Source: a virus
Taxonomy: Duplodnaviria > Heunggongvirae > Uroviricota > Caudoviricetes
Reading direction: 5' to 3' (one strand)
Length of the DNA stretch: 37,548 nt
IMG/VR virus record: IMGVR_UViG_2636416131_000002
Shown here: piece by piece, positions 1 to 37,548 of the stretch
How positions within the stretch are numbered: position 1 is the first letter of the stretch
How the letters are laid out: every line of letters starts with the position of its first letter
Position numbers and translations under genes: made by a program
The notes under the pieces: model-generated
What the model was told of the DNA's origin: nothing
What the model saw: only the letters and a program-made list of their open reading frames with translations
The model's database searches: none

Positions 1-642
1 GCCAAACGTGTTTACCGGATCATGTGCCAGAATGCGCTGTTGCTTGAGCGAAAAACCGCTGTACCGCCATCGAAGCGGGCACATACTGGCAAAGTGGCCG
101 TGAAAGAAAGCAATCAACGATGGTGCTCTGACGGGTTCGAGTTCCGCTGTGATAACGGAGAAAAACTGCGAGTCACGTTCGCGCTGGACTGCTGTGACCG
201 TGAGGCACTGTACTGGGCGGTCACTACGGGCGGCTTCGACAGTGAAACAGTACAGGACGTCATGCTGGGAGCGGTTGAACGCCGCTTCGGCAACGAGCTT
301 CCGGCGTCTCCAGTAGAGTGGCTGACGGATAATGGTTCATGCTACCGGGCTAATGAAACACGGCAGTTTGCCCGGATGTTGGGGCTTGAACCGAAGAACA
401 CGGCGGTGCGGAGTCCGGAGAGTAACGGCATAGCAGAGAGCTTCGTGAAAACGATAAAGCGTGACTACATCAGTGTCATGCCTAAACCAGACGGGTTAAC
501 GGCAGCAAAGAACCTTGCAGAGGCGTTCGAGCATTATAACGAATGGCATCCGCATAGTGCACTGGGTTATCGCTCGCCACGGGAATATCTACGGCAGCAG
601 GCCAGTAATGGGTTAAGTGATAACAGGTGTCTGGAAATATAG
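1..642 (+). CDS. insD: IS2 transposase OrfB (InsD-like), C-terminal fragment; 5' end outside window
   Basis: Frame is open from nt 1 with no stop until 642; ORF track gives 22..642. C-terminal motifs are typical of IS3-family OrfB. Confidence 0.8.
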
Positions 643-654
643 GGGCAAATCCAA
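1..654 (+). mobile_element. IS2 insertion sequence, right-hand portion; element continues upstream of the window
   Basis: Open frame from position 1 encodes the C-terminus of an IS3-family DDE transposase (…[15 protein letters not shown]…), followed at 643-654 by terminal sequence ending GGGGCAAATCCA, which matches the IS2 right end as I recall it. Confidence 0.75.
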
Positions 655-739
655 CCAGATACGTAATTTCCCTCCATGGTTTTCCACGCCTGTCGGATAT
701 TTCATTTCAACTTCTCTCATTAGTTAGTGTGGCTTTTAG

Positions 740-991
740 TCAAGTAAGATGACGTCTTGGTCTCGCTGATGCCTGGCGCTCAATCCAGCGATCAATTTCT
801 TCCAGGTTGTAAAAGCATGGACTGTTATCCCATGGCATACCGTCATGAGCGACATGCTTATATTCCCTTCCTTCCATAAACGATTTTTCCCGGGCCTTTT
901 TTAACGTACCTTTTTTTATTCCTTTCAGCGCAATTAACTGCTCTTCGGATACCCATTTGCCGGGAGAGACAATCATGATTACTTCGCTCAT
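740..991 (-). CDS. Excisionase-like small DNA-binding protein (Xis / DUF1233 type)
   Basis: 83-aa ORF next to the IS2 end at the head of the leftward operon, the position of xis in lambdoid phages. Family assignment is from recalled motifs only. Confidence 0.5.
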   Translation of the reverse strand: MSEVIMIVSPGKWVSEEQLIALKGIKKGTLKKAREKSFMEGREYKHVAHDGMPWDNSPCFYNLEEIDRWIERQASARPRRHLT

Positions 992-1063
992 CGATTTCTT
1001 TATCTCTTACATCAGACGAGCGCCGGTTGCAGAATACCAGTCACAACCGGCGACAGTTGAACA

Positions 1064-3535
1064 TTAAGAATCAGCCTGACTCGGGATCAGTTTTTGCCAG
1101 ATAACTGAAACGTATTTTGCCTGGTAACGGGCGTCATCAAGTGCATTATGGCGCTCACCTTCGAATGGAATAGCCGTTCTGGCATCGAAGTCTATGGCTT
1201 TCCCCAGCTCAACGATTGTGCGTACATCGCGATCGTTGTAGTAACGCCACGGGCAGGGGATCCCCTGCCGTTCGTATGAACGGCGCAAAATCGTGTTGTC
1301 GAAGTTGGCTCCATTTCCCCAAACCTGAACAAAAAATTCACCGGAGTTTTCGTCGATAAATTCCCGCAATTGTAACAGTGCATCATCTAACGGGATTTCA
1401 TCGGTCATAATGGCAGATTGCGCTTCGCGTGATTGCTTAAGCCACCATTTAATGGTGTCCCGATCAATGACTCCGCCAGCAGTTTCCAGATCGATAGTCT
1501 TACTAAATTCCGGTCCCATATCTCCGGTTTGCGGATCGAAAAATATTGCACCTATTGAGATGATCGGGGCATCAGGATTTTTTCCCATGGTTTCAAGGTC
1601 GATCATTAGATGGTCACACGTCCTGCTGGTGGATGTGATTTCGTGATGACCGTTCACCTTAATTGGGTGATCTGCCGTCTCGCCAGTTTCATTATCGCTA
1701 TTGTGATGCTGATTGCCGCCAGTGTTCTCCTTGTGTGGATGTTCAGCGCCTTCCATTTCCTCCGGATCATCTTCCTGAACTTCAACCTGATACTCTTCAT
1801 CGAATGTTTCTTGGTATGTTGCGTCGCCCATCACCGCGCCACAATCAGGGCAGTTGCCGCCGCCGGTCTGACCGCAGGCGGTGCAGGCTTTTTCCACTTC
1901 CTGTTGCGCCACTGGTTCAGGCTGTTTCGTTTCTGGCTCGTTTTGTAACGCATTTGGACTGTTTTGTTCCGCTTTTTGGTAGTTCCGTTCCGATTCATGC
2001 TGGTTCTGGTTCACAGAATCGCGGGTCTGGATCCCCTTAACCCATTTCGGATCATTCGGGTCACTAATCCCTTCAACAAATTCACCACGTGATGCAGCAA
2101 GCAACTTATCGGCGTCAGGCTGGCTGATATTGGCTGCCTGCATAATTTTGTTTACTTCGTCAGCGGTAACTTTTATCGGCTCTGGTTGTTCTGAATCTTC
2201 AGCGGTATCTACATTTTGCGGTAAGCCCGTGTATGTGCCATTTTTTCGGGCAAAATATTCTTCTTTTGTGATTTCAGTGGCGCCAGCAGCCAGTGCCTTA
2301 TCCAGACCAGAAAGTTTGTTTGCGCGACCGTATTTTTCTCCGTCCTTATCTGCGAAGAGGAAATAGAACGGCCCCTCACGCTCTACAGATGGTTCAGCTT
2401 CCGGCGCGGTTTCATTTTTTGGGATATCAGATACCTCAGTTTCCACTGCATCAGTTTGTGTTTCTGATGACTGGAGAACATCAACAGTGCCCAGGTCTGT
2501 TTCTTCATTCTCAAACACGCCCTTTGTCGTCAGGTATTCGCAGATATATTTGTTCAGTGCTACGGGATCTTTGTGAATGTCGATCGGACGCTCACGGACA
2601 AGGCCAAAAATAGTTTGGCGGTCGTAGCGAAGGGCATCAGGCTGTTTGCGCATTGATGCCGAGATACGCTTCCAGTCTTCGCGGTCGTTGTCGATAACTT
2701 CTTTTTTTGCCCAGCGATGGATGCTGCCGTCAATGTTTCCGGCATCCACATCACCAGGCCAGAGAGCGTAGGCCAGTTCGTCATCCAGTGTTTTCCATGT
2801 CTGCTTGTATTCGCGATGAATGGCAGCAATGACCGGGCTGATTTTTCCTGTTGAATTTTCAGTGTACTGTTGATTGGCTCTGGCGCGGGCGAGATCAACA
2901 ACAGACGTGTATTTTCCGGTTTCCTTGCGTTCACCTTCGCGACGTTTTTTCCAGATGCGCATCTCTGCCTGAATTTCGGGCCATTTAGCACCAGGAATAC
3001 ATTTATGCTTAACCCACCCAATGGCGTGCAACTTAAGCTCCGGATACATGGCGTTAACTTCTGGCATTTTCATCAACGCTTCAACGATATGTCCGTCGAA
3101 TGTTGCCATGTCTTCCTGCAACAATTCCTGTGCGCTAATAACCATATCAACGGTGATGTTTTCACATGTGTCGAACTTAACCATGACAGCGTTCTGTACT
3201 TCAGGGGCCAGCTTGTCAAAAGTGACGTTCATCGGATCGGATTCAGTCTCAACCGGGACAAAAGAAGCAGACTCCTCATCCCAGCGGTTTTCCTGCATAT
3301 ATTCAGCATCCCATGAATCGAGGGCAGGGCGGGGTATGCCAGGTTTATCCTCGCAGACAATAAATTTATAAGCGCAGTCCTGAGCAGCCGGATAATGTTC
3401 CAGGAACTGCCAGTGAAATTTTGCTCGAGCACGGCGTTCGTCGCCAGCTTCAATGGCTGTGGCTACAGCCACAGCGCCTTCTTCCCTTGTTGCCAGTTCG
3501 TCAGGAATAGCGGCGCAAATAAAGACTTTACTCAT
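1064..3535 (-). CDS. Prophage exonuclease, 823 aa: long acidic N-terminal region with a CxxC-x14-CxxC zinc ribbon plus C-terminal DnaQ-like DEDDh 3'-5' exonuclease domain
   Basis: C-terminus carries the DEDDh motifs (MIDLETMG; WGNGANFDNTIL; HNALDDARY). Zinc ribbon is CTACGQTGGGNCPDCG. GAGG ribosome-binding site upstream of the ATG at 3535. Sits where exo/recE lies in lambdoid phages. Confidence 0.8.
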   Translation of the reverse strand: MSKVFICAAIPDELATREEGAVAVATAIEAGDERRARAKFHWQFLEHYPAAQDCAYKFIVCEDKPGIPRPALDSWDAEYMQENRWDEESASFVPVETESDPMNVTFDKLAPEVQNAVMVKFDTCENITVDMVISAQELLQEDMATFDGHIVEALMKMPEVNAMYPELKLHAIGWVKHKCIPGAKWPEIQAEMRIWKKRREGERKETGKYTSVVDLARARANQQYTENSTGKISPVIAAIHREYKQTWKTLDDELAYALWPGDVDAGNIDGSIHRWAKKEVIDNDREDWKRISASMRKQPDALRYDRQTIFGLVRERPIDIHKDPVALNKYICEYLTTKGVFENEETDLGTVDVLQSSETQTDAVETEVSDIPKNETAPEAEPSVEREGPFYFLFADKDGEKYGRANKLSGLDKALAAGATEITKEEYFARKNGTYTGLPQNVDTAEDSEQPEPIKVTADEVNKIMQAANISQPDADKLLAASRGEFVEGISDPNDPKWVKGIQTRDSVNQNQHESERNYQKAEQNSPNALQNEPETKQPEPVAQQEVEKACTACGQTGGGNCPDCGAVMGDATYQETFDEEYQVEVQEDDPEEMEGAEHPHKENTGGNQHHNSDNETGETADHPIKVNGHHEITSTSRTCDHLMIDLETMGKNPDAPIISIGAIFFDPQTGDMGPEFSKTIDLETAGGVIDRDTIKWWLKQSREAQSAIMTDEIPLDDALLQLREFIDENSGEFFVQVWGNGANFDNTILRRSYERQGIPCPWRYYNDRDVRTIVELGKAIDFDARTAIPFEGERHNALDDARYQAKYVSVIWQKLIPSQADS

Positions 3536-3628
3536 TTTGTTTTAACCTCATGACAGATTTAAGGATGAACAAATCCCTGCCATTGCTGGCATATAAGAAT
3601 GAAACCGGATATTTATTACGGAACTGTT

Positions 3629-3820
3629 TTAAAGACCTGCCGGGATTTCGATATTATCCTGGTGAATAACTTTATCGACCGGGTAACAGTTACCGGGAAT
3701 TTTCTGTTCGGTTGCTGCAGTCATACACTCCTGCATTGTCCTGTGAACACTGACTGCAATATCAACTGGCACTCCGGAAACAAGAAAAACTGTCAGAACA
3801 AGCGCAAATGCTGAATTCAT
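3629..3820 (-). CDS. ydfD: YdfD-like small membrane lysis protein (63 aa)
   Basis: Internal start MNSAFALVLTVFLVSGVPVD… gives 63 aa with one hydrophobic helix. The ATG overlaps the dicB stop (ATGA). Matches Qin YdfD by length and remembered sequence. Confidence 0.75.
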   Translation of the reverse strand: MNSAFALVLTVFLVSGVPVDIAVSVHRTMQECMTAATEQKIPGNCYPVDKVIHQDNIEIPAGL

Positions 3821-4005
3821 TGTGCACATCCTTTTGGCATCAGACGTAAACGAGCCAGCATTGAAACAATGCATATTTTATTTAATAGCTCCCGTTCTTG
3901 TTTTCTCTTGTTAATGGCATCTTCAGTAAATACAGGGTTACTGATAGTGACACCAATTTCAAAACAACCTTCAGACGTATTAACGTTTGGTAATAACGTT
4001 TTCAT
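3817..4005 (-). CDS. dicB: DicB cell-division inhibitor (62 aa)
   Basis: MKTLLPNVNTSEGCFEIGVTISNPVFTEDAINKRKQERELLNKICIVSMLARLRLMPKGCAQ, 62 aa, GAGGA ribosome-binding site upstream, immediately downstream of DicF. Confidence 0.9.
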   Translation of the reverse strand: MKTLLPNVNTSEGCFEIGVTISNPVFTEDAINKRKQERELLNKICIVSMLARLRLMPKGCAQ

Positions 4006-4175
4006 TATCGCGTCCTCAACAATGAATTCTGTGATGCAGTGCCTGGTGCCTCCAGGTGACGTTAACCAGTTAACAATTAACGTCGGATACAGAGAATCCA
4101 CCCATAACACTGTTTTTGGTTTTAACTGTTCCGCGTGCGCTTAGCCGTATTCACCGCATCACAAAATTCACTTTA

Positions 4176-4232
4176 AAAAGGGCGGCAGAGCAGTCACGGA
4201 GTAAAACTGATACCGCCAAACGTCACCAGAAA
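4176..4232 (-). ncRNA. dicF: DicF small RNA (Hfq-dependent, ftsZ-targeting) with its intrinsic terminator
   Basis: Reverse complement of 4176-4232 reads TTTCTGGTGACGTTTGGCGGTATCAGTTTTACTCCGTGACTGCTCTGCCGCCCTTTTT, matching DicF as I recall it; GC stem followed by a U run. Confidence 0.9.
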
Positions 4233-4263
4233 ATTGATAACAGAGGGCGTTGCAGCGGGGTTG

Positions 4264-4455
4264 TCACTTAAGCGTATGGTCAACCTGACAACCCGGTGTC
4301 CTCAACGGGGAAGGAATAACCCCGCCATACTTACCGCCGCGCCATTTTGCGGGTTGCCACAACCGGAAGCGCACGGTCGAATTAAATTTAACGACACCGT
4401 ACAGTGAGACGAACTTCGCCGTGCGCTTTCGTGTTGTGTGCCTGCTTTTAACCAC
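4264..4455 (-). CDS. YdfC-like ORF upstream of DicF; may instead be DicF precursor leader
   Basis: 63-aa GTG-initiated frame in a GC-rich, structured region directly 5' of DicF. Coding status uncertain. Confidence 0.25.
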   Translation of the reverse strand: MVKSRHTTRKRTAKFVSLYGVVKFNSTVRFRLWQPAKWRGGKYGGVIPSPLRTPGCQVDHTLK

Positions 4456-4470
4456 GTCAGGCGAGGTGGT

Positions 4471-4499
4471 ATCCTTAAAATCACCACAGTTTTAAGGAT
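4471..4499. repeat. Perfect 10-bp inverted repeat ATCCTTAAAA / TTTTAAGGAT with 9-bp spacer
   Basis: Read directly. Lies at the stop of the minus-strand 205-aa ORF and 11 nt upstream of the plus-strand ORF at 4510. No U tract follows on either strand, so not a typical intrinsic terminator. Confidence 0.6.
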
Positions 4500-5067
4500 T
4501 CATTAAGCAATGTCGCAACCACCAATAAATCCGCTTAAGAACATGAAAATTGATTACTGGTATAAAGCTCTTACAGTTGTTGGCGCTGCGTTGTTTGTCT
4601 TTAATGGAACGTCTTTTTTTGACAGATATCCCGTTGTTCCATTGGGTTTTTTGTCCTCCGGCATCTTTTTTATTGGTTTGGGGGAGTGGATTAATCACCC
4701 TCTCATAGTGAGATTTATTGGTCCTGGAGTTTGGACTCGTGGATATAATCGTTCTTCGTGCGCACTCGGTATCATCTTCGACATACTTGGTTGTTTCCTG
4801 ATTGTTACAGGAGTCGTCAAGTTCTTCTGATGTAAAACCGCAAATGGGGCACGTAACGGGAATTTTGAAAAGCGTTTCTCCGGGTTCCAGAACAAAATTT
4901 TCTGCGGTCTGATTTTGCTTCTCATATTTGTGCTCCGCGTCATTGTGAGAGCACATTCTTATTCTGAGTGCCTGTTTAAACTCACTGAAGCTGAGAGCTT
5001 CTTCGCCTTCGGCAAGGCCTTCGAAGTATTCTTCGTAAGCCTTTTCCATGATTGTGTCGAAATCCAT
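4492..5067 (-). CDS. Hypothetical protein with YdfB-like N-terminus (MDFDTIMEKAYEEYFEG…); frame stays open 191 codons
   Basis: AGGTGA ribosome-binding site before the ATG at 5067, directly after the upstream gene's stop. N-terminal ~80 residues look protein-like; the C-terminal ~100 residues are N/K/R/S-rich and overlap the plus-strand membrane ORF. Confidence 0.4.
   Translation of the reverse strand: MDFDTIMEKAYEEYFEGLAEGEEALSFSEFKQALRIRMCSHNDAEHKYEKQNQTAENFVLEPGETLFKIPVTCPICGFTSEELDDSCNNQETTKYVEDDTECARRTIISTSPNSRTNKSHYERVINPLPQTNKKDAGGQKTQWNNGISVKKRRSIKDKQRSANNCKSFIPVINFHVLKRIYWWLRHCLMNP
4510..4830 (+). CDS. Putative small inner-membrane protein (about 3 predicted transmembrane helices), antisense to the leftward operon
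   Basis: 106-aa ORF with three hydrophobic stretches (ALTVVGAALFVF; GFLSSGIFFIGLG; ALGIIFDILGCFLIVTGVV). AAGGA 11 nt upstream of ATG. Fully overlapped by the minus-strand ORF 4492..5109; only one is likely real here. Confidence 0.35.
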   Translation: MSQPPINPLKNMKIDYWYKALTVVGAALFVFNGTSFFDRYPVVPLGFLSSGIFFIGLGEWINHPLIVRFIGPGVWTRGYNRSSCALGIIFDILGCFLIVTGVVKFF

Positions 5068-5068
5068 A

Positions 5069-5224
5069 TCACTCACCTGAGTTTCTTTCCAGCCAGCGAC
5101 GGGCACCATTTTCGGTTTTAAACGTTTTGCTTTTGGTATACGTCATCGCGGTGAACGTGCCGTCCTGGTTGGGGAACACGCCACATACCAGAGATTCGCT
5201 GTTGCCAAGATCGATAGTATCCAT
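5069..5224 (-). CDS. YdfA / YdaF-like small protein (51 aa)
   Basis: MDTIDLGNSESLVCGVFPNQDGTFTAMTYTKSKTFKTENGARRWLERNSGE, GAGGT ribosome-binding site upstream, first gene after the leftward promoter. Length matches the K-12 ydfA/ydaF paralogs. Confidence 0.6.
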   Translation of the reverse strand: MDTIDLGNSESLVCGVFPNQDGTFTAMTYTKSKTFKTENGARRWLERNSGE

Positions 5225-5300
5225 GCTGACCTCATTTCCCCTTAACGCCGGGGTAGCGGAACTGTTTGCTGAGAACACCGTGCGGTGTCTTGATGGAGGT

Positions 5301-5329
5301 AATTTAGTTTTCTCATTATTTTTCGTCAA
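5301..5329 (-). promoter_or_regulatory. Early-left (PL-like) promoter: -35 TTGACG, 17-bp spacer, -10 TAAATT, read on minus strand
   Basis: Hexamers read directly with 17-bp spacing, about 75 nt upstream of the ydfA-like start and flanked or overlapped by two copies of the operator motif. Confidence 0.45.
5303..5316. promoter_or_regulatory. Operator copy 2 (TTTAGTTTTCTCAT), overlaps the -10 of the PL-like promoter
   Basis: 12 of 14 positions match the palindromic operator at 5875-5888 when read on the opposite strand (ATGAGAAAACTAAA). Confidence 0.45.
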
Positions 5330-5338
5330 GTTTTTTTG

Positions 5339-5352
5339 ATTAGAAAACTCAA
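5339..5352. promoter_or_regulatory. Operator copy 1 (ATTAGAAAACTCAA), just upstream of the PL-like -35
   Basis: 12 of 14 positions match the palindromic operator at 5875-5888. Confidence 0.45.
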
Positions 5353-5416
5353 GTGTTGGCGCAAGATAAAGCCAATACATTGAAATGTAAGGCTTTAAAA
5401 TTTTGTGAAGGGATGA

Positions 5417-5824
5417 TTATTGATGCTTGTTGCGTTTGCGAGCCTCTAATAGCTCGGTGAACAGGCGATTAAAATTCTCAACGCGGGCGCGGAGTTCGCT
5501 GAGTTGTGCTTGTTGCTCTGATTTAGGAAGTGCGCGATACAAACGCAGCATCTCTAACTCATCTTCCGATAAGTCTAAGGCACTATCGAGTGAAACAGGG
5601 GGAGCTGGTGTTTTGTCCTCGTCGCCAAACAGTATCCAAGTTGGTGAACATTGCAATACCTCGGCGAGGCGATGCAAATTTTGCCCGCGCGGGGCTGTAT
5701 GGTCACTTTCCCATAATGAAATTGATGAGCCAGATACGCCAGCAGCTTTGCTTAAACCGTTTTGACTTAAGCCTACCTGCTTACGTCTTTCTCTAATGCG
5801 TTGACCTAAAGTTTTCTCGTTCAT
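5417..5824 (-). CDS. dicA: DicA / RacR-family HTH (XRE-type) prophage repressor, 135 aa from the internal ATG
   Basis: HTH region QVGLSQNGLSKAAGVSGSSISLWE and the motif LQCSPTWILFGDEDK, which I recall from DicA. Divergent from a Cro-like gene. An in-frame upstream ATG at 5875 (152 aa) sits inside the operator palindrome and could serve a leaderless transcript. Confidence 0.7.
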   Translation of the reverse strand: MNEKTLGQRIRERRKQVGLSQNGLSKAAGVSGSSISLWESDHTAPRGQNLHRLAEVLQCSPTWILFGDEDKTPAPPVSLDSALDLSEDELEMLRLYRALPKSEQQAQLSELRARVENFNRLFTELLEARKRNKHQ

Positions 5825-5845
5825 ATTTAGATATCTTAATAACCC

Positions 5846-5875
5846 TTGACTTGAGATTCCTTGAGTGATTAGCAT
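5846..5875 (+). promoter_or_regulatory. Early-right (PR-like) promoter: -35 TTGACT, 18-bp spacer, -10 TAGCAT
   Basis: Hexamers read directly; the -10 abuts the perfect palindrome at 5875-5888; Cro-like ATG at 5902. Confidence 0.4.
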
Positions 5876-5888
5876 TGAGAAAACTCAA
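5875..5888. promoter_or_regulatory. Perfect 14-bp palindromic operator TTGAGAAAACTCAA
   Basis: Read directly. Lies between the divergent repressor and Cro-like genes; two further TTGAG half-sites at 5851 and 5861. Confidence 0.6.
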
Positions 5889-5901
5889 TATTGGAGGTGC
5901 G

Positions 5902-6129
5902 ATGTTTAAATCAGACGTAATTAATTTTTACGGTACGAAAGCCAAAGTAGCGAAAGCTGCTGGCGTTGACCCATCTGCTGTTTCTCAATGGCAAGAGCTG
6001 GTTCCTGAAGGTCGCGCGATGCGTCTACAGGAGGCATCTGGCGGCGAGCTTCTGTATGATCCCAAGGTTTATGACGAATATCGTAAGACGAAGCGGGCGG
6101 GGCGGTTGAACAATGAAAATCACTCCTGA
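5902..6129 (+). CDS. Cro-like small HTH regulator (DicC / YdaS type), 75 aa
   Basis: MFKSDVINFYGTKAKVAKAAGVDPSAVSQWQ… HTH, divergent from the repressor, GGAGG ribosome-binding site. The ORF track starts it at an upstream in-frame codon (5875). Confidence 0.7.
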   Translation: MFKSDVINFYGTKAKVAKAAGVDPSAVSQWQELVPEGRAMRLQEASGGELLYDPKVYDEYRKTKRAGRLNNENHS

Positions 6130-6634
6130 ACAGGCTCGTGAGGCTCTGGATGCCTGGATATGTCGACCAGGAATGACACAGGAGCAGGCGACGATATTAA
6201 TCACTGAAGCATTCTGGGCTTTGAAAGAGCGCCCGAACATCGATGTTCAGCGTGTCACAGATGAAGGTGGCGCGGTTGATCAGCGAGCACTTGGCGTTAA
6301 TCGAGTGAAGATATTCGAACGCTGGAAGGCTATCGACACCAGGGATAAGCGTGAAAAGTTCACGGCGCTAGTGCCTGCAATTATGGAGGCTATTCGGATT
6401 AATGATTTCAGGTTGTATCGTGAAATTAGTGACGGAAAAAGCATCACGTACATGATCGCCGGGTTAAACAAAGAATATGGCGATGTGGTGGAGTCCGGAC
6501 TGCTTTTTGCTGATCCTGCCGTAGTGGATCGTGAAACTGACGAACTTATAGAAAAAGCAATTGCTTTCAAACTTGCGTATCGACAGCAATACCAACAAAA
6601 AGCTGGATGGAATTATGAGCCTTCTTTTTGCTGA
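6113..6634 (+). CDS. YdaT-like protein (CII-position regulator), 173 aa
   Basis: Follows the Cro-like gene with overlapping stop/start, as ydaS-ydaT do in Rac-type immunity regions. Family call from position and recalled similarity. Confidence 0.55.
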   Translation: MKITPEQAREALDAWICRPGMTQEQATILITEAFWALKERPNIDVQRVTDEGGAVDQRALGVNRVKIFERWKAIDTRDKREKFTALVPAIMEAIRINDFRLYREISDGKSITYMIAGLNKEYGDVVESGLLFADPAVVDRETDELIEKAIAFKLAYRQQYQQKAGWNYEPSFC

Positions 6635-7580
6635 ACGCCCACTGGTTATAAACACACAGCTTGCGATGAAGATTGGCTTAAATGAAGCCATTGTGTTGCA
6701 GCAGTTGCATTACTGGTTGAGAGATACCAATTCCGGCATGGAATGTGATGGTGTTCGCTGGATTTACAACACAACGGAACAATGGCTGGAACAGTTCCCA
6801 TTCTGGTCAGAGTCAACGTTAAAGCGCGCGTTTGCAAGTCTGAAAACGCTGGGGCTTTTGCGTTGTGAAAAGCTCAATAAATCAAAGCGCGATATGACCA
6901 ATTTCTACACGATCAACTACGGGAGCGAGCTTTTAGATGGTGGCAAATTGAGCGAATCCATCGGTTTAAAATGCGCCGCTCCATCAGGTCAAAATGACAC
7001 GATGGAAGAGGTCAAAATGAAACGCTCCATTGGTTCAAAACGACCCAATGTCATCGGGTCAAAATGGCCTGATGATCTTACAGAGAATACAACAGAGATT
7101 ACTACAGAGAATAAAAACACTTTTCGTCCGGAAGCTTCGCAACCGGACCCGCAGACCGCTGAACAGGATTTTTTAACCCGGAACCCCGACGCGGTTGTGT
7201 TTAGTGCGAAAAAACGCCAGTGGGGTAGCAGGGAGGATTTGGCGTGTGCGCAGTGGATTTGGGGGCGGATCGTGAACCTTTACGAACAGGCTGCCAGCGA
7301 CGATGGAGAGATCATGCGACCAAAAGAGCCTAACTGGACAGCCTGGGCCAATGACGTGCGCACAATGCGGATGCTGGATGGCAGAAGCCACAGACAAATT
7401 TGCGAAATGTTTGGTCGGGTACAGCGAGATCAATTCTGGGTAAAAAACATCATGAGCCCGTCAAAACTCCGCGAAAAATGGGACGAACTGGTCATCCGCC
7501 TGGGACGTTCACCTGTACAGCGTTGTGTGAATCATATTTCTGAACCGGATACAGAAATTCCGCCTGGTTTCAGGGGATAA
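6615..7580 (+). CDS. Phage replication initiation protein (O-like / replisome-organizer type) containing the iteron array
   Basis: N-terminal winged-helix-like region (LNEAIVLQQLHYWLRD…LKRAFASLKTLGLL) and internal DNA iterons at 6956-7065, the lambda O / ori arrangement. Start chosen at the ATG at 6615, overlapping the upstream gene. Confidence 0.65.
   Translation: MSLLFAERPLVINTQLAMKIGLNEAIVLQQLHYWLRDTNSGMECDGVRWIYNTTEQWLEQFPFWSESTLKRAFASLKTLGLLRCEKLNKSKRDMTNFYTINYGSELLDGGKLSESIGLKCAAPSGQNDTMEEVKMKRSIGSKRPNVIGSKWPDDLTENTTEITTENKNTFRPEASQPDPQTAEQDFLTRNPDAVVFSAKKRQWGSREDLACAQWIWGRIVNLYEQAASDDGEIMRPKEPNWTAWANDVRTMRMLDGRSHRQICEMFGRVQRDQFWVKNIMSPSKLREKWDELVIRLGRSPVQRCVNHISEPDTEIPPGFRG
6956..7065. 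repeat. Five iterons, consensus TCCATCnGGTCAAAATG, spaced 22-24 bp (candidate origin)
   Basis: Copies start at about 6956, 6980, 7003, 7025 and 7049, read directly; located inside the replication gene. Confidence 0.7.
7080..7113. repeat. Three ACAGAGAWTA repeats at 12-bp period in an AT-rich stretch next to the iterons
   Basis: ACAGAGAATA, ACAGAGATTA, ACAGAGAATA read directly; iterons followed by an AT-rich segment is the lambda ori pattern. Confidence 0.4.
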
Positions 7581-7620
7581 GTGTTGATTTTAGGGTATAA
7601 AGTAATGTTCAGGAGGACTT

Positions 7621-8040
7621 GTGGCAAAAGTTTTTACACAAGAAGAGCGGGAAAAAATTAAAGGGCAGGTGGTGGAACTCGTACGCCAGAGTGGGCGCGA
7701 GACGTTACGACAACTGGAAGCTAAAACTGGGGCAACAAGATATCTGATGAGCGTTCTGGCCAGAGAGCTGGTTGCCAGTGGCGATGTATACAGCTCTGGT
7801 TACGGGTTATTCCCGTCTGAACAGGCGCGTAAGGACTGGCAAAACGCCCGCAAAAAACTCTCGAGGGCAAAGGTGAAGAAACCTGCTGTGGTTGATCCGG
7901 ACCTTATCTGGTCATTACCTGACGGAGAAATACGTCGCTACGACAGTCGTCTAAACATAATCTGTCGCGAGTGCCGGAAGGCAAGGAGAAGCAGGCTATT
8001 GTTAACACCAAGCTGTAATGTCCCCTTTGAACCATTCTAA
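7621..8040 (+). CDS. Hypothetical protein, 139 aa, GTG start; 3' end may be altered by the adjacent insertion sequence
   Basis: Strong AGGAGG ribosome-binding site before GTG at 7621. Sits where a helicase loader would be expected, but no Walker motif is visible. ORF ends 34 nt before the transposase ATG. Confidence 0.5.
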   Translation: MAKVFTQEEREKIKGQVVELVRQSGRETLRQLEAKTGATRYLMSVLARELVASGDVYSSGYGLFPSEQARKDWQNARKKLSRAKVKKPAVVDPDLIWSLPDGEIRRYDSRLNIICRECRKARRSRLLLTPSCNVPFEPF

Positions 8041-9640
8041 AATGTCCCCAGACAATTCTCTGGGGGATTTTTCATGATCAAAGAGACTGTTACGATGAGT
8101 CATAAGGAACTCCACCGACTTCAGATTATTCAGGAGTCAATTAATCGACATATTACTCAGGAACAAGCTGCGGCACGCATTGGCATTTCTATTCGGCAGG
8201 TTAAACGTCTGGTGCAACGGTATAGAAATGAAGGGCCTTCTGGTCTGGTTTCCCACCGACGTGGAAAGCGTCCTAATAATTCCTTTTCTACTGAATTCAG
8301 AGCAACAGTAATTTCACTCCTCAAAGGCCGTTACGCTGATTTTGGACCTACGTTTGCGTGCGAAAAATTGCGCGAGATACACGGTTTATCTTTATCCGTT
8401 GAAACTCTCAGAAAGTGGATGATAGAAGAGGGGTTATGGCGTGAACGCCGTCGTAAAATTGCCCGTATATATCAACGCCGCATGCGACGACCATCTTACG
8501 GTGAACTGATCCAGATTGATGGCTCACCTCATGACTGGTTTGAAAATCGAGGCCCCAGATGTACACTGATCGTTTTCATTGATGATGCCACCAGTGCGTT
8601 GATGGCGTTGCGTTTTGTGCCTGCTGAAACAACCCGGGCTTACATGGAAACCCTCCGGGGTTACCTTAATGATCATGGCGTACCGCTCGCTCTCTACTCT
8701 GATAGACACAGTATATTCAGGGTAAATAACCCAGAGCGGGAAGGTGAGCTGACCCAGTTCACTCGTGCGATAAAGACACTGGGCATCGAGCCAATCCATG
8801 CCAACAGCCCGCAGGCAAAAGGGCGGGTAGAGCGCGCCAATCAGACACTACAGGACAGGCTGGTCAAAGAAATGCGGCTTCAGAATATCAGTGATATTGA
8901 AACAGCAAATGCATGGTTGCCGACCTTTATTGAAGCCTATAACAACCGGTTCGCTACGTCGCCTCGTACTACTGATAATGCTCATCTTGATGTGCACCAT
9001 TCTGAAGAGGAACTGGGTTATATCTTCAGCCTACAGGCGAAGCGCGTTCTGTCTAAAAATCTCACTTTCCAGTACAAAAGCAGTGCGTTTCAGGTACGCA
9101 GTGAGGGCCGGGGATATCGACTTAGGCATTCAGTTGTTACTGTATGTGAGAACTTTGACGGTGAAATTAACGTTCTGTATGACGGGAAAGCGCTGGGCTG
9201 GGAAAAGTATGTTGATGGCCCGGAGCCTATACCACTGGATGATGAAAAGAGTGTCCATGAACGAGTGGATAATGCCCGTATTGATTTACGCTCAAAATAC
9301 TATGTTAAATCTAAAGCTGACCATCCCTGCTTACGCGCCGAACGCAAAGTCATCAGTAAGTTAAGCCCCCGAAGTTACCTAAAAAGAAGCCTGATCCCGA
9401 TAAAATAGATTGAAACCAAGATCGATTCGGTTGAGTGCATATCCATTCATAGGGTAGATTCTTAAGTCGCGTTTCTGGTGTTCATTTTCGGGTGGTTTGT
9501 TACTTGTTTTACCGGGGATATGCCAGAAACGCGCTGAGTCAGTCTGGGCGGTGCGCGTAATGAGGCGTTATGGTAAATAGCCTATGCTAATGTCCGCTAA
9601 GAGCAAGAAGCGGAAGTTGGCAGTTTTGTGGACTGTCCCC
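8041..9640 (+). mobile_element. Insertion sequence carrying the 444-aa transposase; ends not resolved
   Basis: Transposase gene interrupts the replication / nin region. I could not identify terminal inverted repeats; TGTCCCCA occurs in direct orientation at 8043-8050 and 9634-9641 and might mark a target duplication. Boundaries are approximate. Confidence 0.3.
8074..9408 (+). CDS. DDE transposase (rve / integrase-core type), 444 aa, N-terminal HTH
   Basis: N-terminal HTH (ITQEQAAARIGISIRQVKRLVQRY), central integrase-core-like region with conserved D/E residues, size and layout typical of single-ORF IS481 / ISNCY-like elements. Family not resolved without search. Confidence 0.8.
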   Translation: MIKETVTMSHKELHRLQIIQESINRHITQEQAAARIGISIRQVKRLVQRYRNEGPSGLVSHRRGKRPNNSFSTEFRATVISLLKGRYADFGPTFACEKLREIHGLSLSVETLRKWMIEEGLWRERRRKIARIYQRRMRRPSYGELIQIDGSPHDWFENRGPRCTLIVFIDDATSALMALRFVPAETTRAYMETLRGYLNDHGVPLALYSDRHSIFRVNNPEREGELTQFTRAIKTLGIEPIHANSPQAKGRVERANQTLQDRLVKEMRLQNISDIETANAWLPTFIEAYNNRFATSPRTTDNAHLDVHHSEEELGYIFSLQAKRVLSKNLTFQYKSSAFQVRSEGRGYRLRHSVVTVCENFDGEINVLYDGKALGWEKYVDGPEPIPLDDEKSVHERVDNARIDLRSKYYVKSKADHPCLRAERKVISKLSPRSYLKRSLIPIK

Positions 9641-9808
9641 ACAAAAGTGACTACAGAAATAGTTGCAATTCATAATTGATCATGGGTTGTCAGTTAAACT
9701 CGTGGCGATTTAAATAGACTAATTGGGAGTGCGTCCATTACTTATATCTTGTAATGTTAACTATCAGAAATGATACAAAGATAATATGTCTTTAAAGAAA
9801 AGGCTGAT

Positions 9809-9835
9809 GGCGAAAAGTGGCCCGATGAGGGCCAC
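9809..9835 (-). terminator. Intrinsic terminator downstream of flxA
   Basis: Stem GTGGCCC / GGGCCAC with 5-nt loop, followed on the minus strand by TTTTCG. Confidence 0.6.
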
Positions 9836-9849
9836 AATACGGCTGTCAC

Positions 9850-10182
9850 TTAGACGTAAATATCAATGGTGCCAGCGGTATTTGTATCGTCTTTTTTCTC
9901 TTCTTTTTTATCAGGCTGAACTGTCGCGTCTTTATTCTTTTTCTCTGCCTGCTGCCTTAACAACTGCTCCAGTTGAGCCCTGAGGCTTTCAATTTGCTTC
10001 TGTACCAATGCAGCCATTTCTTTTTTCTGCTGTGTCGTCATCCCCTCTTCCGATGAGATTTTCCCAAGCTTTTCAGTCAGCACCTGAATTTGTCTTGTGA
10101 TTTTGGCTATTTCTGATGTTCCTTCCGGGGCGGAGTTGTTTGAAATAACGGTTGAGGTATTTCCCTGAATTGTGACAGACAT
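9850..10182 (-). CDS. flxA: FlxA (FliA-regulated protein), 110 aa
   Basis: MSVTIQGNTSTVISNNSAPEG…, coiled-coil rich, AGGAG ribosome-binding site, sigma-28 promoter directly upstream. Matches Qin flxA in length and sequence as recalled. Confidence 0.85.
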   Translation of the reverse strand: MSVTIQGNTSTVISNNSAPEGTSEIAKITRQIQVLTEKLGKISSEEGMTTQQKKEMAALVQKQIESLRAQLEQLLRQQAEKKNKDATVQPDKKEEKKDDTNTAGTIDIYV

Positions 10183-10205
10183 AGATTTCTCCTTTTAAAA
10201 AAGCA

Positions 10206-10232
10206 CTATCGGCATGCACAAAAAAATCTTTA
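10206..10232 (-). promoter_or_regulatory. Sigma-28 (FliA) class-3 promoter: TAAAGATT, 11 nt, GCCGATAG
   Basis: Minus strand reads TAAAGATT-N11-GCCGATAG against consensus TAAAGTTT-N11-GCCGATAA, about 25 nt upstream of the flxA ATG. Confidence 0.7.
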
Positions 10233-10384
10233 ATCGTATTTCTTGTGTCATTAATTGTTTGATGTTCAGATTGTTTTCCTCGCGGGCTGGCGCGCCTCAG
10301 AAAGTAAAGCTTGTTGACAGGGGTAAACGTTCGGCAATAATTTTCTGCCGCATGCGGGTGTTGCATAAAACGTGCTACGTTCCT

Positions 10385-10690
10385 TTATCGACAGGTCAGG
10401 TCACCACTCACCCGCCGACGAGAAAGCAACACTGACATGCTAAAGCAAAAAATAGATGAATAAGTTGAGTTGTGCATATGTAGCCTGACCGTCACAAAGT
10501 ATATGGTGTCTGTACCAGTAAGATGATGGCCGGACTCTTTAAAAACGAGCTGACCTGCACAATACAGGATGGACTTAGCAATGGCTGCTCCTGGCACAAA
10601 GCGGACAGTGATCACCGTTCTTACGACTACTTTCTGACTTCCTTCGTGACTTGCCCTAAGCATGTTGTAGTGCGATACTTGTAATGACAT
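10385..10690 (-). CDS. YdfV-like ORF, 101 aa
   Basis: Length equals K-12 ydfV and position (between flxA and relB) agrees. Composition is not strongly protein-like and it overlaps the relBE promoter region. Confidence 0.3.
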   Translation of the reverse strand: MSLQVSHYNMLRASHEGSQKVVVRTVITVRFVPGAAIAKSILYCAGQLVFKESGHHLTGTDTIYFVTVRLHMHNSTYSSIFCFSMSVLLSRRRVSGDLTCR

Positions 10691-10703
10691 TTGTAATTAC
10701 AAG
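10677..10703. promoter_or_regulatory. relBE operator: palindrome CTTGTAAT…ATTACAAG
   Basis: ACTTGTAATGACATTTGTAATTACAAGA read directly, 12 nt upstream of the relB ATG. Confidence 0.6.
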
Positions 10704-10714
10704 AGGTGTAAGAC

Positions 10715-10954
10715 ATGGGTAGCATTAACCTGCGTATTGACGATGAACTTAAAGCGCGTTCTTACGCCGCGCTTGAAAAAATGGGTGTAACTCCTTCTGA
10801 AGCGCTTCGTCTCATGCTCGAGTATATCGCTGACAATGAACGCTTGCCGTTCAAACAGACACTCCTGAGTGATGAAGATGCTGAACTTGTGGAGATAGTG
10901 AAAGAACGGCTTCGTAATCCTAAGCCAGTACGTGTGACGCTGGATGAACTCTGA
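10715..10954 (+). CDS. relB: RelB antitoxin, 79 aa
   Basis: MGSINLRIDDELKARSYAALEKMGVTPSEALRLMLEYIADNERLPF…; stop overlaps the relE start. Confidence 0.9.
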   Translation: MGSINLRIDDELKARSYAALEKMGVTPSEALRLMLEYIADNERLPFKQTLLSDEDAELVEIVKERLRNPKPVRVTLDEL

Positions 10955-11241
10955 TGGCGTATTTTCTGGATTTTGACGAGCGGGCACTAAAGGAATGGCG
11001 AAAGCTGGGCTCGACGGTACGTGAACAGTTGAAAAAGAAGCTGGTTGAAGTACTTGAGTCACCCCGGATTGAAGCAAACAAGCTCCGTGGTATGCCTGAT
11101 TGTTACAAGATTAAGCTCCGGTCTTCAGGCTATCGCCTTGTATACCAGGTTATAGACGAGAAAGTTGTCGTTTTCGTGATTTCTGTTGGGAAAAGAGAAC
11201 GCTCGGAAGTATATAGCGAGGCGGTCAAACGCATTCTCTGA
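10954..11241 (+). CDS. relE: RelE mRNA-interferase toxin, 95 aa
   Basis: MAYFLDFDERALKEWRKLGSTVREQLKKKL…RLVYQVIDEKVVVFVISVGKRERSEVY, translationally coupled to relB. Confidence 0.9.
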   Translation: MAYFLDFDERALKEWRKLGSTVREQLKKKLVEVLESPRIEANKLRGMPDCYKIKLRSSGYRLVYQVIDEKVVVFVISVGKRERSEVYSEAVKRIL

Positions 11242-11312
11242 ACCAAAGCATGACATCTCTGTTTCGCACCGAAGGTGACACTTCTGCTTTGCGTTGACAG
11301 GAGAAGCAGGCT

Positions 11313-11468
11313 ATGAAGCAGCAAAAGGCGATGTTAATCGCCCTGATCGTCATCTGTTTAACCGTCATAGTGACGGCACTGGTAACGAGGAAAGACCTCT
11401 GCGAGGTACGAATCCGAACCGGCCAGACGGAGGTCGCTGTCTTCACAGCTTACGAACCTGAGGAGTAA
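11313..11468 (+). CDS. hokD: HokD (RelF) Hok-family membrane toxin, 51 aa; below the ORF-track size cutoff
   Basis: Translated by hand: MKQQKAMLIALIVICLTVIVTALVTRKDLCEVRIRTGQTEVAVFTAYEPEE, third gene of the relBEF operon. Confidence 0.85.
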   Translation: MKQQKAMLIALIVICLTVIVTALVTRKDLCEVRIRTGQTEVAVFTAYEPEE

Positions 11469-11536
11469 GAGACCCGGCGGGGGAGAAATCCCTCGCCACC
11501 TCTGATGTGGCAGGCATCCTCAACGCACCCGCACTT

Positions 11537-11567
11537 AACCCGCTTCGGCGGGTTTTTGTTTTTATTT
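11537..11567 (+). terminator. Intrinsic terminator after hokD
   Basis: ACCCGC-TTCG-GCGGGT stem-loop followed by TTTTTGTTTTTATTTT. Confidence 0.8.
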
Positions 11568-11684
11568 TCAACGCGTTTGAAGTTCTGGACGGTGCCGGAA
11601 TAGAATCAAAAATACTTAAGTAGCGCGCAGGGATAAGAGGGATGGTCCCTTAAAGGGGAGAGCTAATTATCCGGAAGGATTCTG

Positions 11685-11936
11685 ATGATGAACATCGAAG
11701 AACTGCGTAAAATTTTTTGTGAAGATGGCCTCTATGCTGTGTGCGTTGAAAATGGAAATCTTGTTAGTCATTACCGCATTATGTGTTTGCGAAAGAATGG
11801 GGCTGCGTTAATTAATTTTGTGGATGCTCGGGTCACGGACGGATTTATCTTGCGCGAAGGTGAGTTTGTCACTTCATTACAGGCATTGAAAGAGATCGGA
11901 ATAAAAGCTGGCTTTTCTGCTTTTTCAGGAGAATAA
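11685..11936 (+). CDS. rem: Rem-like protein, 83 aa
   Basis: 83-aa ORF between the relBEF terminator and ydfU, matching the position and length of Qin rem. Confidence 0.6.
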   Translation: MMNIEELRKIFCEDGLYAVCVENGNLVSHYRIMCLRKNGAALINFVDARVTDGFILREGEFVTSLQALKEIGIKAGFSAFSGE

Positions 11937-12002
11937 ACTCATCTACAATCTTGCGCGGGGCTGAACTCCCGCTGAGTAACACCGTGCCACCGGAGAAAAC
12001 CG

Positions 12003-12281
12003 ATGGCACGCAACGCAAAATATTACAATTCTGATAATTCGCCCGTTCTTGCCTGCACGCACGGGCGGTATTCTCACGCATTCAAGTCTGAATGGTTCCA
12101 GCACCCTCCATGCACTGCAGAACAGGCCGAATGGCTGATTCATTCTTACCGCAGGCGCGGGTTCGAGGTTAAGAAAGCTCTCAGTCTCGACTATCGGCAC
12201 TGGATAATCTCTGTCAGGCTGCCTTATTCCGAACGCCCACCACGTGCGTCCCGCACTTTCCAGCAACGGATCTGGAGGTAA
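12003..12281 (+). CDS. Hypothetical small protein, 92 aa, translationally coupled to ydfU
   Basis: GGAGAAAA ribosome-binding site before the ATG; stop lies 1 nt before the ydfU GTG. No family recognised. Confidence 0.35.
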   Translation: MARNAKYYNSDNSPVLACTHGRYSHAFKSEWFQHPPCTAEQAEWLIHSYRRRGFEVKKALSLDYRHWIISVRLPYSERPPRASRTFQQRIWR

Positions 12282-12282
12282 C

Positions 12283-13332
12283 GTGCGGGTATTACTTAGA
12301 CCTGTTCTGGTGCCTGAGCTTGGGCTGGTGGTCCTTAAGCCGGGCCGTGAATCCATACAGATATTTCATAATCCTCGAGTGCTGGTGGAACCGGAACCAA
12401 AAAGCATGCGTAATCTGCCATCCGGAGTCGTTCCTGCCGTTCGCCAGCCGCTGGCGGAAGACAAAACATTGCTGCCGTTTTTTAGTAACGAACGGGTGAT
12501 TCGTGCTGCTGGCGGCGTTGGCGCATTGTCCGACTGGCTATTACGTCATGTTACATCCTGCCAGTGGCCTAATGGCGATTACCATCACACTGAAACAGTC
12601 ATTCACCGTTATGGTACCGGCGCAATGGTGTTGTGCTGGCACTGCGACAACCAACTGCGTGACCAGACATCGGAATCACTGGAGCTGCTTGCTCAACAAA
12701 ATCTGACAGCATGGGTGATTGACGTCATCCGTCACGCAATAAGCGGTACGCAGGAGCGGGAATTATCTTTGGCTGAATTATCCTGGTGGGCGGTCTGCAA
12801 TCAGGTGGTGGATGCACTACCTGAGGCTGTATCGCGTCGTTCGCTGGGATTACCAGCGGAAAAAATCTGCTCGGTGTACCGCGAAAGCGACATCGTACCG
12901 GGAGAGCAGACCGCCACCAGCATATTGAAACAACGCACAAAAAATCTTGCACCGTTGCCTTACGCCCACCAGCAACAAAAATCACCACAGGAAAAGACGG
13001 TGGTAAGCATCACCGTTGATCCAGAGTCTCCGGAATCTTTCATGAAGCTGCCTAAACGTCGCCGCTGGGTTAAGGAGAAATACACACGTTGGGTTAAGAC
13101 ACAGCCGTGTGCTTGCTGCGGTATGCCAGCCGACGATCCGCATCATCTGATTGGTCACGGGCAGGGCGGAATGGGAACAAAAGCACATGATCTCTTTGTG
13201 TTGCCTTTGTGCAGAAAGCATCACAACGAGCTGCATACGGATACAGTGGCATTTGAAGATAAGTATGGCTCCCAACTGGAGCTGATATTTCGTTTTATCG
13301 ATCGCGCGCTGGCAATTGGCGTACTGGCGTAA
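12283..13332 (+). CDS. ydfU: YdfU-like DUF968 protein, 349 aa, with C-terminal Cys/His cluster
   Basis: GTG start preceded by GGAGG gives 349 aa, equal to K-12 YdfU. C-terminal motif CACCGMPADDPHHLIGHGQGGMGTKAHDLFVLPLCRKHHNELH. Confidence 0.75.
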   Translation: MRVLLRPVLVPELGLVVLKPGRESIQIFHNPRVLVEPEPKSMRNLPSGVVPAVRQPLAEDKTLLPFFSNERVIRAAGGVGALSDWLLRHVTSCQWPNGDYHHTETVIHRYGTGAMVLCWHCDNQLRDQTSESLELLAQQNLTAWVIDVIRHAISGTQERELSLAELSWWAVCNQVVDALPEAVSRRSLGLPAEKICSVYRESDIVPGEQTATSILKQRTKNLAPLPYAHQQQKSPQEKTVVSITVDPESPESFMKLPKRRRWVKEKYTRWVKTQPCACCGMPADDPHHLIGHGQGGMGTKAHDLFVLPLCRKHHNELHTDTVAFEDKYGSQLELIFRFIDRALAIGVLA

Positions 13333-13345
13333 GTGGAGAACGAGC

Positions 13346-14098
13346 ATGAACCTTGAAGCCTTACCAAAATATTACTCCCCAAAATCTCCAAAATTGAGCG
13401 ATGACGCTCCAGCGACAGGCACCGGTTGTTTAACAATTACGGATGTAATGGCAGCGCAGGGGATGGTGCAGTCGAAAGCACCACTTGGGTTGGCCTTATT
13501 TCTGGCAAAAGTTGGTGTTCAGGACCCTCAGTTTGCGATTGAAGGCCTGCTAAATTACGCGATGGCACTGGATAACCCGACATTGAACAAATTGAGTGAA
13601 GAAATCCGGTTACAGATTATTCCTTACCTCGTGAGTTTTGCCTTTGCTGATTACTCCAGGTCTGCGGCAAGTAAGGCTCGCTGTGAGCATTGTTCAGGTA
13701 CGGGATTTTATAATGTATTGCGCGAAGTGGTGAAACACTACAGACGCGGGGAATCTGTAATCAAGGAAGAATGGGTGAAGGAACTATGTCAGCATTGCCA
13801 TGGTAAGGGCGAAGCCAGCACAGCGTGCAGAGGGTGTAAGGGTAAAGGGATTGTTCTGGATGAAAAAAGAACCCGGTTTCATGGCGTACCGGTATATAAG
13901 ATTTGTGGGCGTTGTAATGGAAACCGGTTTAGTCGTTTACCGACCACGCTGGCACGACGTCATGTCCAGAAGCTGGTACCAGACCTGACCGATTATCAGT
14001 GGTATAAGGGGTATGCGGACGTCATTGGTAAACTGGTAACAAAGTGCTGGCAGGAAGAAGCATACGCGGAAGCGCAATTGAGGAAGGTGACGAGATAA
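13346..14098 (+). CDS. quuQ: Late-gene antiterminator Q (phage 82 / 21 type), 250 aa
   Basis: MNLEALPKYYSPKSPKLSDDAPATGTGC… with zinc-binding CxxC pairs (CEHCSGTG, CQHCHGKG, CRGCKGKG, CGRCNG). GGAG ribosome-binding site; followed by a late promoter and terminator. Confidence 0.85.
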   Translation: MNLEALPKYYSPKSPKLSDDAPATGTGCLTITDVMAAQGMVQSKAPLGLALFLAKVGVQDPQFAIEGLLNYAMALDNPTLNKLSEEIRLQIIPYLVSFAFADYSRSAASKARCEHCSGTGFYNVLREVVKHYRRGESVIKEEWVKELCQHCHGKGEASTACRGCKGKGIVLDEKRTRFHGVPVYKICGRCNGNRFSRLPTTLARRHVQKLVPDLTDYQWYKGYADVIGKLVTKCWQEEAYAEAQLRKVTR

Positions 14099-14129
14099 AT
14101 GATTTTTGCTGAAGATGGCGACATGATGT

Positions 14130-14158
14130 TTGCATTTTTCAAAAAATATGGATAAAAT
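14130..14158 (+). promoter_or_regulatory. Late promoter (PR'-like): -35 TTGCAT, 17 bp, -10 TAAAAT
   Basis: Hexamers read directly, about 30 nt after the Q stop and about 50 nt upstream of an intrinsic terminator. Confidence 0.5.
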
Positions 14159-14203
14159 TTTTTCAATGATGGGCTTTGTATACCCGACGTTAAGAAAAAG
14201 TAG

Positions 14204-14234
14204 AAAACCCGCTGATGAGCGGGTTTTGTGCTTT
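14204..14234 (+). terminator. Intrinsic terminator (tR'-like) after the late promoter
   Basis: AACCCGC-TGATGA-GCGGGTT stem-loop followed by TTGTGCTTT. Confidence 0.75.
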
Positions 14235-14519
14235 AAATGGGGCAATGGTAATGTTGAATCTCATCCCGGGACTCATGTCTGTTAACTTATTATTTAGCTG
14301 GTGACTTGGTTATTTGCCTGATGTTTAAAATGTTTTCTTCCAGTACAATGTCCCTAAACACAATGAGTCTGCTTATTATATTATTAGCAGAGCTATTACG
14401 GCCAAAGTACAGCATAAGCTTTTAAAGCCAATCAACCAGTCATCAAGACAGACGGGGTTATTCATAAAAACTCTCCATGTGTGATCCGATGGGGCCTGAA
14501 ATTAAAGCTTTAATATAGC

Positions 14520-14732
14520 TCATGAAAGGTAAACATTGGCAGCTGAAGGGCCACGCAGACCATTTATCCGGCAAAATTCCACGCGTAATCCGGTGGTAAT
14601 TTCTTCTGCATCGCGGAGATTGAGCGCTGAAACATGAAGCTGGACATCGATACGACCATCGGATGGGGTGATAAGACCCTTGCCGCTTTTGCCGTCAAAG
14701 GTTTTGACAATTCCTGTCATTTTACGGGACAA
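14520..14732 (-). CDS. cspF: Cold-shock protein CspF, 70 aa
   Basis: [41 protein letters not shown]…, CspA-family fold. Confidence 0.9.
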
Positions 14733-15032
14733 AAAAATTCCTTAATACTGATAACTTGGCGCACTATACACACGTTCCTGAAGAAAGCTATAGTTTTTTG
14801 ATGGGGTTGAAGATGGCTGGATGTCTAAAATAAACATTGCTTCATATGTTCAACTATGCGTTAATGATTGCGTCGGTTTGAAGAACAGACGATATACGAA
14901 GTAGTTTACTAAAGCAGTTCTCATTTCAGGTGTTATTCATTTATTCCTTCTTTGAGTCTCTCCAATTAAGTACGAAGTCGTTTCTGTTATGCAAACCATT
15001 TATGCCGAAAGGCTCAAGTTAAGGAATGTAGA

Positions 15033-15248
15033 ATGTCAAATAAAATGACTGGTTTAGTAAAATGGTTTAACGCTGATAAAGGTTTCGGCTTTATTTCTCC
15101 TGTTGATGGTAGTAAAGATGTGTTTGTGCATTTTTCTGCGATTCAGAATGATAATTATCGAACCTTATTTGAAGGTCAAAAGGTTACCTTCTCTATAGAG
15201 AGTGGTGCTAAAGGTCCTGCAGCAGCAAATGTCATCATTACTGATTAA
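15033..15248 (+). CDS. cspB: Cold-shock protein CspB, 71 aa
   Basis: [71 protein letters not shown]. Confidence 0.95.
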
Positions 15249-15528
15249 AATTCATCGCTCGTCTGTATACGATAACGAAGAAGGCTGATGCCTGAGTAGA
15301 GATACGGACAGAGTAGTGAATATTGGATTTCTTTAATAAAAATTAAGGAGGTCCAATACATGAAACAATGGCCAGCATATTTGGCAAAATCTTAATCAGG
15401 AAAAGTATGCTAACCATTGTGGTGAAGTGCAGGTTTGCTGCATGAATAGTTTTACAGCAGAAGCTAACTGCTGGCATGGCAAAACAAAGTGCGTAAGTGG
15501 ATGACTCCCACAAAAAGCACCACAATCT

Positions 15529-15556
15529 CAAACCCGCTCAGGCGGGTTTTTTATTA
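15529..15556 (+). terminator. Intrinsic terminator about 280 nt downstream of cspB
   Basis: AACCCGC-TCAG-GCGGGTT followed by TTTTATT. Confidence 0.7.
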
Positions 15557-15611
15557 TCTGCTTTAAATATATTATTAAAATATAAAAAATACTTGTTACT
15601 AATAAAATCAA

Positions 15612-15782
15612 TCAGGCTACAGCTTTAAGATTTGTCTGGAATACTTTGTTGCAATGAGGGCAGATCAAAAGGGCACCTTTTTGTACTCTTGAAAAACTGT
15701 GTTCTGACTCTTGGGTGCAGTTTGGGCAGGAACATTTAACGAGATAATTACGGCGTGATTTTGAGTCTTTACGTTCTGACAT
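15612..15782 (-). CDS. Small zinc-ribbon protein, 56 aa (CxxC…CxxC)
   Basis: From the internal ATG with an AGGA ribosome-binding site: MSERKDSKSRRNYLVKCSCPNCTQESEHSFSRVQKGALLICPHCNKVFQTNLKAVA. Sits in the moron island between cspB and the holin. Confidence 0.45.
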   Translation of the reverse strand: MSERKDSKSRRNYLVKCSCPNCTQESEHSFSRVQKGALLICPHCNKVFQTNLKAVA

Positions 15783-16001
15783 AGGCTTTTCCTGTATAAA
15801 TGGCCGTATACAGTACACTAAATATGAAAACATTTCTCGTATTATTATTTTATATATGACTTTCTTTCAAAATAATTACTCACATTTTTAATGTGTATGT
15901 TTCTTTAGCGCCGTTGAGAACAGCGTGTGCTGTCAAAACTACCCCGTAGACTCCGATCTTTTCAAACATATTGCACCATCCGTGTACATCGGGGTGAGGA
16001 T

Positions 16002-16217
16002 ATGAAATCAATGGATAAGTTAACAACAGGTGTTGCCTATGGCACATCGGCGGGTAATGCTGGTTTCTGGGCATTGCAGTTACTCGATAAAGTAACTCCG
16101 TCACAGTGGGCTGCAATCGGTGTGCTGGGTAGCCTGGTTTTTGGCCTGCTGACGTATCTGACAAATCTTTATTTCAAGATTAAAGAAGACAGGCGTAAGG
16201 CTGCGAGAGGAGAGTAA
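16002..16217 (+). CDS. essQ: Phage-21-type class II holin (pinholin) with dual-start motif, 71 aa
   Basis: [53 protein letters not shown]…; Met1-Lys-Ser-Met4 dual start, two transmembrane helices. Confidence 0.85.
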
Positions 16218-16221
16218 TCCA

Positions 16222-16529
16222 ATGACTCAAGACTATGAACTGGTTGTGAAAGGAGTCCGTAATTTTGAGAATAAAGTTACGGTAACTGTAGCCTTACAGG
16301 ACAAAGAACGCTTTGACGGTGAAATTTTTGACCTGGATGTCGCCATGGACCGTGTTGAAGGAGCTGCGCTGGAGTTTTATGAGGCAGCAGCCAGAAGGAG
16401 CGTCCGGCAAGTCTTCCTGGAAGTAGCAGAAAAATTGTCAGAAAAAGTTGAGTCTTATCTGCAGCATCAGTACTCCTTTAAGATTGAAAATCCTGCCAAT
16501 AAGCACGAGCGTCCTCATCATAAATATAT

Positions 16530-16533
<4 letters not shown>
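16222..16533 (+). CDS. ydfR: YdfR-like protein, 103 aa
   Basis: 103-aa ORF between holin and endolysin, same length and position as Qin ydfR. Confidence 0.65.
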
Positions 16534-17557
<1,024 letters not shown>

Positions 17558-17921
17558 GGTAATATTAAATCGGAACATTTACATCGCGGAATGTAAAATT
17601 TAAATAAAAAGGACTCTTCCATGAGCCAAAATTCCTGAAATCTTAAGGGTAAGATAAAAGGTCTTAATCAGAATGACACGTTATTATTAATAAATAAAGC
17701 TATTCTTTCATTGCTGTGTTTTTCTTTACAAAAGTAATCCTTGCTATGGGTGGTTAATCATGCGTTAATGGTGTTCTGGTTTGTTACAAATTTATCTGAA
17801 GCAGTCATTGTTATAATTTTATTATTTGTACCTCTTGAGATTTCCTTGTTGGTTTTTCTCTCTGATATTTTTTTTTCGGACCATTCTGCCCAAGGGCTAA
17901 TTTCTTCAAAAGGTAATAATT

Positions 17922-18134
17922 ATGTCTAACAAAATGACTGGTTTAGTGAAATGGTTTAACCCTGAAAAAGGTTTTGGTTTCATCACGCCGAAAGATGGCA
18001 GCAAAGATGTGTTTGTCCATTTCTCAGCAATTCAGAGCAACGATTTCAAAACATTAACTGAGAATCAGGAAGTTGAATTTGGTATTGAGAACGGACCTAA
18101 AGGTCCTGCCGCTGTTCATGTAGTGGCGCTTTGA
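17922..18134 (+). CDS. cspI: Cold-shock protein CspI, 70 aa
   Basis: [70 protein letters not shown]. Confidence 0.95.
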
Positions 18135-18339
18135 GGTAGACAATATTACAAACCATATTCACTTTAGATGCCCGTGTTGTCATGGTTCCCAGTATAGAAC
18201 ATCATCTTTTGATGTTTCTGACATGAATCCTTTCGGGGCAAAATGTATCTTTTGTAAATCAATGATGATTACATTTGATAATATTTCACAATACTTAAAT
18301 GCCAGCCGTCTGTCGTTGGATTTAAAAAAGTGAAAATGA

Positions 18340-18362
18340 AGGCTCCTTCGGGAGCTTTTTTG
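18340..18362 (+). terminator. Intrinsic terminator about 200 nt downstream of cspI
   Basis: GCTCC-TTCG-GGAGC stem-loop followed by TTTTTT. Confidence 0.7.
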
Positions 18363-18405
18363 CTTGGTATCTATTCGATGGATACTCACATACTACGGTA
18401 ACATC

Positions 18406-18636
18406 ATGAAAAAAATCATAGTTTTTTTTAACTCTGAACCAGCAGTGGTAGTGCCAGCGATGACTGGAGTTAACACCATCATGCGTGAATATCCAAATGG
18501 CGAAAAAACACACCTTACTGTAATGGCCGCAGGGTTTCCATCTCTGACCGGAGATCATAAAGTCATTTATGTAGCCGCGGATCGACATGTTACTTCAGAA
18601 GAAATTCTGGAAGCAGCAATAAGGCTCTTGAGTTGA
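18406..18636 (+). CDS. Hypothetical protein, about 76 aa
   Basis: ORF with balanced composition (MKKIIVFFNSEPAVVVPAMTGVNTIMREYPNGEK…) but no convincing ribosome-binding site at either the ATG (18406) or the upstream TTG (18364). Confidence 0.3.
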   Translation: MKKIIVFFNSEPAVVVPAMTGVNTIMREYPNGEKTHLTVMAAGFPSLTGDHKVIYVAADRHVTSEEILEAAIRLLS

Positions 18637-18804
18637 TTTGATGCTATTGTATTGATAATTCAGGAAAATTCTCTTTGTCTGTTTGTGTAAAATTTAGACT
18701 ATCGTATGTTGATTATTGCGATGTTTCATCTTATCTTTTACACGTTTGCACCATATAATCGACTTACTGTGTAACTGGAAAGTCATAACAGACTAAAAGA
18801 GGAA

Positions 18805-18981
18805 ATGATGAATATTGAAAACTTAAAAACAAAAGCAGAAGCAGATATTTCTGAATATATAACAAAAAAAATTATTGAACTTAAGAAAAAGACCGGGAAA
18901 GAAGTTACCAGTATTCAGTTTACCGCACGGGAAAAAATGACGGGTCTTGAAAGCTATGATGTCAAGATTAATTTAATCTGA
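18805..18981 (+). CDS. gnsB: GnsB-like small protein (Gns family), 58 aa; below the ORF-track size cutoff
   Basis: Translated by hand: MMNIENLKTKAEADISEYITKKIIELKKKTGKEVTSIQFTAREKMTGLESYDVKINLI; AAGAGGA ribosome-binding site. Confidence 0.8.
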   Translation: MMNIENLKTKAEADISEYITKKIIELKKKTGKEVTSIQFTAREKMTGLESYDVKINLI

Positions 18982-19132
18982 TGTATTCAATAATAAAATT
19001 TATCCATAAACCTCGTTTTTACGGGGTTTTGTTATATTTGAATGGTTCCGAATATCTAAATCACAATTGTTGATGGTTTTTATTAAACCAATGCAGTCCG
19101 GCTCAGGAGTGAGAGAAGCCGGACGTTATGGT

Positions 19133-19543
19133 TTAGCGTGGTAAGATCTGTGTAGTTTTCTGGATGCTTTCAGTAAATAGTAATGAGTTATCAAAGGCAT
19201 AGTAATATCTTTGGTGTTCCTGGATATTTGTAACCCATCGGAAAACTCCTGCTTTAGCAAGATTTTCCCTGTATTGTTGAAATGTGATTTCTTTTGATTT
19301 CAACTTATTATAGGAGGTCTCTATAAGATGTTTGTTTCTGGAGAATTTAACATTTACAACCTTTTTGAGTCCTTTTACTAACACTATGTTGTCGTTTTCT
19401 AACACAATGTGAATATTATCTGTGGCTAAATAGTAAATATAAAGTGAGATATTGTGACGTTTTAGCTCAGAATAAAATAATTCACAGTTTAAATCTTTAC
19501 GCACTTGATCGAATATTTCTTTAAAAATGGCAGCCTGAGCCAT
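19133..19543 (-). CDS. ydfO: YdfO-like DUF1398 protein, 136 aa
   Basis: [31 protein letters not shown]…, length matches K-12 YdfO. An upstream in-frame ATG at 19558 is also possible. Confidence 0.8.
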
Positions 19544-19843
19544 TGGTAAACCTTCCATGTGATACGATGGCGCGTAGTTTGCATTATCGTGTTTATTGTT
19601 TCAATCTGGTCTGACCTCTTTGTGTTTTGTTGATGATTTATGTCAAATATTAAGCCTGTTTTTAATGAATAGTGTTGATTGCGTAACAAAATTGAGCCTT
19701 GCTGGCATCCAGGAGGGATATGCAACCGACAGATGTATGTAAGGTCGATGTACTCAAACTTTCATACTTTTCCTCTTTTATGCAGTAAGATTTGAAGTAA
19801 TATTTTAACCGCTAGATGACGAGCAAACGCATGGAGCGACAAA

Positions 19844-20050
19844 ATGAATAAAGAACAATCTGCTGATGAACTCTCGTTGGATCTGATTCGTGTAAAAAAT
19901 ATGCTTAATAGCACCATTTCTATGAGTTACCCGGATGTTGTAATTGCATGTATAGAACATCAGGTGTCTCTGGAAGCATTCAGGGCAATTGAGGCAGCGT
20001 TGGTGAAGCACGATAAGAATTCGAAGGATTATTCCCTGGTGGTTGACTGA
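19844..20050 (+). CDS. Hypothetical small protein, 68 aa (YnfO-like position)
   Basis: ORF between ydfO and the cos region with a weak GGAG ribosome-binding site. No family recognised. Confidence 0.35.
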
Positions 20051-20366
20051 GCACCATAACTGCTAATCATTCAAACTATTTCACCTGTGACAGAGTCAAT
20101 ATCGCATTCTGTCACTGTCAGGCTAATACAGAGCTGCAATTCAACTACTGCAATGTCCTCGTAATTAGGTGAATTTACAATATCGTCCTGTTCGGATGCC
20201 GGCTGCATTGCTGAAGATGAGGCATTTATGGTTCGCATATTTTCCCCTCATGCTCGTCAGTCCTGTGCGTAGGAAGAAACAGGACACTCACACTAATTTG
20301 TGTGGGCATGCTGTGATGTCCTTCTGAATTATTCCTATGCCATTATGTAAAGCGCTGTATCAGATG

Positions 20367-20400
20367 CTCGTCACGGCTGTCAGGCTGTCAGGCTGTCGGG
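20367..20400. repeat. Tandem GGCTGTCA repeats (three copies), part of a wider scatter of CTGTCA motifs from about 20086
   Basis: TCACGGCTGTCAGGCTGTCAGGCTGTCGGG read directly; further CTGTCAC / CTGTCAG / GTGACAG motifs at 20086-20135. Candidate terminase small-subunit binding sites. Confidence 0.45.
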
Positions 20401-20425
20401 TCCTCCCGGTGGGGGCCCCTGCCAC

Positions 20426-20443
20426 GGGGCGGGAGCGTCGCGG
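20426..20443. other. Candidate cos cleavage site, GGGGCGGGAGCGTCGCGG
   Basis: GC-rich island in an AT-rich intergenic region about 180 nt upstream of the terminase small-subunit ATG. 13 of 17 positions match the lambda left end GGGCGGCGACCTCGCGG as I recall it. Confidence 0.45.
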
Positions 20444-20622
20444 AAAAAGGCTAGTTTTTGCATTTCCATGGCGGCGGCAGCATGTTTGGTAATTTATTGA
20501 TAATTAAAAGTTATTTCTCTTTTTACCTGTACAATATTTTTTTCTCCCTGTCATTAGATCAGTTTACAATTAATTGAAATATATAAATAAACATGATTTT
20601 CACCTGCCAGATGGAGTTGCTT

Positions 20623-21150
20623 ATGTCAAATGTGAGCGGGATCGGTGATGCTTATTACTGGAGTGTTTTTAAAATCGCTGAGGCCTTTGGGCTTCACCGG
20701 GACACAGTAAAAAAACGGCTTCTCGCGGCCAACACTCCTGTGGCTGCGACTGTCAGGGGGAACCCCGTTTACGCCCTGCAGCATGTCGGGCCAGCCCTGT
20801 TTAGTGTGAAGCATGAGGCAGCAGACTCTGTTCATGATCCATCCCGTATGGAGCCGAAAGAGAGAAAGGACTGGTACCAGTCTGAAAATGAAAGGATCAA
20901 GCTGGAAAAGGAGCAGCGAAAACTCATCCCCGTTGATGAAGTAGTCATCGTCTATTCGTCCATGAGAAAGGCTGTCGTCCAGGTTCTGGAGACAATTCCG
21001 GATGTTCTTGAACGCGATTGCGCCCTGACTCCTCAGGCCGTCGGCGTTGTACAGCAGGCAATTGATGACCTGCGATACACTCTTCAGGAAAAATCCTACG
21101 AGGCTTGTGCTGCTGAATTAATTCCTGATGAGGAAGGAGAGAGTCTCTAG
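20623..21150 (+). CDS. Terminase small subunit, about 175 aa
   Basis: Directly upstream of the large terminase and downstream of the cos-like region. Start taken at the ATG with a GGAG ribosome-binding site (ORF track starts at 20593). Confidence 0.6.
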   Translation: MSNVSGIGDAYYWSVFKIAEAFGLHRDTVKKRLLAANTPVAATVRGNPVYALQHVGPALFSVKHEAADSVHDPSRMEPKERKDWYQSENERIKLEKEQRKLIPVDEVVIVYSSMRKAVVQVLETIPDVLERDCALTPQAVGVVQQAIDDLRYTLQEKSYEACAAELIPDEEGESL

Positions 21151-21158
21151 GAGGAATA

Positions 21159-23258
21159 ATGGGTTTTTCATCAGCCCGAAATTTGGGAAGGGACATATCG
21201 GCAGGATTTTCCCCACCACGTCGCATGCCGATTTCGGAGGCTGTTAAAAAATTCATGCGTGTTCCCAAGGGGGCTGGTAACTCGGTGCCATGGGATCCTG
21301 AACTGACACCCTACATCATTGAGCCCATGAACTGCCTGGCATCGCGTGAATACGATGCGGTGATTTTTGTTGGTCCTGCGCGAACAGGGAAGACCATTGG
21401 TCTGATCGATGGATGGATTGTCTATACCATCGTTTGCGATCCTTCGGACATGCTCGTTGTGCAGATGACCGAAGATAAGGCCCGCGAGCATTCTAAAAAG
21501 CGCCTCGACAGAACGTTCAGAAGCAGTGCGGCGGTAAAGAAAAGAATGAGTCCACGTCGTAACGACAATAATGTCCATGATAAGACGTTCAGGGATGGCT
21601 CGTTCCTTAAAATTGGTTGGCCCTCGGTCAACATTATGTCGTCGTCGGATTACCGGTTTGTCGCCTTAACCGATTACGACCGTTTTCCGGAGAATATCGA
21701 CAGCGAGGGTGATGGTTTCTCCCTGGCCTCAAAACGTACCACCACATTTATGTCCGCCGGGATGACTCTGGTGGAGAGCTCGCCGGGACGTGACATCTGC
21801 GACAGCAAATGGCGACGTAAGTCGCCTCATGAAGCGCCACCGACGACTGGTATTCTTTCCCTTTACAATCGTGGTGACCGCCGCCGCTGGTACTGGTCAT
21901 GTCCGCACTGCGGTGAATATTTTCAGCCAGCCATGGATGCCATGACCGGCTACCGTAATGAACCGGATCCCTTTAAAGCCAGTGAGGCGGCGTATCTACT
22001 TTGCCCGCACTGCAGCGGCATTATCACTGCGGAGAAAAAGCGTGAGCTCAATAGTGCAGGAGTCTGGTTGCGTGAAGGTCAGGTCATTGATCGTAACGGC
22101 AACGTTTCCGGTGAACCGCGCCGCTCCCGTATCGCCAGTTTCTGGATGGAAGGGCCAGCTGCTGCGTATCAGACCTGGGCGCAACTGGTTTACAAATTAC
22201 TGACTGCAGAACAGGAGTATGAAGCGACAGGAAGCGAAGAAACACTCAGGGCGGTTATCAACACCGACTGGGGATTGCCTTATCTTCCTCGTGCCAGCAT
22301 GGAGCAACGAAAAAGTGAACTGCTTGAGCAGCGGGCAGAGCCAGTTCCTTCCCGCAGTGTGCCGGATGGCATTAATTTCCTTGTGGCGACAGTGGATGTG
22401 CAGGCGGGACGTCATCGCCGTTTTGTGGTTCAGGTAACGGGCTATGGCAGTCGTGGCGAACGCTGGATTATTGATCGTTACAACATCACGCAGTCATTGC
22501 GCAGTGACTGCGACGGGGAGAGCCAGCGAATTGATCCGGCCAGCTATCCGGAAGACTGGGATGTCCTGCTGACGGATGTTTTTCATAAAAGCTGGCCGCT
22601 GGCCTCCGATCCTTCTCAACAAATGCGACTGATGGCAATGGCGGTGGACTCCGGCGGTGAAGACGGGGTCACTGATAATGCCTATAAATTCTGGCGTCGT
22701 TGCCGTCGTGATGGCCTTGGTAAACGTATTTACCTGTTTAAGGGTGACAGCATCCGGCGCGCAAAACTGATCAGCCGTACATTCCCTGATAACACCGGAC
22801 GAACGGGCCGCCGGGCGCAGGCCGCAGGTGATGTGCCGCTCTGGCTTCTTCAGACGGATGCCCTGAAAGACCGGGTGAATAACGCGTTATGGCGTGACTC
22901 GCCAGGTCCAGGCTATGTGCATTTCCCTGACTGGCTGGGGAGCTGGTTTTACGACGAACTGACGTATGAAGAGCGGAGCAGTGACGGGAAATGGAGTAAG
23001 CCGGGTCGCGGTGCCAACGAAGCTTTTGACCTGATGGTGTATGCCGAGGCTCTGGTCATTCTGCATGGATACGAAAAGATCCGCTGGCCGGATGCACCGG
23101 AGTGGGCGAGCCGGGAAACCTGGCTGGAGTGTGTCCAGGACAGTACTGAACCGTCATCCTCACCGGAACCGGTATCCACGCCTGTTAAAAAACAAAAACG
23201 GAAGAAAACAGTAACTGACGATGTTAACCCCTGGCTGACTTCCGGAGGATGGTTATGA
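21159..23258 (+). CDS. Terminase large subunit (lambda gpA family), 699 aa
   Basis: Walker A VGPARTGKT, size and N-terminal ATPase / C-terminal nuclease layout of gpA-type terminases; AGGAGG ribosome-binding site. Confidence 0.9.
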   Translation: MGFSSARNLGRDISAGFSPPRRMPISEAVKKFMRVPKGAGNSVPWDPELTPYIIEPMNCLASREYDAVIFVGPARTGKTIGLIDGWIVYTIVCDPSDMLVVQMTEDKAREHSKKRLDRTFRSSAAVKKRMSPRRNDNNVHDKTFRDGSFLKIGWPSVNIMSSSDYRFVALTDYDRFPENIDSEGDGFSLASKRTTTFMSAGMTLVESSPGRDICDSKWRRKSPHEAPPTTGILSLYNRGDRRRWYWSCPHCGEYFQPAMDAMTGYRNEPDPFKASEAAYLLCPHCSGIITAEKKRELNSAGVWLREGQVIDRNGNVSGEPRRSRIASFWMEGPAAAYQTWAQLVYKLLTAEQEYEATGSEETLRAVINTDWGLPYLPRASMEQRKSELLEQRAEPVPSRSVPDGINFLVATVDVQAGRHRRFVVQVTGYGSRGERWIIDRYNITQSLRSDCDGESQRIDPASYPEDWDVLLTDVFHKSWPLASDPSQQMRLMAMAVDSGGEDGVTDNAYKFWRRCRRDGLGKRIYLFKGDSIRRAKLISRTFPDNTGRTGRRAQAAGDVPLWLLQTDALKDRVNNALWRDSPGPGYVHFPDWLGSWFYDELTYEERSSDGKWSKPGRGANEAFDLMVYAEALVILHGYEKIRWPDAPEWASRETWLECVQDSTEPSSSPEPVSTPVKKQKRKKTVTDDVNPWLTSGGWL

Positions 23259-23467
23259 ACCAGAATGATATCGAAGCCATGATTCAGCGTTATACGGAAG
23301 CTGAAATGGCGGTGCTGGACGGAAAATCCGTCACTTTTAATGGTCAGCAGATGACCATGGAAAACTTATCTGAGATCCGGCAGGGACGGCAGGAGTGGGA
23401 GCGCCGCCTTGCGGCTCTGATTACACGACGACGGGGGCATCCCGGGTACCGGCTGGCGAGGTTCTGA
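23255..23467 (+). CDS. Head-tail joining protein (lambda gpW-like), 70 aa
   Basis: Small ORF between terminase and portal, the position of lambda W. Start overlaps the terminase stop (ATGA); stop overlaps the portal start. Confidence 0.6.
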   Translation: MNQNDIEAMIQRYTEAEMAVLDGKSVTFNGQQMTMENLSEIRQGRQEWERRLAALITRRRGHPGYRLARF

Positions 23468-24975
23468 TGGCAATTCTTGATGATGTGATTGGCGTTTTTT
23501 CACCAGGATGGAAAGCGGCAAGGCTGCGTTCCCGTGCGGTGATCCAGGCTTATGAGGCCGTAAAAACGACACGGACACACAAAGCCCGGCGGGAAAACCG
23601 AACTGCCGACCAGTTAAGCCAGTACGGGGCCGTGTCGTTACGTGAGCAGGCCCGTTACCTTGATAACAACCACGATCTGGTTATTGGTGTATTTGACAAG
23701 CTGGAAGAACGGGTGGTGGGGAAAAACGGGATTATTGTCGAGCCACATCCGGTATTACGCAATGGGGCCATTGCCCGTGATCTGGCAGCGGAGATACGCA
23801 CCCGATGGAGTGAATGGTCTGTCAGTCCGGAAGTCACCGGGCAGTTTACCCGTCCGATGCTGGAACGTCTGATGCTGCGTACCTGGCTGCGCGATGGTGA
23901 GGTGTTTGCCCAGATGGTTTCCGGGCGCATAAACAGCCTGACGCCTTCTGCCGGTGTTCATTTCTGGCTGGAGGCGCTCGAGCCGGACTTTATTCCCATG
24001 ACCAGTGATGAGAGCAACAGGCTGAATCAGGGCGTGTTTGTTGATGACTGGGGGCGTCCCGAAAAATATCTGGTGTATAAAAGCCGTCCCGTATCCGGGC
24101 GGCAGATGGAAACCAAAGAAGTGGATGCAGAGCGAATGCTGCATCTTAAATTTGTTCGCCGTCTGCACCAGATGCGCGGGACGTCTTTGTTGTCCGGTGT
24201 GCTGATCCGCCTCAGTGCCCTGAAAGAGTATGAAGATTCTGAGCTGACTGCAGCAAGGATCGCCGCTGCTCTGGGGATGTACATCCGGAAAGGCGACGGG
24301 CAGAGCTATGAACCGGATGGTAATGGCAGCAAGGAGAATGAACGCGAGCTTACCATTCAGCCAGGCATTATTTACGACGATCTGAAACCCGGCGAAGAAA
24401 TCGGAATGGTGAAGTCGGATCGTCCCAATCCTAACCTTGAAACTTTTCGTAATGGTCAGTTGCGTGCCGTGGCGGCGGGCAGTCGTCTGAGTTTTTCCAG
24501 TACGGCACGCAACTATAACGGCACTTACAGCGCCCAGCGTCAGGAGCTGGTTGAATCCACTGATGGCTACCTGATCCTGCAGGACTGGTTTATTGGTGCC
24601 GTCACCCGCCCGATGTATCGTGCCTGGCTGAAACAGGCTGTGGCATCCGGTGTTATCAGGCTACCCCGCGATCTTGATCGTTCTTCACTGTATACCGCGG
24701 TGTATTCCGGACCGGTGATGCCGTGGATTGACCCTGTTAAGGAGGCTGAGGCCTGGAAAATTCAGATTCGTGGTGGAGCGGCGACAGAATCAGACTGGGT
24801 ACGTGCAGGTGGTCGTAATCCGGATGATGTCAAACGTCGGCGCAAGGCCGAAATTGATGAAAACCGCAAGCTGGATCTGGTATTTGATACCGATCCGGCC
24901 AGTGATAAAGGAGGCAGCAGTGCCGCAACGAAACGACAGGAGCCGCAGCACACCGACGACCAGTCCGAAGAATAA
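23467..24975 (+). CDS. Portal protein (lambda gpB family), about 502 aa
   Basis: Size and position after terminase and W; start chosen at the ATG overlapping the W stop (ORF track starts upstream at 23395). Confidence 0.8.
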   Translation: MAILDDVIGVFSPGWKAARLRSRAVIQAYEAVKTTRTHKARRENRTADQLSQYGAVSLREQARYLDNNHDLVIGVFDKLEERVVGKNGIIVEPHPVLRNGAIARDLAAEIRTRWSEWSVSPEVTGQFTRPMLERLMLRTWLRDGEVFAQMVSGRINSLTPSAGVHFWLEALEPDFIPMTSDESNRLNQGVFVDDWGRPEKYLVYKSRPVSGRQMETKEVDAERMLHLKFVRRLHQMRGTSLLSGVLIRLSALKEYEDSELTAARIAAALGMYIRKGDGQSYEPDGNGSKENERELTIQPGIIYDDLKPGEEIGMVKSDRPNPNLETFRNGQLRAVAAGSRLSFSSTARNYNGTYSAQRQELVESTDGYLILQDWFIGAVTRPMYRAWLKQAVASGVIRLPRDLDRSSLYTAVYSGPVMPWIDPVKEAEAWKIQIRGGAATESDWVRAGGRNPDDVKRRRKAEIDENRKLDLVFDTDPASDKGGSSAATKRQEPQHTDDQSEE

Positions 24976-24988
24976 TTCCTGGTTCAGG

Positions 24989-26947
24989 ATGCAGGCAGGT
25001 CACCAGAGTGACGCGGATATTTATATTTATGACGAGATTGGTTTCTGGGGTGTTACAGCGAAGCAGTTTATCAGTGATCTGAATGCACTGGGCGATATCA
25101 CCCACATTAATCTCCATATTAATTCACCGGGTGGCGATGTCTTTGAAGGCATCGCCATTTTTAATGCACTGAAAACACATGGTGCGTCCATTACCGTTTA
25201 TGTCGACGGTGTGGCGGCGTCAATGGCGTCGGTCATTGCGATGGTGGGAAACCCGGTCATTATGCCGGAAAACTCCTTCATGATGATTCATAAACCATTT
25301 GGCTTTACGGGCGGTGATGCGGAGGACATGCGCACCTATGCCGACCTGCTCGATAAAGTTGAGGCGGTTCTGTTACCCGCTTATGCACAGAAAACCGGGA
25401 AAACCACCGATGAAATTGCTGCCATGCTGGCGGATGAGACCTGGATGTCCGGTGCCGAATGTCTGGCACAGGGATTTGCTGATCAGGTGACACCAGCCGT
25501 TAAGGCAATGGCATGTATTCAGTCAAAACGTACAGAGGAATTTAAAAAGATGCCGGAATCCATTCGAAACATGATTACTCCGCCACGCAACAGTGCTCCA
25601 CGCGTACAGGATGATGAACCTGCAGCCTCCCGGACGCCAGTGCAGGCAGCAGCACCCGTGGTGGATGAAAACAGTATCCGTGCGCAGGTACTGGCAGAGC
25701 AAAAAGCGCGTGTAAACGGTATTAATGATCTGTTTGCCATGTTTGGCGGGCGTTATCAGACGCTGCAGGCCCAGTGTCTTGCCGATCCTGAATGTTCGCT
25801 GGAGCAGGCCCGTGAAAAGCTGTTGAACGAGATGGGGCGCGAGTCCACGCCATCCAATAAAAATACCCCGGCTCATATTTATGCCGGTAACGGTAATTTT
25901 GTGGGGGACGGGATTCGCCAGGCGCTGATGGCGCGTGCCGGATTTGAAAAAACCGAACGTGATAATGTCTACAACGGGATGACCCTGCGTGAATATGCCC
26001 GTATGTCACTAACTGAACGGGGTATTGGGGTTTCCGGTTATAACCCGATGCAGATGGTCGGTGCGGCGTTCACACACAGTACGTCTGACTTCGGTAATAT
26101 TCTGCTGGATGTTGCGAACAAAGCCATTCTGCAGGGCTGGGAAGATGCCCCTGAAACCTATGAACAGTGGACGCGGAAAGGTCAGTTGTCTGATTTTAAA
26201 ATTGCCCATCGTGTGGGTATGGGGGGCTTCAGTGCTCTGCGTCAGGTGCGTGAAGGGGCGGAATATAAATACGTCACCACCGGAGATAAACAGGCCACTA
26301 TTGCACTGGCGACCTATGGCGAGCTGTTCAGTATCACCCGTCAGGCCATTATCAATGATGATCTGAATATGCTGACCGATGTCCCGATGAAACTGGGCCG
26401 TGCGGCGAAATCCACTATTGCCGATCTGGTTTATGCCATTCTGACGTCTAACCCGAAAATCTCCACAGATAATGTAAGTCTGTTCGATAAAGCGAAACAT
26501 GCAAACGTACTGGAGAGCGCTGCAATGGACGTGGCATCGCTGGATAAAGCCCGCCAGTTGATGCGCGTTCAGAAAGAGGGGGAGCGTCATCTGAATATTC
26601 GTCCTGCGTTCGTACTGGTACCGACGGCGATGGAGTCTGTTGCTAACCAGGTCATTCGCTCCTCAAGTGTCAAGGGGGCTGACATTAACGCCGGTATTAT
26701 TAACCCGGTGAAAGATTTTGCGACCGTTATTGCAGAGCCTCGTCTTGATGATAACAGCCAGACCACCTTCTACCTGGCTGCGTCAAAAGGCTCCGATACG
26801 ATTGAAGTGGCTTATCTCAACGGTGTGGATACGCCATATATTGATCAGATGGAGGGCTTCAGTGTGGATGGCGTGACAACGAAAGTGCGTATTGACGCCG
26901 GTGTCGCGCCAGTTGATCACCGCGGTCTGGTGAAATGTACGGCGTAA
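24989..26947 (+). CDS. Fused prohead protease (ClpP / S49-like) and major capsid protein, about 652 aa
   Basis: N-terminal ~200 aa look like a ClpP-family serine protease (INSPGGDVFEGIAIFNALKTHGASITVYVDGVAASMASVIAMVG). C-terminal ~300 aa look like a major capsid protein. One continuous frame with no stop. ORF track starts at 24728 inside the portal gene; 24989 is the first ATG after the portal stop. Confidence 0.75.
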   Translation: MQAGHQSDADIYIYDEIGFWGVTAKQFISDLNALGDITHINLHINSPGGDVFEGIAIFNALKTHGASITVYVDGVAASMASVIAMVGNPVIMPENSFMMIHKPFGFTGGDAEDMRTYADLLDKVEAVLLPAYAQKTGKTTDEIAAMLADETWMSGAECLAQGFADQVTPAVKAMACIQSKRTEEFKKMPESIRNMITPPRNSAPRVQDDEPAASRTPVQAAAPVVDENSIRAQVLAEQKARVNGINDLFAMFGGRYQTLQAQCLADPECSLEQAREKLLNEMGRESTPSNKNTPAHIYAGNGNFVGDGIRQALMARAGFEKTERDNVYNGMTLREYARMSLTERGIGVSGYNPMQMVGAAFTHSTSDFGNILLDVANKAILQGWEDAPETYEQWTRKGQLSDFKIAHRVGMGGFSALRQVREGAEYKYVTTGDKQATIALATYGELFSITRQAIINDDLNMLTDVPMKLGRAAKSTIADLVYAILTSNPKISTDNVSLFDKAKHANVLESAAMDVASLDKARQLMRVQKEGERHLNIRPAFVLVPTAMESVANQVIRSSSVKGADINAGIINPVKDFATVIAEPRLDDNSQTTFYLAASKGSDTIEVAYLNGVDTPYIDQMEGFSVDGVTTKVRIDAGVAPVDHRGLVKCTA

Positions 26948-26970
26948 ACGTCGCAGACAACAACTCTGAT

Positions 26971-26990
26971 GGCCCGTAAGGGCTTTTTTT
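26971..26990 (+). terminator. Short hairpin plus T7 run after the capsid gene
   Basis: GGCCC-GTAA-GGGC followed by TTTTTTT, then a second hairpin CAGCCCC-TGAA-CGGGGCTG at 27003-27021. Confidence 0.4.
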
Positions 26991-27033
26991 GTACCTGAAA
27001 TCAGCCCCTGAACGGGGCTGTGCGGAGACAGTT

Positions 27034-27357
27034 ATGGCAAAGAATTTTGTAGAAGAAGGAAAAACGGTGGCGATTGTTGCCAGTGCAGCCATCAGCAGCG
27101 GAGATCTGGTGCAGGTGGGCGATGTTTTTGCGGTGGCGCTGACCGATATTCCACAGGGTGAAACAGGCGACGGCATGACCGAAGGTGTGTTTATGCTGCC
27201 TAAGCTGAAAACGGATGACATGAAAACGGGTAAGAAGGTTTATCTGAAGTCCGGAAAAGTTCAGCTGACTAACAGCGGCTCTGATCCGCTGGTCGGGGTT
27301 GTCTGGGCAGATGCCGGAACCAGTGCAGAAGAAGTGCCGGTAAAACTCAATGTCTGA
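27034..27357 (+). CDS. Small head protein, about 107 aa (possible decoration-like / DUF2190-type)
   Basis: GGAG ribosome-binding site before the ATG at 27034; position directly after the major capsid gene. Family guess from memory only. Confidence 0.45.
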   Translation: MAKNFVEEGKTVAIVASAAISSGDLVQVGDVFAVALTDIPQGETGDGMTEGVFMLPKLKTDDMKTGKKVYLKSGKVQLTNSGSDPLVGVVWADAGTSAEEVPVKLNV

Positions 27358-27625
27358 TCCCTTTTCCCGGCTGGCAGCGCGTATGGATGCTATCACGGTT
27401 AGAAAGATGGGAAAGACAGCCTCGATTAATGATGTCGATATGACTGTGATCCCGGGAGAAACACTGGCAGAGCTGAATGCTCTGTCCGGACCTGCGGTCT
27501 CTCTGGTGGTGTTTTCTTCGGGATACCGCCCACGGCGCGGGGATCGCGTTGTTTATGACGGACAACAATGGACGGTCACACGGCATGAACGTTTTAACGG
27601 TAAGCCAATGATCTTTATTGAGTAA
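27350..27625 (+). CDS. Head-tail connector (lambda FII-like position), 91 aa
   Basis: Small protein between head and tail genes, overlapping the previous ORF; contains an RRGD motif as in lambda FII. Confidence 0.45.
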   Translation: MSDPFSRLAARMDAITVRKMGKTASINDVDMTVIPGETLAELNALSGPAVSLVVFSSGYRPRRGDRVVYDGQQWTVTRHERFNGKPMIFIE

Positions 27626-27636
27626 AGAGGTGTGGG

Positions 27637-28215
27637 ATGAAGGGGCTTGAGAATGCCATCCGTAATCTGAACAGCCTTGATACCCGTATGGTGCCACAGG
27701 CCAGCGCATGGGCGATAAACCGTGTGGCACAGAAAGCGGTCTCGGTCGCCACCCGGCAGGTTGCCGGGAATACCGTTGCGGGAGATAACCAGGTGAAAGG
27801 GATCCCCCTGAAACTGGTACGTCAGCGTGTCCGGGTGTTTAAAGCCAGTCCGTCAGGAAAAATGACGGCCAGGATCCGCGTTAACCGGGGCAATCTGCCC
27901 GCTATTAAGCTGGGGACAGCCCGGGTCAGACTGGCCCGGCGTGGTGGAAAACTGCAGTACCGTGGCAGTGTGCTGAAGGTGGGTAAATATCTTTTCCGGG
28001 ATGCGTTTATTCAGCAACTGGCGAATGGTCGCTGGCATGTGATGCGGCGTATTGATGGCAAAAATCGTTACCCCATTGATGTGGTGAAAGTCCCGCTGTC
28101 CGGACAGCTGACACAGGCATTTGAAGATGCCCGCGACCGCATTATTGCTGCGGAAATGACGAAACAGCTGGGGTATGCACTGAAACAACAACTGAGGTTA
28201 TGGCTGACCCGATGA
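27637..28215 (+). CDS. Z: Tail completion protein Z (lambda gpZ-like), 192 aa
   Basis: Same length as lambda Z; conserved segments (MKGLE…LNSL…; NGRWHVM…GKNRYPIDVVK; LGYAL…QL); AAGAGG ribosome-binding site. Confidence 0.8.
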   Translation: MKGLENAIRNLNSLDTRMVPQASAWAINRVAQKAVSVATRQVAGNTVAGDNQVKGIPLKLVRQRVRVFKASPSGKMTARIRVNRGNLPAIKLGTARVRLARRGGKLQYRGSVLKVGKYLFRDAFIQQLANGRWHVMRRIDGKNRYPIDVVKVPLSGQLTQAFEDARDRIIAAEMTKQLGYALKQQLRLWLTR

Positions 28216-28613
28216 ACCGACATACACAAATCCGCCAGGCCGTACTGGCACGCCTTCGGGAACAGTGTGGAGACAGCGCCACGTTTTTTGACGGGCTTCC
28301 GGCATTTATTGATGCGCAGGAACTGCCTGCCGTGGCGGTGTGGCTGAGTGATGCTCAGTACACCGGAAAAATGACGGATGAAGATGACTGGCAGGCTGTT
28401 CTGCATATTGCTGTCTTCATCCGGGCACAGGCACCGGATTCAGAGCTGGATATGTGGATGGAGAGCACCATTTTCCCGGCCCTGAATGATATACCGGCAC
28501 TTTCCGGACTCATCGACACCCTGATCCCTCTCGGTTTTAACTATCAACGTGATAATGAGATGGCCACCTGGGCGATGGCGGAAATCACGTACCAGATCAC
28601 GTACACGAATTAA
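28212..28613 (+). CDS. U: Tail terminator protein U (lambda gpU-like), about 133 aa
   Basis: ATFFDG…PAVAVWL…YTG…LHI…PDSELD…ME…IPALS pattern matches lambda U as recalled; start overlaps the Z stop (ATGA). Confidence 0.8.
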   Translation: MNRHTQIRQAVLARLREQCGDSATFFDGLPAFIDAQELPAVAVWLSDAQYTGKMTDEDDWQAVLHIAVFIRAQAPDSELDMWMESTIFPALNDIPALSGLIDTLIPLGFNYQRDNEMATWAMAEITYQITYTN

Positions 28614-28624
28614 AGGAGGTGGCA

Positions 28625-29368
28625 ATGACCACACCAAATCCACTGGCAAAAACGAAAGGTGCGGGAACGACGTTCTGGATGTACACCGGCAAGGGCGATG
28701 CGTTTGCGAACCCTTTATCGGACACTGACTGGCTGCGTCTTGCGATGGTGAAGGATCTGCAACCTGGCGAAATGACCGCTGATGCAGAAGATGACACTTA
28801 TCTCGATGATGAAGATGCAGACTGGAAAACGACAACCCAGGGGCAGAAATCCGTCGGTGATACTTCGGCGACGCTGGCCTGGCGTCCGGGTGACAGCGGG
28901 CAGAAAAAACTGGTTCAGTTGTTCGACTCCGGTGAAGTCTGCGCGTTTCGTATCAAATATCCCAACGGCACTGTTGATGTTTTCCGTGGCTGGCTGAGCT
29001 CACTGGGTAAAACCATTGCCTCAAAAGACGTGATGACCCGCACAGTGAAAATCAGCGGTGTGGGGCGTCCGTATCTGGCAGAGGAAGGCACTGAAACAGT
29101 GAGCGTTACCGGGCTGACGGTGGCACCGGCATCTGCCAGTGTAAAAGTGGGAGCAACCACCACGCTGACCTTTACAGTAAAACCTGACGGAGCCAGTGAC
29201 AAAGCGATCAGTGTGCATTCGACAGATCCACAGACTGCCACGGTGACCCTGAACGGGCTTGTGGCCACGGTGAAAGGCGTGAAGCAGGGCAGTGTCAGCA
29301 TTGTGGGCATGACTTCTGACGGCGATTTTGTGGCAGTGGCTGCGGTGGCTGTCAGCGCCGCAGGTTAA
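28625..29368 (+). CDS. V: Major tail protein V (lambda gpV-like) with C-terminal Ig-like domain, 247 aa
   Basis: AAGGAGG 5 nt before the ATG; KGAGTT…W…Y, YLDDEDADW, FPNGTVDVFRGW motifs; C-terminal Big_2-like region. Confidence 0.9.
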   Translation: MTTPNPLAKTKGAGTTFWMYTGKGDAFANPLSDTDWLRLAMVKDLQPGEMTADAEDDTYLDDEDADWKTTTQGQKSVGDTSATLAWRPGDSGQKKLVQLFDSGEVCAFRIKYPNGTVDVFRGWLSSLGKTIASKDVMTRTVKISGVGRPYLAEEGTETVSVTGLTVAPASASVKVGATTTLTFTVKPDGASDKAISVHSTDPQTATVTLNGLVATVKGVKQGSVSIVGMTSDGDFVAVAAVAVSAAG

Positions 29369-29388
29369 CAGGACGATACTCATCATTT

Positions 29389-29412
29389 GCCCCGGTTATC
29401 CGGGGCTTTTTT
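29389..29412 (+). terminator. Strong hairpin plus T6 run after the major tail gene
   Basis: GCCCCGG-TTAT-CCGGGGC followed by TTTTTT, 21 nt after the V stop. Confidence 0.7.
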
Positions 29413-29425
29413 GCAGGTGGAGAAC

Positions 29426-29815
29426 ATGATGTTTCTGAAACAGGGCACGTTTAATTATGAAAAGCAGTCCGTGGTGCTCAGTGAGCTGTCCGGGCTGCAG
29501 AGAATTGAATATCTGGCGTTTGTTCAGCAGCGAACGGCAAAGTTTGATGCCGAAGAGGGAGAACTGCCGGAGGCTGAACGACAGATTGCTTTTCTGCGGA
29601 TGGGGATGGATATCAATGCCTGGCTGGTTTCCCGCTCACTGTGGAATGCGGAACAGTCTCAGGATGTTGAGACGCTTTGCGCATCCGTTATTACAACATG
29701 GTCGTATGATGCCCTGGGAGCGGGGGCGGAGATGGTTCTGTCGCTGAGCGGTATGGGAGTCATTGAGAATGCCGGGGATTTGGAGCATGAGGTGCTGACG
29801 CCGGAAAAGTCCTGA
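29426..29815 (+). CDS. G: Tail assembly chaperone G (lambda gpG-like)
   Basis: Follows V; LSELS.LQRIEYLAF motif. Two adjacent ATGs (29426, 29429) after a GGTGGAG ribosome-binding site. Confidence 0.8.
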   Translation: MMFLKQGTFNYEKQSVVLSELSGLQRIEYLAFVQQRTAKFDAEEGELPEAERQIAFLRMGMDINAWLVSRSLWNAEQSQDVETLCASVITTWSYDALGAGAEMVLSLSGMGVIENAGDLEHEVLTPEKS

Positions 29816-30153
29816 CGCGGGAAATGCAGTTTGTCATGCGGCTTGCCCGGGAGTTCCGGCGGGCAGACTGGCGGCGGATGCTGTCGGAAATGTCGGCCAC
29901 TGAGCTTGGTGAGTGGGGCGATTATTTCCGGATGCAGAGCTTCAGTGATGTGTGGATGGATGCGCAGTTTGCCTCGCTGAAGGCATTGATCGTGAGAATG
30001 GTGTCCGGTAGCAGTGATGCTGCGGTGGCTGATTTCAGCCTTTTACCGGAAGAGAACGGGATACCGGAGCGAACGGACGAAGAACTGATGCATCTTGGGG
30101 AAGGTATTTCCGGAGGTGTGCGTTATGGACCAGATAGCCAACCTGGTCATTGA
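29426..30153 (+). CDS. Predicted G-T fusion product via programmed -1 ribosomal frameshift near the end of G
   Basis: The downstream frame (stop at 30153) is open back to 29800 in the -1 frame relative to G and overlaps the last G codons (CCGGAAAAG). This is the conserved G/GT arrangement of lambda-like tail chaperones. Confidence 0.55.
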
Positions 30154-33100
30154 TTTGGGGATTGATGCGGCAGAGTTTAAAAATGAAATTCCCCGTATCA
30201 AAAACCTTCTGAATGGTGCAGCCAGCGATGCAGAACGGTCTTCTGCCCGTATGCAGCGTTTTATGGAGCGTCAGACTCAGGCCGCCCGGCAGACAATGCA
30301 GGCGGTTTCTTCGGCTGCAACAGCCGCATCCGTCCATGCGCAGACGGTGGAGAAGAGCGCACAGGCTCATGAACGCATGGCCCGCGAGGTGGAGCAAACC
30401 CGCCAGCGTATGGAGGCACTGAGCCAGAAAATGCGCGAGGAACAGGCGCAGGCCATGGCTCTGGCGGAGGCTCAGGATAAAGCGGCTGCCGCGTTTTATC
30501 GTCAGATTGACAGTGTGAAACAGGCCAGTGCGGGGCTGCAGGAATTACAGCGTATTCAGCAGCAGATCCGACAGGCCAGAAACAGTGGCGGGATTGGTCA
30601 GCAGGATTATCTGGCGCTGATTTCTGAGGTTACGGCGAAAACCCGTGTTCTTACGCAGGCTGAGGAAGAGGCTACCCGACAGAAAGTGGCGTTTATCCGT
30701 CAGCTTAAAGAGCAGGCAACCCGCCAGAATCTTTCTTCTTCTGAGTTGCTTCGTGCTAAGGCTGCCCAGCTGGGGGTAAGCAGTGCTGCAGAAGTGTATA
30801 TCCGCAAAATGGAGCAGGCAGGAAAAGCCACGCATTCGCTGGGTCTGAAAAGTGCAGCGGCCCGCCAGGAGATAGGCGTTCTGATAGGTGAACTGGCCCG
30901 CGGCAATTTAGGGGCGCTGAGGGGATCCGGGATAACGCTGGCTAACCGTGCCGGATGGATAGACACTCTGATGTCACCGAAAGGCATGATGCTTGGCGGG
31001 GTTATTGGCGGTATTGCCGCGTCCGTCTATGGTCTGGGTAAAGCCTGGTATGACGGTCAGAAGGAGGGGGAAGAATTTAACCGCCAGTTGTCGCTGACGG
31101 GGCATTATGCCGGAGTCACTGCCGGGCAGCTGTGGACGCTCAGTCGTGCTATTTCCGGGAATGGTATCACGCAACATGCTGCAGCCGGTGCGCTGGCTCA
31201 GGTGGTGGGGAGTGGTGCATTTCGTGGAAACGATATCGGTATGGTGGCGAGAGCTGCCGCACAGATGGAGCGATCGGTTGGCCAGTCGGTCAGCGATACC
31301 ATAAATCAGTTTAAGCGGCTGAAGGATGATCCTGTAAATGCCGCGAAGGCTCTGGACAATGAGCTGCATTTTCTTACTGCCACTCAGCTTGAGCAGATAC
31401 GTGTCCTTGGGGATCAGGGACGGTCCAGTGATGCTGCACGGATAGCCATGTCTGCACTGGCAGAGGAAACCGGTCGGCGTACTGCGGATATTGATAATAA
31501 CCTCAATGCGCTTGGCAGTACGCTGAAGTATCTGTCTGATTTGTGGAGTCGTTTCTGGGATGCGGCCATGAATATTGGTCGTGAAGACTCGCTGGATGAA
31601 CAGATTGCCGCTTTACAGGAGAAAGTGTCGCGGGCGAAAAGACTCCCCTGGACGGCATCATCTTCTCAGGTTGAATACGATCAGCAGCGTCTTAACGATC
31701 TTCAGGAGAAAAAACGCCAGAAGGATTTGCAGGATGCAAAAGAGCAGGCAGAGCGGAATTATCAGGAGCAACAGAAACGACGTAATGCTGAAAATGCTGC
31801 ACTGAACCGGATGAATGAAACGGAAGCAGCACGACATCAGCGTGAAATTGCGCGTATTAATTCCATGCAGTACGCCGATCAGGCTGTCAGGGATGCAGCG
31901 ATACAACGTGAAAATGAACGTTACGAGAAAGCCCTGGCATCCGGTAAGAAAAAAACACGCGAAACCCGTAATGATGAGGCCACCCGGTTATTGCTGCAGT
32001 ACAGTCAGCAACAGGCACAGGTGGAAGGACAGATTGCTGCTGCAAGACAGTCAGCAGGCATTGCCACTGAAAAGATGACAGAAGCGCATAAACAGCTTCT
32101 GGCTCTGCAGCAGCGCATCAGCGATCTGGACGGGAAAAAACTGACGGCAGATGAAAAGAGTGTGCTGGCCCGTAAAGATGAACTGATTCAGGCACTGACG
32201 CTGCTGGATGTAAAACAGCAGGAGCTTCGGAAACAGACGGCACTCAACGATCTGAAGAAAAAAACAATTCAGCTGACCAGTCAACTGGCTGAAGAAGAGC
32301 GCGCTCAGCGTCAGCAACATGACCTGGATATCGCCACGGTGGGTATGGGTGATCAGCAGCGGCAGCGATATCAGGTACAACTGAGTCTTCGCCAGAAATA
32401 CCAGCAACAGCTGGAGCAGTTGAGGCGGGATAGTGAGCAGAAAGGGACATATAACACGGATGACTACAGAAAGGCCGAGCAGGCGCTGACGGAGAGCCTG
32501 AACCGACAACTGAATGAGAATCGCCGTTACTGGCAACAGCTTGAAGTTGTGCAGGGTAACTGGAAAAACGGAGTCCTGCGTGCATTTCAGGATTTTACCG
32601 TGGATGCAGATAATACGGCAGGAACAGCAGAACAGGTGTTCTCGTCAGCCTTCAGCAACATGGGAAATGGCCTGGCAACTTTTGTCACTACCGGCAAACT
32701 CAATTTCAAATCCTTCACCTCTTCTGTGCTGTCAGATATGGCGAAAATCCTGGCGCAGGCAACCATGATGAAATCGATAAAAGGGATTGGCAGTGTACTG
32801 GGATTTGATCTCAGCAGCCTTTCCCTGAATGCCAATGGGGGGATTTATCAGTCTGCTGATTTGAGTCGTTACAGTGGCACGGTGGTTAACCGTCCGACGT
32901 TTTTTGCTTTTGCAAAAGGCGCGGGTGTGATGGGTGAAGCGGGACCTGAAGCCATTCTGCCTCTGCGTCGTGGTGCTGACGGTAAGCTGGGGGTTGTGGC
33001 GGATATTGGTGGTTCAGGTATGGCGATGTTTGCCCCGCAGTACAACATCGAGATCAATAACGATGGCACGAACGGGCAGATAGGTCCGGCTGCCCTGAAG

Positions 33101-33190
33101 GTGGTTTATGACCTTGGGAAAAAAGCGGCAGCGGACTTTATGCAACAGCAGGCCCGTGATGGTGGTCGGTTAAGTGGAGCATATCGGTAA
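30125..33190 (+). CDS. H: Tail tape-measure protein (lambda gpH family), about 1021 aa
   Basis: Long coiled-coil-rich ORF after G/T. C-terminal segment (…NNDGTNGQIGPAALK.VYD…DGG) matches lambda H as recalled; N-terminal part appears different. GGAGG ribosome-binding site. Confidence 0.9.
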   Translation: MDQIANLVIDLGIDAAEFKNEIPRIKNLLNGAASDAERSSARMQRFMERQTQAARQTMQAVSSAATAASVHAQTVEKSAQAHERMAREVEQTRQRMEALSQKMREEQAQAMALAEAQDKAAAAFYRQIDSVKQASAGLQELQRIQQQIRQARNSGGIGQQDYLALISEVTAKTRVLTQAEEEATRQKVAFIRQLKEQATRQNLSSSELLRAKAAQLGVSSAAEVYIRKMEQAGKATHSLGLKSAAARQEIGVLIGELARGNLGALRGSGITLANRAGWIDTLMSPKGMMLGGVIGGIAASVYGLGKAWYDGQKEGEEFNRQLSLTGHYAGVTAGQLWTLSRAISGNGITQHAAAGALAQVVGSGAFRGNDIGMVARAAAQMERSVGQSVSDTINQFKRLKDDPVNAAKALDNELHFLTATQLEQIRVLGDQGRSSDAARIAMSALAEETGRRTADIDNNLNALGSTLKYLSDLWSRFWDAAMNIGREDSLDEQIAALQEKVSRAKRLPWTASSSQVEYDQQRLNDLQEKKRQKDLQDAKEQAERNYQEQQKRRNAENAALNRMNETEAARHQREIARINSMQYADQAVRDAAIQRENERYEKALASGKKKTRETRNDEATRLLLQYSQQQAQVEGQIAAARQSAGIATEKMTEAHKQLLALQQRISDLDGKKLTADEKSVLARKDELIQALTLLDVKQQELRKQTALNDLKKKTIQLTSQLAEEERAQRQQHDLDIATVGMGDQQRQRYQVQLSLRQKYQQQLEQLRRDSEQKGTYNTDDYRKAEQALTESLNRQLNENRRYWQQLEVVQGNWKNGVLRAFQDFTVDADNTAGTAEQVFSSAFSNMGNGLATFVTTGKLNFKSFTSSVLSDMAKILAQATMMKSIKGIGSVLGFDLSSLSLNANGGIYQSADLSRYSGTVVNRPTFFAFAKGAGVMGEAGPEAILPLRRGADGKLGVVADIGGSGMAMFAPQYNIEINNDGTNGQIGPAALKVVYDLGKKAAADFMQQQARDGGRLSGAYR

Positions 33191-33519
33191 TGGAGACGTT
33201 TCACTGGAAAGTGCGCCCGGATATGAATGTGGTATCAGAGCCGAAAGTGGTGACAGTGAAGCTGGGCGATGGTTATGAACAGCGTCGTGCGGCGGGACTG
33301 AATAACCAGTTGTCGACTTACAGCGTGACGATACGTGTTCGTAAATGTGAACACCCATCTTTAAAAGCCTTTCTGGAACGGCACGGTGGCGTCCGCGCAT
33401 TTCAGTGGACGCCACCTTATGACTGGAAGCCGATCAGGGTGGTTTGTCGTAAATGGTCGGCAAGCGTAGGGGCGCTGTGGGTAACCATAACGGCAGATTT
33501 TGAACAGGTCGTGGCATAG
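33190..33519 (+). CDS. M: Minor tail protein M (lambda gpM-like), 109 aa
   Basis: Same length as lambda M; start overlaps the H stop (TAATG). Confidence 0.85.
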   Translation: METFHWKVRPDMNVVSEPKVVTVKLGDGYEQRRAAGLNNQLSTYSVTIRVRKCEHPSLKAFLERHGGVRAFQWTPPYDWKPIRVVCRKWSASVGALWVTITADFEQVVA

Positions 33520-33528
33520 GAGGCTCTG

Positions 33529-34227
33529 ATGCAGGATATTCCACAGGAAACACATCATGAGACGACACGCCTCACTCAGTCAGCCCAGGTGGTGCTCTGG
33601 GAAATCGATCTGACAGAGGTCGGTGGTGAACGTTATTTTTTCTGTAATGAGCAGAACGAAAAAGGTGAGCCGGTCACCTGGCAGGGGTGGCAGTATCAGC
33701 CGTATCCCATTCAGGGGACGGGATTTGAACTGAACGGTAAGGGCAGTGCTGCCCGTCCGACACTGACGGTCTCTAACCTGCACGGCATGGTCACCGGGAT
33801 GGCGGAAGACCTGCAGAGTCTGGTCGGCGGAACGGTGGTCAGGCGTAAGGTTTACGCCCGTTTTCTGGATGCGGTGAACTTCGTCAACGGAAACAGCGAA
33901 GCCGATCCGGAGCAGGAGGTGATCAGCCGCTGGCGCATCGAGCAGTGCAGCGAACTGAGCGCGGTCAGTGTCTCTTTTGTACTGTCCACACCGACTGAAA
34001 CGGATGGCTCTGTTTTTCCGGGGCGTATCATGCTGGCCAACACCTGCACCTGGACCTATCGCGGCGATGAGTGCGGTTATAGCGGTCCGGCGGTCGCGGA
34101 TGAATATGACCAGCCGACGTCCGATATCACGAAGGATAAATGCAGCAAATGCCTGAGCGGCTGTAAGTTTCGCAATAACGTCGGCAACTTTGGCGGCTTC
34201 CTTTCCATTAACAAACTTTCGCAGTAA
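33529..34227 (+). CDS. L: Minor tail protein L (lambda gpL-like), 232 aa, with C-terminal cysteine cluster
   Basis: Same length as lambda L; AGGAGG ribosome-binding site; C-terminal cysteines (CTWTYRGDECGY…CSKCLSGC). Confidence 0.9.
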   Translation: MQDIPQETHHETTRLTQSAQVVLWEIDLTEVGGERYFFCNEQNEKGEPVTWQGWQYQPYPIQGTGFELNGKGSAARPTLTVSNLHGMVTGMAEDLQSLVGGTVVRRKVYARFLDAVNFVNGNSEADPEQEVISRWRIEQCSELSAVSVSFVLSTPTETDGSVFPGRIMLANTCTWTYRGDECGYSGPAVADEYDQPTSDITKDKCSKCLSGCKFRNNVGNFGGFLSINKLSQ

Positions 34228-34231
34228 TCCC

Positions 34232-34975
34232 ATGACAGAGACAGAATCAGCGATTCTGGCGCACGCCCGGCGATGTGCGCCAGCGGAGTCGTGCGGCTTC
34301 GTGGTGAGAACACCGGAGGGGGAAAGATATTTTCCCTGCGTGAATATCTCTGGTGAGCCGGAGGCGTATTTCCGGATGTCGCCGGAGGACTGGCTGAGTG
34401 CAGAAATGCAGGGAGAGATTGTGGCGCTGGTCCACAGCCACCCCGGTGGTCTGCCCTGGCTGAGTGAGGCCGACCGGCGGCTGCAGGTGCAGAGTGATTT
34501 GCCGTGGTGGCTGGTCTGCCGGGGGGCGATTCATAAATTCCGCTGTGTGCCGCATCTCACCGGGCGGCGCTTTGAGCACGGGGTGACGGACTGTTACACG
34601 CTGTTCCGGGACGCTTACCATCTGGCGGGAATTGAGATGCCGGATTTTCATCGCGGGGATGACTGGTGGCGTCACGGCCAGAATCTCTATCTGGATAATA
34701 TGGAGGCAACGGGGTTGTATCAGGTGCCGTTGTCAGCGGCCCAGCCGGGCGATGTGCTGCTGTGCTGTTTTGGTTCATCGGTGCCGAATCATGCCGCCAT
34801 TTACTGTGGCGACGGCGAGCTGCTGCACCATATTCCTGAACAACTGAGTAAACGAGAGAGGTACACCGACAAATGGCAGCGACGCACACACTCCCTCTGG
34901 CGTCACCGGGCATGGCACGCATCTGCCTTTACGGGGATTTGCAACGATTTGGCCGCCGCATCGATCTTCGTGTGA
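34232..34975 (+). CDS. K: Tail tip assembly protein K (lambda gpK-like): JAMM/MPN motif plus NlpC/P60-like C-terminal region
   Basis: HSHPGGLPWLSEAD fits the JAMM HxHx7Sx2D motif. Start at 34232 gives 247 aa; an internal ATG at 34376 would give 199 aa, the length I recall for lambda K. Confidence 0.8.
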   Translation: MTETESAILAHARRCAPAESCGFVVRTPEGERYFPCVNISGEPEAYFRMSPEDWLSAEMQGEIVALVHSHPGGLPWLSEADRRLQVQSDLPWWLVCRGAIHKFRCVPHLTGRRFEHGVTDCYTLFRDAYHLAGIEMPDFHRGDDWWRHGQNLYLDNMEATGLYQVPLSAAQPGDVLLCCFGSSVPNHAAIYCGDGELLHHIPEQLSKRERYTDKWQRRTHSLWRHRAWHASAFTGICNDLAAASIFV

Positions 34976-35544
34976 AAACGGGGGCTGAAGCTATCCGGGC
35001 GCTGGCCACACAGCTCCCGGCGTTTCGTCAGAAACTGAGCGACGGCTGGTATCAGGTACGGATTGCCGGGCGGGATGTCAGCACGTCCGGATTAACGGCG
35101 CAGTTACATGAGACTCTGCCTGATGGCGCTGTGATTCATATTGTTCCCAGAGTCGCCGGGGCCAAGTCAGGTGGTGTATTCCAGATTGTCCTGGGAGCTG
35201 CCGCCATTGCCGGATCATTCTTTACTGCCGGAGCCACCCTTGCAGCATGGGGGGCAGCCATTGGGGCCGGTGGTATGACCGGCATCCTGTTTTCTCTCGG
35301 TGCCAGTATGGTGCTCGGTGGTGTGGCGCAGATGCTGGCACCGAAAGCCAGAACTCCCCGTACACAGACAACGGATAACGGCAAACAGAACACCTATTTT
35401 TCCTCACTGGATAACATGGTTGCTCAGGGCAATGTTCTGCCTGTTCTGTACGGTGAAATGCGTGTGGGGTCGCGGGTGGTTTCTCAGGAGATCAGCACGG
35501 CAGACGAAGGGGACGGTGGTCAGGTTGTGGTGATTGGTCGCTGA
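34873..35544 (+). CDS. I: Tail tip assembly protein I (lambda gpI-like), 223 aa
   Basis: 223 aa with a glycine/alanine-rich hydrophobic core, overlapping the 3' end of K in another frame. Confidence 0.8.
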   Translation: MAATHTLPLASPGMARICLYGDLQRFGRRIDLRVKTGAEAIRALATQLPAFRQKLSDGWYQVRIAGRDVSTSGLTAQLHETLPDGAVIHIVPRVAGAKSGGVFQIVLGAAAIAGSFFTAGATLAAWGAAIGAGGMTGILFSLGASMVLGGVAQMLAPKARTPRTQTTDNGKQNTYFSSLDNMVAQGNVLPVLYGEMRVGSRVVSQEISTADEGDGGQVVVIGR

Positions 35545-35604
35545 TGCAAAATGTTTTATGTGAAACCGTCTCCGGGCGGTTTTGTCGTTTATGGAGCATG
35601 ACGA

Positions 35605-37548
35605 ATGGGTAAAGGCAGCAGTAAGGGGCATACCCCGCGCGAAGCGAAGGATAACCTGAAATCCACGCAGTTGCTGAGTGTGATCGATGCCATCAGCGAA
35701 GGGCCGGTTGAAGGTCCGGTGGATGGATTAAAAAGCGTGCTGCTGAACAGTACGCCAGTGCTGGACAGTGAGGGGAATACCAATATCTCCGGCGTCACGG
35801 TGGTGTTCCGGGCCGGTGAGCAGGAGCAGACACCGCCGGAGGGATTTGAATCCTCCGGCTCCGAGACGGTGCTGGGTACGGAAGTGAAATACGACACGCC
35901 GATCACCCGGACCATCACGTCGGCAAACATTGACCGACTGCGTTTTACCTTCGGCGTGCAGGCACTGGTGGAAACCACCTCAAAGGGGGACAGGAATCCG
36001 TCGGAAGTCCGCCTGCTGGTTCAGATCCAGCGTAACGGTGGCTGGGTGACGGAAAAAGACATCACCATTAAGGGCAAAACCACCTCGCAGTATCTGGCCT
36101 CGGTGGTGGTGGGTAACCTGCCGCCGCGCCCGTTCAATATCCGGATGCGCAGGATGACGCCGGACAGCACCACAGACCAGCTGCAGAACAAAACGCTCTG
36201 GTCGTCATACACCGAAATCATCGATGTGAAACAGGGCTACCCGAACACGGCACTGGTCGGCGTGCAGGTGGATTCGGAGCAGTTCGGCAGCCAGCAGGTG
36301 AGCCGTAATTATCATCTTCGCGGGCGCATTCTGCAGGTGCCGTCGAACTATAACCCGCAGACGCGGCAATACAGCGGTATCTGGGACGGAACGTTAAAAC
36401 CGGCATACAGCAACAACATGGCCTGGTGTCTGTGGGATATGCTGACCCACCCGCGCTACGGCATGGGGAAACGTCTTGGTGCGGCGGATGTGGATAAATG
36501 GGCGCTGTATGTCATCGGCCAGTACTGCGACCAGTCGGTGCCGGACGGTTTTGGCGGTACGGAGCCGCGCATCACCTGTAATGCGTACCTGACCACACAG
36601 CGTAAGGCGTGGGATGTGCTCAGTGATTTCTGCTCGGCGATGCGCTGTATGCCGGTATGGAACGGGCAGACGCTGACGTTCGTGCAGGACCGGCCGTCGG
36701 ATAAGGTGTGGATCTATAACCGCAGTAATGTGGTGATGCCGGATGATGGCGCGCCGTTCCGCTACAGCTTCAGCGCCCTGAAGGACCGCCATAATGCCGT
36801 TGAGGTGAACTGGATTGACCCGAATAACGGCTGGGAGACGGCGACAGAGCTTGTGGAGGACACGCAGGCCATTGCCCGTTACGGTCGTAATGTCACGAAG
36901 ATGGATGCCTTTGGCTGTACCAGCCGGGGGCAGGCACATCGCGCCGGGCTGTGGCTGATTAAAACAGAACTGCTGGAAACGCAGACCGTGGACTTCAGCG
37001 TGGGCGCAGAAGGGCTTCGCCATGTGCCGGGCGATGTCATTGAAATCTGTGATGATGACTATGCCGGTATCAGCATCGGCGGGCGCGTGCTGGCGGTAAA
37101 CAGCCAGACCCGGACGCTGACGCTCGACCGTGAAATCACGCTGCCATCTTCCGGCACCACGCTGATAAGCCTGGTTGACGGGCAGGGGAGTCCGGTCAGC
37201 GTGGAGGTTCAGTCCGTCACCGACGGCGTGAAGGTGAAAGTGAGCCGTGTTCCTGACGGCGTTGCTGAATACAGCGTATGGGGGCTGAAGCTGCCGACGT
37301 TGCGCCAGCGCCTGTTCCGCTGCGTGAGTATCCGTGAGAACGACGACGGCACGTATGCCATCACCGCCGTGCAGCATGTACCGGAAAAAGAGGCCATCGT
37401 GGATAACGGGGCGCACTTTGACGGCGACCAGAGCGGCACGGTAAATGGTGTCACGCCGCCAGCGGTGCAGCACCTGACCGCAGAAGTCACCGCAGACAGC
37501 GGGGAATACCAGGTGCTGGCGCGCTGGGACACGCCGAAGGTGGTGAAG
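35605..37548 (+). CDS. J: Tail tip / host-specificity protein J (lambda gpJ-like), N-terminal 648 codons; continues beyond window
   Basis: Frame from the ATG at 35605 is open to the window end; translation begins MGKGSSKGHTPREAKDNLKSTQLLSVIDAISEGPVEGPVDGLKSVLLNSTPVL, which matches lambda J as I recall it. Missing from the ORF track because there is no stop in the window. Confidence 0.9.
   Translation, partial: MGKGSSKGHTPREAKDNLKSTQLLSVIDAISEGPVEGPVDGLKSVLLNSTPVLDSEGNTNISGVTVVFRAGEQEQTPPEGFESSGSETVLGTEVKYDTPITRTITSANIDRLRFTFGVQALVETTSKGDRNPSEVRLLVQIQRNGGWVTEKDITIKGKTTSQYLASVVVGNLPPRPFNIRMRRMTPDSTTDQLQNKTLWSSYTEIIDVKQGYPNTALVGVQVDSEQFGSQQVSRNYHLRGRILQVPSNYNPQTRQYSGIWDGTLKPAYSNNMAWCLWDMLTHPRYGMGKRLGAADVDKWALYVIGQYCDQSVPDGFGGTEPRITCNAYLTTQRKAWDVLSDFCSAMRCMPVWNGQTLTFVQDRPSDKVWIYNRSNVVMPDDGAPFRYSFSALKDRHNAVEVNWIDPNNGWETATELVEDTQAIARYGRNVTKMDAFGCTSRGQAHRAGLWLIKTELLETQTVDFSVGAEGLRHVPGDVIEICDDDYAGISIGGRVLAVNSQTRTLTLDREITLPSSGTTLISLVDGQGSPVSVEVQSVTDGVKVKVSRVPDGVAEYSVWGLKLPTLRQRLFRCVSIRENDDGTYAITAVQHVPEKEAIVDNGAHFDGDQSGTVNGVTPPAVQHLTAEVTADSGEYQVLARWDTPKVVK

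Follow-up and report, generated by a model that had tools for sequence, protein, structure and literature searches.

The Shine–Dalgarno (SD) sequence of perfect appearance that is located downstream of the cold-shock gene cspB in a Qin-type prophage would be the descending arm of a stable hairpin (P0) in the folded 3' untranslated region (3'UTR) of this gene, and not a working ribosome-binding site. P0 would define and protect the 3' terminus of the main RNA derived from cspB, and the next stem, P1, would lead into a conserved four-way-junction RNA that makes up the far end of the primary transcript. We hold this reading, i.e., an SD hairpin in the cspB 3'UTR with an RNA end at P0 and a conserved RNA further downstream, with good confidence. 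The 11-codon open reading frame (micro-ORF) preceded by the SD is most likely not a gene. Our best guess for the 3'UTR is a 3'-end processing or stability element, the structured tail of which would tune the processing and stability of cspB mRNA. All coordinates refer to the window, that is, the whole analysed stretch of 37,548 nucleotides.

The structured 3'UTR of cspB and the end of its main RNA

The cspB 3'UTR of about 310 nt consists of module A, P0, P1, a four-way junction (P2–P5) and a bidirectional terminator, and folds as a whole with −102.8 kcal/mol (z = −5.75). Its parts and the features lying on them are as follows.

15250–15321, + strand: module A, a long hairpin with a conserved stem 15261–15268/15302–15309 (MFE fold)
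15321–15358, + strand: P0 hairpin of 17 bp, the 3' arm being the SD UAAGGAGGU at 15344–15352; inverted repeat I2
15344–15352, + strand: SD-like TAAGGAGGT, 7 nt 5' of the micro-ORF ATG
15360–15395, + strand: micro-ORF MKQWPAYLAKS (ATG 15360, TAA 15395), judged most likely not a gene
15361–15363, + strand: K-12 Term-seq position of the dominant RNA 3' end, cspB strand
15370–15415, + strand: P1 stem, GGCCAGCAUA at 15370–15379 with UAUGCUAACC at 15406–15415 and a variable loop; inverted repeat I1
15416–15526, + strand: four-way junction with P2 (15416–15424/15518–15526), P3 (15427–15432/15438–15443), P4 (15455–15460/15468–15473) and P5 (15497–15500/15508–15511)
15530–15556, both strands: terminator between cspB and ynfU, an 8-bp GC-rich stem (15530–15549) and a U tract

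The earlier note had drawn attention to the SD and overlooked that it lies in a 17-bp inverted repeat. The P0 hairpin and the accessibility of the SD were computed. As thermodynamic predictions for 37 and 15 °C, respectively, P0 has free energies of −17.3 and −25.6 kcal/mol (z = −5.0), and the SD has probabilities of being unpaired of only 0.003 and 0.001; for the AUG of the micro-ORF, the latter probability is 0.97. Since three of its pairs are G.U, P0 is specific to the + strand. Its pairing is kept in the variants G15351A, U/C15329 and C15331U, the first of which weakens the SD, yet turns a U.G pair of the stem into U-A. U15343 of the window, which is G in K-12, belongs to the hairpin loop.

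The position of the RNA 3' end comes from published K-12 Term-seq data (Adams et al. 2021, PMC7815308, Supplementary file 1), where MG1655 1641226(−) has 604,404 reads in LB at OD 0.4 and 1641224(−) has 1,233,565 reads in LB at OD 2.0 and 2,464,295 reads in M63. These counts are 5–22 times those at the upstream terminator tR' within the same samples; MG1655 positions were converted into window coordinates via the window/K-12 alignment. The end sits 3–5 nt past P0, on the AUG of the micro-ORF, so that the SD and the micro-ORF find themselves on separate molecules in the dominant RNA. The data were obtained at 37 °C only, the temperature at which cspB mRNA is unstable. P0 was rejected as an intrinsic terminator because it has no U tract: the hairpin is itself A/U-rich and is followed by CAUGAAACAAUGG, and the terminator scan did not call it. 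The 3' end would most likely be generated in the linker 15359–15369, which is AU-rich and single-stranded, where an endonuclease would cut or an exonuclease would trim the RNA. A larger share of the RNA may run through the micro-ORF at 10–15 °C or when late transcription is antiterminated by Q, and Csp RNA chaperones could then open P0.

The conservation of the 3'UTR was followed in distant homologues obtained with a DNA pattern, a CspB-based search for loci having given 100%-identical loci only. Across 39 distinct homologues, which fall into few clades and were found with a pattern fixing the P4 loop, part of the P4 3' arm and AGUGCGUAAG, 94.2% of the cells are paired, compared with 22–55% in slid-partner controls, and 15 of the 36 pairs changed on both sides; none of 500 shuffles reaches the observed values. 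G.U cells exceed C.A cells in P2 (13:1), P3 (25:1) and P5 (18:2), which identifies the + strand as the RNA. In P1, 86% of the cells are paired and five pairs changed on both sides (helix 1 of alignment A1); the strand of this stem is ambiguous (G.U vs C.A, 24 vs 36). Module A encloses the conserved ACGAAGAAGG...CCUGAGUAG, and all eight pairs of its stem changed on both sides among 20 diverse homologues (RNAalifold). Stems P2–P5 were predicted independently by RNAalifold, and the junction contains the conserved strand AAAGUGCGUAAG at 15486–15497.

A covariance model of the element (R1) scores 155 bits in the window, where it has a single copy, and has no match near cspA, cspG or cspI. No Rfam family reaches its gathering score over 15265–15556 (best score 22.5 bits, E-values of at least 0.19). 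The junction is cloverleaf-like, and a tRNA mimic was excluded by ARAGORN, which reported no tRNA-like gene there.

Among 230 confirmed copies of the element, from phages, phage-plasmids and Enterobacteriaceae chromosomes, all but one (229) are situated 3' of a cspB-like gene. A csp neighbour was recognised in 227 of the 232 pattern matches by a motif search and in 2 more by tblastn; one match (L110) is a true element with no csp gene adjacent, and two (L186 and L189), having no covariance-model match, are due to chance. A homologue of ynfU follows the element at many, not all, related loci. Assignment of the element to ynfU on the − strand was rejected, because ynfU is missing at many loci with the element and the G.U cells favour the cspB strand.

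It is possible, although we would place it somewhat short of probable, that the 3'UTR of about 310 nt, in which the strands of the four-way junction are invariant, is an undescribed functional RNA with a regulatory domain beyond a passive terminator, which moves with cspB-like genes through lambdoid phages, phage-plasmids and the chromosomes of at least nine Enterobacteriaceae genera. Such an RNA might serve as a protein- or chaperone-sensing platform for the processing and decay of cold-shock mRNA, or else might be a released trans-acting RNA.

The latter idea overlaps with our preferred reading and, in its explicit form, seems rather unlikely. It implies that cleavage at 15361–15363 yields trans-acting sRNAs from the cspB 3'UTR, one or both of a stable upstream species (module A and P0) and a downstream one of about 190 nt (P1, the junction and the terminator). 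Such products are consistent with a 3' end that is discrete and very abundant at 37 °C in spite of the short life of cspB mRNA, and also with the conservation and covariation of the distal domain, which exceed the needs of a simple terminator, the U-tailed terminator in the Qin and Cyrano types and the movement of the element with csp genes among phages, phage-plasmids and chromosomes. Precedents for trans-acting RNAs of prophages are StxS (PMC7547250) and, in the same window, DicF. However, the K-12 Term-seq data at 37 °C contain no curated cspB-strand 3' end at the terminator at 15549, hence the abundance of the distal RNA is low at this temperature; on the ynfU strand, a 3' end was recorded at window position 15527. 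Besides, RefSeq annotates no sRNA at this place in K-12, a literature search found no link of cspB to Hfq or RIL-seq targets, neither a seed region nor a target was identified, and the canonical terminator after P2 is missing in many clades.

Short reading frames within the 3'UTR

From its strong SD, the earlier note had suggested that the 11-codon frame codes for a micro-protein or is a regulatory leader. Both the frame and the SD are present at the spacing described, and a working role has been considered in the form of a translated micro-protein or regulatory mini-ORF, P0 being a thermometer or a Csp-responsive switch that exposes the SD, and translation unfolding P1 and remodelling the RNA downstream. 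We find this very improbable. It is suggested by the 7-nt spacing and the unpaired AUG, by the fact that most Qin variants retain both the SD and the ORF (the ATG-to-stop frame is kept in 26 of 27 distinct Qin-type 3'UTR variants, and an intact GGAGG in 20 of 27), by the real small ORFs located 3' of the csp paralogues (ymcF after cspG, ynfQ/ynfR after cspI) and by the U-rich strand that pairs with the SD via U.G in a FourU-like manner. Nevertheless, the match to the FourU thermometer family (RF01795) at 15324–15355 has 19.4 bits and E = 1, far under the gathering score of 60, while the stability of P0 far exceeds that of known thermometers and would rise further in the cold, when cspB is expressed. 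The SD is sequestered according to the computed fold, and the end of the main RNA at the AUG, known from 37 °C data, parts it from the frame.

The evolutionary record also argues against a gene. The SD and the micro-ORF are restricted to 3'UTRs of the Escherichia Qin lineage, the frame being absent in all non-Qin clades bearing the same RNA element. The variants of the micro-ORF are P5L, A9V, K10I, S11T, S11P and a nonsense one, W4stop (L044), none of the six changes being synonymous, and two natural deletion variants (L077 and L180) have lost it. Thus, there is no sign of purifying selection, although the six non-synonymous changes are still compatible with neutrality (P about 0.18) in what is a weak test, and weak selection may act on the frame. 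The micro-ORF is annotated neither in K-12, several small-protein surveys notwithstanding, nor in about 40 other E. coli genomes among the matches listed, and a full-text literature search gave no mention of the string MKQWPAYLAKS. A remnant of the ymcF/ynfQ type was also rejected: there is no similarity, and those genes encode zinc ribbons that begin directly after the csp stop codon.

The coincidence of an SD and an ATG is statistically unremarkable in the window. The arrangement AGGAGG-N8-ATG has a chance expectation of 0.35 per window of such composition and occurs at least once in 32 of 100 shuffles, while AAGGAGGT has two occurrences against 0.89 expected. The micro-ORF would be a lineage-specific by-product covering the AU-rich linker and the 5' arm of P1, the latter coinciding with codons 4–7. 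At C15373, which is U in K-12, the window and K-12 differ in both respects, the window having Pro5 in place of Leu5 in the frame and one base pair fewer in P1.

The least probable explanation, to which we give little credence, is that the conservation of the distal region comes from coding for a small Cys-rich peptide (frame ...ADRCDE(V/M)Q(V/D)CCMNSLKAEANCL). Of the 39 distinct sequences, 31 have this frame open, and many of them share the alignment position of an ATG or GTG, phage PHB10 has an annotated ORF of 41 aa there and some paired changes are synonymous in frame (e.g., in L180), but the other eight sequences contain frame-breaking indels or early stops with the RNA pairing kept, a conserved start codon or SD is absent, the variable sites are distributed 4:6:8 over the codon positions (hand count on the alignment), residues are altered by compensatory changes (Cyrano, for example, has Q to R and C to R), beyond the stop codon the conservation is just as strong (AAAGUGCGUAAG, P5 and the 3' arm of P2), and CCMNS and KAEANC had no match in the accessible part of the supplements of an Enterobacteriaceae intergenic smORF survey.

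Late control region and cold-shock gene cluster of the prophage

The interval containing these structures is already known from the E. coli Qin prophage as its cluster of late-control and cold-shock genes. The window and K-12 Qin have 99% nucleotide identity across 10.4 kb, with seven differences within 14000–15900, and the gene order and every annotated gene are the same as in the K-12 Qin segment ydfT(quuQ)-ynfS-cspF-cspB-ynfU-essQ, where RefSeq labels ydfT (Q), cspF and cspB. Each of Q, PR', tR', cspF, cspB and the terminator is either a known feature or a direct homologue of one. As to their arrangement, a Qin-type lambdoid prophage would have Q, a constitutive PR' and tR', and then the known moron cassette of cspF-ynfS (−), cspB (+) and ynfU (−).

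13346–14098, + strand: Q antiterminator (ydfT/quuQ), 250 aa, lambda-type (Pfam PF03589, E = 3.6e-54, 181 bits)
14129–14170, + strand: PR' late promoter, −35 TTTGCA 14129–14134, 18-nt spacer, −10 TAAAAT 14153–14158 (promoter scan and lambda/SfV alignment)
14165–14170, + strand: probable PR' start at A14165 and AATGAT, a −10-like pause element, then GGG
14204–14234, both strands: tR' intrinsic terminator, a 10-bp stem 14204–14227 and then UUUUGUGCUUU; U tracts on both strands
14376–14465, − strand: ynfS, 29-aa small protein (K-12 b4750; Pfam PF23697, E = 4.7e-23)
14520–14732, − strand: cspF, TTG start (K-12 annotation; CSD domain, E = 5.6e-22)
14872–15032, + strand: cspB 5'UTR, a cspA-type thermoregulator with cold box (Rfam RF01766)
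15033–15248, + strand: cspB coding sequence (annotation; CSD domain, E = 9.8e-32)
15612–15782, − strand: ynfU, 56-aa zinc ribbon convergent with cspB (K-12 b4776; Pfam PF23499, E = 2.5e-31)

The earlier note, made from the sequence alone, read this locus correctly at the gene level, and Q, the PR'-like and tR'-like elements, cspF, cspB, the 11-codon frame and the terminator were all found where it had placed them. Its list lacked ynfS and ynfU, which encode small proteins annotated in K-12 and lie inside the interval or directly next to it, and the comparison with small proteins of K-12 Qin that it had proposed yields these two as annotated and leaves out the 11-codon frame. The YnfU protein was detected by Weaver et al. 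(10.1101/511675). DicF is also encoded within the window.

Q belongs to the lambda family (PF03589, 181 bits against a cutoff of 26.7; lambda Q of PDB 7UBM, E = 4.6e-36), and ydfT is annotated at this place in K-12 and other genomes. PR' scores 9/12 in the promoter scan. In the alignment with lambda and SfV, its −10 TAAAAT stands opposite lambda TAAATT, and CAATGATGGG opposite lambda CAACGATGGG; the pause element CAAYGATGGG is common to Qin PR' and lambda PR'. The match of AATGATGGG to lambda AACGATGGG and to SfV points to a pause element at the start of the transcript just 3' of Q. The functional roles given here to the elements of PR' are presumably those known for lambda PR'.

On the + strand, tR' stops the short RNA made from PR', and on the − strand it can act as the terminator of cspF-ynfS. 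Conservation, alignment and RNA data agree in supporting the promoter and the terminator proposed in the earlier note: besides the lambda alignment, K-12 Term-seq has an in vivo 3' end at MG1655 1642356(−), i.e., window position 14231, in all three growth conditions (PMC7815308), the SfV annotation calls the homologous site a terminator, and similarity to SfV, Stx2c phages and mEp460 runs up to the tR' terminator only, so that tR' marks the insertion point of the morons. Judging by these comparisons of sequences, it is supported that Qin has a lambda-type Q antitermination module composed of Q, PR' with its pause element and tR'.

The spacer between cspF and cspB (14733–15032) has 300 bp and had been supposed to be long enough for the cold-shock 5'UTRs of both divergent genes. 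This holds for its size and for the cspB side, which matches RF01766, the cspA thermoregulator, at 14872–15264 with 161 bits (gathering score 78), but fails for the cspF side (14.1 bits, E = 0.8). The 161-nt UTR of cspB and its promoter leave only about 100 bp of the spacer for cspF. The cspI gene of the same window matches RF01766 with 112 bits. A Rho-dependent K-12 Term-seq 3' end lies inside the cspB 5'UTR at window position 14953. According to a review (PMC4956666), cspF has very low expression, no protein has been detected, and its function is unknown.

Significance and comparison with known systems

Summarizing the above, it may be concluded that an SD and an ATG of textbook perfection can be a structural accident, and the micro-ORF should not be entered in lists of small proteins without ribosome data. 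The cspB gene is a classic cold-shock gene, the study of which has been centred on the 5'UTR. Its 3'UTR is longer than the gene, strongly folded and covarying across genera and mobile elements, and contains an RNA 3' end that ranks among the strong ones of published K-12 Term-seq, yet it has no annotation. How csp mRNAs gain stability in the cold, and how PNPase and RNase E selectively clear them once the cells have acclimated, is a long-standing question (PMC4956666); the 3'-end hairpin and the conserved four-way junction may offer handles on this stabilisation or on the later removal.

As in lambda, the late control region of Qin has a lambda-type Q protein and aligned −10 and CAAYGATGGG pause elements. 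In the alignment, a large insertion specific to lambda separates its pause element from the terminator, there is a 10-nt gap at the lambda −35 region, and Qin tR', unlike lambda tR', also serves the convergent cspF-ynfS unit. Lambda 6S RNA and StxS are described as short terminated RNAs of lysogens (PMC7547250), and a short terminated RNA with the 3' end at 14231 is likewise made in K-12. The Qin PR'-tR' RNA, predicted to have about 67 nt (14165–14231) against 74 nt in mature StxS (PMC7547250), is visibly made in K-12 and may be regarded as a candidate analogue of both.

The cspA thermoregulator family RF01766 models the mRNA as far as a terminator directly 3' of the ORF, and the 310-nt 3'UTR of cspB is outside the family; in the cspB match, the terminal stretch of the model before its final three positions is omitted from the alignment. 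Like cspB, cspG and cspI of prophages have a short ORF in the tail of the transcript, YmcF and YnfQ/YnfR, respectively. These genes are annotated with family names (YmcF represents the "cold shock small protein" family), in contrast to the cspB micro-ORF, for which there is neither a homologue nor conservation, and the SD of which is sequestered.

FourU and ROSE thermometers share with P0 the pairing of the SD with a U-rich strand via U.G and the AUG just outside the stem. They are much less stable than a stem of 17 bp and −17 kcal/mol, and stand before a real gene, whereas P0 is in a 3'UTR. The exonuclease-blocking 3' stem-loops, for which the picture of processed ends has been summarised by Adams et al. 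(PMC7815308), resemble P0 in being stable hairpins that lack a U tract and are followed within a few nucleotides by the end of the RNA. P0 differs from them in that its stem contains a consensus SD and in that it lies not at the end of the primary transcript, but midway in a longer conserved and structured 3'UTR.

Locus identity and the 5' regions of the cold-shock genes

The stretch is 99% identical over 10.4 kb, in reverse orientation, to Qin, the cryptic prophage of Escherichia coli K-12 MG1655, and a window position x is converted into an MG1655 position as 1656587 - x. At least 80% of 14000-15900 was found in approximately 1,600 of 5,426 complete E. coli genomes and in several viable phages (Tritos, PhiR42_1, HannyBb and 2H10). 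Elsewhere in the window, a full-length Rfam match (76.7 bits) corresponds to DicF sRNA (4180-4231, - strand). The gene-level reading of the interval in the earlier note was borne out and describes an already known locus.

Annotated genes of the interval (RefSeq annotation and Pfam; essQ, RefSeq annotation)
13346-14098, ydfT/quuQ (Q)
14376-14465, - strand, ynfS
14520-14732, - strand, cspF
15033-15248, + strand, cspB
15612-15782, - strand, ynfU
after ynfU in the same stretch, essQ

The region shared by cspF and cspB (14733-15032) had been considered long enough for cold-shock 5'UTRs, which is true of cspB alone. A match to the Rfam cspA thermoregulator covers 14872-15264 with 161 bits, therefore cspB carries a 161-nt cold-shock 5'UTR. 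On the cspF side the match reaches only 14 bits, and about 100 bp are left for this gene after subtraction of the cspB UTR and promoter. According to a review, cspF has very low expression, its protein was not detected and its function is unknown (PMC4956666). Within 17775-18333 (+), another gene, cspI, has its own cspA-type 5'UTR (112 bits); ynfQ begins 10 nt after it, with an ATT codon as the annotated start (18145).

The 11-codon ORF and hairpin P0

The 11-codon ORF (15360-15395, +; MKQWPAYLAKS), proposed earlier to encode a micro-protein or regulatory leader, is present exactly as described. According to computed folding, its Shine-Dalgarno sequence (SD), UAAGGAGGU (15344-15352), lies within the 3' arm of P0, a hairpin of 17 uninterrupted base pairs in which 15321-15337 is paired with 15342-15358 and which stops 1 nt ahead of the AUG. 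The predicted free energy of P0 is -17.3 kcal/mol at 37 °C and -25.6 kcal/mol at 15 °C, and the predicted probability that the SD is unpaired in the mRNA context is 0.003 and 0.001, respectively. Three U·G pairs in the stem indicate a hairpin of + strand RNA.

Published Term-seq data for MG1655 contain a very strong in vivo 3' end at 1641226 and 1641224 (-), i.e., window positions 15361 and 15363, with 604,404, 1,233,565 and 2,464,295 reads in three conditions (PMC7815308), or 5 to 22 times the counts at the tR' terminator in the same samples. This end is located 3-5 nt past P0, on the AUG itself, therefore most of the RNA has the SD without the ORF. Since P0 is not followed by a U tract, the end probably arises by a cut or trimming in the AU-rich linker 15359-15369, and P0 would then serve as a 3' protective stem.

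Comparison of 80 distinct homologous 3'UTRs restricted the SD and ORF to the Escherichia Qin lineage; outside it, the ATG segment is unalignable and the SD position is occupied by variable sequence. The changes within the lineage are P5L (K-12), A9V, K10I, S11T, S11P and W4stop, with no synonymous ones. The substitution G15351A weakens the SD yet converts a U·G pair of P0 to U-A, and two other changes in the stem likewise preserve pairing. In two Qin-lineage contigs (L077 and L180, from IMG/VR and metagenomes), a deletion took out P0, the ORF and the following stem P1 (15370-15415), while CspB and YnfU are identical and the proximal hairpin (module A, 15250-15321) and helices P2-P5 (15416-15526) are retained. 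Codons 4-7 of the ORF form the 5' arm of P1, and AGGAGG-N8-ATG is expected by chance 0.35 times per window. Considering the buried SD, the RNA end at the AUG, the lack of conservation, the apparent absence of any sign of purifying selection and the unremarkable motif, the micro-protein reading is probably wrong.

The structured cspB 3'UTR and its distribution

The interval between cspB and ynfU has no annotated feature in K-12 or the other genomes listed (RefSeq). For the entire 3'UTR (15246-15556), the computed folding energy is -102.8 kcal/mol (z = -5.75). Stem P1 and then a four-way junction, in which P2 closes P3, P4 and P5, are supported by an alignment of 39 distinct cores that belong to a few clades. 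Paired cells made up 94.2%, against 22-55% in slid-partner controls, both sides were changed in 15 of 36 pairs, and none of 500 shuffles reached the observed values. P2-P5 were also predicted independently by RNAalifold, and G·U pairs identify the cspB strand as the RNA for P2, P3 and P5. In module A, covariation was found in all eight stem pairs. The invariance of the P4 loop, part of the P4 3' arm and AGUGCGUAAG is not counted as evidence because the search pattern fixed them. A covariance model detected a single copy in the window (155 bits) and no element near cspI, cspA or cspH-cspG; no Rfam family matches the element.

Coding is an unlikely cause of the conservation. A Cys-rich frame is open in 31 of the 39 sequences, has no conserved start, is broken in eight that retain pairing and cannot account for conservation past its own stop codon. 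An ORF on the strand opposite to the structured RNA (15343-15531, -), longer versions of which are hypothetical proteins in PhiR42_1 and PhiR63_1, is probably spurious.

The distal junction and terminator (15530-15556) would make up the last part of the primary transcript and may control 3'-end processing or be released as a separate RNA. K-12 Term-seq at 37 °C has no curated 3' end at 15549 on the cspB strand; RNA of the ynfU strand does end there.

The inner loop of module A (15270-15300, +, and the homologues in alignment A3) has nearly invariant ACGA(A/U)GAAGG and CCUGAGUAG, and its AGUA and GAA strands are reminiscent of a loop-E/sarcin-ricin motif. In non-Qin clades, P5 contains UAAGAGG...GCCUCC, an SD-like/anti-SD-like pair (alignment A1, columns 136-155); in the Qin lineage P5 has GUGG...CCAC, and the additional hairpin P0, with its SD, is located upstream. 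The junction strand between P3 and P4 carries an insertion of seven tandem copies of GAAAGCCU in a Raoultella lignicola genome contig (L019) and of four in a metagenome contig (L268).

BLAST revealed matches to the 3'UTR in non-coding DNA of phage-plasmid Cyrano and phage PHB10, in both directly downstream of a csp gene, annotated or not. When genome, viral and metagenome collections were scanned with a pattern, 269 matches were obtained, 232 with sufficient flanks for examination. A CspB-like gene ends 130-220 nt before the pattern in 227 of these, and tblastn added a csp gene for two more; one match has no csp gene and two are chance matches. Hosts include Escherichia, Shigella, Kosakonia, Enterobacter, Phytobacter, Kluyvera, Superficieibacter, Pseudescherichia and Raoultella.

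A cassette of cspF-like (-), cspB-like (+), RNA element and ynfU-like (-) recurs beyond lambdoid late regions (L006, L008, L011-L013 and other loci), with ynfU or cspF missing in some clades; in PHB10 it is flanked by umuC and the gene of an SOS-response peptidase. In Cyrano (L005, OV696614, ~1131-1346), the csp gene encodes 71 aa, lacks annotation and has a cold-shock-like leader; the same 3'UTR RNA and a terminator come next, convergent with dnaE, and related plasmids match alike. In L051 (~9044-9813), a ~770-bp insertion splits cspB, with the element still downstream. In our opinion, this unannotated, conserved and structured 3'UTR with a defined 3'-end hairpin is worth following up.

The late promoter and short RNA

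Q is of the lambda type (PF03589; PDB 7UBM, E = 4.6e-36). Downstream of it, TAAAAT (14153-14158) aligns with TAAATT of lambda and CAATGATGGG (14164-14173) with lambda CAACGATGGG, both also aligning with SfV. In lambda, the two sequences are the PR' -10 element and, where the transcript starts, the sigma-dependent pause element. The tR' terminator (14204-14227) consists of a 10-bp hairpin, and each strand has a U tract. Homology with SfV, Stx2c phages and mEp460 spans the end of Q to this terminator and goes no further, which is consistent with insertion of a moron cassette behind tR'. A 51-aa ORF (14130-14285, +), a hypothetical protein in PhiR42_1 and PhiR63_1, is probably a gene-caller artefact because it overlaps PR', the pause site and tR'.

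A further K-12 Term-seq 3' end (LB, OD 2.0; MG1655 1642188(-), window 14399, +) lies downstream of tR', antisense to ynfS, and implies tR' read-through or a second promoter; promoter-like sites occur at 14355-14384. At tR' itself, all three growth conditions of the MG1655 Term-seq data have a 3' end at window position 14231, or MG1655 1642356(-) (Adams et al. 2021, PMC7815308, Supplementary file 1). Therefore, a PR'-tR' RNA of ~67 nt (14165-14231, +) is evidently made from Qin in the K-12 lysogen. It parallels lambda 6S RNA and StxS (PMC7547250) as their positional analogue.

Follow-up and report, generated by a model that had tools for sequence, protein, structure and literature searches.

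The question raised by this locus is whether a GC-rich island lying ahead of the terminase genes in an IMG/VR virus record (IMGVR_UViG_2636416131_000002; the window, i.e. the whole analysed stretch of 37,548 nucleotides) is the cohesive-end (cos) site of a lambda-like phage, and whether the repeats upstream of it take part in packaging. The original prediction had read the island as a candidate lambda-type cos site, and three tandem repeat units together with several inverted CTGTCAC/GTGACAG copies as possible recognition elements for the small terminase. The results presented here make it highly probable that the segment 20398-20622 is the cos of a Qin/Tritos-like lambdoid prophage, laid out on the plan cosQ-cosN-I2-cosB-terS, and that the repeats stand outside this machinery. 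The predicted elements and the genes that follow them are listed below, with signed positions counted from the predicted top-strand nick.

20398-20404, + strand: cosQ, GGGTCCT, the exact lambda heptamer; predicted packaging-termination signal by homology to lambda
20422-20443: cosN, CCACG/GGGCGGGAGCGT/CGCGG, 16/22 identity to lambda cosN
20444-20460, + strand (bp +18 to +34): I2-like segment AAAAAGGCTAGTTTTTG, with A5/T5 runs of poly-dA and poly-dT
20461-20489, + strand: proximal cosB, CATTTCCAT and then the type-specific GGCGGCGGCAGCATGTTTGG (+43 to +62), where lambda has R3
20490-20502, - strand (+64 to +76): IHF-consensus site TATCAATAAATTA, the I1 equivalent, an exact match to the consensus
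20503-20622, + strand: distal cosB, AT-rich, approximately 20% GC
20520-20529 and 20597-20606, + strand: candidate R-like elements TTTTTACCTG and TTTTCACCTG, i.e. TTTT(T/C)ACCTG twice
20546-20556, + strand: candidate R-like element CCTGTCATTAG, invariant among the type 1 variants examined
20623-21150, + strand: terS, small terminase, DUF1441 family, 175 aa (Pfam DUF1441, E = 1.9e-44)
21159-23258, + strand: terL, large terminase, gpA family, 699 aa (Pfam GpA_ATPase 4.2e-80, GpA_nuclease 4.4e-86)
23249-23467, + strand: head-tail adaptor gene (PHROG 118)
23467-24975, + strand: lambda-family portal gene (Pfam Phage_portal_2 7.1e-82; PGAP on the 100% identical STEC409 locus)

The island itself, the string GGGGCGGGAGCGTCGCGG at 20426-20443, has its 3' end 180 nt short of the terS start codon (20623), in agreement with the distance originally proposed. 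GC content, taken in 100-nt windows, reached 0.68 in 20350-20449 and was 0.20-0.33 immediately 3' and 0.40-0.47 on the 5' side, such that the description of a GC-rich island within AT-rich DNA is accurate for the downstream flank only, because upstream GC is still 0.40-0.47. Alignment to the lambda cos region, which had been proposed as a check, returned 16/22 identical positions in cosN (lambda, TTACG/GGGCGGCGACCT/CGCGG) and the exact cosQ heptamer; the junctions align as GGGTCCTTTCCGGTGATCCGACAGGTTACG/GGGCGGCGACCT/CGCGGGTTTTCGC in lambda and GGGTCCT-CCCGGTGGGGGCCCCTGCCACG/GGGCGGGAGCGT/CGCGGAAAAAGGC in the window. By analogy, the top strand would be nicked at 20426/20427 and the bottom strand at 20438/20439, leaving predicted 12-nt 5' cohesive ends that correspond to 20427-20438, GGGCGGGAGCGT. 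Within the cohesive end there are four mismatches to lambda, at positions 7, 8, 9 and 11, and natural cohesive-end variation among lambda-like phages is limited to bp 7-12, with the flanking CG pairs kept (Feiss et al., PMC4669245). The 7-bp cosQ is likewise highly conserved among these phages (PMC4669245). In the window, GGGTCCT lies at -29 to -23 from the top-strand nick, compared with -30 to -24 in lambda. No second + strand copy exists anywhere in the 37,548 nt, and the heptamer stands precisely 29 nt 5' of the single CGGGGCGG that leads into CGCGG. The cos-like core is thus far above chance. Wieczorek and Feiss reportedly placed lambda cosQ at bp 48473-48479 in 2001. A literature search with the 12-mer GGGCGGGAGCGT retrieved human-gene papers only and nothing relevant.

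Two deposited phage genomes also begin at exactly the base that follows the predicted nick. Megablast placed the start of the cdtI record (AB285204 / NC_009514) at window position 20427, and the record of Tritos (OV696610) runs up to 20426 and starts at 20427, although in both cases the record ends were possibly set by analogy with lambda; the Tritos paper contains no mention of cos (PMC9928086). In phage LLS, which also has a DUF1441 TerS, the first 12 bases (GGGCGGCGCGCT) are annotated as a single-stranded 5' cohesive extension. Phage mEp460 was considered as a counter-example, its record starting 55 bp before the TerS match, and was set aside since that record simply begins at the annotated terS ATG; the mEp460 cosQ-cosN sequence is found approximately 160 bp before the end of the record.

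Downstream of the island, the gene order of terS, gpA-family terL, adaptor and lambda-family portal was assigned with Pfam and PHROG. The terS start is preceded by a Shine-Dalgarno sequence (GGAG, 20613-20616) 6 nt before the ATG, is the start that both PGAP and the Tritos record adopt, and lies at +197 from the nick, compared with +191 for Nu1 of lambda (PMC9026076). The terS product matched PHROG 141, 'terminase small subunit' (E = 7.9e-65), is 100% identical to the 'putative small terminase subunit' of cdtI and approximately 40% identical to the TerS of Gifsy-2 and mEp460; BLASTP against Nu1 was not significant (E = 4.6), with the aligned stretch falling on the Nu1 HTH region. There was no PDB sequence relative of TerS and no NCBIfam match for TerS or TerL, and a single-sequence AlphaFold model of TerS (pLDDT 44.6) was unusable and was kept out of the fold search. 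The terL product (PHROG 15) aligned over its full length with lambda gpA at 24% identity (E = 5e-22), so that an identical nick chemistry is a presumption at this level of similarity. The terS, terL and portal genes are full-length, and an intact packaging module is supported by proxy: the module is very probably competent because Tritos, which is prophage 3 of E. coli LF82, produces virions and plaques (PMC9928086) and is 99% identical to the window over 14530-27912.

Conservation around the nick was surveyed in two samples. The first was obtained by scanning IMG/VR with a 21-mer around the nick, yielding more than 120 loci, and the second was chosen by TerS protein (99-100% identical) and is thus unbiased for cos sequence, comprising 79 loci with enough upstream DNA. 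A conservation profile over 99 distinct sequences in ungapped register, in which -4 to +17 were fixed by the search pattern and the rest was free, delimited a near-invariant block that opens with the first G of GGGTCCT at -29 and closes at +34, with conservation collapsing on either side. In the sample chosen by TerS, cosN was located 195-196 nt before the terS ATG in 79/79 loci, the 12-mer was identical in 77/79, and GGGTCCT was at -29 in 76/79. To the left of cosQ the same-cosN loci are mosaic, falling into at least six unrelated sequence classes, which include a pre-cos module with two or three 8-mers, a lambda-like sequence GATAATCA...TTT in cdtI, and a rho-independent terminator hairpin directly abutting GGGTCCT. 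Beyond +34 the sequences fall into three cosB classes, and a different DUF1441 TerS accompanies each; types 2 and 3 resemble mEp460, and their TerS is approximately 41% identical to that of the window. These profiles point to an invariant cosQ-cosN-I2 core (-29 to +34) placed between exchangeable left modules and at least three cosB/TerS cassettes. Packaging specificity would accordingly appear to be borne by cosB and TerS over a shared cosQ/cosN/I2 core, an arrangement analogous to that of lambda and phage 21, which share a core and differ in cosB/TerS specificity (PMC4669245).

The I2-like segment is common to all cosB types and near-invariant to +34 over the 99 distinct sequences; its lambda counterpart spans bp 18-50, is AT-rich with poly-dA/dT and is required for termination (PMC4856287, PMC4669245). 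In lambda-like phages the TerS sites are found in cosB, between cosN and terS (PMC4669245, PMC9026076), and the true TerS sites of this phage should by the same reasoning lie in cosB, at 20461-20622. The GGCGGCGGCAGCATGTTTGG segment, which occupies the place of lambda R3 (bp 50-65; PMC9026076) and differs among the three cosB/TerS types between conserved flanks, is a candidate primary TerS site. The adjacent match at 20490-20502 is the only exact instance of the IHF consensus WATCAANNNNTTR within the 37.5 kb; cosB types 2 and 3, like phage LLS, have an equivalent site with 0-1 mismatch at +62 to +76, in the same orientation. Candidates for R repeats in this cosB were limited to the TTTT(T/C)ACCTG pair, of which TTTTCACCTG forms an exact 10-mer pair in the commonest type 1 variants, and CCTGTCATTAG, none of them convincing. 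A contig scan for diverged TerS relatives, for use in cosB footprinting, recovered two loci. In a Trabulsiella locus (TerS 57% identical) the layout is R-IHF-inverted-R, but its R word is a different one and did not transfer to the window cosB, for which the locus was rejected as a guide.

The remaining features lie upstream of cosQ and comprise the two groups of repeats that had been taken as candidate recognition elements, along with the non-coding DNA that contains them:

20052-20196, + strand: non-coding block 3' of a ybcW-like gene, 87% identity to lambda J02459 47946-48090
20087-20094 and 20108-20115: inverted repeat GTGACAGA / TCTGTCAC, a perfect 8-bp pair
20228-20397, + strand: non-coding pre-cos module, approximately 170 bp, with a hairpin-like repeat GTCCTGT...ACAGGAC at 20259-20285
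20375-20382, 20383-20390 and 20391-20398, + strand: 8-mer array of units GGCTGTCA, GGCTGTCA and GGCTGTCG (TRF)

The three tandem units upstream of the island are present as originally reported, and TRF scored them as the sole array in 19500-21200 (20370-20397, period 8, 3.4 copies, score 47). The array occupies -52 to -29, its last G being the first G of cosQ, and since it sits just outside the conserved core, changes in unit number leave the cosQ-cosN spacing intact. Such changes are frequent. Among loci with the same cosN, 0 units were found in 35, 1 unit in 4, 2 units in 73 and 3 units in 9; among the loci with 99-100% identical TerS (n = 79), the corresponding counts were 25, 0, 44 and 10. 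No array is present in phage cdtI, whose TerS is 100% identical and whose cosB is the same; HannyBb has two units with an identical TerS, and Tritos matches the window in carrying three. Every unit number is found with more than one cosB/TerS type. For types 1 and 2 alike, 0, 2 and 3 units were recorded, and for type 3, 0 and 2 units. The array is most simply read as a slipped-strand copy-number polymorphism in a putatively dispensable spacer.

For the CTGTCAC/GTGACAG copies, the evidence supports one perfect inverted pair and a direct CTGTCA (20115-20120) that overlaps it, 'several' having been a generous count. Both arms are conserved in an alignment with lambda and HannyBb, with a variable loop, and the pair lies upstream of cosQ at about -340 to -312. 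The counterpart of the block in lambda is located about 410-550 bp before lambda cosN, and the complete lambda cos fits within a 238-bp fragment (bp 48446-182; PMC4856287); the 20052-20196 block accordingly lies outside cos here as well. As the inverted repeat belongs to a lambda-homologous block outside the functional cos, and Nu1 is unlike this TerS, the repeat is not a shared TerS site. RNA folding of 20060-20200 gave a non-significant z = -1.4. Two further repeats were examined and discarded, namely a 26-nt repeat at 20156-20181 / 20545-20570 (77%) and a third TTTCACCTG at 20079, both of which are consistent with chance by a rough estimate and are conserved in neither HannyBb nor lambda.

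That the upstream GGCTGTCA units and the CTGTCAC/GTGACAG copies are small-terminase binding sites from which packaging starts is, given these distributions, exceedingly improbable. The window contains more CTGTCA than expected (30 sites, compared with 18.3 +/- 3.6 in shuffles), and the word is locally enriched, with seven copies within 20088-20755, although these seven are not independent because they include the tandem duplication and the inverted pair. TerS could conceivably recognise the word, as an invariant CTGTCA is present in cosB at 20548-20553, in a position like that of lambda R1; this is the sole copy within cosB, forms part of CCTGTCATTAG, and, if any CTGTCA touches TerS, would be the one to do so, outside the stretch that the original prediction had covered. 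The upstream repeats, however, are on the wrong side of cosN and outside the -29 to +34 block, at a distance from the cosN-terS interval in which lambda-like TerS sites reside (PMC4669245, PMC9026076). The array is missing from 25/79 loci with the same TerS, cdtI included, and arrays of 0-3 units are distributed without regard to which of the three cosB/TerS types accompanies them. As for the inverted repeat, lambda has it too, at a place outside its functional cos, and lambda Nu1 has no sequence relationship to this TerS. Position within cosB, conservation alongside the same TerS and co-variation with TerS type, as expected of R elements, are seen for neither the array nor the CTGTCAC repeats.

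The pre-cos module invites a different reading, in which the module and array form an accessory cis-element that might be bound by a host or phage protein modulating packaging termination or processivity, protect the right DNA end, or act within the late transcript. The module is always placed directly against cosQ, occurs in roughly two thirds of related phages whatever the TerS type, and is approximately 80% identical between window-like and mEp460-like lineages (63 distinct sequences aligned), across which certain stretches and a 7-bp stem (GTCCTGT/ACAGGAC) do not vary. This conservation is high for a spacer and therefore leaves room for an accessory role. Coding does not explain it: the module is without a conserved reading frame because indels of 1, 3 and 8 nt separate the lineages, and the small ORFs at 20071-20238 (- strand), 20169-20327 and 20337-20492 were rejected as genes on the same ground of non-conserved frames, with no Pfam match and one marginal PHROG match of unknown function among the spacer ORFs. 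Against an accessory role, at least six unrelated classes replace the module next to the same cos core and TerS, among them the terminator hairpin and inducible cdtI, in which the module is lost and lambda-like sequence stands instead, and the repeat number is unstable, as slippage predicts. Rfam returned no match in the region (gathering thresholds over the whole window; E <= 5 over 19700-20700), folding of 20225-20400 gave a non-significant z = -1.6, and a promoter and terminator scan of 19600-20800 found one weak promoter-like site and no terminator, not above shuffles. An accessory cis-element of any of these kinds is thus very unlikely, and there is only a slim chance that the module, including its variable array, tunes the termination cut or processivity or acts at the right virion end and travels with the cos core; the module is better regarded as a putative dispensable mosaic spacer. 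A further alternative, unlikely although less so, is that the site is an intact but idle relic of a defective prophage, with a cos that stays uncut unless a related helper phage supplies the functions. Qin-type prophages are often cryptic. This prophage copy may never be induced, because its early region differs from that of Tritos and carries an IS-transposase pseudogene (a truncated IS1202-like element beside O-like and DUF977 genes, within an early/replication region unlike Tritos). The packaging, head and tail ORFs in the window are nevertheless all full-length and share 95-99% identity with their counterparts in Tritos, which forms plaques, and the relic alternative bears on the activity of this copy rather than on the identity of the sequence.

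As to the wider genomic context, window 20200-20650 (451 bp) is 100% identical to part of a lambdoid, Qin-like prophage in E. coli STEC409. The genes of that prophage include an integrase, dicB/DicF, a cI/cro-like pair, relBE, hokD, an antiterminator resembling Q, csp genes and those of a lysis cassette, followed by a stretch of 570 bp that PGAP leaves unannotated, and finally by late genes for the DUF1441 protein, large terminase, portal, protease-capsid fusion and tail. The cos module was matched in 2112/5426 complete E. coli genomes. In the proposed sequence of events, the DUF1441 TerS would bind cosB (20461-20622) on concatemeric DNA, aided by an IHF-induced bend at 20490-20502, and would place the gpA-family TerL on cosN, where nicks at the two predicted positions would generate the 12-nt 5' ends. 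Packaging would then run rightwards with the terS end first until, at the next cos, cosQ (20398-20404) together with cosN and I2 would trigger the terminating cut. The array would merely adjoin the outer side of cosQ with no part in the machinery, and the CTGTCAC inverted repeat, 340 bp upstream, would belong to the separate lambda-homologous non-coding block.

Compared with lambda, the locus shares the cosQ heptamer, a cosN with the GGGCGG left half, the flanking CG pairs and the 12-nt frame, an I2 with A/T runs, a cosB with an IHF site, a comparable terS start (+197, as against +191), a TerL of the gpA family and a lambda-family portal. It differs in that cosQ is 1 bp nearer the nick, the cohesive end departs from that of lambda at the four positions given above, TerS is of the DUF1441 family and without significant similarity to Nu1 by BLASTP, cosB is without the lambda R sequence, and TerL is only distantly related to gpA (24%). 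Phages cdtI and Tritos have the same cosQ, cosN, I2, type 1 cosB and TerS as the window and differ from it in their early regions, cdtI additionally in having lambda-like sequence in place of the pre-cos module and no GGCTGTCA array. Gifsy-1/Gifsy-2, mEp460, LLS and further lambda-like phages with a DUF1441 TerS share the TerS family (approximately 40% identity) and the cosQ-cosN-I2 layout, with GGGCGGGAGCGG in mEp460, the annotated cohesive end GGGCGGCGCGCT in LLS, and an IHF-like site at approximately +62 to +76. The lambda-like cos phages with a cosB ordered R3-I1-R2-R1 include Gifsy-1 (PMC4669245, PMC9026076). The cosB sequences of this group differ from that of the window and contain TTCGACAC-type R-like repeats, which the window lacks, and packaging specificity is presumably different because cosB differs, as between lambda and phage 21.

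The site is already known, both in kind and in sequence, as the ends of the cdtI and Tritos records, and its value is principally for annotation: it supplies the predicted genome ends (20427 on the left and 20438 on the right) and the packaging direction for this prophage family, within a stretch that automated annotation passes over, and the conspicuous repeats should not be labelled as terminase sites. Were the accessory reading of the pre-cos module true, such a module could be passed on, together with the cos core, among phages of unrelated TerS specificity. Conceptually not new, and of mild interest to packaging specialists, the arrangement extends the lambda / phage 21 paradigm to phages with DUF1441 terminases.

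Among the window and the IMG/VR loci that share its cosN (L008-L127), the cosQ-cosN-I2 core, from -29 to +34 relative to the predicted top-strand nick (window 20398-20460), is identical amid differing flanks, and its edges are the exact positions of the recombination joints. On the right, this core is joined to cosB/TerS (DUF1441) cassettes of at least three kinds, and on the left at least six mutually unrelated modules adjoin it. In the window the left-hand module is a non-coding block of about 170 bp, which contains the following element:

20259-20285, hairpin-like repeat GTCCTGT-N12-ACAGGAC

The arms of this repeat are invariant between lineages, while the loop differs in both length and sequence.

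In a diverged relative from Trabulsiella guamensis (L129 bases 570-815; TerS identity 57%), cosN differs from that of the window and the cosQ-like variant is GGTACTCC. Its cosB looks like an R / IHF / inverted-R unit duplicated in tandem (GGGACACC...TTATTGA...TTTGAGGTGGG, twice).

On contig L128 (JAGZPX010000007.1), whose label is that of a Veillonella parvula MAG, the E. coli prophage cos is present together with a terS that is 99% identical, which is probably a binning error. The record of phage mEp460_4F5 (L217, LR595868.1) begins with the CCACG of cosN, and its bases 1-30 hold the cohesive-end region without 3 nt (GGGCGGGAGCG-CGG), a gap that looks like an assembly artefact at the cohesive ends.

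Elsewhere in the window, the following features were annotated:

4180-4231 (-), DicF antisense sRNA
10716-11469 (bases 10517-11270 of compared record L135), relBE and hokD toxin-antitoxin morons
14872-15264 (+) and 17775-18161 (+), two cspA-type thermoregulator leaders, 5' of cspB and cspI

DicF and cspA-type leaders are typical of Qin-like prophages, and the morons are situated within the late-regulatory region. The O-like and DUF977 genes are adjoined by a transposase pseudogene (~8074-9144; L135 7875-8945), which is truncated and IS1202-like (ISEsa1 family). Because of this pseudogene, and because the early region has only short patches in common with that of the plaque-forming phage Tritos, the prophage copy in the window may be defective in replication or induction.

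Follow-up and report, generated by a model that had tools for sequence, protein, structure and literature searches.

The stretch of DNA analysed here, referred to as the window, comprises 37,548 nucleotides of a tailed phage (IMG/VR record IMGVR_UViG_2636416131_000002). From position 24989 to 26947 (+ strand) it contains a reading frame of 652 codons in which translation revealed no internal stop, and the frame is stop-free throughout from 24920 to 26944. The chance of a 652-codon open frame was estimated to be approximately 1e-14, calculated as (61/64)^652, and the frame is, therefore, well above chance. Two Pfam domains are encoded in this same frame, CLP_protease (residues 23-168) and Phage_capsid_4 (residues 357-649; both in 652-aa numbering), and the Pfam and NCBIfam matches give the order ClpP-like protease, middle region and capsid domain in one uninterrupted frame, as had been proposed in a preliminary description of this DNA. 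The protein matched NF045540, the curated NCBI model for the fusion ('ClpP-like prohead protease/major capsid protein fusion protein'), with 986 bits (cutoff 475), residues 9-651 being aligned with model positions 2-651 of 652. To the sister family NF045541 only residues 197-649 were matched, with 402 bits and under the family's cutoff of 525; the scaffold and capsid parts are common to both, but the N-terminal (protease) part of NF045541 was not aligned. PHROG 133 was matched with 1186 bits.

The fusion gene is present in approximately 2,017 of 5,426 complete E. coli genomes, and identical copies are found in six complete genomes. Plaque-forming phages with ~ 99% identical copies have been isolated and propagated on E. 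coli K-12, C and MC1061. The frame was intact in 69 of 69 homologues with 51-99% identity from Enterobacterales, Pasteurellaceae, Pseudomonas and Shewanella; this set includes 65 full-length homologues of other species as well as Gifsy-2, mEp213 and a Pseudomonas phage. Since the frame is unbroken in all of these, the possibility that a sequencing or assembly error, or decay of a prophage, removed a stop that had divided a protease gene from a capsid gene is practically excluded; artefactual portal-protease-capsid proteins of 1080-1159 aa do exist in the databases for this region, but their junctions are scattered, as expected from sporadic indels, and the identical genomes, the plaque-forming phages and the curated model for the fusion argue against an artefact as well. 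A programmed frameshift from the portal gene into the fusion gene, an idea that came from the 1159-aa database proteins, was rejected because the junctions are scattered over positions 24734-24944.

In the preliminary description the gene began with the ATG at 24989 (24989-26947, +; 652 aa), but probably it starts in the same frame at the GTG at 24920 and encodes a ClpP-like protease/scaffold/major capsid polyprotein of 675 aa and 73.5 kDa (24920-26947, +). The GTG-started gene overlaps the 3' end of the portal gene by 56 nt and has a Shine-Dalgarno (SD) sequence, AGGAGG (24909-24914, +), 5 nt upstream; the same AGGAGG or GGAGG at 5 nt is found in mEp213 and the Pseudomonas phage. Start codon and SD are conserved at this position in 22 of 30 representatives, PGAP chose the GTG at 24920 in the 100% identical STEC409 copy, and the annotations of Gifsy-2, mEp213 and the Pseudomonas phage place the start upstream of the ATG as well. 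Furthermore, an invariant Ser-Trp is encoded upstream of the ATG at 24989 and downstream of the portal stop codon. The ATG at 24989 is the annotated start in mEp460, cdtI and other phage records, and the NCBIfam model has 652 positions, its alignment beginning at residue 9 of the 652-aa version, but we consider a start at this codon unlikely: it is without a usable SD because an AGG abuts the ATG, its position is occupied by Ile in Gifsy-2 and in the Pseudomonas homologue, and both the conserved Ser-Trp and the conserved GTG start site lie upstream of it. A conserved SD was not found at the ATG and the mRNA structure there is average (z 0.44).

The ClpP-like (S14) head-maturation protease domain (25055-25492, +) was matched by Pfam CLP_protease with an E-value of 4.6e-36 and by the NCBIfam model NF045542 (Clp_rel_HeadMat) with 217 bits (cutoff 120), and PDB ClpP chains were matched with E-values down to 8e-16; no other protease family was seen among the Pfam and NCBIfam matches of the fusion protein. 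The putative catalytic Ser101 (Ser78 in 652 numbering; codon at 25220-25222, +) aligns with the Ser in the AASM motif of E. coli ClpP and is Ser in 68 of 69 homologues, and the putative catalytic His124 (His101 in 652 numbering; 25289-25291, +), which corresponds in the alignment to the His of the ClpP motif MIHQP, is invariant (69/69). In the pairwise alignment, Glu173 (25436-25438, +) occupies the position of the catalytic Asp171 of ClpP; it is invariant in all 69 homologues, the Asp of ClpP being replaced by Glu, and may be the third member of the triad. Asp188 in a GFAD motif was considered as catalytic Asp and rejected, as the alignment with E. coli ClpP puts Asp171 at Glu173.

The middle region had been described as a linker of about 150 residues, but it is not a plain linker: a conserved Met-Pro motif and a variable Pro/Ala-rich tether are followed by a conserved helical scaffold-like domain, and the conserved scaffold-like region amounts to ~ 110 residues. 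The hypervariable tether, which is rich in Pro, Ala and Gln (25586-25660, +), varies in length among the homologues (alignment A3, columns about 13-48), and the helical, delta-domain-like region (25661-25864, +) forms a conserved block in the same alignment. An AF2 prediction for the 675-aa protein, based on an input alignment of 23 sequences with 75-99% identity, had a mean pLDDT of 34.7 and a pTM of 0.22; values of 60-82 were reached only in the scaffold-like region, with helices at residues 250-273, 280-288 and 294-308. By analogy with Gifsy-2 and HK97, a scaffold role of this region is plausible. The major capsid protein region (25874-26944, +) is of the Mu gpT/HK97 type and extends from an NGN motif (N324-G325-N326), which is invariant among the homologues, to the C terminus; maturation cleavage would be expected near residues 305-320. 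It was matched by Pfam Phage_capsid_4 (E 1.4e-54) and also by Mu-like_gpT, and a profile match to the solved Mu-GpT-type capsid proteins 8rkx/8rkc was found (E 1.4e-10). Because of the low mean pLDDT, the HK97 fold of the capsid domain is predicted from sequence profiles only.

Directly past the stop codon of the fusion gene, a GC hairpin followed by a T7 run resembles a terminator (26971-26994, +), and a rho-independent terminator is annotated at the matching place in the records of mEp460 and mEp213. The following gene (27034-27357, +) encodes a head decoration/cement protein of 107 aa (Pfam Phage_cement_2, E 9e-21; PHROG 122, head decoration), which is 60% identical to the gene product at the matching position in Gifsy-2, and the gene after it (27350-27625) belongs to the Pfam family 'Gifsy-2' (PF13856) and has a weak gpFII-like match. 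The cement gene is, as noted before, the only small gene in front of the head-tail connector. With a gpA-type terminase, a small W-like gene, a lambda-family portal, the fusion gene, the cement gene and the PF13856 gene, the order of genes is that of Gifsy-2; the head-gene neighbourhood is collinear with Gifsy-2 with 45-72% identity, and collinearity extends from TerL to J (42-76% identity) without a break at the head-tail border. Compared with lambda, TerL (A) is only 24% and the portal protein (B) 22% identical, and lambda W, C, Nu3, D, E, FI and FII had no detectable match in the head block (C, Nu3, D, E, FI and FII were compared by BLASTP and tblastn at E 1e-3). From terminase to decoration gene, the head module as a whole is, thus, non-lambda. 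The tail proteins are identical to those of lambda by 56% (M), 93% (L), 86-95% (K), 99.6% (I) and 98% (J), which indicates a sharp, recent-looking junction with lambda inside the tail, at L-K-I-J. The fused gene had been taken as a departure from the lambda-like tail module next to it and as a sign of module exchange. A recent exchange with lambda is apparent, but at L-K-I-J, where identity rises from 56% in M to 93% in L; the capsid gene is no isolated departure, as it lies in a head block that is non-lambda as a whole and collinear with Gifsy-2. From this collinearity and the lack of a break between head and tail it follows that head and tail have long been paired in this way and that the combination is typical of the lineage.

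[quoted passage not shown] The Gifsy-2 study of Effantin et al. 2010 (Virology 402:355) reportedly used cryo-EM and spoke of a 'tripartite capsid gene', and the cryo-EM work is said to have described a decorated T=7 capsid from which protease and scaffold are removed by proteolysis. Both genes have the order ClpP, scaffold, capsid, a portal gene upstream, the cement and PF13856 genes followed by the tail genes Z-U-V downstream and an internal Met-Pro with AGGAG upstream of it. Unlike the window, Gifsy-2 resides in another host genus (Salmonella), its protein extends further at the N terminus (696 aa) and carries small linker insertions, and its tail tip is not lambda-identical. The genes of cdtI, mEp460, Tritos, Ayreon and phi458 (gp05, 'protease/scaffold protein') share 98.7-99.4% nucleotide identity with the window gene and 96-98% over the whole structural half of the window; essentially, this is the same gene, the records differing only in name and chosen start. 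Based on these comparisons, we consider, with a probability of about 0.9, that the gene encodes the head-assembly polyprotein of an E. coli lambdoid prophage of the Gifsy-2/cdtI/mEp460 type. The suggestion that such fusions are known in some phages can be put more strongly: given the end-to-end match to NF045540 and the tripartite gene of Gifsy-2, the protease-scaffold-capsid fusion is already known as a curated, named and ordinary family. In Pseudomonas phage MD8, gp5 is a 693-aa protease-scaffold-capsid protein encoded by a single gene in a lambdoid genome (PMC8508860). MD8 and its relatives are more distant in sequence and have another tail module; the window protein shares 56-57% identity with the homologue of the Pseudomonas phage vB_Pae_CF145a.

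In lambda and Mu, too, a ClpP/SppA-clan protease is joined to a scaffold and there is a trimeric decoration protein; the capsid domain is of the Mu gpT type. In lambda (C/Nu3/D/E) and Mu (I/Z/T), however, the capsid protein is encoded by a separate gene, whereas it is fused in the window. Further, the decoration gene follows the capsid gene in the window but precedes it in lambda. A lambda-type head module with separate genes for C (S49), Nu3, D and E was not found in the window, nor was an HK97-type module with a separate gp4-family protease gene upstream of the capsid gene. HK97 gp5 is similar in that the scaffold function (delta domain) is covalently linked to the capsid protein at its N terminus and is removed by the protease, but the gp4 protease of HK97 is encoded separately and belongs to family S78, unlike the fused ClpP-type protease of the window. 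The two also differ in decoration: Gifsy-2 capsids carry trimeric decoration proteins and HK97 has covalent chainmail instead (PMC8538268), and in the window a cement-protein gene follows the capsid gene.

A check for an internal start between the domains, as suggested in the preliminary description, revealed a conserved candidate at the junction of protease and scaffold. The in-frame ATG of Met211 (Met188 in 652 numbering; 25550-25552, +) is preceded by an SD-like GAGGA (25535-25539, +) and would give rise to a scaffold-capsid protein of 465 aa and 50.7 kDa with the same layout as HK97 gp5. The AGGA core and the Met-Pro at Met211 are both invariant in 69 of 69 homologues. AGGA is kept although the encoded residues vary (E-E, E-D, Q-E, K-D, K-E, G-D), and the codon before the GA codon is NAG in 44 of 44 in-register representatives, compared to ~ 35% gene-wide; the 69 homologues are related and these codon statistics overstate their independence. 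Among the 675 codon positions, only Met211 besides codon 1 combines a conserved start with an SD, and no other in-frame ATG, GTG or TTG with a conserved SD was found along the gene. Codons 205-218 are the least structured mRNA in the gene. Where the motif is lost in register (L053, L050), it reappears shifted. Protease-scaffold relatives that are not fused to a capsid domain have neither the Met nor the SD. Relatives with separate protease and scaffold-capsid genes joined at Met211 were sought, but those found, the protease-only relatives L075-L085, did not fit, their downstream capsid genes being unrelated.

The pattern points to two nested genes, one for the full 675-aa protein and one for a scaffold-capsid protein of 465 aa that would correspond to HK97 gp5, a reading to which we give slightly better than even odds. 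Alternatively, only the full-length polyprotein is made, every subunit bringing its own protease and scaffold, and AGGA and ATG have another role, for instance in pausing the ribosome at the domain boundary or in a Met-Pro motif that acts at the protein level. This is the simplest reading of the 'tripartite capsid gene' of Gifsy-2 and MD8. Met-Pro and the following residues are also conserved as protein, a Cupriavidus relative has RMP without the SD, and the MD8 paper is silent on internal starts (PMC8508860). A protein-level motif cannot, however, explain the invariant third base G in 44 of 44 representatives despite E/Q/K variation, nor the shifted reappearance of the motif; in addition, an initiation site agrees with the spacing, the open structure of the mRNA and the invariance of the ATG, and Met211 can be Leu in relatives without capsid fusion. 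We therefore regard synthesis of the polyprotein only as possible but somewhat doubtful. The lambda scaffold is reported to be translated from a start codon inside the protease gene and in its frame (Shaw & Murialdo 1980), and the literature states the same for Mu and PaMx73. The open papers on Gifsy-2-type and MD8-type genes, a set apart from the original Gifsy-2 paper, were found to contain no mention of an internal start, and further literature searches turned up nothing on internal starts or on processing sites. The internal start is possibly the one new point of this analysis, but it may be known from the original Gifsy-2 paper.

How the product of 24920-26947 would be processed and assembled can be inferred from the Gifsy-2 study and from the biology of HK97, lambda and Mu. 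The single frame encodes a ClpP-family serine protease, a flexible tether with a helical scaffold-like (delta-domain-like) region and a Mu-gpT/HK97-type major capsid protein. On the portal, the polyprotein would form a T=7 procapsid whose interior holds the protease and scaffold parts, and the protease would then cut itself and the scaffold off the capsid domain. DNA packaging would lead to expansion of the shell, which would be stabilised by trimers of the downstream cement protein. If both starts were used, GTG 24920 would give the 675-aa protein and ATG 25550 the 465-aa scaffold-capsid protein without protease. Thereby the copy number of the protease could be set below that of the capsid protein, as with nested lambda C/Nu3 and Mu I/Z, and the ratio of the two starts would determine the number of proteases per procapsid.

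The fusion itself is of little consequence, being a curated family that is present in more than one third of the complete E. coli genomes and of which the Gifsy-2 orthologue has been studied. For annotation it is relevant that many phage records name the gene only 'protease', 'Nu3' or 'head-tail preconnector', that many place its start, probably, 69 nt too late and that spurious portal-protease-capsid chimeras are present in the databases. The internal start, if true, would be of modest importance: it would explain how one protease per subunit is avoided despite the fusion, and it would mean that the nested-gene solution of lambda C/Nu3 persists within a larger fusion.

The frame at 24989-26947 (plus strand) was translated into 652 codons with the terminal codon as its sole stop, and according to the ORF list it remains open 5' as far as 24719. 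A Pfam search placed CLP_protease at residues 23-168 (E 4.6e-36) and Phage_capsid_4 at residues 357-649 (E 1.4e-54; both in the 652-residue numbering), with a weaker match to Mu-like_gpT. Since the frame is stop-free and both domains lie in it, the single protease-capsid ORF of the preliminary description is real at 24989-26947; the ClpP nature of its N-terminal part was borne out further by the NCBIfam domain model NF045542 (“head maturation protease, ClpP-related”), which also scored above its cutoff. One genome per species was scanned, which revealed 65 full-length homologues with 51-99% identity in Enterobacterales, Pasteurellaceae, Pseudomonas, Shewanella and other hosts. In all of these, as in Gifsy-2, mEp213 and a Pseudomonas phage, the frame from protease to capsid was unbroken. 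A stop or sequencing error separating the domains was found neither in the window nor in any homologue compared and, judged from these alignments, the fusion is no artefact. At least 13 singleton database proteins of 1080-1159 aa join portal, protease and capsid, with junctions scattered from ~24734 to 24944, in the region of the portal 3' end and the open 5' part of the fusion frame (24719-24975). This scatter rules out a programmed event joining portal to fusion gene; these chimeras therefore stem from sporadic single-base indels or assembly errors.

The NCBIfam model NF045540 ([quoted passage not shown]) aligned end to end with the protein at 986 bits (cutoff 475), and PHROG 133 matched over the full length. 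Several complete E. coli chromosomes hold 100%-identical DNA copies, which PGAP names after NF045540, and at least 80% of the gene is present in 2,017 of 5,426 complete E. coli genomes. The fusion gene DNA is shared at 98.7-99.4% identity by the isolated phages cdtI, mEp460, phi458, Ayreon, Tritos and others, and over the entire structural half of the window these phages show 96-98% identity. The Gifsy-2 product shares 70% identity over the full length; its gene is the “tripartite capsid gene” reported by Effantin et al. 2010. Gifsy-2 capsids bear trimeric decoration proteins (PMC8538268), and the same single-gene layout was described for Pseudomonas MD8-like phages (PMC8508860). Given the NCBIfam model and the Gifsy-2 and MD8-like precedents, the fusion is already known and curated, and the gene has nothing unusual within its family, which has also been studied experimentally.

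The start had been placed at ATG 24989 (652 aa). In the PGAP annotation the gene begins at GTG 24920, encodes 675 aa and overlaps the portal gene by 56 nt; AGGAGG lies 5 nt upstream of this GTG. The position of ATG 24989 is Ile in Gifsy-2 and in the Pseudomonas homologue, and Ser-Trp just 5' of it, past the portal stop, was invariant in a four-way alignment. When every codon position was scanned in 46 representatives (<90% identity), a conserved start codon together with a Shine-Dalgarno-like core was found at only two positions, one of them codon 1 (GTG). For these reasons the start is taken as GTG 24920, and the 675-residue numbering, which runs 23 higher than that of the 652-aa version, is used below.

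In an alignment with E. coli ClpP, Ser101 (68/69 sequences) and His124 (69/69) fall on its active-site Ser and His; Glu173 (codon 25436-25438), invariant in 69/69 homologues, occupies the position of the ClpP catalytic Asp171 and is a putative third catalytic residue. The protease is followed by an invariant Met211-Pro212, a stretch rich in Pro/Ala/Gln whose length and sequence vary and, in the alignment, a conserved block of ~65 residues (248-315), which is predicted to be helical and is the sole part with pLDDT 60-82 in an otherwise failed AF2 model. The sequence is capsid-like from the invariant Asn-Gly-Asn at 324-326 up to the C terminus; a profile of 38 homologues matched capsid proteins of Mu-GpT type with solved structures at E 1.4e-10. 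The proposed order of protease, linker and capsid thus held for the outer domains, but since a conserved, predicted helical block follows the variable stretch, the best reading of the “linker”, in analogy to Gifsy-2 and HK97, is a tether followed by a domain of scaffold or delta type. A Cupriavidus necator prophage relative (L076, 1453-2931) follows a lambda-like logic but with a ClpP-type protease: a 373-aa protein comprises protease, Pro/Ala-rich linker and scaffold-like tail, and the small 117-aa ORF that comes next is, at a guess from size and position, a decoration gene. No homology to the capsid part of the window was found. Such a layout hints at a possible origin of the tripartite gene by fusion.

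The check for an internal start yielded several signals that indicate a candidate at Met211 (ATG 25550-52). This Met is invariant in 69/69 homologues, with AGGA 10-14 nt upstream, although the residues encoded at AGGA vary (Glu-Glu, Glu-Asp, Gln-Glu, Lys-Asp, Lys-Glu); in two homologues with changed register AGGAG or GAGGA recurs, shifted. The codon giving “AG” is NAG in 44/44 in-register representatives, compared with ~35% NAG among such codons gene-wide, a count that is no true probability as the sequences are related; synonymous sites in neighbouring codons, by contrast, vary freely. Apart from codon 1, codon 211 alone combines a conserved start with a Shine-Dalgarno core in the 46 representatives (background of such cores, 5%). 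mRNA folding was calculated for a -25 to +20 segment at each codon, with values averaged across the 46 representatives. All of the 13 positions with least structure in the gene fell within codons 205-218 (mean dG ~-3.6 kcal/mol vs a gene mean of -8.95; z ~+2.8 to +3.1). Codon 1 was also open (z +1.6); ATG 24989 was average. Protease-scaffold relatives without capsid fusion have no Shine-Dalgarno sequence, and the Met may be Leu. Combined, motif, codon choice, uniqueness, open mRNA and fusion specificity suggest a nested 465-aa (50.7 kDa) scaffold-capsid product beside the 73.5-kDa full-length protein; such a nested start would parallel lambda C/Nu3 and Mu I/Z.

Upstream of the fusion gene lie genes for a gpA-type large terminase, a W-like adaptor (72 aa) and a lambda-family portal. 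Between the capsid gene stop and the decoration gene (Phage_cement_2) is a terminator-like GC hairpin (26971-26984) that together with the T7 run behind it spans 26971-26994, a site annotated as rho-independent terminator in mEp460 and mEp213. The decoration gene is followed by a PF13856 “Gifsy-2 family” gene, which has a weak gpFII-like match, and by Z, U, V and the remaining lambda-like tail. Compared with lambda, TerL (24%) and portal (22%) were distant and identity to W, C, Nu3, D, E, FI and FII was undetectable in the gene comparison; Z, U, V and M shared 48-56% (M 56%), G 33% and H 25%, and the tail-tip proteins (33190-37548) L 93%, K 86-95%, I 99.6% and J 98%. In Gifsy-2, which has been cited as a phage whose head and tail modules stem from different types (PMC6471424), all genes from TerL to J are collinear with the window at 42-76% identity. 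Because no step occurs at the head-tail border, the pairing of a Gifsy-2-type head with a lambda-like tail shaft is old and lineage-wide. The module exchange inferred in the preliminary description is partly borne out, but its boundary was misplaced: the identities point to a recent exchange with a lambda-like phage at the tail tip, with the recombination junction near 33520.

The early/regulatory half (1-20500) and the structural half differ in their best phage matches, a mosaic pattern: the former is closest to PhiR42_1 (98.7% identity, 87% coverage), the latter to cdtI and mEp460. In the early half, matching phages annotate exodeoxyribonuclease VIII at the place of an 823-aa ORF (1064-3535, minus strand). 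At ~13000-20500, 5' of the head genes, the 100%-matching E. coli chromosome STEC409 carries genes of Qin-prophage type (ydfU, the antiterminator ydfT, cspF, cspB, cspI, essD, rrrQ, rzpQ, gnsB and ynfN); between about 14 and 20 kb, G+C drops to 36-40%. Qin is defective in K-12; the window looks to be an intact prophage related to it.

In sum, this analysis adds to a known family a corrected start, an account of the middle part of the protein, the actual location of the mosaic junction with lambda, and an internal-start hypothesis that can be tested. This hypothesis is the one possibly new point and may already be in the literature.

What the first reader, a model, noticed from the sequence alone, without database searches (positions are those of the whole stretch)
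29800..29826. Programmed -1 frameshift site joining tail chaperones G and T
The T frame is open in the -1 frame across the last codons of G (…CCG GAA AAG TCC TGA). The run GGAAAAG allows A-site slippage from AAG to AAA but is not the canonical lambda heptamer GGGAAAG, so frameshift efficiency and mechanism may differ here.
Basis: partly seen in the sequence, partly recalled or inferred. Interest (0 to 1): 0.4.

Follow-up and report, generated by a model that had tools for sequence, protein, structure and literature searches.

The report
Phage tail chaperone G-T frameshift site
This is the well-known ribosomal -1 frameshift that fuses the two tail-assembly chaperone genes G and T of a lambda-like E. 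coli prophage, and its "unusual" slippery sequence GGAAAAG turns out to be the commonest version in this gene family, so the finding is real but ordinary.

Summary
G (29429..29815, stop TGA 29813-15) is a lambda gpG equivalog. The T domain lies in the -1 frame and is open only from 29791. A shift must therefore occur within 22 nt, and the only site there that allows re-pairing is G_GAA_AAG at 29803-29809.

The frameshift reading is supported by four results:
- The fused product aligns with lambda gpGT in one alignment that runs through the junction.
- In 46 diverged lineages the least-conserved codon position switches from the G frame to the T frame exactly at the heptamer.
- The AAA core is invariant in all 46 lineages.
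- The ATG at 29824 that databases use as T's start has no Shine-Dalgarno sequence and is Leu in relatives.

GGAAAAG is not a novelty. The identical heptamer is annotated as the slippery sequence in phage N15. It also occurs in phi80, HK225, Gifsy-1, Gifsy-2 and Fels-1, and in 36 of the 46 lineages surveyed. Lambda's GGGAAAG is the minority form.

Published in vitro work used G_GAA_AAG as the poorly slipping control, so a lower intrinsic efficiency is plausible. I found no conserved downstream RNA structure. No fusion protein has been demonstrated here.

Verdict: already known, low interest.

The parts
29389..29415 (+). Terminator-like hairpin GCCCCGGTTATCCGGGGC plus T-run, between the major tail gene and G (context; may lower G/T/H transcription relative to V)
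   Evidence: Annotated as a terminator at the homologous place in phages Ayreon and mEp460.
29429..29815 (+). Gene G, tail assembly chaperone, 128 aa. An alternative ATG lies at 29426. Shine-Dalgarno sequence GGTGGAG at 29416-29422.
   Evidence: Pfam PF06894 E=7e-40. TIGR01674 equivalog, 186.6 bits against a cutoff of 74.45. SD duplex -6.4 kcal/mol. RefSeq starts G at 29429.
29789..29794 (+). SD-like GAGGTG, 8 nt upstream of the heptamer. Possible weak 5' stimulator (inferred, not shown).
   Evidence: Anti-SD duplex -6.9 kcal/mol. Across the family, pairing potential rises at 6-9 nt upstream in about a third of lineages.
29788..29790 (+). TGA stop in the T (-1) frame. It sets the 5' limit of the shift window (29791-29812).
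29803..29809 (+). Slippery heptamer G_GAA_AAG. tRNA-Lys moves from AAG to AAA (cognate). tRNA-Glu moves from GAA to GGA (G.U at the middle position).
   Evidence: Identical to the annotated N15 slippery sequence. AAA invariant in 46 lineages.
29813..29815 (+). G stop codon TGA, one codon after the slip site
29809..30153 (+). T segment read in the -1 frame after the shift (114 aa plus stop). With G codons 29429-29809 it gives gpGT of 241 aa, junction ...HEVLTPEK|VLTREMQF...
   Evidence: Pfam PF06223 E=5e-15. TIGR01715, 134.1 bits against a cutoff of 77.35. Fusion built. Colinear with lambda gpGT through the junction.
29824..29826 (+). ATG used by GenBank and RefSeq as an independent start of T. 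Most likely just an internal Met codon of gpGT.
   Evidence: SD duplex only -2.2 kcal/mol, weaker than for about two thirds of the ATG triplets scored in the window. The homologous codon is CTG (Leu) in Gifsy-1, Gifsy-2, Fels-1, N15 and lambda.
30125..33190 (+). Tape measure gene (lambda H-like), the client of the G/GT chaperones. Its SD and ATG lie inside the last codons of T.
   Evidence: Pfam TMP_2, Tape_meas_lam_C and TMP_4. SD duplex -10.8 kcal/mol.
28625..29368 (+). Major tail tube gene (lambda V-like, with a C-terminal Big_2 domain), the upstream neighbour that defines the V-G-T-H gene order
   Evidence: Pfam PF16461 E=6e-67 and Big_2. Start at 28625 supported by SD AAGGAGGTG, -12.6 kcal/mol.

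Best explanation
A small fraction of ribosomes translating gene G slip back one nucleotide on G_GAA_AAG (29803-29809). They then continue in the T frame and make a 241-aa gpGT fusion (...LTPEK|VLTRE...). The rest terminate three nucleotides further on and make 128-aa gpG. By homology with lambda, many gpG copies and a few gpGT coat the tape measure protein, and the T domain recruits the tail tube protein. The slip rests on the single E. coli tRNA-Lys, which pairs better with AAA than with AAG. The P-site tRNA-Glu keeps its first and third base pairs on GGA and has a G.U pair in the middle. This makes it a near-canonical tandem slip, probably less efficient than lambda's G_GGA_AAG. Shown here: the gene order, the homology, the frame relation, the narrow shift window, the nucleotide-level conservation of the heptamer, and the frame switch in codon-position conservation. 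Inferred: that the fusion is made, its amount, and tandem rather than A-site-only slippage.
For: (1) G and T are lambda equivalogs lying between the V-like and H-like genes. (2) T is in the -1 frame and open only from 29791, so the shift window is 22 nt and holds one re-pairing site. (3) The conceptual fusion aligns with lambda gpGT in one BLASTP alignment across the junction (34% identity over 251 aa, E=8e-43) and matches a full-length PHROG model (phrog_32165, residues 1-237). (4) The alignment of T domains begins at the Gly-Lys codons of the heptamer. E7 and F10, both upstream of the first ATG, are invariant. (5) In 46 lineages below 90% nucleotide identity, the least conserved codon position is the G-frame wobble in 14 of 15 triplets upstream and the T-frame wobble in most triplets downstream. 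The flip occurs at the heptamer. (6) The G-frame wobble positions inside the heptamer carry 1.59, 2.0 and 1.57 bits, against a mean of 0.11 bits upstream, so selection acts on the nucleotides themselves. Position 0 (G) is not decoded in either product after a slip, which favours P-site re-pairing. (7) The same heptamer is annotated as the slippery sequence in N15 and sits at the same place in phi80, HK225, mEp043, Gifsy-1, Gifsy-2 and Fels-1. (8) ATG 29824 lacks an SD (-2.2 kcal/mol, against -6.4 for G and -10.8 for H). (9) Literature: A_AAG is the best tetramer in E. coli (PMC4066793). The NNA_AAG class is used by IS1222 (PMC5009743). An A.U to G.U change costs about 5 kJ/mol, and the A-site G to A change at the wobble position gains about 2.9 kJ/mol (PMC6787027).
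Against: No protein evidence is available here. In a reconstituted system AUG GAA AAG gave mainly 0-frame product and served as the poorly slipping control (PMC6924986). The A_AAG tetramer without a stimulator was barely above background, about 0.15% (PMC4066793). I found no conserved stimulator: the downstream fold has z=-0.85 and RNAalifold found no covarying pairs in 28 sequences. How enough gpGT is made therefore remains unexplained. The lineage survey was seeded with this window's T protein and kept the 80 best matches, so the 36/46 figure is biased towards its relatives.
Confidence: 0.88

Rival explanations
1. T is an independent gene translated from its own ATG at 29824, as annotated in GenBank and RefSeq, and no frameshift is needed.
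For: All phage and RefSeq records inspected annotate T as a separate CDS from this ATG. An ATG does exist 9 nt after the G stop.
Against: The SD duplex upstream of 29824 is -2.2 kcal/mol, weaker than for about two thirds of the ATG triplets scored in the window. Real starts here score -5 to -12.6. The codon is CTG (Leu) in Gifsy-1, Gifsy-2, Fels-1, N15, phi80 and lambda. T-frame codon periodicity and conserved residues (E7, F10) extend upstream of it to the heptamer. In lambda only the fusion is made (established knowledge: Levin, Hendrix and Casjens 1993, cited in PMC5009743).
Confidence: 0.04
2. The shift is an A-site-only (single tRNA-Lys) slip on the tetramer A_AAG, of the NNA_AAG hexanucleotide type, and P-site re-pairing plays no part.
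For: The only invariant part across 46 lineages is AAA followed by G or A. The P-site codon varies (GAA, GGA, GTA, GCA). NNA_AAG sites such as CGA_AAG are used naturally (PMC5009743). The product would have the same sequence.
Against: Position 0, a G-frame wobble base that is not decoded in the fusion, is G in 43 of 46 lineages (1.59 bits, against a background of 0.11). Position 1 is G in 44 of 46. This is expected only if the first base pair of the P-site tRNA in the -1 frame matters. tRNA-Glu has restricted wobble, which by the published model does not favour freeing the third base (my recollection of Licznar et al. 2003; the paper could not be read).
Confidence: 0.25
3. The fusion arises from RNA polymerase slippage on the A4 run rather than from ribosomal slippage.
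For: A run of four A residues sits at the site. Transcriptional slippage is a known alternative route to frame change (PMC5009743).
Against: From my own knowledge, known transcriptional slippage sites need much longer homopolymer runs (about 7-9 or more). Conservation of G at positions 0, 1 and 6 fits codon-anticodon re-pairing rather than a homopolymer requirement. Lambda's homologous site GGGAAAG has only three A residues and shifts at the ribosome.
Confidence: 0.02

Closest known systems
Bacteriophage lambda G / G-T programmed -1 frameshift (G_GGA_AAG)
   Same: Same gene order V-G-T-H. Equivalog G and T domains. T lies in the -1 frame overlapping the end of G. The slip site is at the homologous codons, the A-site slip AAG to AAA is the same, and the fusion is colinear through the junction.
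   Different: The third base of the heptamer is A rather than G, so the P-site codon is GAA (Glu) rather than GGA (Gly) and re-pairs with a central G.U. The G stop lies 3 nt after the heptamer rather than 15 nt. T is shorter (114 aa against 145 aa) and lacks lambda's duplicated C-terminal GGVR(F/Y)G motif.
Phage N15 genes 14/15, with the annotated 'slippery sequence for -1 translational frameshift' at NC_001901 10027-10033
   Same: Identical heptamer GGAAAAG at the homologous position in the same phase. Same family of G and T proteins (T about 41% identical).
   Different: N15's G frame continues 5 codons past the heptamer, whereas here it continues 1 codon. The flanking sequences have diverged. 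I could not check whether N15's site was tested experimentally.
Gifsy-1, Gifsy-2 and Fels-1 prophages of Salmonella
   Same: CCGGAAAAG(T/C)CCTGA at the end of the gpG homolog, despite only 67-70% nucleotide identity overall. The Gifsy records describe T as made by translational frameshifting from G.
   Different: Different host. The G C-terminal tails have diverged. The T-frame codon homologous to ATG 29824 is CTG.
NNA_AAG hexanucleotide -1 frameshift sites (IS1222 G_CGA_AAG; Bacillus cdd A_CGA_AAG)
   Same: The slip depends mainly on tRNA-Lys moving from AAG to AAA, with an imperfect P-site partner (PMC5009743).
   Different: Those sites have CGA in the P site, and IS elements use a downstream structure. 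Here the P-site codon is GAA preceded by a conserved G, and no conserved structure was found.

Membership tests
Lambda-type tail assembly chaperone pair G/GT with conserved programmed frameshift (Xu, Hendrix and Duda 2004 class) | Two ORFs located between the major tail gene and the tape measure gene | tested here: met
   V-like 28625-29368, G 29429-29815, T to 30153, H-like 30125-33190.
Lambda-type tail assembly chaperone pair G/GT with conserved programmed frameshift (Xu, Hendrix and Duda 2004 class) | The second ORF overlaps the 3' end of the first in the -1 frame | tested here: met
   The T frame is the G frame minus 1 and is open from 29791. The overlap is 22 nt.
Lambda-type tail assembly chaperone pair G/GT with conserved programmed frameshift (Xu, Hendrix and Duda 2004 class) | Sequence homology to gpG and gpT | tested here: met
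   PF06894 E=7e-40 and PF06223 E=5e-15. TIGR01674 and TIGR01715 are both above their curated cutoffs.
Lambda-type tail assembly chaperone pair G/GT with conserved programmed frameshift (Xu, Hendrix and Duda 2004 class) | A slippery sequence within the overlap, conserved among relatives | tested here: met
   G_GAA_AAG at 29803-29809. Identical in 87 of 87 close relatives and 36 of 46 lineages. AAA is invariant.
Lambda-type tail assembly chaperone pair G/GT with conserved programmed frameshift (Xu, Hendrix and Duda 2004 class) | The downstream ORF lacks its own translation start | tested here: met
   No SD at ATG 29824 (-2.2 kcal/mol). The ATG is not conserved, and coding conservation starts at the heptamer.
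Lambda-type tail assembly chaperone pair G/GT with conserved programmed frameshift (Xu, Hendrix and Duda 2004 class) | A fusion protein is made at a low, fixed ratio to the short product and is required for tail assembly | not testable with these tools
   Needs protein analysis and genetics. The lambda ratio is about 30:1 according to PMC5009743.
Canonical X_XXY_YYZ heptanucleotide slippery sites | Both the P-site and the A-site tRNA can re-pair with full first- and second-position matches in the -1 frame (XXX YYY) | tested here: not met
   The A site is satisfied (AAG to AAA). The P site goes from GAA to GGA and has a second-position G.U (sequence). PMC6924986 calls this a second-position mismatch.
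-1 frameshift cassettes with a 3' RNA structure stimulator (dnaX and IS3/IS911 type) | A stable, conserved hairpin or pseudoknot a few nucleotides downstream of the shift site | tested here: not met
   The fold of 29810-29900 is -38 kcal/mol against -34.9 +/- 3.7 for shuffles, z=-0.85. The RNAalifold consensus over 28 lineages is -1.06 kcal/mol with no compensatory pair.
-1 frameshift cassettes with a 5' Shine-Dalgarno-like stimulator (dnaX type) | An SD-like sequence 6-17 nt upstream of the motif | tested here: inconclusive
   GAGGTG at 29789-94 (-6.9 kcal/mol) lies 8 nt upstream. Only about a third of lineages have a comparable element at 6-9 nt, and it overlaps a conserved Glu codon.

The most novel reading that the evidence does not exclude
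G_GAA_AAG is the heptamer that ribosome biochemists use as a poorly slipping control. It is also the dominant natural shift site of the lambda-family G/GT genes across Enterobacterales, and probably the ancestral one, with lambda's textbook G_GGA_AAG a derived minority. If tail assembly in these phages needs a G:GT ratio like lambda's, an unrecognised stimulator must raise slippage at this site. Candidates are the SD-like element, the nearby stop codon, the nascent G tail or the 3' YCC context. Otherwise these phages work with much less gpGT than lambda.
Probability: 0.12. Interest if true: 0.45.

Novelty: already known. Interest (0 to 1): 0.15.

Why it matters
The finding has little importance as a discovery. 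The G-T frameshift is a textbook case, and this exact heptamer was annotated in phage N15.

There are two practical points. First, databases annotate T as a free-standing gene starting at an unsupported ATG. This segment occurs in 1848 of 5426 complete E. coli genomes, so the real product, gpGT, is missing from those proteomes. Second, GGAAAAG sites offer something lambda cannot: the two frames encode different residues at the P-site codon (Glu against Gly). The junction peptide therefore reports directly where and how the shift occurs.

Tried and rejected
- **Downstream stimulatory RNA structure.** Single-sequence folds of 29810-29900 and 29760-29960 are no more stable than shuffles (z=-0.85 and -0.89). 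RNAalifold on 28 diverged GGAAAAG loci found nothing. Rejected.
- **Independent start for T at ATG 29824 or 29836.** The SD duplexes are weak (-2.2 and -4.3 kcal/mol) and the start codons are not conserved. Rejected.
- **Other shift sites in the 22-nt window.** No other codon allows re-pairing.
- **A +1 or -2 relation between the frames.** The third frame is closed.
- **Literature.** Searches for GGAAAAG with 'frameshift' returned only unrelated papers. Xu et al. 2004 (Mol Cell) and Licznar et al. 2003 (EMBO J) are not held. I therefore could not check whether a GGAAAAG site was ever tested experimentally, or how GAA_AAG ranked among the NNA_AAG motifs.
- **SD-like upstream stimulator.** Present in this lineage but not general across the family. 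Left as inconclusive.

Full report
**What is there**

The window is a lambdoid E. coli prophage. The 781 bases around the finding are 99.7% identical to phage Ayreon and about 98% identical to phages cdtI and mEp460. The same segment is present in 1848 of 5426 complete E. coli genomes.

The gene layout is:
- Gene G runs from ATG 29429 to TGA 29813-15. An alternative ATG lies at 29426, and the Shine-Dalgarno sequence GGTGGAG precedes it.
- G is a lambda gpG homolog (PF06894, E=7e-40; TIGR01674 equivalog, 186.6 bits).
- The T domain (PF06223, E=5e-15; TIGR01715, 134.1 bits) lies in the -1 frame.
- The T frame has a TGA at 29788-90, is open from 29791, and ends at 30151-53.
- The neighbours are a V-like tail tube gene (28625-29368) and an H-like tape measure gene (30125-33190).

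**The shift window**

The -1 frame opens at 29791 and G stops at 29813. A ribosome that is to reach T must therefore change frame within 22 nucleotides. The G-frame codons there are GAG GTG CTG ACG CCG GAA AAG TCC. Only A_AAG allows cognate re-pairing in the -1 frame, and together with the preceding codon it forms G_GAA_AAG at 29803-29809.

The heptamer by itself is not significant. It occurs 13 times in the window against 6.2 expected. By my own estimate, an in-phase A_AAG in such a short overlap would arise by chance about 3% of the time.

**Comparative evidence that the frame changes here**

I collected the homologous junctions from annotated phages and from one-genome-per-species bacterial assemblies and IMG/VR contigs, using an alignment of T domains.
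- All 87 close relatives carry GGAAAAG.
- After collapsing to 46 lineages below 90% nucleotide identity, the counts are GGAAAAG 36, GGGAAAG 3, GGCAAAA 2, and one each of AGAAAAG, GGGAAAA, GGTAAAG, AAAAAAG and CCCAAAA. AAA at heptamer positions 3-5 is invariant.
- Upstream of the heptamer, the least conserved position of each triplet is the G-frame wobble in 14 of 15 triplets (mean 0.11 bits).
- From the heptamer onward the least conserved position is the T-frame wobble (0.69 bits, against 1.24 and 1.42 for the other two positions). The flip occurs exactly at the heptamer.
- Inside the heptamer the three G-frame wobble positions carry 1.59, 2.0 and 1.57 bits, so the nucleotides themselves are under selection.
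- The T-domain protein alignment starts at the Gly-Lys codons and has invariant residues (E7, F10) before any ATG.
- The conceptual fusion (241 aa, junction HEVLTPEK|VLTREMQF) aligns with lambda gpGT in a single alignment through the junction. It also matches a full-length PHROG model.

**The rival reading: an independent start for T**

GenBank and RefSeq annotate T from ATG 29824 with no join.
- That ATG has an anti-SD duplex of only -2.2 kcal/mol, weaker than for about two thirds of the ATG triplets scored in the window. The values are -6.4 for G, -10.8 for H and -12.6 for V.
- The homologous codon is CTG (Leu) in Gifsy-1, Gifsy-2, Fels-1, N15, phi80 and lambda.

This rival is rejected.

**Is GGAAAAG unusual?**

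It is not unusual in nature.
- The N15 record annotates 10027-10033, which is GGAAAAG, as the 'slippery sequence for -1 translational frameshift'.
- The Gifsy records describe T as part of a G frameshift product. They keep CCGGAAAAG at only 67-70% overall nucleotide identity.
- On a neighbour-joining tree of T domains, GGAAAAG is spread over the whole tree. Lambda-type GGGAAAG is confined to one clade plus Edwardsiella.
- The survey was seeded with this window's protein, so the proportions are biased towards its relatives.

**How it most likely works**

E. coli has one tRNA-Lys, which pairs better with AAA than with AAG. A_AAG is the most shift-prone tetramer in E. coli (PMC4066793), and the NNA_AAG class is used naturally (PMC5009743).

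The P-site tRNA-Glu, moving from GAA to GGA, keeps its first and third pairs and gets a central G.U. Position 0 is a wobble base of G and is not decoded in the fusion. It is G in 43 of 46 lineages. This argues that P-site re-pairing matters, and so for a relaxed tandem slip rather than an A-site-only slip. That step is inference.

By analogy with the thermodynamic model of Bock et al., the -1 frame is only mildly disfavoured: an A.U to G.U change costs about 5 kJ/mol, and the A-site G to A change at the wobble position gains about 2.9 kJ/mol (PMC6787027). That model did not test second-position changes.

Two published results point to low efficiency:
- Peng et al. used AUG GAA AAG as the sequence 'unfavorable for slippage' and saw mainly 0-frame product (PMC6924986).
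- Unstimulated A_AAG gave about 0.15%.

**Search for stimulators**
- The downstream folds are no better than shuffles.
- RNAalifold found no conserved or covarying structure in 28 lineages.
- This lineage has GAGGTG 8 nt upstream (-6.9 kcal/mol). There is a modest family-wide rise in SD-like pairing at 6-9 nt upstream, in about a third of lineages. This is inconclusive.
- The G stop lies 0, 3 or 15 nt after the heptamer in different lineages, so stop proximity is not a conserved feature.

**Comparison and verdict**

This is a member of the lambda G/GT chaperone-frameshift family. Every defining feature that can be tested in silico is met, and protein production is not testable here.

It is not a canonical X_XXY_YYZ site, and it lacks a structure-type stimulator. 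In this it resembles lambda, where, as I recall from Levin et al. 1993 and did not verify here, none is required.

The finding is correct and already known. The only mildly interesting residue is that the natural majority site is one that biochemists treat as poorly slippery. That leaves open whether these phages need less gpGT or have an unrecognised stimulator.

Noticed in passing
window 29824-30153; RefSeq WP_001161009.1 in L179 1945-2274: GenBank and RefSeq annotate T as a stand-alone CDS from an ATG with no ribosome-binding site, and no record inspected joins G and T. The real product, gpGT, is therefore absent from the proteomes of about a third of complete E. coli genomes (1848 of 5426).
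   Followed up: yes
loci L074-L080, L082-L086, L093, L096-L098 (genome contigs): Sequence around the G-T junction identical to phage lambda turns up in assemblies labelled Kitasatospora, Paenibacillus, Enterococcus, Leeuwenhoekiella, Shewanella, Pseudomonas, Pseudoxanthomonas, Psychrobacter and others. Several of the contigs are short and have coverage near 1x. This is almost certainly lambda DNA contamination of those assemblies. Enterobacterial prophage sequence also sits in MAGs labelled Bacillota (L020) and Geobacteraceae (L065).
   Followed up: partly
window 29389-29415: A strong terminator-like hairpin (7 G-C pairs plus a T-run) lies between the major tail gene and G. It is also annotated in Ayreon, mEp460 and N15. 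It could set the V to G/T/H expression ratio at the level of transcription.
   Followed up: partly
window 30110-30127: The invariant C-terminal T motif G-G-V-R-Y-G is encoded by GGAGGTGTGCGTTATGG. The same bases form the strong Shine-Dalgarno sequence (-10.8 kcal/mol) and the ATG of the tape measure gene. The conservation of the peptide motif may partly reflect this second use.
   Followed up: partly
window 30027-30044: The mEp460 record annotates a rho-independent terminator inside the T coding region at the homologous place (GGCTGATTTCAGCC followed by TTTT). My consensus scan did not pick it up.
   Followed up: no
window, 13 sites (e.g. 9201, 11189, 27253, 30821): GGAAAAG occurs 13 times in the window against 6.2 expected from shuffles (3 of 100 shuffles reach 13). 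I did not check whether any other copy is in the G_GAA_AAG phase of a gene with an open -1 frame.
   Followed up: no
L031/L032 (Morganella), L070/L071/L087 (Pantoea), L027/L029 (Kluyvera, Ewingella): Rare variants at the homologous site: A_GAA_AAG, G_GTA_AAG and G_GCA_AAA. These have even poorer P-site re-pairing, and in some the 0-frame stop follows the site directly. They would be useful natural test cases for how little P-site pairing is needed.
   Followed up: no

What the first reader, a model, noticed from the sequence alone, without database searches (positions are those of the whole stretch)
30125..37548. Mosaic tail: extended tape measure with a lambda-like C-terminus, followed by lambda-like M, L, K, I and J
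The tape measure is about 1021 aa versus 853 in lambda as I recall it, implying a longer tail, and only its C-terminal part looks lambda-like. M, L, I and the start of J match lambda in length and sequence as far as I can recall. J runs off the window and is invisible in the ORF track, while several long antisense ORFs (for example 36394..37473) occupy its place there.
Basis: partly seen in the sequence, partly recalled or inferred. Interest (0 to 1): 0.4.

Follow-up and report, generated by a model that had tools for sequence, protein, structure and literature searches.

The report
Common Qin/mEp460-type lambdoid phage tail
This is the ordinary tail-gene cluster of a very common E. coli prophage type (mEp460/cdtI/Tritos, an intact "Qin"), whose tail shaft genes are only distant relatives of phage lambda's while its tail-tip genes are nearly identical to lambda's; it is already sequenced and annotated many times over.

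Summary
They are H (30125-33190, 1021 aa), M, L, K, I and the first 648 codons of J, which is cut by the end of the window. The window is a complete 37,548-bp draft contig, so it cannot be extended.

The tail is mosaic relative to lambda, but not in the way proposed.
- Z, U, V, G, T, H and M are 28-56% identical to lambda in protein. L, K, I and J(1-648) are 93-99.6% identical.
- The DNA junction lies inside L, around codon 20 (about 33,586-33,590), not inside H.
- M is not lambda-like (56% aa, about 58% nt).
- H is not an extended lambda H. It is a full-length orthologue of the roughly 1020-1045-aa tape measures of Gifsy-1 (65%) and phi80 (42%). Its extra ~170 aa lie near the N-terminus.
- The only lambda-like part of H is a 50-60-nt patch encoding INNDGTNGQIGPAALK.

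The same 7.4-kb module occurs at 96-97% nucleotide identity in mEp460, cdtI, Ayreon and Tritos. The H gene is present in 1,826 of 5,426 complete E. coli genomes.

Published electron microscopy of phages with this H does not show the predicted ~25 nm longer tail: Tritos 163.5 nm, against 156.8 nm for a phage with an 853-aa H.

The antisense ORFs inside J are artefacts. Verdict: already known, low interest.

The parts
27637..28215 (+). Z-like tail completion gene (192 aa)
   Evidence: 53% aa identity to lambda Z, 79% to Gifsy-1 and 98% to mEp460_4F5. PF06763 Minor_tail_Z in the source annotation.
28200..28613 (+). U-like tail terminator gene (relatives annotate 133 aa)
   Evidence: 55% to lambda U, 99% to Tritos. 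PF06141.
28619..29368 (+). V-like major tail tube protein with a C-terminal Big_2 domain (247-249 aa)
   Evidence: Pfam Phage_TTP_12 and Big_2. 55% to lambda V, 98% to Tritos and mEp460_4F5.
29429..29815 (+). G-like tape-measure chaperone (128 aa)
   Evidence: Pfam Phage_TAC_2. 39% to lambda G, 95% to Tritos.
29803..29809 (+). Candidate -1 slippery heptamer G GAA AAG for the G-T fusion
   Evidence: The T frame is open only from 29791 and G stops at 29815. The same heptamer sits at the same position in Gifsy-1 and phi80, where lambda has G GGA AAG. Frameshifting itself is inferred.
29791..30153 (+). T reading frame, the -1 frame extension of G
   Evidence: Pfam Phage_tail_T. 38% to lambda T, 100% to Tritos.
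30125..33190 (+). H tape measure protein, 1021 aa, of the Gifsy/phi80/mEp460 long type
   Evidence: Pfam TMP_2 228-426, TMP_4 616-693 and Tape_meas_lam_C 811-885. 28% to lambda H, 65% to Gifsy-1, 42% to phi80 and 98-99% to Tritos and mEp460_4F5. Present in 1,826 of 5,426 complete E. coli genomes.
30293..30808 (+). N-proximal segment of H (about residues 57-228) that lambda H lacks
   Evidence: Domain offsets and the BLASTP gap. Shared with Gifsy-1/2, phi80, LLS and mEp043/213. Not an internal duplication. Rich in A/Q/E/R and free of proline.
33052..33112 (+). Short lambda-like patch in the H C-terminus (INNDGTNGQIGPAALK)
   Evidence: 45/48 nt identical to lambda, with about 55% flanks. 17/17 aa match lambda and 12/17 match Gifsy-1, while both flanks are Gifsy-like.
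33190..33519 (+). M distal tail protein (109 aa), non-lambda allele
   Evidence: Pfam Phage_min_tail. 56% to lambda M, 70% to Gifsy-1, 100% to Tritos and mEp460_4F5.
33529..34227 (+). L tail tip hub protein (232 aa); codons 1 to about 20 are non-lambda, the rest lambda-like
   Evidence: Pfam Phage_tail_L. 93% to lambda L.
33586..33592 (.). Mosaic junction with lambda-type sequence
   Evidence: Identity to lambda and ev207 rises here from about 60% to 96% or more.
34232..34975 (+). K (247 aa): JAB/MPN plus NlpC/P60 tail assembly protein
   Evidence: Pfam Prok-JAB 4-98 and NLPC_P60 111-224. 95.5% to lambda K over 199 aa. Phages 21, 434, HK630 and ev207 also have 247-aa ORFs.
34873..35544 (+). 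I (223 aa), overlapping the end of K as in lambda
   Evidence: Pfam Lambda_tail_I. 222/223 identical to lambda I.
35605..37548 (+). J central tail fibre, N-terminal 648 codons, cut by the contig end
   Evidence: 635/648 identical to lambda J. 65 of 79 nt differences fall at third codon positions. Pfam FNIII-A_GpJ, Phage-tail_3 and Ig_J. The window is the whole contig.
36394..37473 (-). Antisense ORF (359 aa): not a gene
   Evidence: Against lambda, 44 nt differences give 39 aa changes and an internal stop. Not annotated in RefSeq relatives. Called as a gene only in the source draft, where J is truncated.

Best explanation
The region is the distal half of a standard lambda-type siphovirus tail operon (Z-U-V-G/GT-H-M-L-K-I-J). 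It belongs to an intact Qin/mEp460/cdtI/Tritos-type lambdoid prophage of E. coli.

How it works is inferred by orthology with lambda.
- J, I, L and K build the tip initiator.
- H joins it, held by the G and G-T chaperones. G-T is made by a -1 frameshift at G GAA AAG.
- M caps the tip, and V polymerises around H until U terminates the tube.

In evolutionary terms the operon is a two-part mosaic relative to lambda.
- Z through M, plus the first ~20 codons of L, come from the Gifsy/phi80-like shaft lineage. That lineage normally has a tape measure of about 1020-1045 aa.
- L from about codon 20 through at least J codon 648 is lambda-type sequence.
- A 50-60-nt lambda-like conversion patch sits in the C-terminal segment of H. 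It lies immediately N-terminal to and overlaps the start of the helix that, in lambda, rests on the gpI tripod.
For: - **Gene content and order.** Shown.
- **Identity to lambda per gene.** Z 53, U 55, V 55, G 39, T 38, H 28 and M 56, against L 93, K 95.5, I 99.6 and J 98.
- **Junction.** There is a sharp DNA junction at about 33,590.
- **H orthologues.** H is 65% identical to Gifsy-1 H over 1014 aa and 42% to phi80 gp16. The extra N-proximal segment is shared with them.
- **Known relatives.** The whole 7,454 nt is 97.1% identical, at 100% coverage, to mEp460_4F5. It is 96-97.6% identical to mEp460, Ayreon, cdtI, Tritos and PhiR47_1.
- **Frequency.** H is in 1,826 of 5,426 complete E. coli genomes. 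The 25-kb late region is covered at 80% or more in 748 genomes, within Qin-locus prophages.
- **Slip site.** It is conserved in Gifsy-1 and phi80.
- **H patch.** It matches lambda 17/17 and Gifsy-1 12/17.
- **Lambda structure.** gpH 818-842 forms a three-helix bundle on the gpI 135-223 tripod. gpM E-loops contact the gpL/gpJ ring and the gpM beta-sandwich contacts gpV (PMC10721106). This fits M travelling with V and H.
Against: - Nothing contradicts the identification.
- The assembly mechanism is inferred from lambda orthology and was not tested here.
- Whether this particular prophage is functional is unknown, because the contig ends inside J.
- The direction of exchange between the lambda and mEp460 lineages cannot be determined.
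- The idea that the first ~20 codons of L co-travel with M for structural reasons is my inference only.
Confidence: 0.93

Rival explanations
1. One reading: H is a lambda H extended by about 170 aa, and a recombination joint inside H gives it a lambda C-terminus, followed by lambda M, L, K, I and J.
For: - There is a lambda-identical 17-aa / 48-nt block near the H C-terminus.
- The lengths of M, L and I equal those of lambda.
Against: - After the block, H returns to Gifsy-like sequence for its last 28 aa.
- M is 56% aa and about 58% nt identical to lambda.
- High identity begins only at about 33,590, inside L.
- H is 28% identical to lambda overall but 65% to Gifsy-1 across its full length.
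- The extra segment is not a duplication and is ancestral to a whole clade.
Confidence: 0.04
2. The H C-terminal lambda-like block reflects purifying selection on a contact surface with the lambda-type gpI/gpL/gpJ tip, not a recombination patch.
For: - In lambda the C-terminal helix of gpH (818-842) sits on the gpI tripod, and I here is 99.6% lambda.
- The block partly overlaps that helix.
Against: - Synonymous sites in the block are also conserved, at 45/48 nt, although the surrounding genes are saturated.
- Gifsy-1 has a different sequence in the block (12/17), yet its tip proteins are also lambda-related.
- The best-conserved residues, INNDGTNGQIG, lie just upstream of the part resolved in the structure.
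Confidence: 0.3
3. The longer tape measure makes a proportionally longer tail, about +25 nm or six more V rings than lambda.
For: - The established ruler principle for lambda H comes from Katsura and Hendrix's deletion and duplication experiments, cited from my own knowledge.
- H is 168 aa longer.
- Tritos's tail is somewhat longer than Perceval's.
Against: - Measured in the same study, Tritos (1021-aa H) is 163.5 +/- 2.4 nm and Perceval (853-aa H) is 156.8 +/- 5.3 nm. The difference is +7 nm, not +25 nm.
- Ayreon (1021-aa H) was reported at about 120 nm.
- These are low-precision negative-stain values.
Confidence: 0.35

Closest known systems
Phages mEp460 / mEp460_4F5 / cdtI / Ayreon / Tritos / PhiR47_1, and intact Qin-locus prophages of E. 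coli
   Same: - The same tail module occurs throughout: 96-97.6% nt identity over 30095-37548, with 100% coverage in mEp460_4F5.
- H is identical in length at 1021 aa.
- M and T are 100% identical and H 98-99% identical.
- The head and lysis genes upstream are also the same.
   Different: - There are small allelic patches. Tritos I is only 80% identical and 215 aa, whereas this window's I is lambda-identical.
- The early region (window 1-12,600) matches other lambdoids best, such as PhiR42_1.
- The J C-terminus of this copy is unknown.
Bacteriophage lambda tail genes H-M-L-K-I-J
   Same: - Gene order, gene overlaps (K/I by 103 nt) and Pfam families are the same.
- L, K, I and J(1-648) are 93-99.6% identical in protein and about 96% in DNA.
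   Different: - H is 1021 aa against 853 aa and 28% identical.
- M is 56% identical.
- Z, U, V, G and T are 38-55% identical.
- The slip site is G GAA AAG rather than G GGA AAG.
- The apparent difference in K length (247 against 199 aa) comes from a single missing G in the lambda reference record, not from biology.
Gifsy-1 (Salmonella) and phi80 tails
   Same: - They carry the same long tape-measure type. Gifsy-1 H is 1031 aa and 65% identical; phi80 gp16 is 1045 aa and 42% identical.
- They share the N-proximal segment and the same G GAA AAG slip site.
   Different: - Gifsy-1 is uniformly diverged across shaft and tip (57-85%).
- phi80's tip proteins are only 29-39% identical.
- Neither shows the shaft/tip discontinuity seen against lambda.

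Membership tests
Lambda-type siphovirus tail operon (Z-U-V-G/T-H-M-L-K-I-J) | Collinear gene order, with each gene hitting the corresponding family | tested here: met
   Pfam hits: Phage_TTP_12, Phage_TAC_2, Phage_tail_T, TMP_2 + Tape_meas_lam_C, Phage_min_tail, Phage_tail_L, Prok-JAB + NLPC_P60, Lambda_tail_I and FNIII-A_GpJ/Phage-tail_3/Ig_J. Z and U families appear.
Lambda-type siphovirus tail operon (Z-U-V-G/T-H-M-L-K-I-J) | G and T joined by a programmed -1 frameshift just before the G stop | tested here: inconclusive
   T lies in the -1 frame and is open from 29791. A conserved G GAA AAG heptamer sits at 29803-29809, positionally equivalent to lambda's G GGA AAG. No protein evidence is available.
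Lambda-type siphovirus tail operon (Z-U-V-G/T-H-M-L-K-I-J) | Complete J with a receptor-binding C-terminus | not testable with these tools
   The contig ends at J codon 648 and the window is the whole contig CBWC010000039.1. In relatives, J residues after about 980 are only 40-49% identical to lambda.
Phage lambda proper (Lambdavirus) tail | Near-identity of all tail genes to lambda | tested here: not met
   H is 28%, M 56% and Z/U/V/G/T 38-55% identical. Only L, K, I and J exceed 93%.
mEp460/cdtI/Tritos (intact Qin-type) tail module | Nucleotide identity above 95% over the whole H-J stretch, with the same 1021-aa H | tested here: met
Tape measure proteins of the lambda H superfamily | TMP_2 N-terminal domain, Tape_meas_lam_C domain, and position between the G/T chaperones and the distal tail protein | tested here: met
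   PDB sequence match to lambda gpH (8iyk_H, E = 6e-48) and to the gpH C-terminal peptide 9e7m.
Tape measure proteins of the lambda H superfamily | Tail length proportional to protein length | tested here: inconclusive
   Literature values only: Tritos 163.5 nm, Perceval 156.8 nm and Ayreon about 120 nm.

The most novel reading that the evidence does not exclude
In the mEp460/Tritos lineage the tape-measure rule may not be proportional. The N-proximal ~170-residue, Ala/Gln/Glu/Arg-rich, proline-free segment that lambda H lacks (also present in Gifsy and phi80 tape measures) may not lie extended in the tube. A 20% longer H would then give only about a 4% longer tail, and the segment would serve another role, for example in the trans-envelope channel formed by gpH*.
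Probability: 0.12. Interest if true: 0.45.

Novelty: already known. Interest (0 to 1): 0.08.

Why it matters
It matters little. Mosaicism between the shaft and tip modules of lambdoid tails is textbook. This exact module is deposited in many phage records and in a third of complete E. coli genomes.

Three practical points follow.
1. Draft contigs that break inside J lead gene callers to annotate spurious antisense ORFs.
2. The junction inside L shows which parts of the tip travel with M and the tube, which bears on engineering chimeric lambda tails.
3. The commonly quoted 199-aa length of lambda K appears to come from a single-base omission in the 1982 reference sequence.

Tried and rejected
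- **ev207-type phages sharing this M allele.** I first read the megablast hits that start at query 2958 as meaning ev207-type phages join this M allele at the H patch. Direct alignment showed ev207 is lambda-identical through H-M-L. The 'place' was just the 48-nt island joined to the block starting at 33,590. Rejected.
- **Internal duplication or tandem repeat as the source of the extra H length.** The self-alignment score was 68, against a shuffle mean of 64.7 +/- 7.7. TRF found nothing. Rejected.
- **Antisense ORF 36394-37473 as a gene.** Rejected on its substitution pattern and a stop codon in lambda.
- **Extending the window.** An exact-protein look-up showed the window is the entire contig.
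- **TEM data for phage cdtI.** The PNAS 2007 paper is not held. The phi458 paper gives no tail length. A guessed accession for Perceval failed, and the record was then found by search.
- **Searches not used.** I did not run the large protein-homology searches or structure prediction. Identification was already unambiguous, and a single-chain model of a tape measure would not settle the tail-length question.


Full report
**What is there.** The + strand from 27.6 kb to the window end carries a complete-looking lambda-type tail operon.
- The genes are Z (27637-28215), U (28200-28613), V (28619-29368), G (29429-29815), the T frame (29791-30153), H (30125-33190), M (33190-33519), L (33529-34227), K (34232-34975) and I (34873-35544).
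- An open frame then runs from ATG 35605 to the last base of the window, 648 codons.
- Every product hits the expected Pfam family above its curated cut-off.
- The H start at 30125 follows a GGAGGTG Shine-Dalgarno sequence and is the start annotated in all relatives. The 1021-aa length is therefore right, and lambda H is 853 aa.
- J is absent from the ORF list only because that tool omits ORFs that run off an end.
- An exact-protein look-up showed the window is the whole of contig CBWC010000039.1 (37,548 bp) of assembly GCA_000689315.1. J is cut by a draft-assembly break, and the window cannot be extended.

**Comparison with lambda.** I fetched lambda (NC_001416) and compared it gene by gene.
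- Protein identities are Z 53%, U 55%, V 55%, G 39%, T 38%, H 28% and M 56%. After that come L 93%, K 95.5%, I 99.6% and J(1-648) 98%.
- At the DNA level the only blastn match to lambda downstream of V starts at 33052.
- A sliding identity profile shows about 46-66% identity up to about 33,590 and 91-99% from there to the end of the window.
- The printed alignment puts the switch at about 33,586-33,592, around codon 20 of L. The same switch is seen against the lambda-like phage ev207.

**The tape measure.** H aligns with lambda H collinearly over residues 2-56 and 289-1021 at 25-33% identity.
- Pfam domain positions show that almost all the extra length lies between residues ~57 and ~228. TMP_2 is at 228-426 here and 54-256 in lambda. 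Tape_meas_lam_C is at 811-885 here and 627-701 in lambda.
- This segment is not an internal duplication or tandem repeat.
- It is shared with the tape measures of Gifsy-1 (68% in this segment), Gifsy-2, phi80, LLS, mEp043 and mEp213.
- Over its full length H is 65% identical to Gifsy-1 H (1031 aa) and 42% to phi80 gp16 (1045 aa).
- H is therefore an ordinary member of a long (about 1020-1045 aa) tape-measure lineage, not an extended lambda H.

**The lambda-like C-terminus of H.** It reduces to a short patch.
- The patch is about 33052-33112, with 45/48 nt identical to lambda. It encodes INNDGTNGQIGPAALK.
- That block is 17/17 identical to lambda but only 12/17 to Gifsy-1.
- The residues on both sides, GMAMFAPQYNIEI upstream and LGKKAAADFMQQQARDGG downstream, are Gifsy-like.
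- I read this as a short conversion tract. Selection for contact with the lambda-type tip is a possible alternative. In lambda, gpH 818-842 forms a three-helix bundle resting on the gpI tripod (PMC10721106).

**How it works (inferred by orthology).** In lambda the steps are as follows.
- J, I, L and K form the tip initiator.
- H joins it with the G and G-T chaperones.
- A hexameric M ring links the L/J ring (through its E-loops) to the V tube (through its beta-sandwich).
- V polymerises around H, and U terminates the tube (PMC10721106; PMC12617516).

The T frame here is open only from 29791, and G stops at 29815. Within this 25-nt interval lies G GAA AAG (29803-29809). It is conserved at the same position in Gifsy-1 and phi80, where lambda has G GGA AAG. 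This is the probable -1 slip site. M travels with V and H, which fits its contact with the tube. That the first ~20 codons of L travel with M is an observation, and a structural reason for it is only my inference.

**Is it known?** Yes.
- The 7,454 nt from 30095 to 37548 are 97.1% identical at 100% coverage to mEp460_4F5. They are 95.4-97.6% identical to vB_EcoS-569R4, Ayreon, mEp460, PhiR47_1, Tritos, cdtI and phi458.
- The H gene is present at 80% coverage or more in 1,826 of 5,426 complete E. coli genomes.
- The 25-kb late region is covered at 80% or more in 748 genomes. There it forms the late half of prophages at the Qin (ydfJ) locus, with the familiar Qin genes upstream and J-lom-stf-tfaQ-pinQ downstream.

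**Tail length.**
- For lambda, tail length scales with H length at about 0.15 nm per residue (Katsura and Hendrix, from my own knowledge). That predicts about +25 nm here.
- One study measured both phage types. Tritos has a 1021-aa H and measured 163.5 +/- 2.4 nm. Perceval has a lambda-type 853-aa H and measured 156.8 +/- 5.3 nm (PMC9928086).
- Ayreon also has a 1021-aa H and was described with tails of about 120 nm (PMC5764929).
- These negative-stain values are imprecise, but they do not show the proportional increase. I leave this as a small unexplained point and as the only mildly novel reading.

**Antisense ORFs.**
- Of the 79 nucleotide differences from lambda in J(1-648), 65 are at third codon positions of the J frame and cause 13 amino-acid changes.
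- In the frame of the 359-aa antisense ORF (36394-37473), 44 differences cause 39 amino-acid changes, and the lambda version contains a stop.
- RefSeq relatives annotate nothing there.
- The source draft's gene caller did call this ORF and another antisense ORF, evidently because J was truncated. They are artefacts.

**The unseen part of J.** In relatives, J stays 93-97% lambda-like to residue ~800. The receptor-binding end after ~980 is only 40-49% identical to lambda.

**Side finding on K.**
- K here is 247 aa with a complete JAB/MPN domain plus NlpC/P60. Lambda K is annotated as 199 aa.
- The difference is one base. The lambda reference reads GGAGGC-TATTTCC where the window reads GGAGGCGTATTTCC. 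Phages 21, HK630, Perceval, Ayreon, Tritos and mEp460_4F5, and two modern lambda re-sequencings (PV340536, LC730321), read the same as the window. Phages 434 and ev207 differ slightly in sequence at this site but also keep an intact 247-aa K frame.
- The deleted version is absent from IMG/VR, and the intact one is in at least 120 contigs.
- The 199-aa lambda K is therefore most likely an error or strain mutation in the 1982 reference.

**Verdict.** The junction and the nature of H need correcting. The feature is already known and ordinary.

Noticed in passing
window 34232-34975 (K), site 34352-34374; lambda NC_001416 about 14253-14274: Lambda's reference K (199 aa) lacks the N-terminal 48 residues, including the JAB Glu motif, because the reference lacks one G. 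That G is present in the window, in phages 21, HK630, Perceval, Ayreon, Tritos and mEp460_4F5, and in two modern lambda re-sequencings (PV340536, LC730321); phages 434 and ev207, whose sequence differs slightly at this site, also have intact 247-aa K ORFs. IMG/VR holds 0 contigs with the deleted 22-mer and at least 120 with the intact one. The true K is probably 247 aa.
   Followed up: yes
window 1-37548: The window is an entire draft contig (CBWC010000039.1 of GCA_000689315.1, 37,548 bp) that ends inside J. The source annotation calls two antisense ORFs (113 aa and 359 aa) in place of J, and calls K as 199 aa from an internal Met.
   Followed up: yes
window 29791-29815: The candidate G-T -1 frameshift heptamer G GAA AAG is conserved in Gifsy-1 and phi80 at the position of lambda's G GGA AAG. 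The P-site re-pairing would need a G-U at the middle position.
   Followed up: partly
window 33052-33112: A 50-60-nt lambda-identical patch inside an otherwise Gifsy-like H C-terminus. It may be a micro-conversion tract or a conserved linker.
   Followed up: partly
window 30125-33190, with literature on Tritos, Perceval and Ayreon: Published tail lengths for phages with this 1021-aa H are 163.5 nm and about 120 nm. Neither is proportionally longer than the 156.8 nm of a phage with an 853-aa H.
   Followed up: partly
window 12600-27000: Upstream of the tail lie Qin-type late genes (ydfU, Q antiterminator, cspF/cspB, essD, rrrQ, rzpQ, cspI, gnsB). They are followed by terminase, portal and a ClpP-protease/major-capsid fusion ORF (24728-26947). 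The window is thus an undegraded counterpart of the defective K-12 Qin prophage.
   Followed up: partly
window 1-12600: The early region (exonuclease VIII, cII-like, O-like replication genes, a transposase) matches a different set of lambdoids best (PhiR42_1, 98.8% over 85%) than the late region does. This is a further level of mosaicism.
   Followed up: no
window 34873-35544 (I) versus Tritos L006:7779-8426: Among otherwise near-identical relatives, I varies by allele. The window and mEp460_4F5 have the lambda allele (99.6-100%), while Tritos has an 80%-identical 215-aa allele of the same length as Gifsy-1's I.
   Followed up: no
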